From Macrostomum lignano (Eukaryota): a stretch of 64,000 nucleotides of DNA. Where the stretch lies: NCBI GenBank assembly GCA_002269645.1, contig NIVC01001568.1, forward strand, positions 1 to 64,000, written 5' to 3'. Made by a program: the position numbers and the translations under genes. Below, in pieces: positions 1 to 64,000 of the stretch. Positions within the stretch are counted from its first letter, which is position 1. The number at the start of each line of letters is the position of its first letter. The notes beneath the pieces were generated by a model, which did no database searches, was not told the origin of the DNA, and was given only the letters and a program-made list of their open reading frames with translations.

Positions 1-108
1 GAAGGTTTCTTGGATGTTTGGGAGAGGTAGGGAAATAGTTCACCGCGCGAGTTTAACACTCGGAAATCGCGACAATGCGAATGGTGCCATCTTTCTTTGG
101 CACGATGA

Positions 109-1604
109 CTAGTGGGGTGGAATAGGTGGAATAGCAGGACGGATGAGATTTTTCGCTAGCATATCGTCTAGCTGGGCGTCAACCTGCTTTTGGAGATGGG
201 GAGGAATTCGGCGGGTAGGGATTCTCACAGGGGTCTCGTCTTTCAAAGAAATTTCGTGGGTCACTAAATGAGTTAGCCCCATATCGAGGTCATTTTGAGA
301 GAAAGCTTCTCGGTGTTCTTTTACTAATGCTACTACTGCTGCTCTCTGTTCAGTAGTCAATTCAGGACCAATGCTAATTTCACTCACCCACTCTTCTTCA
401 GTGGCTTGAACTTGATTGACACGGGCTGAGTCTTGTACTTCTGCTGCTGCTTGCTGATCTGATGTCGGCGGCGGCAAATAGAGCAGATCCTTGGCCTTCA
501 CGGGCTTAGCGAGCCCTACCAGTGCAGATTTGGGCAACTTGACTTCAACGGGGTGCCGATTCACAATTTCGACGACTGCGGTGCCCTGCTGCATGGTGAC
601 CAGAGTCGGGATCATTTCGATCGTTAGCTCTTTGGCTCTTACGCCATCTCCAATCGTTTCTATGGTCATTGGGGCGCCATAGTTAGCTTCGGCATTTTTC
701 GCCATTCTTACTGGAATGCGCAGTGCGCTGTTCGCAGGGATAGTTGCCTTTTCTTGAGTGTACACTCTGCAGACTCGTACAGGCATGTGCGTGTACTGCA
801 TAGGTATACAGGCTCCTTCTTTCAGGATCAGCATCCCTTTTGTCAAGTGAATGCTTTCGCACTGCTCAAGAAAGAACTCCATTCCCAAAATGTTGTCACA
901 TTCGTGGCCACACAATAGGAATGTTATTTCAATTCGAATGTCTCCAAACTCAACAGCAACGGAAATTTCTCCTTCTAGCTGTACTGTGGCTCGTCAAAAG
1001 TAGATACTCTTCTACTTGTACTTTTAATTTGCTCAGGCTTGAAAATTTTAGACCAGACTGACTTACTCAGGAAATTATTGCTAGCTCCAGTATCTAGCAG
1101 GAAGTCAATCTCTTGGCGATTGATGTTGCCTACTACGATTGCTTCGTAGCTCTTGGGGCTGATTAGCTCGAGTTTGGCATTGGCTGGAGTCTTCTTGGAT
1201 TTGCGGCGGCGGTTTCGACGCGACTTCTTGGGCTTGACTGTCATCGGCGTGATGACTGAGGTCTCGGCGGCTGACACATTGGGCGAAGTAAGCAATTGGG
1301 ATGCTGCGGCGGCAGATGCGGGTGCTGCAGCAGCGGGTGCTGATACTGTAGACATAGATGATGCAGGCATAGTAGACGCAGTTGGTGCAGACATAGTGGA
1401 CGCAGTTGGTGCATTTCGCATAGATACAGGGTGCATTTTCGCATTGGGTGCATAAGCATTTCGCTTGCGCCTTTTTACAAGTTGCCATCCTCCGTTTGCT
1501 GTATCACAAGCGGGTTGGCGGGGATTTTGGGAGGCCTGCATTTCGCTTGGGGCTCTGCTTGAGGGACGTGGCCTCGACTTCCGACCCTCGCCATTCAGTT
1601 TCCC
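109..1604 (-). pseudogene. pol: Gypsy pol N-terminal part: low-complexity leader, aspartic protease, linker, RT start; one internal frameshift near 980
   Basis: The -1 frame after G GGA AAC runs without a stop into ORF 975-1541 (DTGAS motif). ORF 109-915 continues with ILGMEF and the RT N-terminus. Confidence 0.85.
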
Positions 1605-2559
1605 TGATTCGGGTTTCTTGGCGGAAATCGGTGCTGGTTGGGTCTAGCCGATGGTGGCTGAGACTGCGCTTGGAACCTGGGGCGCTGGTTCATTAGCGGG
1701 GGTGGCTGTGGCTGATACGCCCTGGGCTGATATCGCACAGGCTGGGGCTGAGGAGCCATTTGCTGATAACGTACAGGCTGAGGCTGTACTACAGCAGGCT
1801 GATAGTGCATTGGCTGAGTAGCCATTGGCTGATACGCCTGCACCTTCTCTTTGCGGCTTTCTGCCTGTAGCTCCTGAATGAGTTTTCGCTGCTTTTCCAG
1901 CTCCTCTTTCTGCTTCTTGACAATTTCTGTCAGACTCTCCTTCTCCCCTTCTTCATCTTTCATCACTCTTACTCCGTTCTTGTGAGACATGTGCCAAGCA
2001 GCTTCAATGCGCCTCAACATGCGCCTAGCTTCCTGCAAGCTAGCTGGCTGCGCAAAAATCAGTTTCTCCCTTGTATCTGAGGGGATTCTGACACCTTTTA
2101 TGAATTGTTCTACCACCTCCTCTTCTCGTTGCTCGGCATTCATGTTTGGGAATGCTCGGCTTGACAGCTCTATCAGGGCATCCGCGAACATGTCGGTCGC
2201 CTCATTTCTTCCCTGCATCCTTCCCTAAATTCTTCACGGAACTCGGAAGCACTTCCTAGCCTACCAAATCTTTCTACAAGCCTATCCTTGAACTCCTCGT
2301 AGGTCAGCTCTTCTGGCAAATTCAATCGCTGAACTGCAGCGAAAGCAGTGGACAAGTCCAAATTAGCTACTAACTCAGTTTTCCTATTGGCTACGTCTAT
2401 TCCTTCGGCGTCACATCGCTGATCAAAGGCTACCAGCCAGATTCGGATGTCTTGGCTGGGGGTATACTTCTGAATTTTAATATGTCTCATGGGCCCTAGT
2501 TCTAATCTATTCCTCAACTCTTCTGCTAATAGTCCAATAGCATCGTTGATTGCTGCCAT
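1595..2559 (-). pseudogene. gag: Gypsy gag, split by a frameshift near 2220
   Basis: Two consecutive ORFs with capsid-like patterns (KYTPSQDIRIWLVAFDQRC; EEVVEQFIKGV), a Q/P-rich C-terminus and no CCHC knuckle. Confidence 0.85.
1598..1604 (-). promoter_or_regulatory. -1 ribosomal frameshift slippery site G GGA AAC at the gag/pol junction
   Basis: Minus strand reads CAG GGA AAC TGA: an X XXY YYZ heptamer directly before the gag stop, an open -1 frame, and a downstream GAGGG/CCCTC stem. Confidence 0.75.
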
Positions 2560-2757
2560 GGCTTCCGAGTCTATAATTTCTCTTTGTCAATTCGACTTTT
2601 TCAGCAATATCGGGTCTTTTCACCGGATCTCGATCCCTTTCCGCTGCCACCAAGTTGTCGTAGGGCACTTTTATTATTTTCTAAATCCCACCGCTATCGC
2701 CAAATTTGTTGCAGGGATAATTAACTATTATAAACTATTCCACCGATGTCACCAAGT

Positions 2758-3410
2758 TGTTGTAGGGGGTTTGGCTATAATTCTAGAATTTCATTATATT
2801 AGCTTATTGGATTCGTTATGAGCTACTAAAATACGGCGTAACTGAGGTAAGACTATGGCTTTCACGTAAGCACGGATTGCCCTGGTAGCGCGCAGTGCCC
2901 GAGCGGCAAGACACTGTTCAGCTAGGGGGAGAGGGGGAAAGACTAAGTCCTAAAGCAGCGTCCTCCAATGGATCGAGGTTGCCCGGTGAATTTCAATTTC
3001 CTCTTACGGATTTGCTCTTGTCAGGTACGACTTTCTCATTGGTTGTTCAATTCGAATATTACTAATGGGATATATCTCCCTTTTCTATTGGCTCTACGCC
3101 TCTGCTCTTTGCAGGTACGCAATTGGCTCTTAGACTACTCGTCTTTTTCTCTTGGTAATTTCTACCTTCTGTCCAATGAGCATTCGCTCTTAGTTTTCTA
3201 GCAAATGAAGGAAGGCTTGAAACACTTCTTCAATTTTATAGGCAATTCGCCTATGAACCAGAAGGTGTAAAACTTCGGTTGCCTCTCTGGGCACAAAATT
3301 CGCTTCTATTTATACTAAAATTGGGGTGGGGAACAAGACGCGTTTAAACAAAGTTCTAAAAATATACGTTTCCATAGTAAAGGCGGGAATTTAAAACTTG
3401 GCCTCTCTCA
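2758..3410 (-). repeat. 5' LTR of the left Gypsy element
   Basis: Starts TGTTGTAG (plus strand) next to the PBS and ends in CA at 3410, exactly where homology to the tandem unit starts. Contains a TATAAATA-like motif (minus, ~3306-3313) and CCAAT-like repeats. The second LTR is not in the window. Confidence 0.6.
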
Positions 3411-3772
3411 AACTCAACTAATATACTAGTAATTATATAGCTACAAGTATAGCCATATTGTTTAAAAAAATTGAAGTTGATTTGAGAAAATCTAAAAAAA
3501 AAGCTTCTACTAAAACAAAAGATGAAATAATTCAATTAAGAATTTAAAAAATTAAGGATATCAAATTTATTTTTGTAAAAAAAGTTAATCATTATTATAT
3601 TAAAATAAAGAACAAGCTAATAATATAACAACTAGCTAATCAGTGGAAACTTTAAGGGAGTGACACAGGACATGTATAGTGTACCTTGTTAGGTTTAATT
3701 TTTTAAATGGAAAATGCATCATAAAATACATGTGCCTTGGTAATCTAAAAAAACAAATAATATAATATGTAC

Positions 3773-3950
3773 CAGTGGCGCAACCAGGGGGGGGGCGGTC
3801 GCCCCCCCCTTAGGCGGGGACCGAAAAAAAATCAAAGGGGGGACCAAGCGAATTTTCGCCAAAAACAGAGCCACCCCTCCGCCGCCCCCTCCCGGGACTT
3901 TACCCTCAGAATCCGCCCCCCCCCTTGAAAAATTTCTGGTTGCGCTACTG
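3773..3950. mobile_element. hAT-type MITE (copies also at 7624-7812 and 11487-11669)
   Basis: TIRs CAGTGGCGCAACCAG / CTGGTTGCGCTACTG; 8-bp TSD TATGTACC (perfect in copies 2 and 3). Confidence 0.85.
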
Positions 3951-4582
3951 TATGTACCTTTTGTAATACCTTAGTTCTATATAGGTACAAACTAAAAGCA
4001 AATAATAAATTATATATAGTTACTTAATGGCCAATGATTCAATAAATTTAAATATCTTACGGTACTATAAATTAAAAACATTTTTTTCAAAGTTTATATA
4101 ATTTATTATATAAATTAAAATATCTAACTAATTCAAGAAAAAAGCTTTTCAAATTTGTAATATAATAATGATATTGGCCTTTAAAATGAAAATTATAAAT
4201 GAATTAATTATGTTTTTTATAGATACCTAGTAAAAGTGGTACATAGTGGCCTATTTTTGTGATTAAGTCTATTCTTCTCAAATCTTAGGTCTAGTCTAAA
4301 ATATAGGCCTCGCTTAAAAACTGATAATACAACTTTCTCAAGCCTAGGTAAAAAAACAATATGAAATTACACATAGGAAATCTATATATTATGAAACTAA
4401 AGAATCATTGTCTAAATTTAATTACTTTTTAGCCTAGATAGATAGCCTAGATAGGTGATGGTCTAGTTCTAGGTGTAGCCAGAAATGGGTATAGCCAGGA
4501 ATTTCCTATGGTCTGGGGGGATACAAAAGGTGAATTTTCTGTGGGGGATTCACCAAGGTAAAAGTGCTCACATGATGCCGAC

Positions 4583-5030
4583 ATGGATGCTATGGACGGG
4601 CTTCCAGATAAAGTGAACAATATTACGCAGGAAGAACAAGCATCTTTGTATTACGTCTGCGGATATATTGCTTTCAAAGATAGCCTTGATTCTCCGTACG
4701 ATGGGCCAAGCACCTACGATAATTCCTGCGAATTCGCATCAATGGTGTCGCGTGGCAGGCTAAAACATCCTCCAGAGTGGTTGCTACTTTTTTCCTTTTT
4801 TTGCTACTCGTTTTTTTGCCACACTAATTCCAGATGCGTCAATAACACAGCCAAAGCATTTGCTACAATCTATGACGCGTTTTTTGATGTGCCAATTGAG
4901 ACTGCTTTATTGCAACGCATCTCGAAGAGACTAACGAACATATTTTTTTAAGGGGCTCGTTAGACGAGACTCAGAGCCTCAGAGAGAAACGAGCTCCACC
5001 GCACGTCGGCTGCGCAAGTTGAATCCTTAA
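4583..5030 (+). pseudogene. C-terminal fragment of a P-element/THAP9-like transposase (copies start at 8446 and 12303)
   Basis: Motifs LYYVCGYIAFK and VSRGRLKHPP match the P/THAP9-like C-terminal region. A poly-T frameshift at ~4945 hides the continuation to ARRLRKLNP*. The 5' part is absent at the array junction. Confidence 0.65.
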
Positions 5031-5345
5031 CAGATTTTTTGGAGATTTTACAATCATTTTACAATTTGTTTTTTATTTTCCAGTTTGCTGTTTGCTTTTT
5101 CAGCCTGAATCCTTTGCTCATAACGTTGCTCGTTGCTCATAACGCTATAATTTCTATATTCCCTTTTTTGTTTACTATTTTCCCTTCTATCATAGTTTAA
5201 AGTTATACATGTACGCTTGCATTTTCAGCCCAAAAACCTTCATAAATTTATTTTTGTCTAACTTACATTTTTGTAATACTTCGGGTGTGTCATATTATTA
5301 AGTAGCTAATGTCAATGTCACTACCAGAGCAGATTCACTTGCCAT

Positions 5346-5479
5346 CAGTGGCGCAGCCAGGGGGGGCCCGGGCCCCCGAAATTTACCCCCCCCCATTCGG
5401 AGAAAAAATTCTAACCCCCCTCCTCTGGGTGTTAAATGCTCCCCCCCCCCCCCCGAAATAATGTCTGGCTGCGCCACTG
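5346..5479. mobile_element. Second CAGTGGCG-type MITE (copies 9209-9342 and 13065-13199)
   Basis: Perfect TIR CAGTGGCGCAGCCAG / CTGGCTGCGCCACTG; no clean TSD. Confidence 0.7.
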
Positions 5480-6804
5480 CTCATCACCATCCAGCCAGAA
5501 AATCCGAAACCACCTTACAGTTAGTTGTGCGACCGTGCATTGTCTATCTGCCACAGAAGCTCGTCCAGGTGAATCGTGAATTGTGGACCTGATTAGAGCG
5601 TGCGACTTGTCGAGATTCATGGTGATTTTTGTTCGCTGCGTAGACGAGTTTTCAACGCGTATGCGTTGCGCTGGCTATAGCTATCGGCTTAACGAATTAT
5701 TGCCGTAGGTTGGGCCATAAACATCCAATGCATGTCTCGATTGCACTGGTATCGATTCACTATCACTAAGAAACTTTGCAGCTGCTCTACATGCACGCGA
5801 ACACCCGACACACCCAAAATAATGACACACCCGAAATAACTCACCCGCATTTGATGTAGAGATACATTCTGAAAAAATAATGTTGGTCTTCCACAGAAAA
5901 TATCGAGCGCTTGATATTGTCTGGTCTTCCAGTTTTGTCTAAATAAGCTCTTTATTATTGGTGCACATTGTTCTGTAACTGTTTACTGCATTCATTTAAG
6001 CAAGTTTTCTACAAGCTAAAGTACTTTTGTGCTGCTTGATAATTGCAATGCCAGGACCAAAACTTCAAAGGCATGGTCAAGAGAAAAGGAATCAGAGCGC
6101 CACAATACGCTCACCGAAAAATGTTTGCAGCAATTAGAGCACAATTTGCATAACGTTAATGTATAAGATTCTTAAGATTTCTAGACCTATACTGCTAGAG
6201 TTTACTAAAACTTTTATAGCACATCGTACCATATCAGATAGTCTAGGATGAAAAATTCCTGATAACTGAGCTAGCTACTAGTTGAGCCGCAATCGATTTC
6301 GATAATCGGCCTCCAAAACTCTCCATCATTTTCAGTGACCTCCAAGTCAAAACTGTTGACTACGCACTCAGTATTTAGCTGTCAGTTTACTGCATACATT
6401 TATATACTATACAAAACTGCATTTTATTTACTCAATGTTTCTCTTGTATTTGCCTGTTATGAGCTGAGCATTTTACCAGCCTTTATTACTTATATTTTCG
6501 GCATAGCGCATCTTTGTGCTGGGTTTCATTTTTGTGCATATGAAAAGAAGTGTTTAAGAAACAATTATATTTTTTATATAATATCAGTATGTATACAGAA
6601 TATATCTATTCATTTCTTTTTTAATACTTTTTAATACACATAATATATATTATAATCAGCAAAAATTCCTTGCAAGTAAAATTATGAAAAGTTCACATTG
6701 TACAGGAGAGAAAAAAAGTTTTGTCTGTTAATTTTACTCAAATAAAAGTGAAGTTCTTCACTTTGGGAGTTAATCAATATGAAAGACAATGCCAGCAAAA
6801 ATGA

Positions 6805-7060
6805 AAACTGTACCAATGAGTGTGGAGAGCCAGTGTCAGCCAGCAAGCAGTTGAATAACCGCAGTCACATCTTGAAGCAGTGCACAATAGATCAGCATCA
6901 ATGCTTGATGTTGTCTGGTTAGCAGCCAGAGCATAGCCATCTTTTGTATGTTGACAGCCAAACCAATTGCTGCCACAAAAGCAACCAGCCTGCCTAGCTT
7001 CCTAGGGACAAGTGGGCTGGACATAGAACACCTTGCCAGTCATTAGGTTGGACAAATATG
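6805..7060 (-). pseudogene. Possible very old Gypsy gag-end/protease remnant (repeated in each tandem unit)
   Basis: With one frameshift it reads LLQDVTAVIQLL..ADTGSPHSL, resembling a retroviral protease DTG motif. CpG-depleted, with stops. Confidence 0.3.
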
Positions 7061-10000
7061 AAGCATTGGCCAATACAAAGCATGGTAGATAGGCTTAGAA
7101 GGTAGATAAGAGACCAGGAAAGTAGTTCAGGCTTGTTGCTAGTGGCTGGAAGAAAGAAATATTAAAAGGTGAACTACTCAGGTTTAATGTAAAAATGGAT
7201 GCTGGTCAAAGATATACAAAAGTTATTTAAAATTATATAAGGCATTAAATATATTTGGCAACTCAACTAATATACTAGTAATTATATAGCTACAAGTATA
7301 GCCATATTGTTTAAAAAAATTGAAGTTGATTTGAGAAAATCTAAAAAAAAAAGCTTCTACTAAAACAAAAGATGAAATAATTCAATTAAGAATTTAAAAA
7401 ATTAAGGATATCAAATTTATTTTTGTAAAAAAAGTTAATCATTATTATATTAAAATAAAGAACAAGCTAATAATATAACAACTAGCTAATCAGTGGAAAC
7501 TTTAAGGGAGTGACACAGGACATGTATAGTGTACCTTGTTAGGTTTAATTTTTTAAATGGAAAATGCATCATAAAATACATGTGCCTTGGTAATCTAAAA
7601 AAACAAATAATATAATATGTACCCAGTGGCGCAACCAGGGGGGGCGGGGGGGGCGGTCGCCCCCCCCCTTAGGCGGGGGACCGAAAAAAAATCAAAGGGG
7701 GACCAAGCGAATTTTCGCCAAAAACAGAGCCACCCCTCCGCCGCCCCCCCTCCCGGGACTTTACCCTCAGAATCCGCCCCCCCCCCTTGAAAAATTTCTG
7801 GTTGCGCTACTGTATGTACCTTTTGTAATACCTTAGTTCTATATAGGTACAAACTAAAAGCAAATAATAAATTATATATAGTTACTTAATGGCCAATGAT
7901 TCAATAAATTTAAATATCTTACGGTACTATAAATTAAAAACATTTTTTTCAAAGTTTATATAATTTATTATATAAATTAAAATATCTAACTAATTCAAGA
8001 AAAAAGCTTTTCAAATTTGTAATATAATAATGATATTGGCCTTTAAAATGAAAATTATAAATGAATTAATTATGTTTTTTATAGATACCTAGTAAAAGTG
8101 GTACATAGTGGCCTATTTTTGTGATTAAGTCTATTCTTCTCAAATCTTAGGTCTAGTCTAAAATATAGGCCTCGCTTAAAAACTGATAATACAACTTTCT
8201 CAAGCCTAGGTAAAAAAACAATATGAAATTACACATAGGAAATCTATATATTATGAAACTAAAGAATCATTGTCTAAATTTAATTACTTTTTAGCCTAGA
8301 TAGATAGCCTAGATAGGTGATGGTCTAGTTCTAGGTGTAGCCAGAAATGGGTATAGCCAGGAATTTCCTATGGTCTGGGGGGATACAAAAGGTGAATTTT
8401 CTGTGGGGGGATTCACCAAGGTAAAAGTGCTCACATGATGCCGACATGGATGCTATGGACGGGCTTCCAGATAAAGTGAACAATATTACGCAGGAAGAAC
8501 AAGCATCTTTGTATTACGTCTGCGGATATATTGCTTTCAAAGATAGCCTTGATTCTCCGTACGATGGGCCAAGCACCTACGATAATTCCTGCGAATTCGC
8601 ATCAATGGTGTCGCGTGGCAGGCTAAAACATCCTCCAGAGTGGTTGCTACTTTTTTCCTTTTTTTGCTACTCGTTTTTTTGCCACACTAATTCCAGATGC
8701 GTCAATAACACAGCCAAAGCATTTGCTACAATCTATGACGCGTTTTTTGATGTGCCAATTGAGACTGCTTTATTGCAACGCATCTCGAAGAGACTAACGA
8801 ACATATTTTTTTAAGGGGCTCGTTAGACGAGACTCAGAGCCTCAGAGAGAAACGAGCTCCACCGCACGTCGGCTGCGCAAGTTGAATCCTTAACAGATTT
8901 TTTGGAGATTTTACAATCATTTTACAATTTGTTTTTTATTTTCCAGTTTGCTGTTTGCTTTTTCAGCCTGAATCCTTTGCTCATAACGTTGCTCGTTGCT
9001 CATAACGCTATAATTTCTATATTCCCTTTTTTGTTTACTATTTTCCCTTCTATCATAGTTTAAAGTTATACATGTACGCTTGCATTTTCAGCCCAAAAAC
9101 CTTCATAAATTTATTTTTGTCTAACTTACATTTTTGTAATACTTCGGGTGTGTCATATTATTAAGTAGCTAATGTCAATGTCACTACCAGAGCAGATTCA
9201 CTTGCCATCAGTGGCGCAGCCAGGGGGGGCCCGGGCCCCCGAAATTTACCCCCCCCCATTCGGAGAAAAAATTCTAAACCCCCCTCCTCTGGGTGTTAAA
9301 TGCTCCACCCCCCCCCCGAAATAATGTCTGGCTGCGCCACTGCTCATCACCATCCAGCCAGAAAATCCGAAACCACCTTACAGTTAGTTGTGCGACCGTG
9401 CATTGTCTATCTGCCACAGAAGCTCGTCCAGGTGAATCGTGAATTGTGGACCTGATTAGAGCGTGCGACTTGTCGAGATTCATGGTGATTTTTGTTCGCT
9501 GCGTAGACGAGTTTTCAACGCGTATGCGTTGCGCTGGCTATAGCTATCGGCTTAACGAATTATTGCCGTAGGTTGGGCCATAAACATCCAATGCATGTCT
9601 CGATTGCACTGGTATCGATTCACTATCACTAAGAAACTTTGCAGCTGCTCTACATGCACGCGAACACCCGACACACCCAAAATAATGACACACCCGAAAT
9701 AACTCACCCGCATTTGATGTAGAGATACATTCTGAAAAAATAATGTTGGTCTTCCACAGAAAATATCGAGCGCTTGATATTGTCTGGTCTTCCAGTTTTG
9801 TCTAAATAAGCTCTTTATTATTGGTGCACATTGTTCTGTAACTGTTTACTGCATTCATTTAAGCAAGTTTTCTACAAGCTAAAGTACTTTTGTGCTGCTT
9901 GATAATTGCAATGCCAGGACCAAAACTTCAAAGGCATGGTCAAGAGAAAAGGAATCAGAGCGCCACAATACGCTCACCGAAAAATGTTTGCAGCAATTAG

Positions 10001-13000
10001 AGCACAATTTGCATAACGTTAATGTATAAGATTCTTAAGATTTCTAGACCTATACTGCTAGAGTTTACTAAAACTTTTATAGCACATCGTACCATATCAG
10101 ATAGTCTAGGATGAAAAATTCCTGATAACTGAGCTAGCTACTAGTTGAGCCGCAATCGATTTCGATAATCGGCCTCCAAAACTCTCCATCATTTTCAGTG
10201 ACCTCCAAGTCAAAACTGTTGACTACGCACTCAGTATTTAGCTGTCAGTTTACTGCATACATTTATATACTATACAAAACTGCATTTTATTTACTCAATG
10301 TTTCTCTTGTATTTGCCTGTTATGAGCTGAGCATTTTACCAGCCTTTATTACTTATATTTTCGGCATAGCGCATCTTTGTGCTGGGTTTCATTTTTGTGC
10401 ATATGAAAAGAAGTGTTTAAGAAACAATTATATTTTTTATATAATATCAGTATGTATACAGAATATATCTATTCATTTCTTTTTTAATACTTTTTAATAC
10501 ACATAATATATATTATAATCAGCAAAAATTCCTTGCAAGTAAAATTATGAAAAGTTCACATTGTACAGGAGAGAAAAAAAGTTTTGTCTGTTAATTTTAC
10601 TCAAATAAAAGTGAAGTTCTTCACTTTGGGAGTTAATCAATATGAAAGACAATGCCAGCAAAAATGAAAACTGTACCAATGAGTGTGGAGAGCCAGTGTC
10701 AGCCAGCAAGCAGTTGAATAACCGCAGTCACATCTTGAAGCAGTGCACAATAGATCAGCATCAATGCTTGATGTTGTCTGGTTAGCAGCCAGAGCATAGC
10801 CATCTTTTGTATGTTGACAGCCAAACCAATTGCTGCCACAAAAGCAACCAGCCTGCCTAGCTTCCTAGGGACAAGTGGGCTGGACATAGAACACCTTGCC
10901 AGTCATTAGGTTGGACAAATATGAAGCATTGGCCAATACAAAGCATGGTAGATAGGCTTAGAAGGTAGATAAGAGACCAGGAAAGTAGTTCAGGCTTGTT
11001 GCTAGTGGCTGGAAGAAAGAAATATTAAAAGGTGAACTACTCAGGTTTAATGTAAAAATGGATGCTGGTCAAAGATATACAAAAGTTATTTAAAATTATA
11101 TAAGGCATTAAATATATTTGGCAACTCAACTAATATACTAGTAATTATATAGCTACAAGTATAGCCATATTGTTTAAAAAAATTGAAGTTGATTTGAGAA
11201 AATCTAAAAAAAAAAGCTTCTACTAAAACAAAAGATGAAATAATTCAATTAAGAATTTAAAAAATTAAGGATATCAAATTTATTTTTGTAAAAAAAGTTA
11301 ATCATTATTATATTAAAATAAAGAACAAGCTAATAATATAACAACTAGCTAATCAGTGGAAACTTTAAGGGAGTGACACAGGACATGTATAGTGTACCTT
11401 GTTAGGTTTAATTTTTTAAATGGAAAATGCATCATAAAATACATGTGCCTTGGTAATCTAAAAAAACAAATAATATAATATGTACCCAGTGGCGCAACCA
11501 GGGGGGGGGCGGTCGCCCCCCCCCTTAGGCGGGGGACCGAAAAAAAATCAAAGGGGGGACCAAGCGAATTTTCGCCAAAAACAGAGCCACCCCTCCGCCG
11601 CCCCCCCTCCCGGGACTTTACCCTCAGAATCCGCCCCCCCCCCTTGAAAAATTTCTGGTTGCGCTACTGTATGTACCTTTTGTAATACCTTAGTTCTATA
11701 TAGGTACAAACTAAAAGCAAATAATAAATTATATATAGTTACTTAATGGCCAATGATTCAATAAATTTAAATATCTTACGGTACTATAAATTAAAAACAT
11801 TTTTTTCAAAGTTTATATAATTTATTATATAAATTAAAATATCTAACTAATTCAAGAAAAAAGCTTTTCAAATTTGTAATATAATAATGATATTGGCCTT
11901 TAAAATGAAAATTATAAATGAATTAATTATGTTTTTTATAGATACCTAGTAAAAGTGGTACATAGTGGCCTATTTTTGTGATTAAGTCTATTCTTCTCAA
12001 ATCTTAGGTCTAGTCTAAAATATAGGCCTCGCTTAAAAACTGATAATACAACTTTCTCAAGCCTAGGTAAAAAAACAATATGAAATTACACATAGGAAAT
12101 CTATATATTATGAAACTAAAGAATCATTGTCTAAATTTAATTACTTTTTAGCCTAGATAGATAGCCTAGATAGGTGATGGTCTAGTTCTAGGTGTAGCCA
12201 GAAATGGGTATAGCCAGGAATTTCCTATGGTCTGGGGGGATACAAAAGGTGAATTTTCTGTGGGGGGATTCACCAAGGTAAAAGTGCTCACATGATGCCG
12301 ACATGGATGCTATGGACGGGCTTCCAGATAAAGTGAACAATATTACGCAGGAAGAACAAGCATCTTTGTATTACGTCTGCGGATATATTGCTTTCAAAGA
12401 TAGCCTTGATTCTCCGTACGATGGGCCAAGCACCTACGATAATTCCTGCGAATTCGCATCAATGGTGTCGCGTGGCAGGCTAAAACATCCTCCAGAGTGG
12501 TTGCTACTTTTTTCCTTTTTTTGCTACTCTTTTTTTGCCACACTAATTCCAGATGCGTCAATAACACAGCCAAAGCATTTGCTACAATCTATGACGCGTT
12601 TTTTGATGTGCCAATTGAGACTGCTTTATTGCAACGCATCTCGAAGAGACTAACGAACATATTTTTTTAAGGGGCTCGTTAGACGAGACTCAGAGCCTCA
12701 GAGAGAAACGAGCTCCACCGCACGTCGGCTGCGCAAGTTGAATCCTTAACAGATTTTTTGGAGATTTTACAATCATTTTACAATTTGTTTTTTATTTTCC
12801 AGTTTGCTGTTTGCTTTTTCAGCCTGAATCCTTTGCTCATAACGTTGCTCGTTGCTCATAACGCTATAATTTCTATATTCCCTTTTTTGTTTACTATTTT
12901 CCCTTCTATCATAGTTTAAAGTTATACATGTACGCTTGCATTTTCAGCCCAAAAACCTTCATAAATTTATTTTTGTCTAACTTACATTTTTGTAATACTT

Positions 13001-15555
13001 CGGGTGTGTCATATTATTAAGTAGCTAATGTCAATGTCACTACCAGAGCAGATTCACTTGCCATCAGTGGCGCAGCCAGGGGGGGCCCGGGCCCCCGAAA
13101 TTTACCCCCCCCATTCGGAGAAAAAATTCTAAACCCCCTCCTCTGGGTGTTAAATGCTCCACCCCCCCCCCCCCGAAATAATGTCTGGCTGCGCCACTGC
13201 TCATCACCATCCAGCCAGAAAATCCGAAACCACCTTACAGTTAGTTGTGCGACCGTGCATTGTCTATCTGCCACAGAAGCTCGTCCAGGTGAATCGTGAA
13301 TTGTGGACCTGATTAGAGCGTGCGACTTGTCGAGATTCATGGTGATTTTTGTTCGCTGCGTAGACGAGTTTTCAACGCGTATGCGTTGCGCTGGCTATAG
13401 CTATCGGCTTAACGAATTATTGCCGTAGGTTGGGCCATAAACATCCAATGCATGTCTCGATTGCACTGGTATCGATTCACTATCACTAAGAAACTTTGCA
13501 GCTGCTCTACATGCACGCGAACACCCGACACACCCAAAATAATGACACACCCGAAATAACTCACCCGCATTTGATGTAGAGATACATTCTGAAAAAATAA
13601 TGTTGGTCTTCCACAGAAAATATCGAGCGCTTGATATTGTCTGGTCTTCCAGTTTTGTCTAAATAAGCTCTTTATTATTGGTGCACATTGTTCTGTAACT
13701 GTTTACTGCATTCATTTAAGCAAGTTTTCTACAAGCTAAAGTACTTTTGTGCTGCTTGATAATTGCAATGCCAGGACCAAAACTTCAAAGGCATGGTCAA
13801 GAGAAAAGGAATCAGAGCGCCACAATACGCTCACCGAAAAATGTTTGCAGCAATTAGAGCACAATTTGCATAACGTTAATGTATAAGATTCTTAAGATTT
13901 CTAGACCTATACTGCTAGAGTTTACTAAAACTTTTATAGCACATCGTACCATATCAGATAGTCTAGGATGAAAAATTCCTGATAACTGAGCTAGCTACTA
14001 GTTGAGCCGCAATCGATTTCGATAATCGGCCTCCAAAACTCTCCATCATTTTCAGTGACCTCCAAGTCAAAACTGTTGACTACGCACTCAGTATTTAGCT
14101 GTCAGTTTACTGCATACATTTATATACTATACAAAACTGCATTTTATTTACTCAATGTTTCTCTTGTATTTGCCTGTTATGAGCTGAGCATTTTACCAGC
14201 CTTTATTACTTATATTTTCGGCATAGCGCATCTTTGTGCTGGGTTTCATTTTTGTGCATATGAAAAGAAGTGTTTAAGAAACAATTATATTTTTTATATA
14301 ATATCAGTATGTATACAGAATATATCTATTCATTTCTTTTTTAATACTTTTTAATACACATAATATATATTATAATCAGCAAAAATTCCTTGCAAGTAAA
14401 ATTATGAAAAGTTCACATTGTACAGGAGAGAAAAAAAGTTTTGTCTGTTAATTTTACTCAAATAAAAGTGAAGTTCTTCACTTTGGGAGTTAATCAATAT
14501 GAAAGACAATGCCAGCAAAAATGAAAACTGTACCAATGAGTGTGGAGAGCCAGTGTCAGCCAGCAAGCAGTTGAATAACCGCAGTCACATCTTGAAGCAG
14601 TGCACAATAGATCAGCATCAATGCTTGATGTTGTCTGGTTAGCAGCCAGAGCATAGCCATCTTTTGTATGTTGACAGCCAAACCAATTGCTGCCACAAAA
14701 GCAACCAGCCTGCCTAGCTTCCTAGGGACAAGTGGGCTGGACATAGAACACCTTGCCAGTCATTAGGTTGGACAAATATGAAGCATTGGCCAATACAAAG
14801 CATGGTAGATAGGCTTAGAAGGTAGATAAGAGACCAGGAAAGTAGTTCAGGCTTGTTGCTAGTGGCTGGAAGAAAGAAATATTAAAAGGTGAACTACTCA
14901 GGTTTAATGTAAAAATGGATGCTGGTCAAAGATATACAAAAGTTATTTAAAATTATATAAGGCATTAAATATATTTGGCAACTCAACTAATATACTAGTA
15001 ATTATATAGCTACAAGTATAGCCATATTGTTTAAAAAAATTGAAGTTGATTTGAGAAAATCTAAAAAAAAAAGCTTCTACTAAAACAAAAGATGAAATAA
15101 TTCAATTAAGAATTTAAAAAATTAAAAAATAAATTTAAATATCTTACAGTACTATAAATTAAAAACATTTTTTTCAAAGTTTATAAAATTTATTATATAA
15201 ATTAAAATATCTAACTAATTCAAGAAAAAAGCTATTCAAATTTGTAATATAATAATGATATTGGCCTTTAAAATGAAAATTATAAATGAATTAATTATGT
15301 TTTTTATAGATACCTAGTAAAAGTGGTACATAGTGGCCTATTTTTGTGATTAAGTCTATTCTTCTCAAATCTTAGGTCTAGTCTAAAATATAGGCCTCGC
15401 TTAAAAACTGATAATACAACTTTCTCAAGCCTAGGTAAAAAAACAATATGAAATTACACATAGGAAATCTATATATTATGAAACTAAAGAATCATTGTCT
15501 AAATTTAATTACTTTTTAGCCTAGATAGATAGCCTAGATAGGTGATGGTCTAGTT

Positions 15556-15758
15556 CTAGGTGTAGCCAGAAATGGGTATAGCCAGGAATTTCCTATGGTC
15601 TGGGGGGATACAAAAGGTGAATTTTCTGTGGGGGGATTCACCAAGGTAAAAGTGCTCACATGATAGCATGTATAGCGAAAAGGGGCAACAAAAAAGTTTT
15701 GGTCAGGCTCTTTGGGGGGATACATCCCCCTTGATCCCCCCTCTACCCTATGCCACTG
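15556..15758. mobile_element. Decayed hAT-like MITE; its left part is the right end of every tandem unit and it is complete only here
   Basis: Right end CTACCCTATGCCACTG; left part TAGCCAGGAATTT resembles GGCGTAGCCAGG-type MITE starts. Confidence 0.45.
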
Positions 15759-16559
15759 ATTCTAGGAATTAAATAGTTACTAGGCCTAATATATGCATGA
15801 AATGGAACTATATCTACAATAAAAGATTAAGAGTACCTACATGCACAGTTTTTATTACAAATATACTTGATTCAAAAAAGGAACAGCACAAAAAGTTTGG
15901 CTAATGCCACTTGTGAGTATTTGCAACTTTGGGCATATGAAATGAAGTAAAAACAACATGAAAATGAAAACTTCAATACACAGCTATATGAAAATATAAT
16001 AGAGTAACATGTTGTGCATGTTAAATTAAAAGAATGGTAGTCTTCACTGCCCCAGATCAAATACAATCACTGCTTTTGTGACAAAAAACTGATTTTTTCC
16101 TATCTCCGCAGTGTATTTTTTCCAGGAAATCGTGGCCTCTAAAAAATTGCACGATCTTTGAGTTTTACGTCCTGTTAGTCTAGAAGTCCTTGATTTAAGT
16201 AAGAACAGATCTGTTAAGAATGTGTTAACCAAAATTCACAGATCTGCTAAGAAATTTAAGTAAGAACAGATCTGCCAAGAATGAGTAAACAGAACTTCAT
16301 CTAGGGAAACATTTAGCATAACAAAGCTAATACCTTATACAGTAAAAAACTTGTTCATGCTAAATATCATACGCATGAGAGAGCCAATAGCTCAGCAAAG
16401 AATACAATGCGGAAAATGCTCAAGCAACATTTCTTTGTGCATTTAACGAATTTTCTGCAAATCACAAAAACTTTGTGAGAAACTCTGCCAAAGCCAGTCC
16501 CAAGCCTGGTTGCAAAAAGAGGAGGGTAGCAAAGTTAACGAATTCACAAGCAAGGCAAA

Positions 16560-18065
16560 AACATGTTATATAAAAATTGCAATGAACACGTGACCAAGAA
16601 AAAAACCTTTAGCCAACCGGACCGAAAGGAACAAGAAGACGCAGGCGGTGGCGACGAAAAGGCGGGCGAAACGAGCCCAGCGAGAGCGAGTGTATTTGAC
16701 GCGAAATTGAAGTACGAGTATTACAAGCAATGGGATAAAAGCAGAGGGATAAAAAGAGGGGAAAGGCAGTGGGCAAAGGCAAGCGCACAAGAAAAAATTT
16801 TTAGCCAAGCATACCAACGCTGAGGGGCAGAGTACGCGAATAAAAGGGCCAACGCGACCCCAACCCCCACCACCCCACACCACGCACACAACACACCGCA
16901 CCCACACCCCCACCCAGCACAGAGGTAGAGGCTCGGTTGCACTCAGCTTCTGTCCTCGCCATGACAAGAAAATCATCTATGAAGACACTGGTGGCCAGGA
17001 AGCCTACGCCGAACCGCTTGAGTGAGACGATGGAAGATGCTGACAGAGGCACGACTGCCGAATAAGAGCCGCGTGTTCACTAAGTAAGCCGAGCGCCCGT
17101 CACCGAAGTCCCAGTGAATCCCGGTGGCTTGGTAGCACTGCGGAGAAATGGGCACAGCACGGTAGGCGGACGCGATGTCAACCTTCGCCATGAACCAGCC
17201 CGGCTGCATCAAATTAACGGCCTCATCGACGGAAGTGAAGCGGAGCTTGCGCTGCTGGGCGTAGTGGTCGTTCAGGCTTTGGCGGTGAGGAACGGAGCAG
17301 TCATGGCTCAGCCGGATGCTGGCACTGTCCTTAGGAATCATGCCGAGTTTGCAGACCATCGTGGGCTTGTCCGCAACCGGGATGTATCTGCCCAGACGGA
17401 TTTCTTCTTCTAGGGCTGCTTGGACTTGGTCGCGCTTTTGGTAGGAGGATTGGTAGTTGCGTAGAAAACAGGGCGTAAAATCAAGGTCATCAGCGATAGG
17501 GAAGCCATGCTTGATGCTGTCAAGAATAAAATCAGCGTCACCGGCGAGCTCCTGGCGCCAGGCGTCGATTCGAAGATGACCAGACGGCCGCGTCAGAGCA
17601 GAGATTTGAGTAAGCGGCCTGAGGAGGCCCGCCGCTGGGGCAGGCTGCGTCGGGTTGTTAAAATCTGAAGGCGTAAAATCGGCTGTGCGCGCACAATCGG
17701 CGCGCTTTCTCAGTTTTTTGAGCGATTCTGCTCAGAGTGGTTGCCCTCGCACACTCGGCTGGCATGCAGATAGCGGCAGTTCGTTCTTGAGCATTCATTG
17801 GTGCTGTTGAAAGACAGACAAAGCTCACGACCCGAGGCTGTTCGCGGCCCAACGATGCGGTTCTTGTTAGGCTGGGGACGCCTGGCTGTCTGGTTCTGCT
17901 GGTCAGTCTTGGTGCTGAGCAGGTGCTTGATAGACATCTGGGAGCAGTCTTTGCCCCAGCGGAGACTGTTGGCGGCGCAGTGCTGGCGGTCGTCGTGGTC
18001 GAATCGGACCACCCGATGCACCGGAAATCGGTCGAAAGGCTCGGCCACTTGGATGTTGTACCGGG
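16560..18065 (-). mobile_element. Ngaro/DIRS-type retroelement fragment (gag C-terminus, RT N-half, GT-rich terminal region)
   Basis: Gag finger LCLSFNSTNECSRTNCRYLHASRVCEGNH (17710-18048); overlapping RT FILDSIKHGF..LGMIPKDSASIRLSHDCS..AKVDIASAYR..RLLFGSRAS and FIDDFLV after a frameshift. RNase H and recombinase are missing. Confidence 0.85.
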
Positions 18066-18649
18066 CTTCCAGATCTTAGTTTTCAGCTTCGTACTCACAA
18101 TGGTTCCTGCTGAAGTACACTAAAGTACTTTCTGCATAATAATGTACTAAGCGGGGGGACTTGGGAGTCTGTAAGTTCGAGCAGGGAACAGATGGAGCCT
18201 TGGCGTCTTGCAGGCTTCTAGATTGATAATGTTTCCTTCCAGATCTCAGTTTTCAGCTTCGTACTCACAATGGTTCCTGCCGAAGTACATTAAAGTAATT
18301 TTTGTGTTAAAATTTACATTAATTGAACATATTACATGTACAGTTTTTTGGTATATTTATATTGTATCGATGGCATCACCAACAATTGTTGATAGGTTTT
18401 TTAGTTTTATTTATATTTGTTTTAAGGTTTTATTAGCTAGAATGTTTAATTTCGGTGTTTTACTTTTAGTTTTTAAATAGGCATTTTAATAGGCATTAAG
18501 TTATGCTGTAATGTAATTCGCTGAAACGAAATATGTTGAACGCTGTGGTAACGCTTATAATAATTGCTAGAGTTGATTTTTTACTAATTTAGACATTTTT
18601 CTTGGTTATTTTTCGTTTTTTACTGGTATTTTGTATTTTATTTTTTGGT

Positions 18650-19330
18650 ACTGGTTTTGGTACTGGCAGTAAAGACGTAAAAGAAGAGGGAAGTGTTAAG
18701 AGAGGGGAGAGTGAGGAATAAGAAGAGAGAAGAGAGAAAGAGAGAAGAATGAGTAGAGAATAGAAAAATGAAACAAAGATGAGAGAAGAAGGGAACAAGG
18801 AGAGCAAAGAGGCAAGAGTAGAGAAGGGAGAAAGAAAAGAATAGAAAAGAGAAGAGAAAGAAGAGAAGAGATGAAGGGAGAGAAGAGAAGAGAGATACTA
18901 GAAAAGATAGGAAACTAGAGAGATGATAGATAACAGAATAGACAAGAGAGTTAAGAGAGGAGGGGTGACAGATAAGATATAAGGGAGTAAAATAAGGGGA
19001 AGAAAGAGAAGAGAGTGGAGAGAGAAAAGGGCAAGAGAAGCAAGAGGAAAGGAGAGAAGGGGGAAAGGGAAGAGATAACAAAAAGTAGAGAAAAAAGAGG
19101 AAAGAGAAAATATTCGAGATATTGAAAAATAAGAGAGAAAATGGGAGAGAGAAAAGGGGCAGAGAAGAGAGAAAAGTAGAGAAAAGAGAATAGAGAGAAG
19201 AGAGAGAAAAGGGAAGAGAAAGCAGAGAAAAGATATAATATTTAATAAGAGAAGAAAGGAGAAATAAGAGAGAAAAGGAGAGATAAGAGAATAAAGATGA
19301 GAGAAAAGAGAGGAAGAAGTATCAAAGGAC
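18650..19330 (+). repeat. GA-rich polypurine low-complexity tract
   Basis: About 680 bp almost entirely A/G on the plus strand. Confidence 0.9.
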
Positions 19331-20775
19331 CCAAGGAATGGAGGCAAAGGCCAGAGACAAAAATTTGCATAGGCCTACTTTAGACGGACATTGTCTTTCA
19401 TTCCGTGGCAATGACAACCCCAACTAACAAGATAAATGCTTGCTCAAATCTTAATTTAACACAAATTTATTCCCATTTATGTTTACCTACATCTTATAAG
19501 ACTAAGTATTACAAAGGGTTTCCAGTTCATTCGTCTGCTGAGTAGACGAAACGCCCTTTCCTTCTAAAACTGTTCGTCTGCTGGGAAATAGGGTGGGGAT
19601 GAGAAGTGGGTGGGGACTGGGGAGCTGGGGAGCTGCCTGTTGTCTGGACAACTTCTCTGTCCGTTAACATTTTTATAAAGCACTGCATGTGTGGCAGTGG
19701 GGTTGCCACGGACAGTTTTCATTTATTTTAATAATTGTAAAGTTTTTTATGTATCAATTGAATCTCCGCACTTTTTATGATGTATCCGGCGTTCTTGAAT
19801 ATTATTGTGTTATTATTTAGTCAGTATTTATTCAGTAGTAAGTTTCCTATTTCCGCGATACCTACTGTACGTACTTAATTACTTTACCATTGTTTTACTG
19901 TATGTTAATTCCTATCGTATTTGAAACGCGAATGCGCTGTGTTTGGTCTCAGGGTTTTCTAGGCGCTGTAGTAGTTGTAGAGTAGCGTAGTTTCCAGAAT
20001 TCAAGTCCATCCAGTTTAAATAATAAATCTAATTACTTTTATTGCAAATATATTATACAAATAAATATGAATTAAATTAAGGCGCATTGCACCCACTAAG
20101 CAAGGACGCATTCATTCATCCGTCTGTCATCACAACGAATATTCTTTTTGAATTGTTTGACTTCAAGAAGTTTATTTTACATAATTCAGTTTTTTCTAAT
20201 TTTCAAATGCGTGCCAATTTTCCGTGAACGCCAACCCATGTGACCAACTGAGGTTTGCCAATGACCTCACCTCCCCTTGCTAGTCCCGAGTTTGGACCAC
20301 TGGCTGATGTTTAGTTTCCCAATGTCTGGCCCAACGTTAAATCACCAGTTGTTGTAACCGTTTTATGCATAATTTCTTGTTAGTTTCATTATAAACCATT
20401 GCGTGGCCCCAGTATTAGCGAGCTTAGACCCTACGCCTTGGAATTATTAAATATGTCTACTATAAATAACTTTGCTCTGCTCGATTTTCTGCATTCCTCT
20501 CCCCCCTTTTCCGTTATTGCCGTTTCGTACTGAGTTCGAGTTTTTTTAACAGTTTAGTTCTGTTCTGATTGCCTACCCAGTTTGTTTAGCGTATCGGCTT
20601 TTTCCTTTAATAGTTTTTATTTACCGCACCGGCGCCCGCGACATTATTTCGTCTGCTAGCAATTAACTAAAATTTATTAATAATCTTTGCCAGCTAGAAA
20701 ACCTGCTTTAATAAATAAACACCTGACAAATTTAATCATTAATACTTATTCGTTGACGTAAGCCATAGCCTATCT

Positions 20776-21207
20776 TGAATCATTTGCCCGTGGGGCGTAA
20801 AATAACCTTGTCTCAACTCAAAGAAAGCTCGGAGGCTCTTCTCGTTCCATAATACGAAAATTACGGTGGTGGCAGCAACTACCCTACTGAAAGTAATAAG
20901 CTCAACAAATCAACGCATTAATTTTTACGGCGCCAAAATCTCCGGTGTCTACTATTTGAACGACCGTGCCGCTAACGACCGCTCCGCTACGATTACGACT
21001 ACCCTCCCCCCGGACTTGAGAACCCGGCAGCCGGAGTAAAACAGGAGAAAGATTTCGTTGTGATTCGTCTGCACGATTTTCCGGATTTATTCATGCGAAC
21101 TCAACGCCGGCGGCAATTCAAACGTGGAATCCGCCCCATCTCACTGGTATCAGCAACTAATTTGAAACAACCAATTTCCAAGAAAACTTTCTCCGCCCCA
21201 CCTCACA
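20776..21207. repeat. Unclassified dispersed non-coding repeat, copy 1 (copies 2 and 3 at ~29848-30277 and ~30886-31300)
   Basis: Shared ordered blocks: TTGA(A/G)TCATTTGCCC, CCGTAAT..ATTACGG hairpin, TGGTGGCAG, GAACGACCGTGCC, CTACCCTC..CCGGA..ACCCGGCAG.CGGAGTA, TGGT(A/G)TCAG. Confidence 0.8.
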
Positions 21208-21339
21208 TTTATACGGGTATTTTATCATTTTAACAAACTATTTTACAATATACACCTAAAATAAGAAAGCTTAACTAAAAGCAGTGGAACTGAAACTGTT
21301 AAAAATTTGATAAAAATAAAAACATCGGCGAATAGTTAT

Positions 21340-21543
21340 TCTCATACAAAATTTTTCGGATGCAAGACATGTGTGTTTTGTAGAAAGTGTGTGAGCACTC
21401 GACAGCAAGCTTTGCAATGTGATGATTGCAGTCAATGGCAGCACCGAATATGTGGTTCAGGCATAAGCCAAAAGGAGTATCGTCAGATTCTAGAAGACGA
21501 CGCTGTATTTAACTGGATTTGCTCCCGCTGTAAATGGGAAAAG
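21340..21543 (+). CDS. PHD-finger-encoding exon (probably from a transposon-associated gene)
   Basis: CVFCRKCVSTRQQALQCDDCSQWQHRICGSGISQKEYRQILEDDAVFNWICSRC (C4-H-C3 pattern), followed by a GTAAG donor at 21544. Confidence 0.7.
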
Positions 21544-21781
21544 GTAAGCAAAGTAAAATTGATCACATTATCATTCACACTTCACACATCATCCACACAT
21601 TGATCACACCTAAACCCACTTAATTCACTTTCACTCAGCCACCTAATTTACCCACTTAATTCACTTTCACCCTGCCACTTACCCACTTAATTCACTTTCT
21701 TTCACCCAGACGAGTCCACATTAACTTACCCAGATAAATTTATGATCCATCTGGGCATCGCATAGTCTATTCTACTTCTAC

Positions 21782-22118
21782 AGGCTGGGTTCCCACTCAA
21801 GGGTGGATTCTTCTATGGCCGAAGGTGATGCGGTTCGATGACGAGTGTCGCACGCAGAAGCAGCAGAATCAGAGTTGGAATCAGCCAGCATCTGACCTTG
21901 GGCTTGTGGCAGCATACCTGATGGCGCCAGGCAAATCGGATCAGGCGAACGCTCGTGCAACTCGAAAAGGAGGCCAGGGAATCTGTTTTGACTTCAACCG
22001 GGCTGGTGGCTGCTCCAGAGCTCAGTGCCGATTTGCTCACCGATGCCGCCGGTGCGGCCAGAGTTACTCCGAAGCCTCCTTCCACCGCGAAGGGGATCCG
22101 GAGTTTCCACGCCAATGA
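21782..22118 (+). pseudogene. gag: Ngaro gag C-terminus with Cys/His finger
   Basis: WPKVMRFDDECR and ICFDFNRAGGCSRAQCRFAHRCRRCG. Confidence 0.8.
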
Positions 22119-22332
22119 CTCGAGGACTCAGGGGCACGGGAACATCAGGAGTCGCCCCCGTGTCCCCTTAGTGAATCAGCTGTTCAGAGCGACTCTCACA
22201 CCAAAAATGCTAACTCACCTCTGGAAAATCTCGTCAATACCGATAGTTTTATGAAAATCTTTGCTTATCAGACACTATAATTTATATATACAATATATAA
22301 TTTATATATAATTTATATATAATTGTTTATTA

Positions 22333-25300
22333 TATGACATGCATCTTGAAGCCTGGAAAGAAGAATTGGAAGAAATTAATATCTCCAAAGATGAAGCCAA
22401 TTTTATAATCTCTGGTGTAACTCATGAATTCCGAATTACTTAACAAGACACGCAGTGATCCCCAGCCAAACATTGAACTGGAAAACTATTATTCCTTAAA
22501 GGCCAACATTAAGCAGGCCGATGTACAGATCCAGAAAGAAGTTCTGCGCGGTCGGTATCGCCGCTGCCCGATTGGCATCAAGCCACAGATAGTCAGCGCC
22601 TTGGGATGTCGCGACTTTCCTAGTCATTTCTTAGTTCACCTTCACTTGTCTCTGTTTACTCTGTTTTCTCTCTCTCTGTCTAGCTCAATCTTGTTATTCT
22701 TATCTCTCTCTCCCTTGCTGCCTTCTGATTGGCTCTCCATTCTCGCCTCTCTCTTCAGAGCAAAAAGGCCGAATTTGAACGCAAAAGTTGCCCAGTGTCT
22801 ATGGCTCAGTTGTTTAGACTGCACACTAGCGCTCGCGCCGAAATTGAACGCAAAAACGACGAAATTGATTGCAAAAAGGTATAGTATTGGGCACGACTAA
22901 TCCCAGAGGGTGGGGCACCGAAAGGAACAGCAAAAGGGGCACCCAAAAGAAAAGGGAAAAGCCGGCCGCGGGACACAGTAAAACAAAACGGACAAGGGAT
23001 GGGGCAGCGAATGGAGCAAACAGGGGAACAACGGACGGGACAGCCGGGGGAACAGACAAAGGGATCAACAGATGAAAATTATTGACGTCAATCGTTCATC
23101 AGGTGGAGAGTCGCCTTGTTCGCATCAATGACCGCTTTCGTCCTCCGAGTGGTAGACCGGCCTACCACATATGGCTTATACGAGTATTAAGCCTATAATA
23201 CAGCTATAGGTTTCAGTCTAATACAGTTTCTATTTCTAAAACTGTTCGTCTGCCGGGAAATGGGGGTGGAGCCGGGGATGTGGAGTGGGGTGGGAAGCTG
23301 CCCATGTGTGCCCAACCCACAACCTCTTCATTAACATTGTTAAACTGCTGTAGGGACGGTTGGTCTCTTCAAAATGAATCTCTTCAAAATATGTCATCCG
23401 TGCATTATAGTGCCTACTGGGGATTTTGTCAATTTTAAACGCATGCCCTAGACGCGGCTATAGTATAGAGCGAAATGCAAATTTACTAGGGAGAACAGTC
23501 ATTTAGAGAGGGGAGACACGGTATGTGACAGCTATAGATGATTTGAAAGCTTCTTAATAAGTAAAAAGTTGTTTTGTTTCACATTAGGATCATTTATCTT
23601 AATAAATCGTTCTATACACCATTTATTGTGAATGTGTTTTTCAATTTAATTCGACCTAATTCTAACTCATTAATTTCAATTGGTAATGGTAGTCACTTAT
23701 TAAAAAATGTTCCATTTTTGGGGTGTCGCGACTTTCCTAGTCATTTCTTAGTTCACCTTCACTTGTCTGTTTACTCTGTTTTCTCTCTCTGTCTAGCTCA
23801 ATCTTGTTATTCTTATCTCTCTCTCTACCTTGCTGCCTTCTGATTGGCTCTCCATTCTCGCCCCTCTCTTCAGTCGCGCACTTCACCCCCTCCTTATTAT
23901 CTGGAGTCAACCCCACTCTAAATTAGTCATATAAATATACTTGTTTGGGCACTGCGCCCACTTACTGGCTTATCTCCTCCAATTTAACTCCAATTTAAAT
24001 ATCTCATAGTTAGTCTTAGTATTTTCTCTACATGGGAGCCATTCCTAAGCCTGGATCCGCCTCAGTGCGACTCATTCACGATTGCAGCCGGCCTGAGGGG
24101 CTCGCGGTTAACGACTACTACTCGATGCCTTCAAAATTCCGTTTGACAGCCGCTACGAACTTCAGCAGAAGACTGCATCCCGGCTCTTACATGTGTAAAG
24201 TTGACCTTAGCCAAGCCTACCGTTCGTGCGGGATCCACCCTGATGATCAGATGCTCGCCGGAATTAAGTACTTGCCTCCTGGTAGCCGCGAGCCAGTCTA
24301 CCTCATCGACACCAGGCTTCCATTCGGAGCAGCGGCTTCCGTCTACTGTTTTCAAAAGCTGAGCTCTGCCATCAGACTCATGATGATCAGACGCGGTTTC
24401 AATAACACGGAGGCGTATATTGATGATTTCGCCTTCTGCGGTTCCTTGACTGAATGCAGGGACTTCTATTCGGAGCTCAAGAGTCTTGTTGTGCGTCTCG
24501 GTTTTGAGATCAACGAAAAGAAATGTGTGCCACCGACTCAGTGCATGGTTTTCTTGGGAATCAGATTCGACTCTGTGGCTGGAACGATGTCGCTACCGCC
24601 CGAAAAGTTGGAAGAGCTGCAGCTGCTGCTGAAAGACTGCCTGGCGAAGCCGAGGCTTTCCAAGCGGATTCTGCGGAGGGTTATCGGCAAACTGAACTGG
24701 GCTGCGCAGGTTGTACCTCACGGGAGGCCTTTCCTGAGAGACCTCATCGACGCTGCCGATTCACTGAAACGCCCGAGTCATCGAGTCAAGATGAACACTC
24801 CGCTGCACAGCTGCTTATTCTGGTGGCGCCTGGCGTTGGAAAGCCGTCGATCTAGACCGATCTGGCAGCCAAACAAGCCGTGCCTCGCCATGAAGACAGA
24901 TACTTGCGGTCTAGGCGGTGCTGCTATTCTCCAAGATTCGAATGGTTGCCGTGACTGGCTCTACTTCAACTGGTCAGCTGATGCTGAGGCCGAGTACGAA
25001 AATCTTTCTATTAATTACAAGGAGGCTGTGACCGTCCTTCTTGCGGTCATCTGCTGGGGTAGCCAGCTTTTTGGCTATCGTATTGGCGTTTTCTGCGACA
25101 ACGAGGCTGCGTGTGCTATTATTAATAAAGGTTCGTCTAGAGAACCCATCATTCTCCGGCTGCTGCAACAGCTGGCTCTGCTCTGTGTTCAAAATGACCT
25201 TGATCTGAAGGTGCTGCACGTCCCGGAAACTTTTCAGTTGTTGGCCGATCCGGGTTCCCGGTTGCATAGCCGCAGTCAGCTTGTGAATTTTCTTTGTTGG

Positions 25301-25441
25301 GTCTATGGGACTCTCGATGTTGATGCTGAAGAGTTCAGCAGCCACTGCCTCTGCCCCGCCACCCGTCGCTTTCTCAATTTTCAGGTCGCCTCCCTCCTGC
25401 GGCCGCCAGCCAAGTCGGGCCCCAAGCCCGCCGCCTGCTGA
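22333..25441 (+). pseudogene. Ngaro RT-RNase H, split by the LTR-type insertion; the 24032-25441 part is open
   Basis: Left part ends IVSALG and right part resumes AIPKPGSASVRLIHDCS. Motifs CKVDLSQAY, RLPFGAAAS, AYIDDF, FLG; RNase H KTDTCG, INYKE, CDN. Confidence 0.92.
22607..24032 (+). mobile_element. Short non-coding LTR-type element inserted in the Ngaro RT
   Basis: TG..CA ends, 5-bp TSD TGGGA (22602-22606 and 24033-24037), purine run before the second LTR (23724-24032); both LTRs start TGTCGCGACTTTCC. Confidence 0.85.
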
Positions 25442-26376
25442 GTCTCGCCTACGCTAGCAGCTCAAGGCGGTCACTGTCATTCGCCGTCGCCTCCTGGCTG
25501 CGGCATTGCCAGGCTGTCGGCACCGATCCGGTCGACTCTACCGTCGCCACGTTGCTCAACTACCTGGCGGAGCTGTGCTCCACTTGCCTTCGGTCGCCCA
25601 GTACCCTCCGAGTACATCTCAGCGCAATCTCTGCTTTTCTAAGATCCGCCAGCGCGGTCGACATCACGAAGCATCCCCTGGTGCCCCTCCTGGTTCGAGG
25701 CTCCAGGCGCGCCCTCAGCGGCACCCCACGGCGAGCTCAGGCCCTCTCACCTGACGACCTGCTTCGCATCCGTCGCACCATTTACGATAGCGACCCACGA
25801 GGCGTTGCATGCTGGGCGGCAATCATGTGCGGCTGGTGGACGGTGTTGCGCAAATCTAGCCTGTTCCCCGAGTCAGCAGGAGTGCAAGCGCTCCAGCGAA
25901 GGGACCTGAGAGCAGTGCCATCCGGCCTGGTCCTGAGCCTGAGGAACAGTAAAACCAACCAGTTCGGAGCCCGGGTGCACCGCGTGCTGCTGCCGAAACT
26001 GTCCGGTGGCCACCCACTTTGCCCGACTGAAGCCATGATGCGGCACCTTCGTGTCAATGGCATCTCGGCTCCGTCCACCCCGCTCTTCTCAGCGTCAAGC
26101 GGCTCAAAGCGGGTCAAGCTGTCAGCTTCCTATTTTGTGCGCTTTCTCCGAAATTCCCTGCGCTGCGCTGGACTTCAGGGCCTTGGTGTGCTGTACTCTG
26201 CGCACAGCCTGCGGCGGGGCGGTGCTACGTGGTGCCTTCGAGCTGGGCTAGCAGAGGATGAGATCAAGGCTGTCGATGACTGGCGCAGCGACGCGGTTCG
26301 GTGCTACCTACCTGAGAGTGACTTATCCTTCCGAGCTGCCAAGAAAATGGCTCAGGCGGTGCAGCGGCGTTGCTAA
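25420..26376 (+). CDS. Tyrosine recombinase (integrase of the Ngaro element)
   Basis: Catalytic signatures LRKSSL, SKTNQFG, HSLRRGGAT and DWRSDAVRCY. The frame is open upstream of the listed start (LLSLAYASSSRRS). Confidence 0.92.
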   Translation, partial: PQARRLLSLAYASSSRRSLSFAVASWLRHCQAVGTDPVDSTVATLLNYLAELCSTCLRSPSTLRVHLSAISAFLRSASAVDITKHPLVPLLVRGSRRALSGTPRRAQALSPDDLLRIRRTIYDSDPRGVACWAAIMCGWWTVLRKSSLFPESAGVQALQRRDLRAVPSGLVLSLRNSKTNQFGARVHRVLLPKLSGGHPLCPTEAMMRHLRVNGISAPSTPLFSASSGSKRVKLSASYFVRFLRNSLRCAGLQGLGVLYSAHSLRRGGATWCLRAGLAEDEIKAVDDWRSDAVRCYLPESDLSFRAAKKMAQAVQRRC

Positions 26377-26503
26377 CTCAGCCTCATGGTTTTTTGTGCA
26401 TGTTTTATTCCCGGTTTTTATGCTCGTAATCTTTGTGCTCGGTGTTTTTTTCGCTTCGTACTCGTTTTCTTTCGTGTTCTTCGTCTTTGTGTTTTTGGCA
26501 TTG

Positions 26504-26855
26504 GGCTCGATTGTCCCACCCGTGTTCTCACCAAGCGCTTTTCGTTGTCTCCCTTCCTGCCATAGAGCTAATGACCGGTTTGCCTAGCCGGCTTGTACGG
26601 CGTGGGCTAAACGGCGTTTGCGATTGGCTAGGAGGGGTTGTTTGGCTTCACCCGTGGGGGTGGGTTTGCGGCGCTGGGGTGGGTGGTGTGTTTTGTGCCT
26701 TTTAGGCCTCACTTTGAGCTGAGATCGCTCGTTCTCGCGGCGTTGAATTTTTTTTGTGTTCGTATTACAATAAAATATAACTTGACAGGCTCGATTGTGC
26801 CACCCGTGTTCTCACCAAGCGCTTTTCGGTGTCTTCCTTCGTGCCATAGAGCTAA
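26504..26855 (+). repeat. Ngaro split direct repeats B1 (26504-26571) and B2 (26788-26855) flanking a putative A2 segment
   Basis: Two ~68-bp copies, GGCTCGATTGT..CATAGAGCTAA, downstream of the YR ORF. Confidence 0.8.
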
Positions 26856-26910
26856 CGCAAGTAAAACAAACTAAATTAAATTTAAAAAAATTTAACTACG
26901 CAACACACTT

Positions 26911-29598
26911 TGTAGATAAATGATCCTAATGTGAAACAAAACAATTTTTTACTTATTAAGAAGCTTTTAAATCATCTATAGCTATCACATACCGTGTCTC
27001 CCCCTCTCTAAATGACGCGTCTAGGGCATGCGTTTAAAATTGACAAAATCCCCAGTAGGCACTATAATGCACGGATGACATATTTTGAAGAGATTCATTT
27101 TGAAGAGACCAACCGTCCCTACAGCAGTTTAACAATGTTAATGAAGAGGTTGTGGGTTGGGCACACATGGGCAGCTTCCCACCCCACTCCACATCCCCGG
27201 CTCCACCCCCATTTCCTGGCAGACGAACAGTTTTAGAAATAGAAACTGTATTAGACTGAAACCTATAGCTGTATTATAGGCTTAATACTCGTATAAGCCA
27301 TATGTGGTAGGCCGGTCTACCACTCGGAGGACGAAAGCGGTCATTGATGCGAACAAGGCGACTCTCCACCTGATGAACGATTGACGTCAATAATTTTCAT
27401 CTGTTGATCCCTTTGTCTGTTCCCCCGGCTGTCCCGTCCGTTGTTCCCCTGTTTGCTCCATTCGCTGCCCCATCCCTTGTCCGTTTTGTTTTACTGTGTC
27501 CCGCGGCCGGCTTTTCCCTTTTCTTTTGGGTGCCCCTTTTGCTGTTCCTTTCGGTGCCCCACCCTCTGGGATTAGTCGTGCCCAATACTATACCTTTTTG
27601 CAATCAATTTCGTCGTTTTTGCGTTCAATTTCGGCGCGAGCGCTAGTGTGCAGTCTAAACAACTGAGCCATAGACACTGGGCAACTTTTGCGTTCAAATT
27701 CGGCCTTTTTGCTCTGAAGAGAGAGGCGAGAATGGAGAGCCAATCAGAAGGCAGCAAGGGAGAGAGAGATAAGAATAACAAGATTGAGCTAGACAGAGAG
27801 AGAGAAAACAGAGTAAACAGAGACAAGTGAAGGTGAACTAAGAAATGACTAGGAAAGTAGCGACACTCCCCCCAAAAATGGAACATTTTTTAATAAGTGA
27901 CTACCATTACCAATTGAAGTTAATGAGTTAGAATTAGGTCGAATTAAATTGAAAAACACATTCACAATAAATGGTGTATAAAACGATTTTAAAATACATA
28001 ATGACTAAGAATTTGAATACAAAAACAGTAGAGTGAATGCAAAATATTTAAACCGAATTTTAAACTTAGATTTTTAATGAGTAGTTTTTTGAACCAATGA
28101 GAAGACTGAAAAGACTAAATTAAATATATCCGCCCTCCCCCCTAAAAATTAGCAATTTTTAATTGTAAATGGCTAGTAAAGTTTTGAGAAAACATTAAAA
28201 TTGTCAGTTGAGTACGAGAGCTGAGATGAGAGAGATGAGATGAGATGAGAATCAAGTTGATGAAAAGAACAACTGAAGACGACTAGACAACTGGAGACAC
28301 TGACAAGAGAGGAGGGGACCGAGTGAAGAAAGTTTGACAAAGACCGGTGAGATTGACTGCCGACATCGACTCCGACGACGTGACGACGGCCCGAGTTGAA
28401 TTGTGAATATGCCGCCGGCACCGACTCCGAAGACGAGACCGACAGCCCGAGTTGAAGTGTGAATATGCTGCCGGCACCGACTCCGAAGACGAGACCGGCA
28501 ACCAGAGACGAGACGATTGAGTGGCCGGCAAGCAGAGACGATTGAGAGGCCGGAGAGCAGAGACGAGACGATTGAGAGGCCGGCAGACGAGACGATTGAG
28601 AGGCCGGCAGACGAGGCGATTGAGAGGCCGGCAACCAGAGACGAGACGATTGAGAGGCCGGCAGACGAGACGATTGAGAGGCCGGCAGACGAGACGATTG
28701 AGAGGCCGGCAGACGAGGAGACGATTGAGAGGCCGGCAAGCAGAGACGAGACGATTGAGAGGCCGGCAAGCAGAGACGAGACGATTGAGAGGCCGGCAAG
28801 CAGAGACGAGACGATTGAGAGGCCGGCAAGCAGAGACGAGACGATTGAGAGGCCGGCAAGCAGAGACGAGACGATTGAGAGGCCGGCAAGCAGAGACGAG
28901 ACGATTGAGAGGCCGGCAAGCAGAGACGAGACGATTGAGAGGCCGGAAAGCAGAGACGAGACGATTGAGAGGCCGGAAAGCAGAGACGAGACGATTGAGA
29001 GGCCGGCAAGCAGAGACGAGACGATTGAGAGGCCGGCAAGCAGAGACGAGACGATTGAGAGGCCGGCAAGCAGGGACGAGACGATTGAGAGGCCGGCAAG
29101 CAGAGACGAGACGATTGAGAGGCCGGCAAGCAGAGACGAGACGATTGAGAGGCCGGCAAGCAGAGACGAGACGATTGAGAGGCCGGCAAGCAGAGACGAG
29201 ACGATTGAGAGGCCGGCAAGCAGAGACGAGACGATTGAGAGGCCGGAAAGCAGAGACGAGACGATTGAGAGGCCGGCAAGCAGAGACGAGACGATTGAGA
29301 GGCCGGCAAGCAGAGACGAGACGATTGAGAGGCCGGCAAGCAGGGACGAGACGATTGAGAGGCCGGCAAGCAGAGACGAGACGATTGAGAGGCCGGCAGA
29401 CGAGACGATTGAGAGGCCGGCAGACGAGACGATTGAGAGGCCGGCAACCAGAGACGAGACGATTGAATTATAAGATAATTCAGTGATAAGAATAGAGAGA
29501 GATAAGAATAACATGATTGAGCTAGACAGAGAGACAGAGAAAAGTGTAAACAGAGACAAGTGAAGGTGAACTAAGAAATGACTAGGAAAGTCGCGACA
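26911..29598 (-). mobile_element. Related non-coding LTR-type element in inverted orientation
   Basis: The same ~150-bp LTR head at 29598-29480 and 27865-27715; PPT GGGGGGAG before 27865; 26911-27865 is an inverted near-copy of 22607-23599. No TSD found. Confidence 0.7.
28500..29470. repeat. 30-bp minisatellite with 24-bp variants, about 33-35 units
   Basis: Unit GAGACGAGACGATTGAGAGGCCGGCAAGCA. Confidence 0.97.
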
Positions 29599-32439
29599 TC
29601 TTTTCTTTCCTTCCTTCGTTTTCCGTTTTGTTTTTGCTCTCGGTTTAATTTGATCCGTGTTTGATATTAAATTTCTTTGCCTACCGACTCGCCCCTAGGC
29701 ACCGCCGAATCGTCCCATCGCTTACTTCAGCCTGCAATAACAATAATAATAGTCTTTTGTTGAACTTATTGTCTTATCCAGCTATAATAATAATAACGAA
29801 ACCAACTTTTTTTTTCATTGATTCATTGATCGAAGCCCATAGTTTCTATTGAGTCATTTGCCCACGGGGCGTAAAACAATCTATTGTCTCATCTCAAAGA
29901 AAGCTCTGATACCCTCAACGTTCCGTAATACAAAATTACGGTGGTGGCAGTGCTACTTTATTACTGATAGTAACCAACTGAGCATATCGACAAATCTCGC
30001 AATCACGGTGTCTGAGGACCCGATTGAACGACCGTGCCTGTTAAAAGACCGCTCGACTGCGAATACGACTACCCTCCCCCCCGGAATTGAGGACCCGGCA
30101 GACGGAGTATCAATGGAGAAAAGCGACCCGATTCAGTTCGTGAAATTTTCCGGCTTTACGAGCGCCGAGATAACGCAGGTGGCGATTAAAAGTTAGAATC
30201 CGCCGCACCTTTTGGTGTCAGAAACCTACGACTTACAAATCAATCAATTTATTTATTTTCTTTTCCACCCCACCTCAGTGGTAGGCCGGACTACCACTGT
30301 CTGAGCGGAACGAGACCTCCGTGGGCAATGATTAATTATTTCTCCTTCAAGTGGTGCCTCGTATGACGTCAATATGTTCCCATGCTTGGTCCCGCTGTTG
30401 TCCCTTGTGTTGGACCCAACCCGTGTTCCTCCCTTTTTGTTTTATTTCTGCTGCGTACCTTGTGTTGGTCCAATTCCTGGCTTTCCTCCTTTTCCTCCGG
30501 TTGCCCCACCTGTTGTGCCACCCGGTGACCCACCTATTGTTTTCTTAACTTTCTCCCCTACTTAATAATTGTGTTTTGGGCACGAAAATGTTATGCTCTT
30601 CCCTCCTCCCGCTCCCTCGTTATTTTCTGTGTATACGTGCTAACTTACAGTTTCCCCATTGCTCACATTCATTTGCTCCGTTTTAATTTGTAGCTAACAG
30701 TTCTTTTATCCAACCTATAGTGCGCTTGGCGGCTCTGCCGGATAATATCTCATCCGAACGTCGGCCAGTAAAAATAATATTAACACTAGCTTGCTCATAC
30801 TATTTATCCAGTTAATACAATATTAACTAATAAGCTCTATGTCAATTTATTCCTTAGTAACTAATTGAAGCCCTCCTAGTTTTCTATTGAGTCATTTGCC
30901 CGTGGGACGTTAAACAACCAAATTAATCTCATCTCTGAACGAGCTTTGAGATCTCAACGTTCCGTAATACGCAAATTACGGTGGTGGCAGCACTACTCTA
31001 CTATTAGTAAGCAACTAAGAGAAACGACGTACATTGAAATTACGGAGTCTAAGGACCCAAACTGAACGACCGTGCCTGTTTAAAAGACCGCTCGACTGCG
31101 ATTACGACTACCCTCACCCCGGACTTAAGGACCCGGCAGACGGAGTACAAGGAAAAAGCTACCGCAACGAAACTGCGCAATTTTTCCGGCTTTACGAGTG
31201 CCGAGATAACGAAGGCGGCAATTCAAATGTATCAACCGCCCCAACTCATTGGTGTCAGCGACGACCGACTTACAAAGTTTATTTTCTCTGCTCCCACCTT
31301 AAAATTTTAATTTTTAAGTCATTAAGTCAACGAGCGATTCAATTAAAAAAGTGCGAAAATTGTTTACTTAACTGTGCTTGTGCGTAAAAAACGAAAACGG
31401 TCAAGCGAAATTGGGTAAACGACCGTATGGTAATGTATTATTCCTATATAATAAAAAAATATATCTAAATATACTAAATCTTTAGGGTTTGTATGCTTGC
31501 TTGATTGCTTGACTAGTATACTAAAAATGAAACTCTTTTGTATCTAAAATTGACTTCACGATACTGCAAAAGTTAATAAATTATTTTTCAGCATTCCAGT
31601 TATTTCGAATGAAACGAGCAAACCTCAGAGAAAGGTTAAAGGTTAAAGGTCGTTCTCAGCAAAGTGTTACTTGATGGCGGACTTTGTACGCACCCGTGCA
31701 TCCAGTTTTACTGGAATATATCTCAAATAAGTGCAGCTAAAAGGGCTCAGATACCATGACACGCCATACGGTAATATAAATTACGAAATTGCTTGTTGTC
31801 ATGTGAAAATTCATATGAAAATTATAAATCTGATTTATTACCAAAAACATCGGTGCAAGTGAAGATACCACGATCTCCACCGTGGTGCATGAATTCGGAG
31901 CCGCGCTTAACTGCTGCCAGGGCAGCGAAGCGACGAGCGAGAGCGAACGTCTTTGAGTTTGAACGTCGGCGTGAGAGAAACCGACGAAAGTCGGCAACGA
32001 TCTTTCCACCCCCACGTGACTGCAGTTCGCTGTAATCGAGCCCAGCCGTACCACAAGGCACGCGCGTCGTGTCGGGATGCTGAACTGCCGCACTCTCAAG
32101 GCCGCGTAGCCGAGGGCCGGCTGTTGGCGCAGCTAGCGCTCGACCTTATAGATGCGATGTCATCTCACTTCAAGCAAGTGTTCATCAGGGCCGACGCGGC
32201 AATTCATTGTGAGAAACTTTGCGCCGGTGGACCAAAGAGGCCGTCGAGAAGTTGGACCGCTGATCGGACCGAGACTGAAGCAGAGCTGTCGCTGCATCTC
32301 TCTGTCTGACCGGTGGCTTCAGTTCAACGTCTGCAGTTTCGTGGCCGAAACGCTCGATCACCTGTTCAGCGCGAACGCGCCTCCTGTCACCCGACCTAAC
32401 GAGGGTCGAGTCTTCTTCGAACAGCTCTTAGTTGGACCC

Positions 32440-33120
32440 GCCTGGCCCAAACACTCGGTTTTCGTCCGGATTTGGTCCAGTATCGTCCGGTTTTAGCGGT
32501 TTTTTTCGGATCAAGCTAAATTTCATCCGGATTTTATCCGGATCAAAATTCAGAGGATCCTCCGGACCAAAACCGGATAAAAATGTTTTTGCAAACGTCT
32601 TTCGTCCGGTTTTTCACCCGGAAATTTTTATCCGGTCGATTTTCTAACAATTGGACAAAACCCGGAGCATAATCCGGATGACCTCCGGACGAGAGTAGTT
32701 TTTTCGTCCGGAAAATGATCCGGTATTTCTTCCACTCGTTTCTCCACTGTTCGAGACGGATCTAACCGGATCAAATACCGGATTAAATTTTACTTATATC
32801 CTCCCTACAGTTTTGAGTCAGTGTGGTTTCCCGCTGGGACTTAACTCCGACATTTTGCAAACTGTAAGTGTAATTTCAGTCCGATTTTTACACGATTTTC
32901 AACGATTTTCGTAATCAAATCGAAATATGTCCGAATTTTCTCCGACTTTCGCTTGGTCGATGAAATATAGACAAAATTCTGAGTTGTTTTGGCTCAATTT
33001 TCGACCGACATTCCCCCGATTTTCACCTAAATTTTTCTGTAAAAAGTCGGCTGAAGTTCGGCGCAGTTTTGGCACGATTTTTCACCGACATTTTTCCGAT
33101 TTTCACCTAAATTTGTCTGT
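32440..33120. repeat. Two clusters of short sub-terminal-like repeats (TCCGGA-rich, then TCCGATTTT-rich), probably non-autonomous DNA transposon arms
   Basis: Dense CCGG and CCGA motifs in both orientations; no coding signal; TIR/TSD not resolved. Confidence 0.4.
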
Positions 33121-33185
33121 AAAGAGTGTAGAGAGCGAAGCCGAGAGAGAGAAAGTTATGTGTTGTGTGTAGCCGATAAAGCCTC

Positions 33186-34040
33186 TGTGACGTTGCCAGT
33201 TAAGGAGGTCCCGCAAAAGGGCCGTTGGACTGTAGTTTCCCTTGCAATTTCTCACTTAAATTTCTCCAATAGTTTATTTTAACGTTTACTTATAGTAGCG
33301 TGCAACTAATCTGTATCAATTGCTAATTCACTGTGTATTTGATAGACCTTGCGTTCGTCTGTAAAATTTAGCACGATCGATAATTTCAAGTTCTCTTGCC
33401 AGCCAATGAAAATTCTCCGCGTGTATATTGCTAGCCCTCTGCGCTCTTTATTAACCCCCGCCTGGCGGCGGGCTGGGGGGCCCTTCACTTGCACCTCCCT
33501 TGGCGTTCTCTTTGCTCCCTTGCGGCCCTTGTGTATTCGTCTCGTTTTCCTTCTCTCGCCTGGCTGCCTCGAGCCTCCTTATCTCACGCCACGGCTCCTC
33601 TGTCTGGGCCCGCCTGTTTACACACCGTTACTCCACTGTGTTCTGCAACGGCTAACGCCATTCTCGCCGCTACTTATCCGCCCGTCTACTTGCTACTCAC
33701 TGCTTCCACTGTGCTCATCGCCATCACCCACCACGTTACGTCACCATTGTATCCTTCGTCTGCTACTCGACTTCATCATTCTAAATTACCTTCAAAACCA
33801 TTGTTGCAGCCGCCAGTGTCCCAAAGCGCAATAAGTTTTGTATTGACATTAACCAGTTCTAATATTGATCTCAACAATAAATTAACTACGGCAGTTTCCT
33901 GCCCTTATACGCCAAGTGCTCCGCTACACAATCCATTTTGCAAGAATTGACTTCGATTCATTTTGGGACTACAACGACTTGCGACAATTCTCGTCAACGG
34001 CCCTTTTAAGGGTCCAAGCCACTACGCCAATAACGTGACA
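33186..34040. mobile_element. Solo LTR inserted in the 3' LTR of the Mag-like element
   Basis: TGTGACGTT..AACGTGACA ends; 4-bp TSD CCTC; the uninterrupted site is visible in the 5' LTR (AAAGCCTCAATCC). Confidence 0.9.
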
Positions 34041-34404
34041 CCTCAATCCATTGTAGGCTCTGTGCGATCGATTTATATATTTAGCAGCGACCCTGCAGCT
34101 GAGACTGCGTACATTAAAAACAGAAAGCCAAGAATATTGGATGTACATCGGAAATGCACACCAGGACTAAAAACACTTATTATGCAAGCACTGGGCAGCA
34201 GGTGTCTACAATTCTCCCCAACCAGAGAGATCCCAGAGGATAAAAAAACGAGCTCAATTACTCAGTTACTACCGGCCCAAACCCCAAAGCAATCAAAGCG
34301 GCCCGCCCACGCACAAAAACCCTAGGATCACAATTTGTAGCTGAGCACTCTGTTACGGGAAGCTCTTGGATGTTCTCGCGTGGCGATGCTACCGCTGGGT
34401 AGAC

Positions 34405-34610
34405 CGGCGGGCTCTCCGGCAGGTTGGCCGGCAGGTTGGCCGGCAGGTTGGCCGGCAGGCTCTCCGGCAGGTTGGCCGGCAGGCTCTCCGGCAGGCTGGC
34501 CGGCAGGCTCTCCGGCAGGCTGGCCGGCAGGCTCTCCGGCAGGTTGGCCGGCAGGCTCTCCGGCAGGCTGGCCGGCAGGCTCTCCGGCAGGCTGGCCGGC
34601 AGGCTCTCCG
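34405..34610 (-). repeat. 24-bp coding minisatellite (GEPAGQPA repeats) in the integrase tail
   Basis: In-frame repeats in ORF 34328-35395. Confidence 0.9.
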
Positions 34611-35371
34611 ACCAGGGGCCGCAGCTGCGAGACGTGGCGCATGCAGGACTGTTCGCCGCGTTGCAGGACACACGTGTCTCCCTGGACCTGCTTGACTGTC
34701 CAAGGATGTGGCTCGAACGGCAGCTGCAGTTTGTTACGTGGCTGCTTCTTTCGCAGAACTTTGTTGCCGACTCTGACGCCGTGCTCCTTGATACCCTTGC
34801 GATCATCGAAGCACGCCTTCATGTCTTGGACATAGTTTCTGTGCCAGCTCTGCACCTCTTCATGGTTAACGTCGATGAGCTGTGATGGTTTCATGGTCGG
34901 GATGCCGTCGTTCATCGTCCTGCCCATGAGTAGCTCAGCGGGTGCGCGGCCGGTCGCTCGATGTGGTGTCGTGCGGAACGCCAACAGCCAGTCCTCGATA
35001 GCCTCCCGCCAGTTACGACCTTCGGCCACTGCCGTATGAATCATTTTCCCGATGCTGCGGTTGACTCGCTCCGTCGCTCCATTGGATTCTGGGTGCAGCG
35101 GGCAGATGAGGCGGTGGTGAATGCCGTACGAAGCGAGGAAGCTGCGGAAAGCTGCCGAGCCGCACCCGAGCCGAGCCCGCAATGGCGGGCCGTTGTCGGT
35201 GACCACCTCAATCGGGACGCCGTATCTGCTGAACAGCCTCCGCAGGTGGGGGATCACGCTCTCCGCCGTCGTCGAGTTGAGAAAATTGACTTCTGGGTAC
35301 TTTGAATACAAGTCGGTGGTGACCAGGAGCATCTGGCCCTGCACTGGGCCGTAGAAATCCATACCTAGTAG

Positions 35372-37132
35372 GTTCCGAATGCATGAAGTCGACACGCCGG
35401 ACGCCCTCGTCAGGATCTGCTCTGACTATCTAGCAGACAGGCAAATGCAGGTGAAGGTCAACGGGGCGCTCAGCCAGCCGTACGAGTTGCAGGCGGGCGT
35501 CCCCCAAGGTGGCATCTTGAGCCCCTTCCTATACCTGCTTTTTATCAGCACCATGCCTCGGCCGCAACAACCAAACCTTAAGCGAAGCCAATTCGCCGAC
35601 GACATGGCCATCTGGGCCTCGGCGGACACTTTTGCTGGCCTCAAGACGCTCCTGCAACCCTACCTCGACCGTGTGTGGAACTGGTGTGGGGGGCAGGGGA
35701 TCAAGATCAATGCCAGCAAGAGTCAGGTGATCGCGTTTAACTACAAGCCAACTCGTAGGCGCGATCTTCGCCCTAAGCTAAAACTTGGAGGCACGAGCCT
35801 CGAATACCAAGACGAAGTCCGGTTCCTTGGTATGAACCTGGACTACAGGCTGACCCTCAATTCGCACATAGAGAGAGTAGTCAGCCATGGCCGGGCGCTT
35901 GCCCTATCTATCAACCGCATAGCCAAGCTGACCCGGCTAAGCAGTAATACCCTAAAAATGTTATACAGGGTCTATGTTGAGAGTGCGCTGACCTACGGTG
36001 CCCCGGTGCTGAATATCATAGCACCCAGTAACCTCAACAAGCTCCAGAAAATCCAAAATTTAGCTCTCAGGATCTGTTATGGTGCCCCTAGCTACACCCA
36101 AGTGGCCTACTTGCATGAGCTGGCGGCCATGCCCATGATGGCGGACAGGATCAGAGCCCTGGGCGTAGGCTGGCTATCCAAGGTGAAGGCTGCTGGGGAC
36201 CACGACTTCCACATAGAGCCGGAGCTCCCGAGAGCTGCCCGGAACCGCCCCCCAGTGCTGAACCTGCTTTGGGACAGCCTGAAGAGGAGGCATGCCAATA
36301 GACTAGCAGCTGCGAATGCGGCGGCCCAAGCGGCCCAAAACCCGCCCTAGGCTGACTAGGTACGTAGCCCCAAACCCTGATGCGCCCTGAGATAGTGGCT
36401 GCCCCCCCCCCTCTTTCTGGAGTGAGCCGTCTGTCAGCACACAAATAAATTGTCCAAAACACGAAATAGGCGTAGAATAAAATGGCGAGTGCTGGACCAG
36501 GCGGGAGGGCCTACGACCCGGTAATAGCAGTGCCTACCTGAAAATGCTGGTGAACTTGTGATCCGCTGTCTTCTTCTTTTTTGTTTCCGCCTTTTTATCT
36601 CTTTATTTTATAATCCAATATATTTTCATGCAACTGCGTTTTTACATCTGGCTTTTGCCTCGTTTTATACAAATATTGCATTTTTTTCTTTTACCCAAAT
36701 AACCAATACTGCTTTTATTTACTATATTTTATCCAAATGTTCCACCATAACCATACCTAGTTACTATGTAAAGAAACCGCTTCTCATGGTAGGCCTTTTT
36801 TTACATCTTTTACACTTTTTTATTTTTCCAATGCTCAAATAATTTCTATAAATCCCAAATCCAATATGCACTGCCCCCTTTTCCGTACTGGTCCAAATCT
36901 TTGTGAGGACCCCACTATTTAGATTATTCCCCCTTTTTATTCAGTGCAGTCAGTGCAGATACTACTTTTTAATACCCAAATGTAAAGAATAAATAATTTT
37001 CGAAAACTTTTTTATTTCATGTACTAAATTTTCGTCAATTTAAAATTTATATTAAACAATACATCGGCAGAGCCCACCCAGGGCTGACCCGAGGGACAAT
37101 ACCTTAGTCCCATTCGTTTAACAACAACAACA
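35372..37132 (+). mobile_element. 5'-truncated non-LTR retrotransposon (LINE) inserted in the Gypsy integrase
   Basis: 9-bp TSD ACCTAGTAG (35363-35371 and 37133-37141); (AAC)n tail; 3' hairpin GGGAC/GTCCC; removing the insert restores GTWLLLGMDFYGP. Confidence 0.93.
35379..36350 (+). CDS. LINE reverse transcriptase, C-terminal half (Jockey/I/CR1-like)
   Basis: GVPQGGILSP, QFADD, RFLG motifs. Confidence 0.9.
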   Translation: MHEVDTPDALVRICSDYLADRQMQVKVNGALSQPYELQAGVPQGGILSPFLYLLFISTMPRPQQPNLKRSQFADDMAIWASADTFAGLKTLLQPYLDRVWNWCGGQGIKINASKSQVIAFNYKPTRRRDLRPKLKLGGTSLEYQDEVRFLGMNLDYRLTLNSHIERVVSHGRALALSINRIAKLTRLSSNTLKMLYRVYVESALTYGAPVLNIIAPSNLNKLQKIQNLALRICYGAPSYTQVAYLHELAAMPMMADRIRALGVGWLSKVKAAGDHDFHIEPELPRAARNRPPVLNLLWDSLKRRHANRLAAANAAAQAAQNPP

Positions 37133-40100
37133 ACCTAGTAGCAGCCAGGTACCGTCCGGAATATCTGTCGGCCTCAATGGTGTCTGTCGCAATCCGGTGG
37201 CCGCAGCCTGGCAGTGTGCAGCTCTGGACGAAGAGCTCGCAGTCGCTGCGCATCGGAGGCCACCACACCTTCGTCTGCAGGCGTTTAAGGGTGCGATCGG
37301 CGCCCAGATGACCGGTGGCGCCACTTGAAGGATCGGCCTGCGCAGCGACTCGGGGATGACGATGAGGTCACCGCGGAGTAATACTCCGTCGCTTTCCGAC
37401 AGTTCGCCGCTGATGGACTTGAAGGAGCGCTGGGCTGCCGCTCGCATGTCCCAGCGGCCGGTTTGAATCGCGTTCAGCGCCGCCTGGACGTCCCTGTCGG
37501 TGCGCGATGCTTCCCGAACCTGGTCGAGACTGAAGCCCTTTGGCACGGCCCCGGTCGACACGGCGTTGATGAAGGCGGCGTCGAGCTCTTCACCTACATT
37601 CCGACGCCGCTCTGGCAGTGGCTGCCGACTCAGCAGGTCAGCCGGGTTGGTCGAGCCTGGCCGGTAGAGCAGGTTGAAGCGGAGATGCTGAATGCGCAGT
37701 GCCATTCGCTCGATCCGCGGTGGCGGACGGGAGCCAGGCTTGAAAAGCGGCACGAGCGGTCGGTGGTCCGTCACCACGGTGAAGTCTGGGTCGCCAGCCA
37801 GATAGTGCTCAAACTTGAGACACCCAAATTTGATGGCCAACGCCTCCCGCTCGATCTGCGCGTACCGGTGCTCCACCGGCGAGAGGGCTCTGCTGGCGTA
37901 GGCGACGGGTCTGCTGTTGCCGTCTGGCTGCCGCTGCGTGAGGATGGCGCCGAGGCCGATCGGCGATGCGTCCACCAGGAGCTCCGTGTGCAGCCTGCGG
38001 TCGAAAAAGGCCAGCGTGTCCGCGTCTGAGAATGCCTTCTTGATGCCGTCAAACGCCGCTGTGTGTTTTTCTGTCCACTCCCAGGCTTGGCCCTTCTTCG
38101 TTAGCTGCCGGAGTGGGGCCGCGAGGTCAGCGAAGTTCGGGATGAACTTTGCCAAGAAGTTAGCGGTTCCCAGGAAAGAGCGGACGTCGGCCACGTTGGA
38201 GGGCTCTCGGAAGTTCTGCATGGCGTCAATTTTCTCGGTGGCCGGTTGCATGACCCGGGCGGTCAGGCGCATCCCAAGAAACTCGACAGTCGGCCGGGCG
38301 AACCTGCACTTGTCCTGATTGAGGGTGATCCCGAACTCTCGGAGGCGCTGAAGGCAGGCGTCCAGCCTCTCATGGTGCTGCTTCAGGTCGGAGCCGTATA
38401 CCACCACGTCGTCGTGCGCCCACCGGACGCCGTCGATGCCGCTGAGGATGCCAAGCATGACTCGTTGAAGGATTTCCGAGACATTTGTGAACCCCATGCT
38501 GAGCCTCTTGAGCCGCATCAGTCCGAGGGGCGTGCTGAAGGTGAAGAGGTGACAGCTGCTCTCGTGGACTGGGATCTGATAAAAAGCCTTCCGGATATCG
38601 AGTTTGCTGAACAGCTTGGCGTCTGGCATTTCCTCGGTGATTTCATCCAGCGTGGGGATTTGCTGCTTCTCTGGGATGACGAAAGCGTTGAGATCACGGA
38701 GGTCCTGGCAGATTCGAACGCCACCGTCGTCCTTGGGCACCACCACCATGCGTGACACCCAGGCGCTAGGACCTTTGACTGCCTCAATGATGCCCTGCTC
38801 CTCCAAAGCCTTGAGCTCGTCAACTACGGCCTCTTTCAGGTGCGCCGCCACACGTGAGGGCGCCTGGCAGACTGGAACAGCGTCATCGGACAGCTGGATC
38901 TGGACCTCTACACCCTTGATGCAGCCGATGCCGTTGAAGACTTCTTTGTGTCTCTGCAGGATGGCCTTGAGCTGGGGGTCGCTACACTGCTCGGAGGGTG
39001 TGGTGGCGGCGATGGCATTTATGTTTTGCGGCTTGGTAGCTTCAGGTCGCTGGATCTTCAGCACTCCTAGCTTGAATGCGGGCTGACGCCCCAGTATCGT
39101 CAGGCCGTCGCCGTCCATGATGTGGAAGGTCGCGGTTGTTCTGGCAGATCCCACTTGGATGTCAAGATCGACAGTACCCACAATCCTGAGAGGTGTCGGT
39201 ACCCCGTAGGCGCGAACTTCGGCTCTTGTTGGGCGTGGGCTTGGCAGGCTAAGCGCTCTGAAGGTGCCGAGACTCATGATACTGCAGCTGGCTCCGCTGT
39301 CAATCATCATGGGAAGCTGCCGGTTTGCCACCTGCACAGTCAGTGAGACGTCGGATGGGTATTTGTCGGGGTTGTACAGCGCGAACACATCCTCGATGAC
39401 GGAGCCGTCGGCAGCTGTGAATACAGCATTGGTGCTGATTTGCTGCTGTGGGATCCGGCTGCTGTTTGACTGCCAAGGCTGACGGCAGGCAAGAGCGAGG
39501 TGGTTAGGCTTACCGCAGTTGTGGCAGATCTTGCCCTTGGCAGCGTCGCAGGTAGCGTGGCCTTTCTCGCCGCAGCGGTAGCAGGTGCGCTGCTGCTGGT
39601 CGCCGGGCCTGCTGGTCGTCTGAGCCGGGCCACGCCTCTTCGTTCTCACCTTGTCGCCCTTGGCAACGCTGGCCACGTGCGAGTCTGTCTTCTCCATTTC
39701 GGTACTTTGTTCCTCTGCAGCCTCGAATGCCCTCGCCTTTCGCAAGGCCTCTTCCAGGCTGATGTTCGCCTCCTGAAGCAGCCGCCTGCGCAGCTTGTCA
39801 GAGCTACAGGTTGCCACGAGCTGGTCTCTGATGAGCGAGTCCTTCAGCTGCTCGAAGTCGCACGGCTCTGCCGCAGTGCGCAGTCTGGCGTACCAGGACT
39901 CGATGGACTCTCCGGTGGCCTGGGTGCATAGGCGGAACTGATATCTGGCGAATACTATGTTCTTTCTTCCATTGAAGAATGTCTTCAAAGCGTCCAGCGT
40001 CTGCTTGAGGGTGACTTGGCCGTCCTCTGTGGCCGCTGCAGGCTTGGCCTCCTCGCGGATGATGTCGGCGATTTCCTTGCCTGCTGTGTAGCTGAGTAGT

Positions 40101-40715
40101 TTGCACTTTTGCTTCTCGTTGGTGATGCCTGATGCATCGATGAAGTCTTCAAAGCGGTCCGCCCATTGACTCCAGCGCTTGCCCGCGTTGTGTGGGTCTG
40201 CTGATACTGAGAATGGCTCAGGGGGGGGGGCAGTGAGAAAAAGTTGGCTGCCATGATTTGTTTACCGCGCGGTAGGCGGCTTGCGACGCCACTGTAGAGG
40301 CGAAGCCGAGAGAGAGAAAGTTATGTGTTGTGTGTAGCCGATAAAGCCTCAATCCATTGTAGGCTCTGTGCGATCGATTTATATATTTAGCAGCGACCCT
40401 GCAGTTGAGACTGCGTACATTAAAAACAGAAAGCCAAGAATATTGGATGTACATCGGAAATGCACACCAGGACTAAAAACACTTATTATGCAAGCACTGG
40501 GCAGCAGATGCCTACAAAGAGTTGACCCCATCATACGGTGATCCCCTCAGACAATCCCTGGCATACACCTGGTCAGTGTCGCAAATTCCTTCCGATCTTG
40601 TCCCGCTTTGGGACTGTTTTGTTCTGCATCACATTATTACCCTTCACAGTGACCACATTTAGACCATTTTGTTCAGGACCACAATGCTACCGTTTCGTAA
40701 ATATCGTACAGTATG

Positions 40716-41703
40716 TAGTGTAAGCATCTTTTGTGTAATTTCTGAATTCTATTAGTTAGTTAGCTTCTGTATTATTGTTGATAATTATTGTATTTTGCTT
40801 TAATTTAGTCACGTTTTCGATGTACTTTTTCTTGTTAGTTAGTTTATTTTGCGTAAACAGGTTAGAAGTTAGACGCCAATTCTGTGACTCAGCGGAGGGT
40901 TGAGTTTTTCTGCGAACCCCAGCTTTGCGCGGCCAGCCAATCAGAATCGGCCTGGACCCTGGCACGCGGCAAAATCGCACTCTACCCAGCGCCGAGGGCA
41001 CAGTGCAATTCAGCTTAGCGAGCGGCCGGCCAGACGACCACCACCCGGCTTGAGGGGGGGGGGGGTTTGAGGGTCTGACAGTGACTATATATGAAAGTGT
41101 GTTTGGCGGTCGGATCTCTTCTCTTCTCCCCGGCTTTGGTTTTGTTCCAGCTTCCCGGCCGCTTTGCCCTATTTTTGTGGTTCGCGCTTTGAGGCGCCTG
41201 AGTTCGTCACCCCGGTCCGTGTTTTGCTTCCCTGCCCGACCGCTTCAGTCTTATAGCGTAACGTCTACGGCAAATTTCTGTCTGAAGTCGTCGCTATAAG
41301 CGCGGTTAGATAGAGACTGTCGGATTTGACCAAGTACGTGGCCTCGACCCAGAGAGCCTCAGTGTCACACTGAAGGGCAGCGCTGATAGAACTTAGTCAG
41401 TGCTCCGTTGAACGGTCAATTCGGCAGGGCTCTCGTTTGAGTGTAGGTTCTGGTTTGGGCCAGGGATTAGGAGTTTTTCTCCGTGGTCCCGTGTTCGGTT
41501 CCTTTTCTTCAGCTGAGATCCACTTGCCAATTGCATTATTAATTATTATTAATTGTTTTATCGTTATTATTGGTTCGTTATCATCAGTTCGAATTATCTG
41601 CGCCGCGAATTACGTTAAGAATCTTGTAACTTTATTAAATCTAATTAAATCGTCGAGTAAATCAAATTAATTCATTCTTACTAGGATTATCACTCTCTAA
41701 ATC
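40716..41703 (+). mobile_element. Solo LTR of the same family as the LTR at 60672-61636
   Basis: Colinear similarity over ~1 kb; 4-bp TSD TATG (40712-40715 and 41704-41707); CCAAT and TATATA motifs. Confidence 0.88.
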
Positions 41704-42431
41704 TATGCGACAGGAACCGGTCGATCGAATCCGGAGATTAATGCCAGAATTGGCCAGGCACTATAGTTTGAGGATTGGTAGACGGGCATTCCATCAATGC
41801 CGATTTTGATGTCCAGTTCAATACCTTGCAAACTTTCCGGAAGTAAAATTGAGTTGTTCAATCTTAGCAGGTTGTTTCGCAGAATGAAGCCGATATTTGA
41901 CGCGATGCCTTGGAAGTAGACAAAGTGCCCTACTCCCATTGAATATTTCTGCACACTTTCCTTGCCATCCTTCGTTAGAAAGTAGAGCGACTTGGAGACA
42001 GGCAAACCGCGGCTGTGTAGAGCGTTAAGTAGAAACTGCATGGCTCTGTGAGATAAATTGTAGAGCAGAAAGAGAAACAACAGCTCGTCGTCCAGACTTT
42101 CCATACTGGGCCTTGCTGCATTAGATTCAACGCTTTCATCTTCGTTGTCCATTTCTTCGGCGTCGTTTTCGTCCGAGATAATCAAAGACTCAAGGCACTG
42201 AACTAGGTATCGCGAGTCGAATTCACGATTAGCGGTGTGGCTGTCAGACGAATGAGGGAATTCATCGACTGCAGCTTCGAATTGATCGGCAGAAGACGAT
42301 GGAGGCAATTTTTCGGATTTCGCTCCCAACTGTTCAGCGTTCTTGGGACAGGGTAGATTGTTGGAGAGCCAGTTTCTAAACTGCCGGCTTGGATTTGTGT
42401 CGTCGAAAGTTTTCCTTCGTTTGGACGACAT
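41704..42431 (-). pseudogene. N-terminal fragment of a CMC/EnSpm-like transposase
   Basis: IKIGIDGMPVYQSSNYSAWPILA resembles the first catalytic-Asp motif (IDGLP...WPIL) of animal CMC-type transposases; cut by the solo LTR. Confidence 0.65.
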
Positions 42432-42736
42432 GTTTTGAAAATAAAACGTTAGCACAAATTATGATGATACTGTTGACGACGTGCATTAGTGACTAGTGTT
42501 AGTGTGGATGGGGGGTGGAAATCGAGGAAGCAGCAAAACGGTGAGTACATGGATGTATGGGATTTGGAGCTGGAGGCTTTTAATTGGCCGACAGCCTTCT
42601 CTCCCCTGGCCCTATGCTCACAGCGGCCCATTTCATATACATGGGTTTGGTTTATTCTTCGAGCCAGCAACCATACGCCTACGAGTATCAGTCTAGACTC
42701 TCGATTTTCCTAGTTTCAACACCAAATTTTTCTGTT

Positions 42737-43559
42737 ATGGCTACAAACAAGCTCCGATTTATCGTTTACTTCCCAAGCGATAAGCAAATTCTGGAAGTGT
42801 CGGGTTGCAGCATCTCCCCTGGGGAGTACCAGGACTTCGACAGCGAGGACTGGTCTAAACTAGGTGAACAAGACAAGTATTTTTCGGAACCTATGCTGGT
42901 TCAAGCCGAATATGAAGGTAATTGGTTCGAGGCCGTCATTGTTCAAGTTGTTCTTGACGAGAATACCAGCACGGGGCCCACCATAGCTTTCATTAGAGAC
43001 TTAATTAGGGTAAAACGAAAGTCAATTGATGGCATCCTGCGCAGCATCATCCGCATCAACCATGGCAAGCGACGAAACCGATTTCTAGCAATGTCGGTGA
43101 GTAATTTTTAATGTCTTAGTTCTTGGTATCTTAGTTCCAGATCTCAACCTAGACGCCAATTCAAATTAATTCAATTTTTTTATTCTTTTAATTAATTTAG
43201 TTTTAATTCAAATTAAATTACAGTCAGTGAGAACGTCGGAGGAAGAAAGCGAGGCTGAATCGTGTCTTCGTCGACCAGTCGCTGCGAAGGTGACGACTAG
43301 TGACTCGTCACCCCAGTCATCGCTGCTGAAGCCTTTCAACCCGGCGCTGTTGCTGGCAACTGCGACAACACCGACGCAAAGGCCGCTGACTGAGACTCAA
43401 GCAGCGCCGACACCAAGGCCGTCAACTGCTTCAACAGTTCCCAAATCGCCGATGTCGTCGACACAATGGACGCCGGCACCATCAGGGTCAAGAACGCCAG
43501 CGGCAGCAGATGACGAAGCGGAGCTCTCACTGAGGGAGCCCGAGATGGCACTTAACTAA
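42737..43559 (+). CDS. Second, spliced gene of the same DNA transposon, divergent from the transposase (exons 42737-43096 and 43224-43559; further remains after 47986)
   Basis: MATNKLRFIVYFPSDKQILEV start; GTGAGT donor at 43097; TTACAG acceptor at 43223 keeps the frame into an S/T/P-rich exon. Confidence 0.5.
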
Positions 43560-43743
43560 CATGGCACGGCAAAGGAAGAAGTGCTCAGTACCGGACACGG
43601 TTAAGGACAGGGACGAGGCGAGAACAACGGGAGGACGTAAGTATAGATGGAAGGAAGCGTTGTGCGAAGGATGTGGTAAGAAGATGGCTGCCACTAACAT
43701 GGCACGCCACAGAAAGATCTGCCAAAACTGACCGGACCGGCCC

Positions 43744-46700
43744 TGTTAGCACTGCGATGAACTTTTATTTATTAGAGAATGCACTTTGCTTAGTAGCCGT
43801 CAACGGCTGAGAATCCTATTGATGTCTATGGACATTTGTACAGTTCAATTCGGTGGCTTAAAGAGTTGCCAAAATATAATTGAAAAGACCAAGCGTCTGC
43901 AGAGTTAAGCTAAAGGCTGAGACTCGATCAATTTTCTTACTCGTCCCAAAAAACGAACACTGGCGACGACGGCTGGTCTTATCGAGCCTCTGGAGACAAA
44001 AGCCCCAGCGGAAATTGAGCGCTGGTTCCAACGCTTCGAAGCAGTTTCCAAGCTGAACAAGTGGGATGACACCGCTCAGAAGTTCGCCCTCATCGCACAC
44101 CTCGGCAAGAAGGCCTTCGCACTGTTGGCGGATGCGCTATTGCCAGATAAGCCTGACGCCAAGACCTACGCTGATCTGAAAACTCAGCTGATCAAGGAGA
44201 CGAAAGCGGCGAAATCCGAGATTGCATACCGGTACGCGTTCCATCACCTCAAGCAGGACGACGGCGAAGACGTTTCTGCCTACGCAAGAAGGCTGCGACT
44301 GGGTTCGGAGAACTGCGGCTTTTCAACCGCCGAACTGAATGACCGCCTGCGGGACCAATTTATCTTCGGATTGTCGAACAAGGAGATCGTCAGAAAGTTG
44401 CTCACGGAGAAACTGAAAGATCTGACGTGCGAAAAAGTAACTACGGTGGCCAATGCATGCGAGGCCGTAAGTCGCGGCGAGAGACAAATCTCAGGAGGCG
44501 AAATTCTACATGTCAAGTCAGATCCTCCTTCGACATCGAAAGCCCAGAAGCCAGCGTACCAGAAAAGCGACCAGAAGAACGGCCAATTGCGCCAAGTCAA
44601 GTGCTTCTGCTGCGGCAAGGAAGGACATACAAAGGACCAGTGCCACCACCGGACTAAGACATGCCTTCAGTGTGGTAAGGTTGGTCATCTCAAAGCAGTT
44701 TGCAGGTGCGGACCTAACAAAGGTGGACAACGGCCTTCAACGAGCAACAAATGGTCACAAGGAGGCGGACGGCATCCAAGGAGCAGAGTCAGAGCAATAG
44801 ACGATGCAGCTGATCAAGTCGGGCACATTTTCTCGACGATGACGCCGGAAGATGGTCGTGGAAGCAGAAGGATAACGCGACATGTAGTAGTCAATGGTAC
44901 GAAAATCAAGATGCTACTGGACACCGGGTCGTGCTCAACGTTCGTGTCAAGCTCGGTGTTTCAAAGCCTACTCGAACCAGCAAATGTAAGGCCCACAAGC
45001 AGACGATTCGCTGCGTATCAAGGGGATCCAGTGCTAGTGAAAGGCGAAGCTATTGTGAACGCCAAGCTAAACTCAGTAAGTTCCGACCTAACTCTGTTTG
45101 TGGTGGACAACCCAAAAGCCGAATCTATCTATGGCCTAGATTGGATTGCTGCCCTTGAGCCAGACCTCTACACTTTTATTACAAAATGTACGGTGCCTGA
45201 GGAAGACGGCTCGAATCCTACAACGGCGTGCTCTGTAAAAAGATTTTCTGTATCATTGGTCATTGAGGCGGGAGCAAAGCCCATCTTTTTTAAACCTCGG
45301 CAAATTCCATACGGGATTCAGGACGATGTCAAGGCCGAGTTGAAGAGAATGGAAGAGGCTGGACAGCTCCAGAAGGTGGAATCCAGCGAGTGGGCTACAC
45401 CCATTGTCTGTGTTCGAAAGCAGTCTGGAAAGGTTCGGATTTGTGGTGACTACAAGGTTACCCTCAACCCACTGCTGAAAGACATGGTGTCAACAACGCC
45501 CACAATTGACGAAGTTCTGTCAAAACTAGGCCGTGCCCGCCGATTCTCTACGTTGGACCTATCAAATGCGTACCTCCAAGTACCGGTGGATGAAGACAGC
45601 AGCGTGATGCTGACGTGGAGCACTCCGTTCGGCTTATACAGGCCCACTGCATTGGCATATGGAGTAAAGCAAGCACCAGCAATTTTTCAGTCATTCATGG
45701 ACAGGTTGCTTCTAAACATAGAAGGTGTCATTTCCTACCAAGATGACATTCTTGTGTGGGGTTTCAACCAACAGAGTCATGACAACAGACTGTCCAATGT
45801 GCTTCGAATTTTAAAGGAGAGTGGACTGAGCATTAACGAGGAGAAATGCACTTTTAACAAGCCATCTATCATGTTCCTGGGATATGAGATCAGTGAAAAC
45901 GGCATTCGTCCACCACCAAAGAAAGCCAAGGAGATTGCAGGATTAGAAGAGCCAAAGAATCTCAAGCAGCTGCAGTCATTTATCGGGATGGTCGATTTCT
46001 ACGGACGGTGTATCAAGAATCTCGCGAGCCTGAAAGAACCTCTAACGAAACTGACCAGGTCAGGAACGAAGTGGGCATGGGGCCCAATCGAGCAGAGAGC
46101 CTTTCAGAGCATCAAGGACGAACTACACAATGCAGTCGCTCTCAAGCCTTTTGATCTATCAGATAAGATCGTTCTCACTACTGACGCGTCACCATCTGGA
46201 CTTGGTGCAGTCCTCGAGCAGTCGTCCGGGCCCGTAATATTCATCTCAAAGACTCTAACTCAAGCAGAGCGCAACTATGCTCAAATTGAACGCGAGGCCC
46301 TCGCCATTGTATGGGCTGTGAAGCGCTTACACAAGTATTTACTGGGACACAAGTTCGTCATTCGCACAGACCACCAACCGTTAAAGTTCATCTTTGATCC
46401 TGGCAGATCCTTGTCAACTGTTGCTGCAGCGAGAGTGCAACGCTGGGCAATCACTTTGATGAGCTACGAATACGCCATTGAGTGCAAGAGAACTGCTGAG
46501 ATTCCCGTGGCCGATGCCCTGTCAAGACTGCAGAACAGCACGTCTGAAGGAGAGCAGTTTGACATTAGCTCAGTGCAGGACTGCCTACTAGATTTTCCAA
46601 TCAACAAGGAGCGTTTGAGAAGACAATCGAAAGAGGATTCAGAGCTCCGGAAGTTATTCGCTCAAGTCAAGTTTGGCTGGAATGCAGAAGGACTTCGAGA

Positions 46701-47985
46701 ACTACAACAGTTTAGCCGATTCAGGGACGAGTTAGTCATTGAGAATGGATTGCTGTACAGAGGTATTCGGCTGGTTGTACCAAAGCAGGAGCGTTCTGCA
46801 ACTTTGCGATTGCTGCACGAAGGACACATCGGACCAGAAAAGATGAAATCCATAGCTAGACAATGCGTCTGGTGGCCTGAAGTAGATCGAGACATCGGAA
46901 AGTATGCGAAAGGATGTAGTTCGTGCCAGGAAAACAAGGATCATGGGGCCACCCGACAATGGACTTCGTGGCCGGATGAGACCGAATGCTGGTCAAGAGT
47001 TCACATGGACTACGCAGGGCCTATGAAGGGAGGAAACTACATGTTGGTACTGATTGATGCATTCAGTAAATGGGCTGAAGTTCACGTGACTAAGGGAACC
47101 ACTTCATCTGAGACAATCAAGCGACTGCGAAGAACGTTCGCCCAAGAAGGCGTGCCCGTGACTATTGTTTCCGACAATGGACCTCAATTTGTATCGAAAG
47201 AAATGCAAGGTTGGTTAAAAGGAATCAACTGCCGACATGTTCTCACACCACCGTATCATCCAAGGTCAAATGGACTGGCCGAGCGCTTTGTGAGAGATTT
47301 AAAAAATCACGTCCGAGCCGCTGAAGAAGACGACCTTCAGAGTTGCGTCGACCGGTTTCTGCTTCAATACCGGAACGCGAAACATTCTACGACCGGAAAA
47401 TCGCCCTCTGAGCTGATGAGAGGTCACCTACTTCGCACCCCTGCATTTTCTCTGGCACGTGAGCCAGTCTGGGTGAAAACCTACAACAACGAGATGACAA
47501 AGTGGAAGTCTGGCGAAGTGGTGGCAACAGAGGGAAAGGTTGTGGTCGACGTTGAGCTGGAGGACGGAAGGCGTGGACGCTACCACCGTGAACAGACAAA
47601 GCCAAGGAGTTCCGGTTCCAATGACCTGGTGGAGATGGAGACTGAAGAACATGTGCACACGGATCAAGAGTCTGGTCTTCGGAGAAGTAATCGCCATCGG
47701 CAAGTACCAAGGCGACTTGAGTACCGCAAGCTTGGTGTACCTACCTAGCTGTTAACTAATGGGAAGGAGTGTTAGCACTGCGATGAACTTTTATTTATTA
47801 GAGAATGCACTTTGCTTAGTAGCCGTCAACGGCTGAGAATCCTATTGATGTCTATGGACATTTGTACAGTTCAATTCGGTGGCTTAAAGAGTTGCCAAAA
47901 TATAATTGAAAAGACCAAGCGTCTGCAGAGTTAAGCTAAAGGCTGAGACTCGATCAATTTTCTTACTCGTCCAAAAAAACGAACA
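43744..47985 (+). mobile_element. Intact young Ty3/Gypsy (Mag-like) LTR retrotransposon, 4242 bp
   Basis: 216-bp LTRs (43744-43959 and 47770-47985) with about one difference; TSD GGCCC; PBS TGGCGACGAC at 43961; PPT GGGAAGGAG. Confidence 0.98.
43960..47748 (+). CDS. gag-pol: Uninterrupted gag-pol polyprotein (two CCHC knuckles, PR, RT, RNase H, integrase)
   Basis: CFCCGKEGH..C, LLDTGS, YQDD, TTDAS, HEGH..C..C, MDYAG, SDNG, NGLAE. The frame is open from CTG at 43960. Confidence 0.95.
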   Translation: MATTAGLIEPLETKAPAEIERWFQRFEAVSKLNKWDDTAQKFALIAHLGKKAFALLADALLPDKPDAKTYADLKTQLIKETKAAKSEIAYRYAFHHLKQDDGEDVSAYARRLRLGSENCGFSTAELNDRLRDQFIFGLSNKEIVRKLLTEKLKDLTCEKVTTVANACEAVSRGERQISGGEILHVKSDPPSTSKAQKPAYQKSDQKNGQLRQVKCFCCGKEGHTKDQCHHRTKTCLQCGKVGHLKAVCRCGPNKGGQRPSTSNKWSQGGGRHPRSRVRAIDDAADQVGHIFSTMTPEDGRGSRRITRHVVVNGTKIKMLLDTGSCSTFVSSSVFQSLLEPANVRPTSRRFAAYQGDPVLVKGEAIVNAKLNSVSSDLTLFVVDNPKAESIYGLDWIAALEPDLYTFITKCTVPEEDGSNPTTACSVKRFSVSLVIEAGAKPIFFKPRQIPYGIQDDVKAELKRMEEAGQLQKVESSEWATPIVCVRKQSGKVRICGDYKVTLNPLLKDMVSTTPTIDEVLSKLGRARRFSTLDLSNAYLQVPVDEDSSVMLTWSTPFGLYRPTALAYGVKQAPAIFQSFMDRLLLNIEGVISYQDDILVWGFNQQSHDNRLSNVLRILKESGLSINEEKCTFNKPSIMFLGYEISENGIRPPPKKAKEIAGLEEPKNLKQLQSFIGMVDFYGRCIKNLASLKEPLTKLTRSGTKWAWGPIEQRAFQSIKDELHNAVALKPFDLSDKIVLTTDASPSGLGAVLEQSSGPVIFISKTLTQAERNYAQIEREALAIVWAVKRLHKYLLGHKFVIRTDHQPLKFIFDPGRSLSTVAAARVQRWAITLMSYEYAIECKRTAEIPVADALSRLQNSTSEGEQFDISSVQDCLLDFPINKERLRRQSKEDSELRKLFAQVKFGWNAEGLRELQQFSRFRDELVIENGLLYRGIRLVVPKQERSATLRLLHEGHIGPEKMKSIARQCVWWPEVDRDIGKYAKGCSSCQENKDHGATRQWTSWPDETECWSRVHMDYAGPMKGGNYMLVLIDAFSKWAEVHVTKGTTSSETIKRLRRTFAQEGVPVTIVSDNGPQFVSKEMQGWLKGINCRHVLTPPYHPRSNGLAERFVRDLKNHVRAAEEDDLQSCVDRFLLQYRNAKHSTTGKSPSELMRGHLLRTPAFSLAREPVWVKTYNNEMTKWKSGEVVATEGKVVVDVELEDGRRGRYHREQTKPRSSGSNDLVEMETEEHVHTDQESGLRRSNRHRQVPRRLEYRKLGVPT

Positions 47986-49019
47986 GGCCCGGGACGGGAC
48001 GGCGCGCCTATGCCGCAAGGCGATAAAAAGGCGAGAAGAAGAAGAAGAAGAGCCCGAGATGCTCGAGTTGGACATAAGTACTTTCTTGAAGTCATCCATC
48101 CTTCCTCCCATTCGTTTCTTTAACGTACCTTGCTTCCAACATCTATACCGTCCTTGTTTTCATTCTTGCTCCCAGCCCGAGGAGGTCAGCTCCGGCAGGA
48201 GAAATGCAGTATAAACAAACCCTTTTTGAGTGGGCAGCCAACCTGGCAGCTCGATCACTGGCCGGCCAAGAATTCTGCCGCCAATATGCTGAGCTGGTGG
48301 CGCCTCGTTTCGCCGCACAGCTGGGTTACACTGACTTGCCACCGCCGCTCAAGGCCGTTCTCCGGGAGTGACTCTGAAATTTAAGAAACGATGCGGCTGA
48401 TAATTTGATCCCTTGGACCTTTCAATTGCAATTCTCTGGTTCGGTGCGACAGGCCAATTCGGCCTCACTTTAGCATTTTACTGGGCATTTTGATCAATGT
48501 ATTTTTACCCATCCCTCTGCAACTTTAACGCATCAGGTATTCAGTCCTTGGTAATTCAATCAGGCTTTAATTTCAGGAACCTTTTTATTATACCTTGCCA
48601 ACTCAAATGTATTTTTTTCATTGATGCATCCTTGCCGCGTTCGAGTTTTTATGTTGCCGATCGCTAACGCCAAAAAAACAGCTGTTCACGTACATAATTT
48701 TCCACAAGTATATCGCATGTACCATCCTTGAATAAAATTTTTGTCACTCACCGTTCGTTTTAATAAACGCTGATGCCGTCAGCTTCTTCCGGCTCATCTT
48801 TTAGCTGGAGGAGTGATTGGCCGCAGCCTTTTGCTGCAAGCATAGGGCCGCAGTCACATCTTAGGCACTGCTGTCCGCTGCTAGTATCTGGAATAGGAAT
48901 TTTCTGCTGCCTCCATGCACTCTAAGCAGCCTTCCTTGGCGCTCAGAAGTTGCACAATATGGCGCAATCGAGTCGTCATTATGACTCTTTAACATAGGAA
49001 ATTAGGAAGTTTGCCTAGC

Positions 49020-50300
49020 CTAGGGTTAGTTAGTGGAAGTCGCCAAATTTGGCGCTTGCCTGTTACTGTTGTTGCCTGGCCTGCCGCGTACGATCGCTCA
49101 GTGTACGCAAGTCTAGTTAGCCGAACTCCTCCCCCGTGCGCTCTCTGGACCTCTCTCCCCTTCTGCTCTCTCGTTCCTCTGCGTCCGAGCCTCTACCCAT
49201 GCGTCATTCTATTTTTAGACTGAGGGTTTCTCGGACCCCGTGTCCCGAGCCGAAGCCTCCCTCACGTGCAGCCTTGTGCGCACAAGCCCAAATTTGGCAT
49301 GCTATTGTCACTAGTGGCTTGAGGCGACTGTCGACGCTTCATACAAGCTACTTTCTCCCCCCATGTTTAATCAATATATGTTGTGCATCATTATCCGCAC
49401 TTTTCGGGCTGCTGTTCCATGGTCAAGCCACGGAATGCCCAAACGCTCCACCCTCCGAGTTCTATATTAATGCATGCAGGCCGTTTGTCTGAATTTTTCC
49501 TCAGAACCGCCTCGTGAGGACTTGTCGAGACCTTTCTCTAAGTCTAGCGCTCTAGCGCCGGCTAACAGCGAAGCAAAGCTCCTGGGCAGGTCTTGGTAGA
49601 GCAAAGCATCGCTAGAAGCAGCCGCAAGCTCCTGAACAGGTCTTGGTAAAGCATTGCTAGTGCTATAGCTCTGGTCTTCCAGCCTACCCTATTGGCAGGA
49701 AATCAGTGTGCTGAAGCTATTCTGCTATTGGCTATTCGCGACACAGGCGCGAATAAGAGTGAGTGAGTGTGCAGTCGCAGCACTCGTGCGCGATTCTAAG
49801 AAATAGCTGTTAGTTTTATATAGGCCTAGAGTCTATTGCTGCCGCAGGCGCATAGACCTATTTCCTCGCCGCCCATCTGCGCGAGACGTAGCTTTTAGGT
49901 TAGTAGGAGTTAGGGTCCTCTGAGAGCTAAACTCAGACACGCTCAAGCGCGGACATTTGTCAGTGCCAGGACTGCGCCGCTCAGGCCAATTGCTATTATT
50001 GAGTCCTGTCATTTGGACATTGAAATATCAGAGACTAGTTGTTCTAGTGTTATTTATTTGCGTGGAACCCAATCAGACCCCTTCATTGCGGATCCTACGG
50101 TTCCCACGCTGGTGGCAGCACTACCCTTAATTTTAGATTTCTTCCCAGTCCCAGCCCCCATAAGTATACTCAGCAAGGTTGCCTCGGCCAATAGCAGTCC
50201 GCCTCACCCTAGCAGCCAGAAACCGCGACACTTCACTGGTGATAGCGGTGGTATTCGAGTAATAACACCTAGCCCAAGCAACCAGAAGCTCAGTTACTAC
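49020..50300. repeat. Probable LTR remnant, partly related to the unclassified repeat family
   Basis: Contains TGGTGGCAGCACTACCC (~50110), a TATATAAA motif (minus, ~49820) and a PBS-like TGGCGACTTCC (minus, ~49030); ends not resolved. Confidence 0.3.
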
Positions 50301-50799
50301 ATTATCATTAAAAGTATTTTTACGAATGACAGCTGCCATATGACAGTTTTGATGAAAGTCGAAGGGTGTCTTCAGTTTTTTCTTTAAAAGCTTTTTTTCT
50401 GTAGTATGCTTGAACTCAGAATTTATTTCTTTTGAGTACGTCTTATCTATTGTACAAGTACCCGCGCTATTGGAATAGCTAATAGCGGCCGCTTTTTGCT
50501 TCTTCCGCTATTCACTTCTGCGCTTCATCGCCCTCCTAGAATCGCCTATTAGAATCGCCCTCCTAGAGTCGCCTCTTAGAATCGCCCTCCTTCTTCGTAC
50601 TGTCACAGTTATAGTAATTGGGAACGTATCCTCACTCCCACAGCCTTGGACGGCTTACTAGAGCAAGAAATCAACAGCACTGGCAACGAAAATGAAAATA
50701 GGAAAAGAGAAACCGGACGACAACAATAACGATACCGATAACGAACCATCCGTTGTCCCTAATACTCTCCAGAGTCGGAGGTAAAATGTCTGTCTATTT

Positions 50800-51702
50800 T
50801 ATTTACATCAAGGCTGAAGTATGGATCTGTAGCTCTTCTTTTAGTGTCTTCTCTAGCTCTCCAGGTAGATATAAAAAGCGTAGAAACTCAGAGTTTGTCA
50901 GTATGCATGGTGATTCAACTCCTGGAAGCTTAGGGTAGTTCGAGGTGTCTGTTCTATGAGATGCCTTGAGTTCGACAGTGTCTTGTTTAATTGCATGGAA
51001 CGGTTTCAATCCAGTCACGCGTGTGACTTCATTGTTCAGTTGCTCTATAACAGTGGGGAGGCGGTCTGTTCACTTGGTATAGTATTGGCCACTTTTTAGT
51101 TTCAGCTCCTAAGCTGTTTGCTTAGTGAAGAGTTTCTTGGCTAGAGTTCGATTGAATCTCTCAACGTACGCTTGGTCCCTGTGCAGGTGCTTTCTGCCAT
51201 AGCGTATTTTCGTATTGTGCTTTTTTTAAGAGACTTCTTACTGCCCCATAGAATTCCTTACCCTGATCAGCCATGAAAATTTCTGGATAGGTTAGATGGG
51301 AGGTTTTGTAAATTTCTTGGAGGGCGCTGACAACAACCTCTTGACTTCTTCGTCTTGAGTGGGCGAGATTCCTTATAGCGGGAGGCAATGTCTATAACTG
51401 TGAGGGCATACTTGTAGCCTGAGTGATTTGGGGAGAAACAGAAGATCTGCTTGGTGCGCCTCATTAGGTTTATAGATGTTAAAGTGAGGTCTTGTAAATT
51501 GAACAGGTGGGAAATAGACTTGAAAGACAGCCTGCTTAGAGAGCCATTTTTCTACTGTATCTTTTGGTTCCTTACTCAGCTCTATGAGCTTACTAACGGC
51601 ATTTTTGCCTACAAAGAATTCTTTGTCACTGTAGTAGATAGATTTAAGTTTTTCTGCCACTTTTAGAAATTTTTTTTCTAAATAAAAATGGCTGATGCTC
51701 AC
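50800..51702 (-). pseudogene. Polinton/Maverick (adintovirus)-type retroviral-like integrase, frameshifted
   Basis: Across frames: KSIYY, KWLSKQAVFQVY, PNEAHQADLLFL, YKYALTVIDIASRYK, MADQGKEF, QAYVERFNRTL, TGLKP, RFLYLPGELE. Confidence 0.85.
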
Positions 51703-51870
51703 GGATTAATTGAAAAGCTTCCTCATCCAAATAAAGGCTGGACAATTCCTGGCTACAAATATTGCGGGCCTTTGAATCCACTTGAAATACAGTAGATAAA
51801 AACAATAATCCAAATCCTGGGCATGAGCCTGTGAACGAGCTAGACTCTGTCTGCATGTGGCACGACGTTA
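51688..51870 (+). pseudogene. Parvovirus-type phospholipase A2 domain (adintovirus PLA2-like), truncated
   Basis: MADAHGLIEKLPHPNKGWTIPGYKYCGPLNPL, then after a frameshift EPVNELDSVCMWHD (calcium-loop-like YCGP and catalytic HD). Confidence 0.8.
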
Positions 51871-52884
51871 CTTCAAGCGGGTGGGGGGAATAGATCGCTC
51901 GGAAGCTAGTTAAAGCTGTTATTTTTGGTAAGACAAAGTTAGGGTTGGGGTTTGGCGGCTGTTTGGGAGAAGGGGCGGGTTTTGTATTGCATGCTCTAAG
52001 TAAAGAACTAGGAAGACTGCTGAAAGAGCTGGGGGTTGAGAGAGCAGAATGATTCTCTCTCCACCATGTTTCTCCTTCATGCTCCTCACCTCTCACCCTA
52101 TGCTCTGTGTACAGACACTGGCTTCTTAAGTATCGAGTAACCTACGTAAAAGATTACGGCAGCTACTATAACTTTGCAGAAATCATTAGGCAACTGCGTA
52201 AAAAATCTCAAGCCGAAACTCAGTAGTTGTCATGAGGGAAGTTCTGGGACAAAAGAGAATAAATCCCCCATAGATCAGCATCTAGTAAAATGTATTGACA
52301 CACAATGCGCTTACATTTAAAATCAGCTATCACAATGCAATATCTACACCTCCTTATCTAAATTGTAAAATTTCTACCGCAGACCCTTTTCTCATTTCGA
52401 TCAACATCTACTAAAACAACCACTCATCTAAGTGGGAAAAGTAGCAGACTACCCCTTTCCCAAAAATCGACATCTACTAAGATCTATTCATACACAATGC
52501 GCTGACATCTAAAATCAACTTTCACAGTGCAACCTACAACTGTCTATCTAAAGGCGATAAAGTAGACAACAAACAAAAAGCCTAATTTCTTTCTTTTCTT
52601 TGCAATTACCATAATCGATTTTAGCTAGCATGATTTAGCAAATTTTTAGCCACGTCTGAACTGAACTGCGCATAACCAAGGCTCAGCAACCACTACCACC
52701 TCAAACCCTACATGTCTGGTTAAAACTCCGCAGTGAAAACACAACTGCCTGGGCACGGTGTGCAGCATTGGCTCTTGTGGGGTGAGCTTATTGGCTAAGA
52801 GCTTAAAAGCGAGCGGAAAAACGGTTTTTAAGTAAAGGCGGAAGCCAGCCAGCCCTCTTCACTCAATTGCTATTAGAAAACGCA

Positions 52885-53523
52885 ATGGCTGAAAGAATTA
52901 CAGTTAGAACCGCTCGACTTAACGCATTTGTGAACGATTTGATTAATTTAATACCTTTAGAGCAGAGAGATGGACTCCAAAATTTGTTTGAAAATTTCAA
53001 ACAGGAGGAAATACAACACGATTTGGCTCGCATGGAAGGACAAACCCAACACGATATTTCCGCCTACGAAGCACGAGTAGCTGCTGTTTTCCAGCGCCTT
53101 CGTGCTTCGTATGGAGTCGAAGTTCAAGCGCCAACAAGGGAGCTATCAGTGATCGAGGAAAGTATGCGCGCGTTGAACTTTTGTCATCTACCCACTGTTC
53201 TACCCACTGCACAGAACATGCTGGTGGAATTATTTTAGCATGAGACTTTTTACGATAAGCGCACATTAATTGTGTCATTTTAAATCGGCTCCATCATTCA
53301 ACGACTCAAACGTACACTAAAGTCGGTTCGGAATATAATTCGACGGCTTAATCTACAAGTATCGAGGCAGACTTTGGACAAGAAGTTAAGAGTGTACGAC
53401 TTATTGACAGAATTTCCGGCCCTACAGCGCTGCGCCGTACCAGTTAGCTTCGTTCTGGAAAATATGAAGCTCATTCGGGACGAGGTGCGCTACCAGGCGG
53501 ATGCGGCGACGTGGAGACAGTGA
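52885..53523 (+). pseudogene. Intronless ORF of unknown function with two in-frame stops (~210 codons)
   Basis: The frame of ORF 52867-53238 continues protein-like through TAG (53236) and TAA (~53280) to TGA at 53521-53523. Confidence 0.4.
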
Positions 53524-54024
53524 CTCGCATTAGCAGTCTTGAGTTATTTTTAGTAACAAGTCATTTCCACTCTCTCTTTTGTATAATCTTATCAACCAAT
53601 GAGAACGCTTAGAATGGCTACCTTTGGGGCCATTTCACATGCCTCATGTTCTATCGTACACTGAGCTACACTGAGGGGGTGAGAAATGAAGTCTCACCGG
53701 GGTGAGACTTCTCTGTACACAGCTAGATTAATATTAGGGACATTGATATCAACGCCGGGCCAATATTTTCTCATGTACTTGCTGTATCCTAGTTTGCATC
53801 GGTATTTACTCTTGTAATTAGGCTCGTGCGCTTTGTAATAAGAACCTGGAGAGACGATTGGAAGCATTTTTAGAGAAAATTTTAATTTTTTGAAAGGGTA
53901 AGGACCCTGTGCTGATGATTTAAAGTCTTAAGGATCTGGTTTCGCGTTGCAAATTGAATATAAGGAGAATGCAGATTTTTTCAGAAAAAATCAGTGGATG
54001 TCAGTGGATTATGTAGGAAACCTG

Positions 54025-54230
54025 TTATGCTCTGATTCTGTCAGGGATAATATGGATGGATTTAGGAGGATTATGTTCTAAGTTTTTGGTGATTTCTTTT
54101 TTCTGATTCAGGGATAATATGGATGGATTTAATGGGATTATGGAGGACGTTTTGTGAGCGAGTGCGACCCCCCTTTTTTCTGATTCTGTCGGGGATAATA
54201 TGGATAGATTTAATGGAATTATAAAGGACA
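54025..54230. repeat. Three imperfect ~70-bp repeats
   Basis: Recurrent CTGATTC(TGT)CAGGGATAATATGGATGGATTTA. Confidence 0.75.
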
Positions 54231-54330
54231 TTAAAAAAATTGGTCCCAGAAGCCCCCTCATGCATTCTACTGTAAAATTATCTGTCGTGATTGTTATGCC
54301 AGGCTTGTCGTTGTCGTCGTCGTATGAATC

Positions 54331-54429
54331 AGTAGTAGTGTGATATAAGGGGCTGCGCCACACTTTTTGCTCGGGCGCAGTGCGCGCCAGCTTGCTGGAT
54401 GACTCAGCCCCTTATATCACACTACTACT
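54331..54429. repeat. 99-bp foldback with 25-bp perfect inverted repeats and AGTAGTAG..CTACTACT ends
   Basis: AGTAGTAGTGTGATATAAGGGGCTG (54331-54355) and its exact reverse complement (54405-54429). Confidence 0.9.
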
Positions 54430-54473
54430 ACCGGGAGGTCATAGTTGCAAGTTGGTGTGATGAGTATATAAAT

Positions 54474-54476
<3 letters not shown>

Positions 54477-54520
<44 letters not shown>
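54477..54520. repeat. (TA)n microsatellite
   Basis: About 21 TA units. Confidence 0.95.
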
Positions 54521-54524
<4 letters not shown>

Positions 54525-55335
54525 ACAATATTGTGTGAGGGTGTTGAGGGTGAGGGCATGTGGGGGGGCATTGGCATGTGGTATATTTCGCAGAACACAG
54601 ATTTTTCAGAATTTTTATACTTTTAAAAAAGGAGGGTTAAAAAATATCTCTATGCGCCATACTCTATTTTTAGTAATACCAGTAATATCACGCAAACAGC
54701 GAGTGACTATGCTATTGTCCGAAAAACCTGTTCTCAACATTTATTTTTAGAACTTCCAAATATGATAAATGTTAACCTGAATGTGACCCAAGTCTCGCCC
54801 TTTTTAATTAAAAAACCCCACCTGTCAAATAAAATTTTTTTTCCGTGAACTCATAAAAAACCGGTTTTGAGCTCAAGTTCGACTCGAGGCCGACAATCGG
54901 TGTATAAATACAAACGCACAATCCGAGCTGAAATCTCAGACTCTGAGCAGCCTCTAAAGATCTTAAAGCTTGCTGGAGCAGCTAAGCGAGGCTACATCTC
55001 TGAGGGAGAAGTTAACCAATTGGTGAGCCTTTGTTTGAGTCTTTGTTATTTGGATTTAATGAGAGCGATTTTATTGCCAGCCATTACTGATCAGTTGATT
55101 TAACTGAGTTCATTGAATTTGAGGCCTCCCCTTTTCCTAAGGGATTAGATAGGATCTACGGACTGATTCCAATACCCTTAAAGGATTATTGAGCGAATGA
55201 TTTTGGATTATCCTAGATTAACCGATAGAAGCACACGACTCCGATTCCGTTAGTTCTAGAAGAAGACGCCCTTTTGGAGGACCTCGTGTTGTTATACAAG
55301 TTGATTTTGTTATTAGGGCGCATCGTTGATATTGA

Positions 55336-55480
55336 TTTCTGCACTCAAGGAATACATTGATTTCGGCACTCGAGGAATACATTGATTTCTGCACTTGAGG
55401 AATACATTAATTTCTGCACACGAGGAATACATTTATTTCGGCACTCGAGAAATACATTGAATTCTGCACTCGAGGAAATA
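55336..55480. repeat. 24-bp tandem repeat, about 6 copies
   Basis: Unit GATTTCTGCACTCGAGGAATACATT with variants. Confidence 0.9.
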
Positions 55481-58044
55481 CTGCAACGTCGATTTAATTG
55501 TTACGCTCTCATTTTCGGCCGATTTTAAACTTCAAGAAGACCACCCCAGGAGGAACAGATCTGCGAAACGAGCTCTACAGACGAGCGCGACAAAGAAGAG
55601 GAATAAAAAAACGAGCTCGGAAAACCTGCCCGACAAAGATGAGGAGCCGGCAACAGTAAGTGATCACTAAATTCTGTTCCCAGGCTTAGGGTCAAGAAGT
55701 GGGAGTTCGAGCGCTTAGACACTAGACATATTTTATTTCGAGCTCGAGGACCGTCAAGAATTCTAATTCGCTCTCATTTTGGTCAACTGACAGATAAAGT
55801 TAAGGACTCTAAGAGACCAGCTATTCAGCTATTCAGCTAACAGCTATTCACCCAAACCGACCACCGCCAACGCTCAGCAAGCTAGCCAGCCCTACAACCA
55901 ACAAGACTCAGTCGACTACAGACCGCAAGAGGATCCGCTGCAGTAAGATTTTTTAGATTTTGTATATACCTAGGTTCTTGTTTCTCAGTGTCTAGAAGTG
56001 GGAGGTTTTTGAGTGACTGATCACCGGCTGACTTTGGCATGAATTATCTGAGAGGATTGGAAAAGATCCACAGGCCTAGCGACCACTAGCTACCAGGCTG
56101 TCCTGTCCTTACATTGCGCTTACATTTGTATTATTAGTTTTAACAGATGCAATGAAACAAAAATATGTGCCAGTTTTGTGCCTAGAATTCCCTTCTAATA
56201 CCATTGGTAATTTTTTGCACACAGTTTGCTTTTATCCGACCCTGCTTTTTATTAAAAGGATCGACACGACAGCACAGTGTTGATTAGTGCCTACCGACTC
56301 TTAAGACAGGAGTCCAGCCGGGATGGAATTAAGGTAACTTTAATATATGATTGTTCAATAGAAGAACATACCTCTAATTATAATTTAAAGTTTGCTTGCT
56401 GTGTCGTGCACTTTTGCAGTGCAAGTGCACCCCTTTGGTTAGGGTGCAGTTTGCAGTAGCCTAGGTTTTTGCAAGTCCCCCCTTCCGAGTGCGTGGCTGG
56501 CTTGCTGGTATGCTGGCTTTGTGTTTTGTTTGCTGCGTTGCTGATTGGCTACAGCCAGCTTTGCCCTTTGTTGTCGTATCTATGGTTGGAGGGCTTGTGG
56601 CCTTCCCCCTCCGCAGGCGGTAGCTATTTAGCGGCTCCCGCCGGGCCTTGGGGCCGTGATGCACTCTTCCTTCTCCCTCGCTCCTTCCCCATTCTTGGGT
56701 TTAGCACAAAAGAGACAGCCCCTTACCCTAGCCCTAGATCAGCTTCGGTCAGACGAGTTTTGTGAACTAAATAAACCATTAGCAAGGCCATCATTTATAC
56801 CGGCTGGGCATCAGCCTCTATCAGATACCAGGTAAGTGCATTGTCCCGTCTTCTATCATTTGGTTGCCTAGGAGAATCAAAAGTCCAAGTGTCCTGATGC
56901 CAACCTAGGTTAGACCTATCAATAGTGTATTGCATCATCTGTATATTAGCCTGTGCATCCTGGTGCCTTGCTTAAGGTGATTGGCACTCCAGTGCCCTGA
57001 TGCGGGTGACAGTCACGTGGGTGCACTCTGATGTCCCAGACACAGGGAAATTGTAAGCAAGCAGTAGTGTCTCAACACAGCAGCAAAATGACTAGTATAA
57101 TGTATTTTTAATGTACCCTATGCCCCCTACAGACCCTGTAGGCAAGGGATGCAGGGATACAACAGCGCTGAATGCACTGGAATGAATTTAGCACATAATT
57201 TATTATATTAGATAGCGTTTGACAGTAAGAACATAATCCAATATATATTCAACTTCTAGGTAAAAATCTTCAACTATGATTAGATGATATTGCCAAAAAC
57301 ACTGGGAATCATTGGTTGATTAGTGTGGTTGATAAAGGCAAGAAAATATTTGTGTGCAATAATGCCCCAAGCGTAAACACTAGTAGTGCAATGTGCGCAT
57401 TACAGAACTTTTTTAAATATAGAACATTGATAGCATTTAATTTCTTGCAGCATATTTAATATTGTCAAGCTGAGTATGCTGCAACAAAATAAGTTTGATT
57501 GTAGCACATTTGCCTATGCTTCTGCCAACCTATTGTGCCACCAAAAGGATATTAATTTTAATTATAAACTTTCTAAATTGTTTTTGGATTTTGTGTTTTT
57601 ATTTATATTTAGATACAATAATTTTTATAAAAATATTATAATATGTGGGTACCACTGCCAGTATAGAACATTTAGAATCTATTTTCACAACAAAAAAATC
57701 TAATCTAAGGTCTATTTCTACTGCATTTTAAATTCATTTCTTTATTTTAAGACATGCACCTTTTTAAATAGCTAATAGTTTTAAAACAACTTTGGAATTT
57801 ACTTTTGTTTTTATATTATAAATAGTGATAAATTGTTATTAATTAATAAAAAACATGCCTCCACCTTTTCATCATTCAGGCATTAGATAATTATTGCTCA
57901 TTCTTGTGATAGATCTACCAAACACCCTTACTTCCCTCTTCAAGCAACATTAGTCAAACTTGACTAGGCAGAAGGTCCACTAAGGCTTGGCAATAACCTC
58001 CTTGTCCTTTATTTGTCCTTTTCCTCAGACCCCCCTGCTTACTA

Positions 58045-58340
58045 CTCACAAAAGGCTTTAACTTTAGTCCTGCCAATGCAAATATAAACCTCTTGAAAAT
58101 ATAGGCAAACACTATTGAATTCAACCTTTGGCTCTAATGGGTGGACTTTTTCCTTTTTAAGGCCCATACTCTATTTCCCTCTGACACCTGGATCACTATG
58201 AAAACATTCTAGATGAGGCTAACTCCCTCCTAAACATTTCTTCCCATCCTTTCAACCTTATTGCCACTAGGTTTTCTGCTCTAAAAACCTACTCAATGAT
58301 CCCTACATAGTGGTTAAGAGTTCTGACAAGGGCCCACATC
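58045..58340 (+). pseudogene. Penelope-like element RT N-terminal remnant
   Basis: KGFNFSPA and KNLLNDPYIVVKSSDKG match the PLE RT motifs KGLNF.P and IVIK.ADKG; heavily decayed and CpG-depleted. Confidence 0.7.
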
Positions 58341-58888
58341 ATTGACATCATTGACCCACAAGTCAAAGACTACACTTTTGAAGCTCTCACACTTCAGTTT
58401 GTTTATAAAAATAATATTTGAAATGCTTAAAGAACAACACAAATTGGCACAAAATGAAACAAAGCTTAAGTCTTCTCTCAAAGAAGTTGTAATGAAGCAA
58501 TGACAGCAGCTGGAGTATTATAAGTGACTAGCTAACACTGAAACCAAACTGGAGAGCAAGAAGAAGAAATGCAACTGCTTGGCTACCTTCCTGCAAAAAT
58601 AGAATATTGCAATGCTTGCTTGTGTTGAGGATACTGCTTTGGGTTAGCTACCTGCAGAGTAACTTTATAAATGGGACAATGGCTCTGCTTAGTATCCAGA
58701 TAAACCAACTATGGACCTAAGGGTTAATTCAAATTTAATTCAAAATTAAAATATATCTAAGCAACTAAGCAAAAGGAGGGCTTAAAAGTCTAGCTTTTAG
58801 GGTAGGCCTAGATACAATTTGCTTTAAATGTTTTTTCCTTAAAATAGGCCTACTAACAATAATGGCTAATAGATAAAAGAACAAGGTC

Positions 58889-59168
58889 AGTAGTATGTAA
58901 AAGTACGCTTCTAGACCCAGAGCCCTTTTCAAACAGACGATTTGAAGGGCTAGAGGGGGGACACGAGGGGGGAACCAAAAAACACCCTTAAACACCATTA
59001 AACACTAACCAACACCCCCAACACCCCCAACACTACACAATACTACTAACACCACCCAATACTACTAACACTTCCAAACAATTCCCTCGCGTCCCCCCAT
59101 TATTAGCCCTTCAAATCATCTGTTTGAAAAGTGACTGATCTAGAAGCGTACTTTTACATACTACTACT
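58889..59168. repeat. ~280-bp foldback with ~65-bp imperfect inverted arms and AGTAGT..ACTACT ends
   Basis: AGTAGTATGTAAAAGTACGCTTCTAGA..TTTTCAAACAGACGATTTGAAGGGCTA against its reverse complement at 59063-59165. Confidence 0.85.
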
Positions 59169-62100
59169 TATAACCCCAGGCCGCGCCGCAGGCGCGAAGG
59201 GTCTTTTTCTGTTACTAAAAATGAACCGAGTTTACATGAATTTCACATGATACATGCTAACGAATATAAAAATTCATGTGCTGTTTTACACACAATGCAC
59301 CGAGGACAGAGAATAAAAAGCGGCTATTGTGCTCCAGCGGGGCAGGTCATTTTTGGATAGAGAATCTTTTGTGTTTGAGCCTTCTATATTTTCTATACAA
59401 AAAAGAGTAAAAAAAGAGCTATAAAATAAAACCGCTCGAGATGCTTGCACACTACCCTTTTGTGCCAGTGCTATTTTTGTCGTTCATTTTTGCCTTACTA
59501 GTAACCAAGTTGCCTAAATACATTAGCTTTTCTCGTTTTTTACGTAAATTCATTGTTTTTGTCATTATTAATTTTAGCATTATCAAGAAGTAAGTATGCG
59601 TAAATAAATAACTGGTTTTGTACTGTAACTTTGCTACTAATAAATTCTTTGATGTATTTTTGTTTAAATTTGTCCGCCATATTTAGTAAAACTAGTATAT
59701 ATACGCGCAAATAAACTTCTTTTCTGCATGCTTCTTGTGCCTCTCCCTTTTGGCAAATTGCTCCTAGCTAAGTCTGGAGTATGAACAGTTTGTTCTAAAA
59801 ATAGAATTGATTCAGCCTTCAGCCCTCCTTTCTTTCCCCCATAACCCCGTATTCTTTAGAAGCCCCGACCGTTTCTCCCCTCCCGGTGAACATCTCCCCT
59901 CTATCCCCCCCTCGTTGAAAGAACTGAGTTCTCCCTTCCTTGACCCTTCCCCAGTCAAGTGTACAATCAGGCCTCCCTCCCTCTCCTTCTCCCCCGTTCC
60001 CCCCCCCCCCAACGTACACGCCGCCCAGTCGTAGCGCATACCTAGCGAATTACCCCAAGTTTTAGATATTCTCTTTCCCTATCAGGCCCATTTCGTATCC
60101 CATGTCAGCATTCCCATTAGATATTGACATGCCCCACTAGATACTGAAATTACCCATTAGGTATTGAAATTCCCCATTAGTGCGTTTATCCCAGGCAACT
60201 CTGATCCGCCGCGCAGCCCTCCCTCGGACAGTTTTAATATATAGACAGTGTCTTGCCGCTCGGACACTCACGCCACCAGGAGCAACCATTGGCTTACTCC
60301 TATTAGTAATAGAACTAGCATATTCTTCAGAAATCCCAAGAATCCCATAAATTCCCTCACAACAGATTTAGTGTCAGCCTAGGATAATTTCCCTCCCCCA
60401 AGACCCCTGTAACACTTTCTTTAGTGTCTGCAACTTAATTTTTCTGTTACAAAAAATAGACAAAAATGACACACGTTACTCATATACAAAATCTGAATGA
60501 ATTGCAGGTAGGAGACCCAGTTGAATACCGAGGTGAGGGTCTTTTTGATGTGGTTGGAACAGCAGCAAACTTCGTTAAAGATAATATGGGTCTTATAGGC
60601 CAAGCAGGCTCTGCAGCAGGTTCTATAACAAACGCTCGGCAGTAACAGAACAAACGGCAGTAGAAGAACTGTAGTGTGAGCATCTTTGCGTGTAAATTGA
60701 CTGTATTAGTTTCTATATTGTTATTGAATTGTTATTTTGCTTTAGTTTAGTCATGCGTTTTTGATGTACTTTTTCTTGTTAGTTAGAATCTAAATTTGTA
60801 AACAGGTTAGAAATCAGACGCCATCTGTGACTCAGCGGAGGGTTGAGTTTTGTCTGCGAACCCCAGCTTTGCGCGGCCAGCCAATCAGAACCGGCCTGGA
60901 CCCTGGCACGCGGCAAGTTTCAGTTCTACCCGGCGCCGCGGGCACAGTGCAAATCGGCTTAGCAAGCGGCCGGCCAGACGACCACCACCGGCTTGAGGGG
61001 GGTTTTGTGAGGGGTTGACTCTGACTATATATGAAAGTGTGTTTTGGCAATCGGATCTCGCTTCTCTCCTTTCCCCGGTTTTGTCTTGCCCAGTTCCCGG
61101 CCGGTGGCCCGACTTTTCCTCCCCTTGTTGGTTCGCGCTTTGAGGCGTTTTGATTTCATCACCCCCGGTCCATATCTTTGTTCCCGCCCAACCGCAGTAG
61201 TCTTGTGGCGTAACGTCTACGGCAAATTCCTGTCTGAAGTCGTCGCTATCAAGCGCGGTTAGACAGAGACTGTCGGATCGGATCAAGTACGCGGCCTCGA
61301 CCCCGAGGGCCCCAGTGTTACACTGAAGGGCAGTGCCGATAGAACTTAGTCGGTACTCCGTTGAACGGTCGGTTCGGCAGGGCTCTCGTTTGAGAGTAGG
61401 TTCTGGCTTAGGCCAGGGGTTAGGAGTCTTCTCCGTGGTCCTGTGTTCGGTGCCTCTTTCTTCTTCAGCTGAGATCCGCTTGTCAGTGCGTGTATAATCA
61501 TTATTTATTAACCGTTATTATCGTTTGTCAACTCTAGTTATCTGCGTCGTTTGTCTAAATCTTGTAACTCAGCTAGTCAAATTAAACCGTCAATCAAGTT
61601 AGTTATTCTTGAAATAGGATTATCACTCTCTAAATCTTTCGGTTTGTGTTTCCTCGTGTTCTTTATTTTCTTGTACTGTATCTGCGGCTATTGGAGAAGA
61701 CTGGTAGAACTCGCCGACCGGCGATAGGCGATTAGGATTAATAGCTTTAAAATCTCCGAACGCTCCAAGTAGGTTTGTCTAGGGCCTAAATAATTGCTCA
61801 CCGTGCATGCTATTATCTAATTGCCTATTTATCACAAGTGGAGCCCCTGGGAATCCAATAGTTAGCAGGCGGCAGTTTATTGGTAGGCGCTCTAAGTGAG
61901 CAAGCTTAGACTAAAACTCAACGAGTCTGTTCCAGGCTCGTAGCGGCTATTTCGTCAACCACGCAGTGTGCAGCAATTCCGCATTAGGTGTGGTTTTGCG
62001 GTTGGCCAGTTACCCCAAAATACTGAATAGGATTTAGGAGTGGGAAAAATAAAATTGACTTTCTAAAACTAAAATTAGCACTTTAATAGAAACTTGCGTG

Positions 62101-62364
62101 TGAAAGTAGATTTTGTTTACAGTTGAAAATTTCATTAGTGTTTATCAGCATAGTCTGCGAGTGCGCGCACTAGAGAGTACATTGGTTGAATTTGTCTCAG
62201 TGTACATTCAGTTTTTCTTATCAGTTATTGCCAGTGCGAGCGAGGCGACCGATTCCGCTCATTAGATAAAATAGGAAAGCGAGATTATTGAAATTGTTAT
62301 AGCTTTACAAGTTGTACTTTCTGAAATTGCAGTAATAGAAATTCCAATTGGTTGAAACTTAGCA

Positions 62365-63597
62365 ATGGCGCAGGACGGAGAAAATAGTCAAGAATCGAAG
62401 TCAGTTGAGATTAGGAACGAAGGCGAAATAGATGAGGCCGAACATTTGAGAACAGTAGTGAGAGAACTGCAGGATCGCATAAGAAGAATGGAAACCGAAA
62501 ATCCCGAACCTAGAGTGATTTTGAAGTCGCATAACAGCGTAGCAAAGCCCAAGCCATACCGACTTGGCTCAGATTTCGAATTGTTTCTAAGAATCTTCAA
62601 CAACTACTGTCAAGGCAACAGTATAGACGAATCGGCTAAAGTGTATCAACTATTGTCGCTCCTAGACGAAGACGCCTACAAGGTTTACATTAACTTAGGC
62701 CTAGCGAGCACCGAATCATTTGAAAGCATCGAAAAGACTTTAAAGGACAAATTTAAGCCCGTAGGACAGAAGGAAGAAGCGAAGTTAGAGCTGATGAACC
62801 GGAAGCAGAAGGAAGACGAATCATTAGAAGAATTTTACGACGCACTAGTTGAATTAGTTAGGAAGGCAGGACTAGAGAGTCAGGCCAGGGAGCGAGTTTC
62901 TGAACGATTTGAAGCCGGCATAGCGAATTATAAAGTCAGGCGCGCAGTTATTGCCTATCGCAGAACGCATGAATCGAAGTATCAGACGCAAGATTTACTG
63001 ACTGCAGCAAAGAACGAGGAGATCCTCGAAGAACTCGCAAATCCAGGCAGTCAAAAGAATAGGAGGAAGCAGGAGGGCTCAAATACTTTGACAGCTCAAG
63101 TAGAAAAAGAGCAGAAAAAGCCAGCACCCAGCGCGGGGCAGGGCCACCAGTCATTTGGACCTCAGTTTGCTTCCCCAGCCAATTATCCTTCGCAGTACCA
63201 ACCGTACCAGAATTATCAGCCTCAGTTCGACTACAGGCAATGGCAACCTAGGTTCGCCCATAGACAGATGAATTCAAGCTATAGGCCACAGGCACCAGTG
63301 CAGCCTCCGAATAGCTTTCGGCCACAGCATCACATGAGCAGTTACTCGAGACCCTATAATAGGCAGTCTTCGCCATTTGTCAGGCCCGCCATGACACGCC
63401 CGTCACGCTTTGGTCACGAGGCCGGAGGGGCCAATGACAGGTTCACACCTTCGGGGGCGAACGCGCCAAATGCGAGAAAGGCCTGTTATGAGTGCGGCGA
63501 AGAAACTCACCTGGCTAGAGACTGCCCAGTTAGACGAAATTCTTTAAACTACCGACGGGGCGGCACCAAGGGAGGGCCAACCGCCCCCAGCCACTAA
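62365..63597 (+). CDS. gag: Gag, 410 aa, intact
   Basis: KPKPYRLGSDFELFLRIF, RKQKEDESLEEF, CYECGEETHLARDC (CCHC). Confidence 0.9.
   Translation: MAQDGENSQESKSVEIRNEGEIDEAEHLRTVVRELQDRIRRMETENPEPRVILKSHNSVAKPKPYRLGSDFELFLRIFNNYCQGNSIDESAKVYQLLSLLDEDAYKVYINLGLASTESFESIEKTLKDKFKPVGQKEEAKLELMNRKQKEDESLEEFYDALVELVRKAGLESQARERVSERFEAGIANYKVRRAVIAYRRTHESKYQTQDLLTAAKNEEILEELANPGSQKNRRKQEGSNTLTAQVEKEQKKPAPSAGQGHQSFGPQFASPANYPSQYQPYQNYQPQFDYRQWQPRFAHRQMNSSYRPQAPVQPPNSFRPQHHMSSYSRPYNRQSSPFVRPAMTRPSRFGHEAGGANDRFTPSGANAPNARKACYECGEETHLARDCPVRRNSLNYRRGGTKGGPTAPSH
63543..63587 (+). promoter_or_regulatory. -1 programmed ribosomal frameshift signal
   Basis: T TTA AAC in the gag frame (63543-63549), a 7-nt spacer, then a 7-bp stem GGGGCGG (63557-63563) / CCGCCCC (63581-63587). 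Confidence 0.85.
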
Positions 63598-64000
63598 ACC
63601 GATTCACTCCCAATAGAAGAGCTGCAGCAGTAGAAGATCAGCAAGTTAGCTCAGGCAATGTAGAATATGGCAATTTAGTTTGGTATAATTATTACAGAGG
63701 CTACGGATTCCTGCGAGATAGCAATAATAGAGATATTTTCTTTCATGTGACTAATACAAACATAGCAACTGATTACGAAATTATGCATTTTCTGCGCCAG
63801 AGGGCGACAGTAAAATTTATTCGCACTAACGATACTACTCATAGTAGGAAACAGAGAGCGGTCAATGTTAAAATTTGCTCAAGCGAGGAACGCAGATTAG
63901 CAGAAATTAACAAACAGAAGTCAGCGAGCTTAGCTAGACAGTCAGAGCAATTGACAGAAGAATTAGAGGAACGAAGCGAAGCTGCGGCAGCTCAGAGAAG
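63543..64000 (+). CDS. -1 frame ORF (presumed pol N-terminus) containing a cold-shock domain at ~63663-63872; open to the window end
   Basis: 152 codons without a stop: EYGNLVWYNYYRGYGFLRDSNNRDIFFHVTNTNIATDYEIMHFLRQRATVKFIRTNDTTHSRKQRAVNVK, then a charged helical segment. Confidence 0.8.

Follow-up and report, generated by a model that had tools for sequence, protein, structure and literature searches.

A predicted cold-shock domain in the transframe region of a Ty3/gypsy-type LTR retrotransposon from Macrostomum lignano

Behind the gag gene of a retrotransposon in the genome of Macrostomum lignano, a reading frame opens in the -1 register and runs off the end of the analysed DNA. From the sequence alone it had been proposed that this frame encodes a Y-box-type cold-shock domain (CSD). 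The locus therefore raises the questions if the domain is genuine, if it is kept in related elements and what it would do between the nucleocapsid and the enzymes of a retroelement. Positions 1 to 64,000 of contig NIVC01001568.1 (assembly GCA_002269645.1) were analysed; this stretch of 64,000 nucleotides is called the window in the following. As a whole it is eukaryotic DNA, rich in repeats, with several gypsy-type ORFs and short GT..AG introns. The features belonging to the element are listed in Table 1.

Table 1. Features of the retroelement and of a second copy of its LTR in the window
Feature	Position	Strand	Details
Older LTR copy, same family, truncated	40714..41704	+	80% identity to 60670-61637
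Probable 5' LTR	60670..61836	+	about 1167 bp, TGTAGTG...TCACA, TATATATG at 61026
Primer-binding-site-like motif TGGAGCCCCTGG	61839..61850	+	2 nt past LTR end
gag ORF	62365..63597	+	410 aa, capsid-like domain and one CCHC knuckle; ORF list, Pfam
CCHC zinc knuckle CYECGEETHLARDC	63484..63525	+	gag residues 374-387; read from sequence
Start of pol frame (transframe)	63543..64000	+	152 codons without stop, open to window end
Slippery heptamer U_UUA_AAC	63543..63549	+	gag codons TCT TTA AAC, X_XXY_YYZ register
Stem-loop	63557..63587	+	7 nt past heptamer; GGGGCGG / CCGCCCC, 17-nt loop; MFE fold
Predicted cold-shock domain	63660..63878	+	residues 40-112 of the -1 product; PF00313, AF2, Foldseek
Long alpha-helix behind the domain (coiled-coil candidate)	63882..64000	+	AF2; cut by window end

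The assignment of the feature to an LTR retrotransposon was supported, with a probable LTR and gag both present. The right end of the window is the 5' part of a Ty3/gypsy-type element (LTR, primer-binding motif, gag and start of pol), where the placement in Ty3/gypsy uses the PR-RT-RH-IN order and the Pfam families read in relatives and the window itself stops at 64000, before the protease. The first segment of the element is probably its 5' LTR, followed by a putative primer-binding site. The LTR start was set by the second, older copy: both copies begin with TGTAGTG and their upstream flanks are unrelated. The sequence following the older copy is unrelated to the element. The 3' end of the LTR was set by the conserved junction ACA-NN-TGGAGCCC, which is common to the related metagenome contigs L001 and L003/L004 described below. 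At 61834-61850 the window reads ...TCACA-AG-TGGAGCCCCTGG; the counterpart in L003/L004 is ...TTACA-CT-TGGAGCCCCTGG with the same 12-mer, and L001 has ...TTACA-CT-TGGAGCCC. The LTR of L003 starts with TGTAATG. By the shared LTR termini and the shared TGGAGCCC(CTGG) motif, the element of the window and its relatives belong to the same family. A 3' LTR is absent from the window, which ends at 64000, and hence we infer the extent of the 5' LTR. A tRNA scan and an Rfam scan of the window gave no matches; no tRNA gene lies in this stretch.

The gag product matched the Pfam families Retrotrans_gag with 25.2 bits (cut-off 24.1) and zf-CCHC with 23.9 bits (cut-off 20.8, residues 373-388). A gag with capsid domain and CCHC knuckle, as in Ty3/gypsy elements (Metaviridae), is thus present, and the probable LTR with TG..CA ends and the putative primer-binding motif would also fit such elements. 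An exact look-up of the gag protein returned no matching record.

The -1 frame is open from 63534 and gag ends at 63597. Thus, any frame change is confined to the overlap of 63534-63597. Within this overlap the slippery heptamer lies in the zero frame in the X_XXY_YYZ register. Translation of 63543-64000 bore out the claim that the -1 frame entered at this site is free of stops for 152 codons. The heptamers aligned with it in the gag frame of the relatives are G_UUA_AAC in L001 (1256-1262) and G_GGA_AAC in L002 (1166-1172). G_UUA_AAC is a non-canonical variant, which we take to be the frameshift site of equine arteritis virus. U_UUA_AAC and G_GGA_AAC are both among the most shift-prone eukaryotic heptamers according to a review list (PMC5009743).

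A putative stimulatory structure was found in the range of 5-9 nt downstream of the heptamer. In the three lineages known to carry the domain (window, L001 and L002), a 7-nt spacer is followed by a 6-bp stem with a loop of 19 nt; the window has a stem of 7 bp and a loop of 17 nt. In the gap-free three-way alignment 18 of 18 stem cells pair (100%), and three of the six pairs are compensatory with both sides changed. Pairing fell to 33-56% in slid controls, where the partner was moved by 1-3 columns. The observed level of covariation, which comes from three sequences only, was matched by 13 of 500 shuffles. The stability of the stem-loop was not above that of a shuffled GC-rich stretch, with z values of +0.55 and -0.31 for the two spans folded in the window and of -0.29 and -1.77 for L001. 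Pairing of the G-rich loop with a C-rich tract 17-19 nt further downstream, which would form a pseudoknot, is not claimed, as its register differs between the lineages. In the window and in L002 no Met lies between shift site and domain. Hence, the domain should arise only in the frameshift product. This agrees with the earlier claim that it is reachable only via a -1 shift, for which the arrangement of the frames and the position of the heptamer in the overlap speak as well. In general, pol is predicted to be read by programmed -1 frameshifting with U_UUA_AAC, a 7-nt spacer and a GC stem-loop as the signal, and the alignment shows this predicted signal to be conserved across the three lineages.

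The motifs noted in the sequence-only reading (GNLVWYN..GYGFL..DIFFH..TVKF..RAVNV) are all present in the translated product, letter for letter, among them the aromatic RNP1 and RNP2 motifs. The product matched Pfam PF00313 with 30.8 bits (cut-off 27) and an E-value of 2.7e-7 over residues 43-110, covering profile positions 3-64 of 66. For the 152-residue product an AF2 model was obtained from an alignment that included nine CSD proteins of cellular origin and one relative from a retroelement; its mean pLDDT was 83, with 85-98 per 10-residue block over domain and helix. The model has strands at residues 40-49, 54-59, 64-68, 89-96 and 104-112 (block pLDDT 85-95), which form a five-stranded antiparallel barrel, and a short helix in the beta3-beta4 loop. 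In a Foldseek search of the PDB all matches with E<=0.001 were CSDs (CspA, CspB, CRHSP-24, YBX1, YBX2) with target TM-scores up to 0.87; Unr and Lin28 followed just above E 0.001. The proposed OB-fold was thus recovered by Pfam, by the model and by Foldseek. A short basic stretch precedes the domain, and the helix following it spans residues 114-151 with pLDDT 91-98. For a random open frame of 152 codons the chance was estimated at about 7e-4. Chance is ruled against more decisively by the recurrence of the domain at the same place in two distant relatives.

Judged from sequence and model, the frameshift product carries a genuine cold-shock domain as its first folded module. The frames show the predicted domain confined to Gag-Pol, where it lies behind the nucleocapsid knuckle and ahead of the protease, the latter seen in relatives. 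Cold-shock domains bind single-stranded RNA, and the domain of the element is probably nucleic-acid-competent. A word-index homology search with the 152-aa product gave no matches. Foldseek against viral models (BFVD) returned only CSD proteins of phages and giant viruses and none of a reverse-transcribing virus.

The designation as Y-box-type stood in one part only. The extended beta3-beta4 loop was found as described: counted inclusively, H68 to F92 spans 25 residues in the window, and the span in L001 and L002 is likewise 25 residues. This span is 25 residues in YB-1 and 21 in CspA. A closer relationship to Y-box proteins than to other CSDs was not found in sequence, profile or fold. The best bacterial Csp reached 21.7 bits and YB-1 about 18.7 in single-sequence comparison, and with the profile the values were 27.5 bits for a bacterial Csp and 24.8 for YB-1. 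In the Foldseek ranking, bacterial Csps, CRHSP-24 and YBX were interleaved. The domain has no special affinity to any one cellular CSD subfamily. As bacterial Csps score as well as Y-box CSDs, the scores point to no particular donor; the domain may have been captured from a host.

Relatives were searched with both products. The window gag led to one protein with 40% identity (BLASTP), encoded on the 5.3-kb metagenome contig L001; over MAFFT alignments the window gag is 36% identical to that of L001 and 44% to that of L002. A full HMMER search with the -1 product, covering 1.84 billion representative proteins, yielded 66 matches. Ten of them were checked against Pfam, and nine were cellular multi-CSD proteins. 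The remaining one, P0005, has a CSD joined to a retropepsin and lies on the 6.5-kb contig L002.

Behind gag, L001 has one -1 ORF (1235-2770) with basic stretch, CSD, E/K/Q-rich linker and protease (LIDTGASH). Reverse transcriptase, RNase H and integrase lie downstream in shifted frames. In L002 gag is followed by a -1 ORF with CSD, linker and the start of the protease, and a frame of 1326 aa contains the rest of the protease, reverse transcriptase, RNase H and integrase with a GPY/F tail. The Pfam families PR, RVT_1, RT_RNaseH, Integrase_H2C2 and rve were found in L002, corresponding to the order PR-RT-RNase H-IN, and in part in L001. The frame of L002 changes inside the protease near 1931-1937, and L001 has several frame changes after 2770; these broken pol frames are due to either decay or assembly errors. 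It had been asked whether the pol domains follow the CSD in the same frame. For the relatives, this applies to the protease, which shares the frame of the CSD in L001 and L002, while reverse transcriptase, RNase H and integrase come after it in L002. Tested alone against PF00313, the CSDs of L001 and L002 reached 26.9 and 20.5 bits (cut-off 27) and aligned only to the N-terminal half of the profile. Other members of the family retain the domain at the same place.

L001 and L002 come from the IMG co-assembly 3300040801, and three further contigs, L003-L005, from the samples 3300040776 and 3300040778. All five originate from metagenomes of brackish microbial mats of the Etang de Berre, France (PMC8605020). 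L002 shares 99.7-99.8% identity with L003-L005, and the flanks upstream of the LTR differ between L003 and L004. Since near-identical contigs carry different upstream flanks, the L002 family is multi-copy and recent. Comparison of L002 with L003 revealed no 3' LTR within the L002 contig. A binning error has placed the L002 contig in a MAG deposited as 'Kangiellaceae bacterium' as well. Elements of this type are almost absent from protein databases, and one copy is mislabelled in a bacterial MAG. A word-index search with a profile of the three sequences matched only a bacterial CspA-family protein. Pattern scans with the domain alignment over JGI metagenome contigs, IMG/VR and GTDB genomes gave no confirmed relative, where the JGI collection scanned seems to be without the mat samples of L001-L005.

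The alignment of the domain across the three lineages was unambiguous, with 39-57% pairwise identity over 72 residues and 26 invariant columns. Invariant are W-Y-N, (G/K)-Y-G-F and I-F-F-H. The aromatics of W-Y, Y-G-F and I-F-F-H are the base-stacking positions of CspA/CspB-type domains. Synonymous divergence between the lineages is saturated (pS 0.74-0.87), and the differences among L003-L005 are too few; for these reasons constraint is given as pN beside pS and not as dN/dS. The pN of the domain (0.29-0.44) is about the same as that of gag (0.35-0.45), and the flanking linker has a pN of 0.48, above that of the domain, with 29% identity. The segments of L001 and L002 matching the helix of the window are rich in E, K, Q and L and run into the protease. 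With pN as low as in gag at saturated pS, the domain is kept by selection and is no one-off insertion. The same layout in two distant relatives points to a rare, conserved domain gain.

Taking these results together, we consider it probable that this is a Ty3/gypsy element with -1-frameshifted pol and a genuine, conserved CSD present only in Gag-Pol, which would serve as a chaperone of single-stranded nucleic acids. By analogy with CspA, YB-1 and the retroviral nucleocapsid, the chaperone role is likely. The domain would bind single-stranded RNA or DNA. As part of Gag-Pol it would be packaged into the particle in as few copies as the enzymes and act there alone, or still joined to the nucleocapsid after cleavage. 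It would prevent genomic RNA, tRNA primer and minus-strand DNA from folding, which would aid priming and primer placement, strand transfer and processive reverse transcription through structure. In this way it would add to the work of a nucleocapsid that has just one or two knuckles. Pairing of Gag-Pol molecules is probably aided by the long helix.

A different main task of domain and helix, the control of protease activation, is unlikely but fits several observations. The helix would pair Gag-Pol molecules, pairing would depend on RNA bound by the domain, and the protease would fire only inside RNA-containing particles; the module would then correspond, in folded form, to the transframe (p6*) region of retroviruses. 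In all relatives the domain immediately precedes the protease, a long and confidently predicted helix follows the domain, and the E/K/L-rich segments of L001 and L002 are of the same kind. However, the linker itself is poorly conserved by identity and pN, and the conserved residues are aromatics of nucleic-acid contact. A role in protease activation is compatible with the chaperone role, and the coiled coil is a candidate only.

It is decidedly improbable that the domain works as a frameshift-gated RNA sensor, which would bind its own mRNA in cis, tag this RNA for uptake by Gag-Pol and influence further frameshifting in return. If this were true, the element would set its own Gag:Gag-Pol ratio and gain cis-preference. 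We judge as very unlikely the related view of feedback on the own mRNA, in which the domain would bind near the shift site and tune the Gag:Gag-Pol ratio or would favour packaging of the encoding RNA. It could draw on the emergence of the domain from the ribosome about 40 codons past the shift site, on the established binding of single-stranded RNA by CSDs and on G-rich loops with C-rich tracts 17-19 nt past the stem in all three lineages. This reasoning is, however, purely positional, the G/C tracts of the window are in another register than those of L001 and L002, and no binding motif was identified.

Mimicry of a host Y-box or Lin28-like protein, which would divert host RNA regulators or small-RNA silencing, is more doubtful again and highly improbable. 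The loop length equals that of Y-box CSDs, and the pair of knuckle and CSD recalls Lin28, but the domain is no nearer to the CSDs of Y-box proteins or Lin28 than to bacterial Csps, the A/P and C-terminal domains of Y-box proteins are absent, and a minor product locked in a polyprotein fits poorly. A functionless open frame with a CSD match by chance or as a decayed passenger is hardly credible and already contradicted: the stem-loop is no more stable than shuffles and homologues are very few among the 1.84 billion proteins, but the Pfam match exceeds the curated cut-off, the fold is confidently predicted, and three lineages have the domain in one and the same position although their pS is saturated, with a pN as low as in gag.

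Compared with known systems, the element resembles -1-frameshifting Ty3/gypsy elements in the X_XXY_YYZ heptamer with downstream stem and, in the relatives, in the PR-RT-RH-IN order with GPY/F-type integrase tail. It differs from Ty3/gypsy elements in the predicted folded CSD and long helix filling the gap between nucleocapsid and protease. Two other gypsy elements of the same window have no CSD, and their pol is about 29% identical to that of L002. In betaretroviruses (MMTV/MPMV) the NC-dUTPase p30 is an extra module just past the gag-pro shift site, joined to the nucleocapsid and made only by frameshifting. The position after the shift site and upstream of the protease is thus shared with the NC-dUTPase of MMTV/MPMV, with HIV-1 p6* and with the Ty3 junction. 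In contrast to the dUTPase, an enzyme, and p6*, a disordered spacer, the module of the window is a predicted OB-fold nucleic-acid binder.

With CspA/CspB, YB-1, Lin28 and plant CSPs the domain has in common the PF00313 match, the predicted five-stranded barrel and the aromatics W, Y/F-G-F and F-x-H. Lin28 and plant CSPs pair a CSD with CCHC knuckles. Unlike in these proteins, the knuckle precedes the CSD in the element, so the order is reversed. In contrast to cellular CSD proteins, the domain resides inside a retroelement polyprotein and has a predicted helix in the beta3-beta4 loop.

An AlkB m6A demethylase in Ty3/gypsy elements of orchids has been described, and that source calls such fixation of a domain a rare event (PMC9289625). 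As with the chromodomain of chromoviruses and AlkB, a cellular domain appears fixed in one lineage of LTR retrotransposons. Domain and presumed role are different from both cases, and so is the location: the transframe here, as against a separate region or the C-terminus of the integrase. In the literature open to searching, which does not extend to subscription journals and Repbase reports, no LTR retrotransposon with a cold-shock domain has been reported; the architecture thus has no earlier description within that scope. One literature match for 'CSD' referred to the chromo shadow domain. Apart from the predicted CSD in the transframe region, which is the new part, the element would be an ordinary Ty3/gypsy element with -1 frameshifting.

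To our knowledge, few cellular domains have become fixed in LTR retrotransposons, namely chromodomain, dUTPase and AlkB. Each of these gains revealed a step of the life cycle tuned by the element. A conserved OB-fold RNA binder, as predicted for the transframe region, would be a new case of domain gain. It is located where retroviruses put regulators of protease activation and betaretroviruses the dUTPase. The finding is of relevance for the biology of transposons and of retroviruses. The element offers a natural system for the question what a second chaperone other than a zinc finger adds to reverse transcription or packaging, and it bears on the use of domains present only in Gag-Pol and on the sources from which such domains are captured.

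Besides the Ty3/gypsy-type element with the cold-shock domain at the right end of the window, further features were identified in the window and in L002, a contig that carries a relative of this element and was assembled from metagenomes of the Etang de Berre mats. They are listed in the following table.

Additional features of the window and of L002
Location	Strand	Feature	Remarks
Window 24032-25441	+	ORF matching reverse transcriptase (RVT_1)	
Window 35379-36350	+	ORF matching reverse transcriptase (RVT_1)	
Window 37118-39988	-	Gypsy-type ORF	CCHC, protease, RT, RNase H
Window 41703-43560	-/+	250-aa ORF (-) and one ORF (+)	Adjoin truncated LTR
Window 43744-47985		Gypsy element separate from main element	Flanked by 216-bp direct repeats
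Window 55306-55502		Tandem array, 25-bp unit	~6-8 copies, identity 64-90%
L002 5500-5800		Tandem repeats, ~14-residue unit (SPQTIPADTQ...-like)	C-terminal tail of pol
L002 6099-6404		Open frame, 102 aa	Downstream of pol stop, before contig end

The separate gypsy element is young. Its direct repeats (43744-43959 and 47770-47985) are 100% identical, and a single 1207-aa ORF between them encodes protease, RT, RNase H and integrase; the cold-shock domain is absent from this ORF. With the pol of L002, the minus-strand gypsy-type ORF shares just ~29% identity. No domain other than RVT_1 was found in the two RVT_1 ORFs, which may be remnants of non-LTR elements.

For neither ORF adjoining the truncated LTR, an older copy of the main element's LTR family, was a Pfam match obtained. 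An apparent intron (GTGAGT...ACAG, near 43098-43224) was observed in the plus-strand ORF, and both may be host genes. Strong strand skews were measured at 18001-20000 (GC skew 0.37) and at 28001-30000 (GC skew 0.22, AT skew 0.32), the latter with long ORFs overlapping on both strands (28173-29559). Both regions are probably simple or satellite repeats.

The 3' LTR is not reached inside the L002 contig. The pol-tail repeats of L002 are also visible in the nearly identical metagenome contig L005, as internal DNA repeats of 83-89% identity. At NCBI, L002 is part of a MAG labelled 'Kangiellaceae bacterium' (MEE4247031-33). L002, a gypsy-type contig produced by co-assembly of the Etang de Berre mat samples, is eukaryotic and was mis-binned into this bacterial genome bin.
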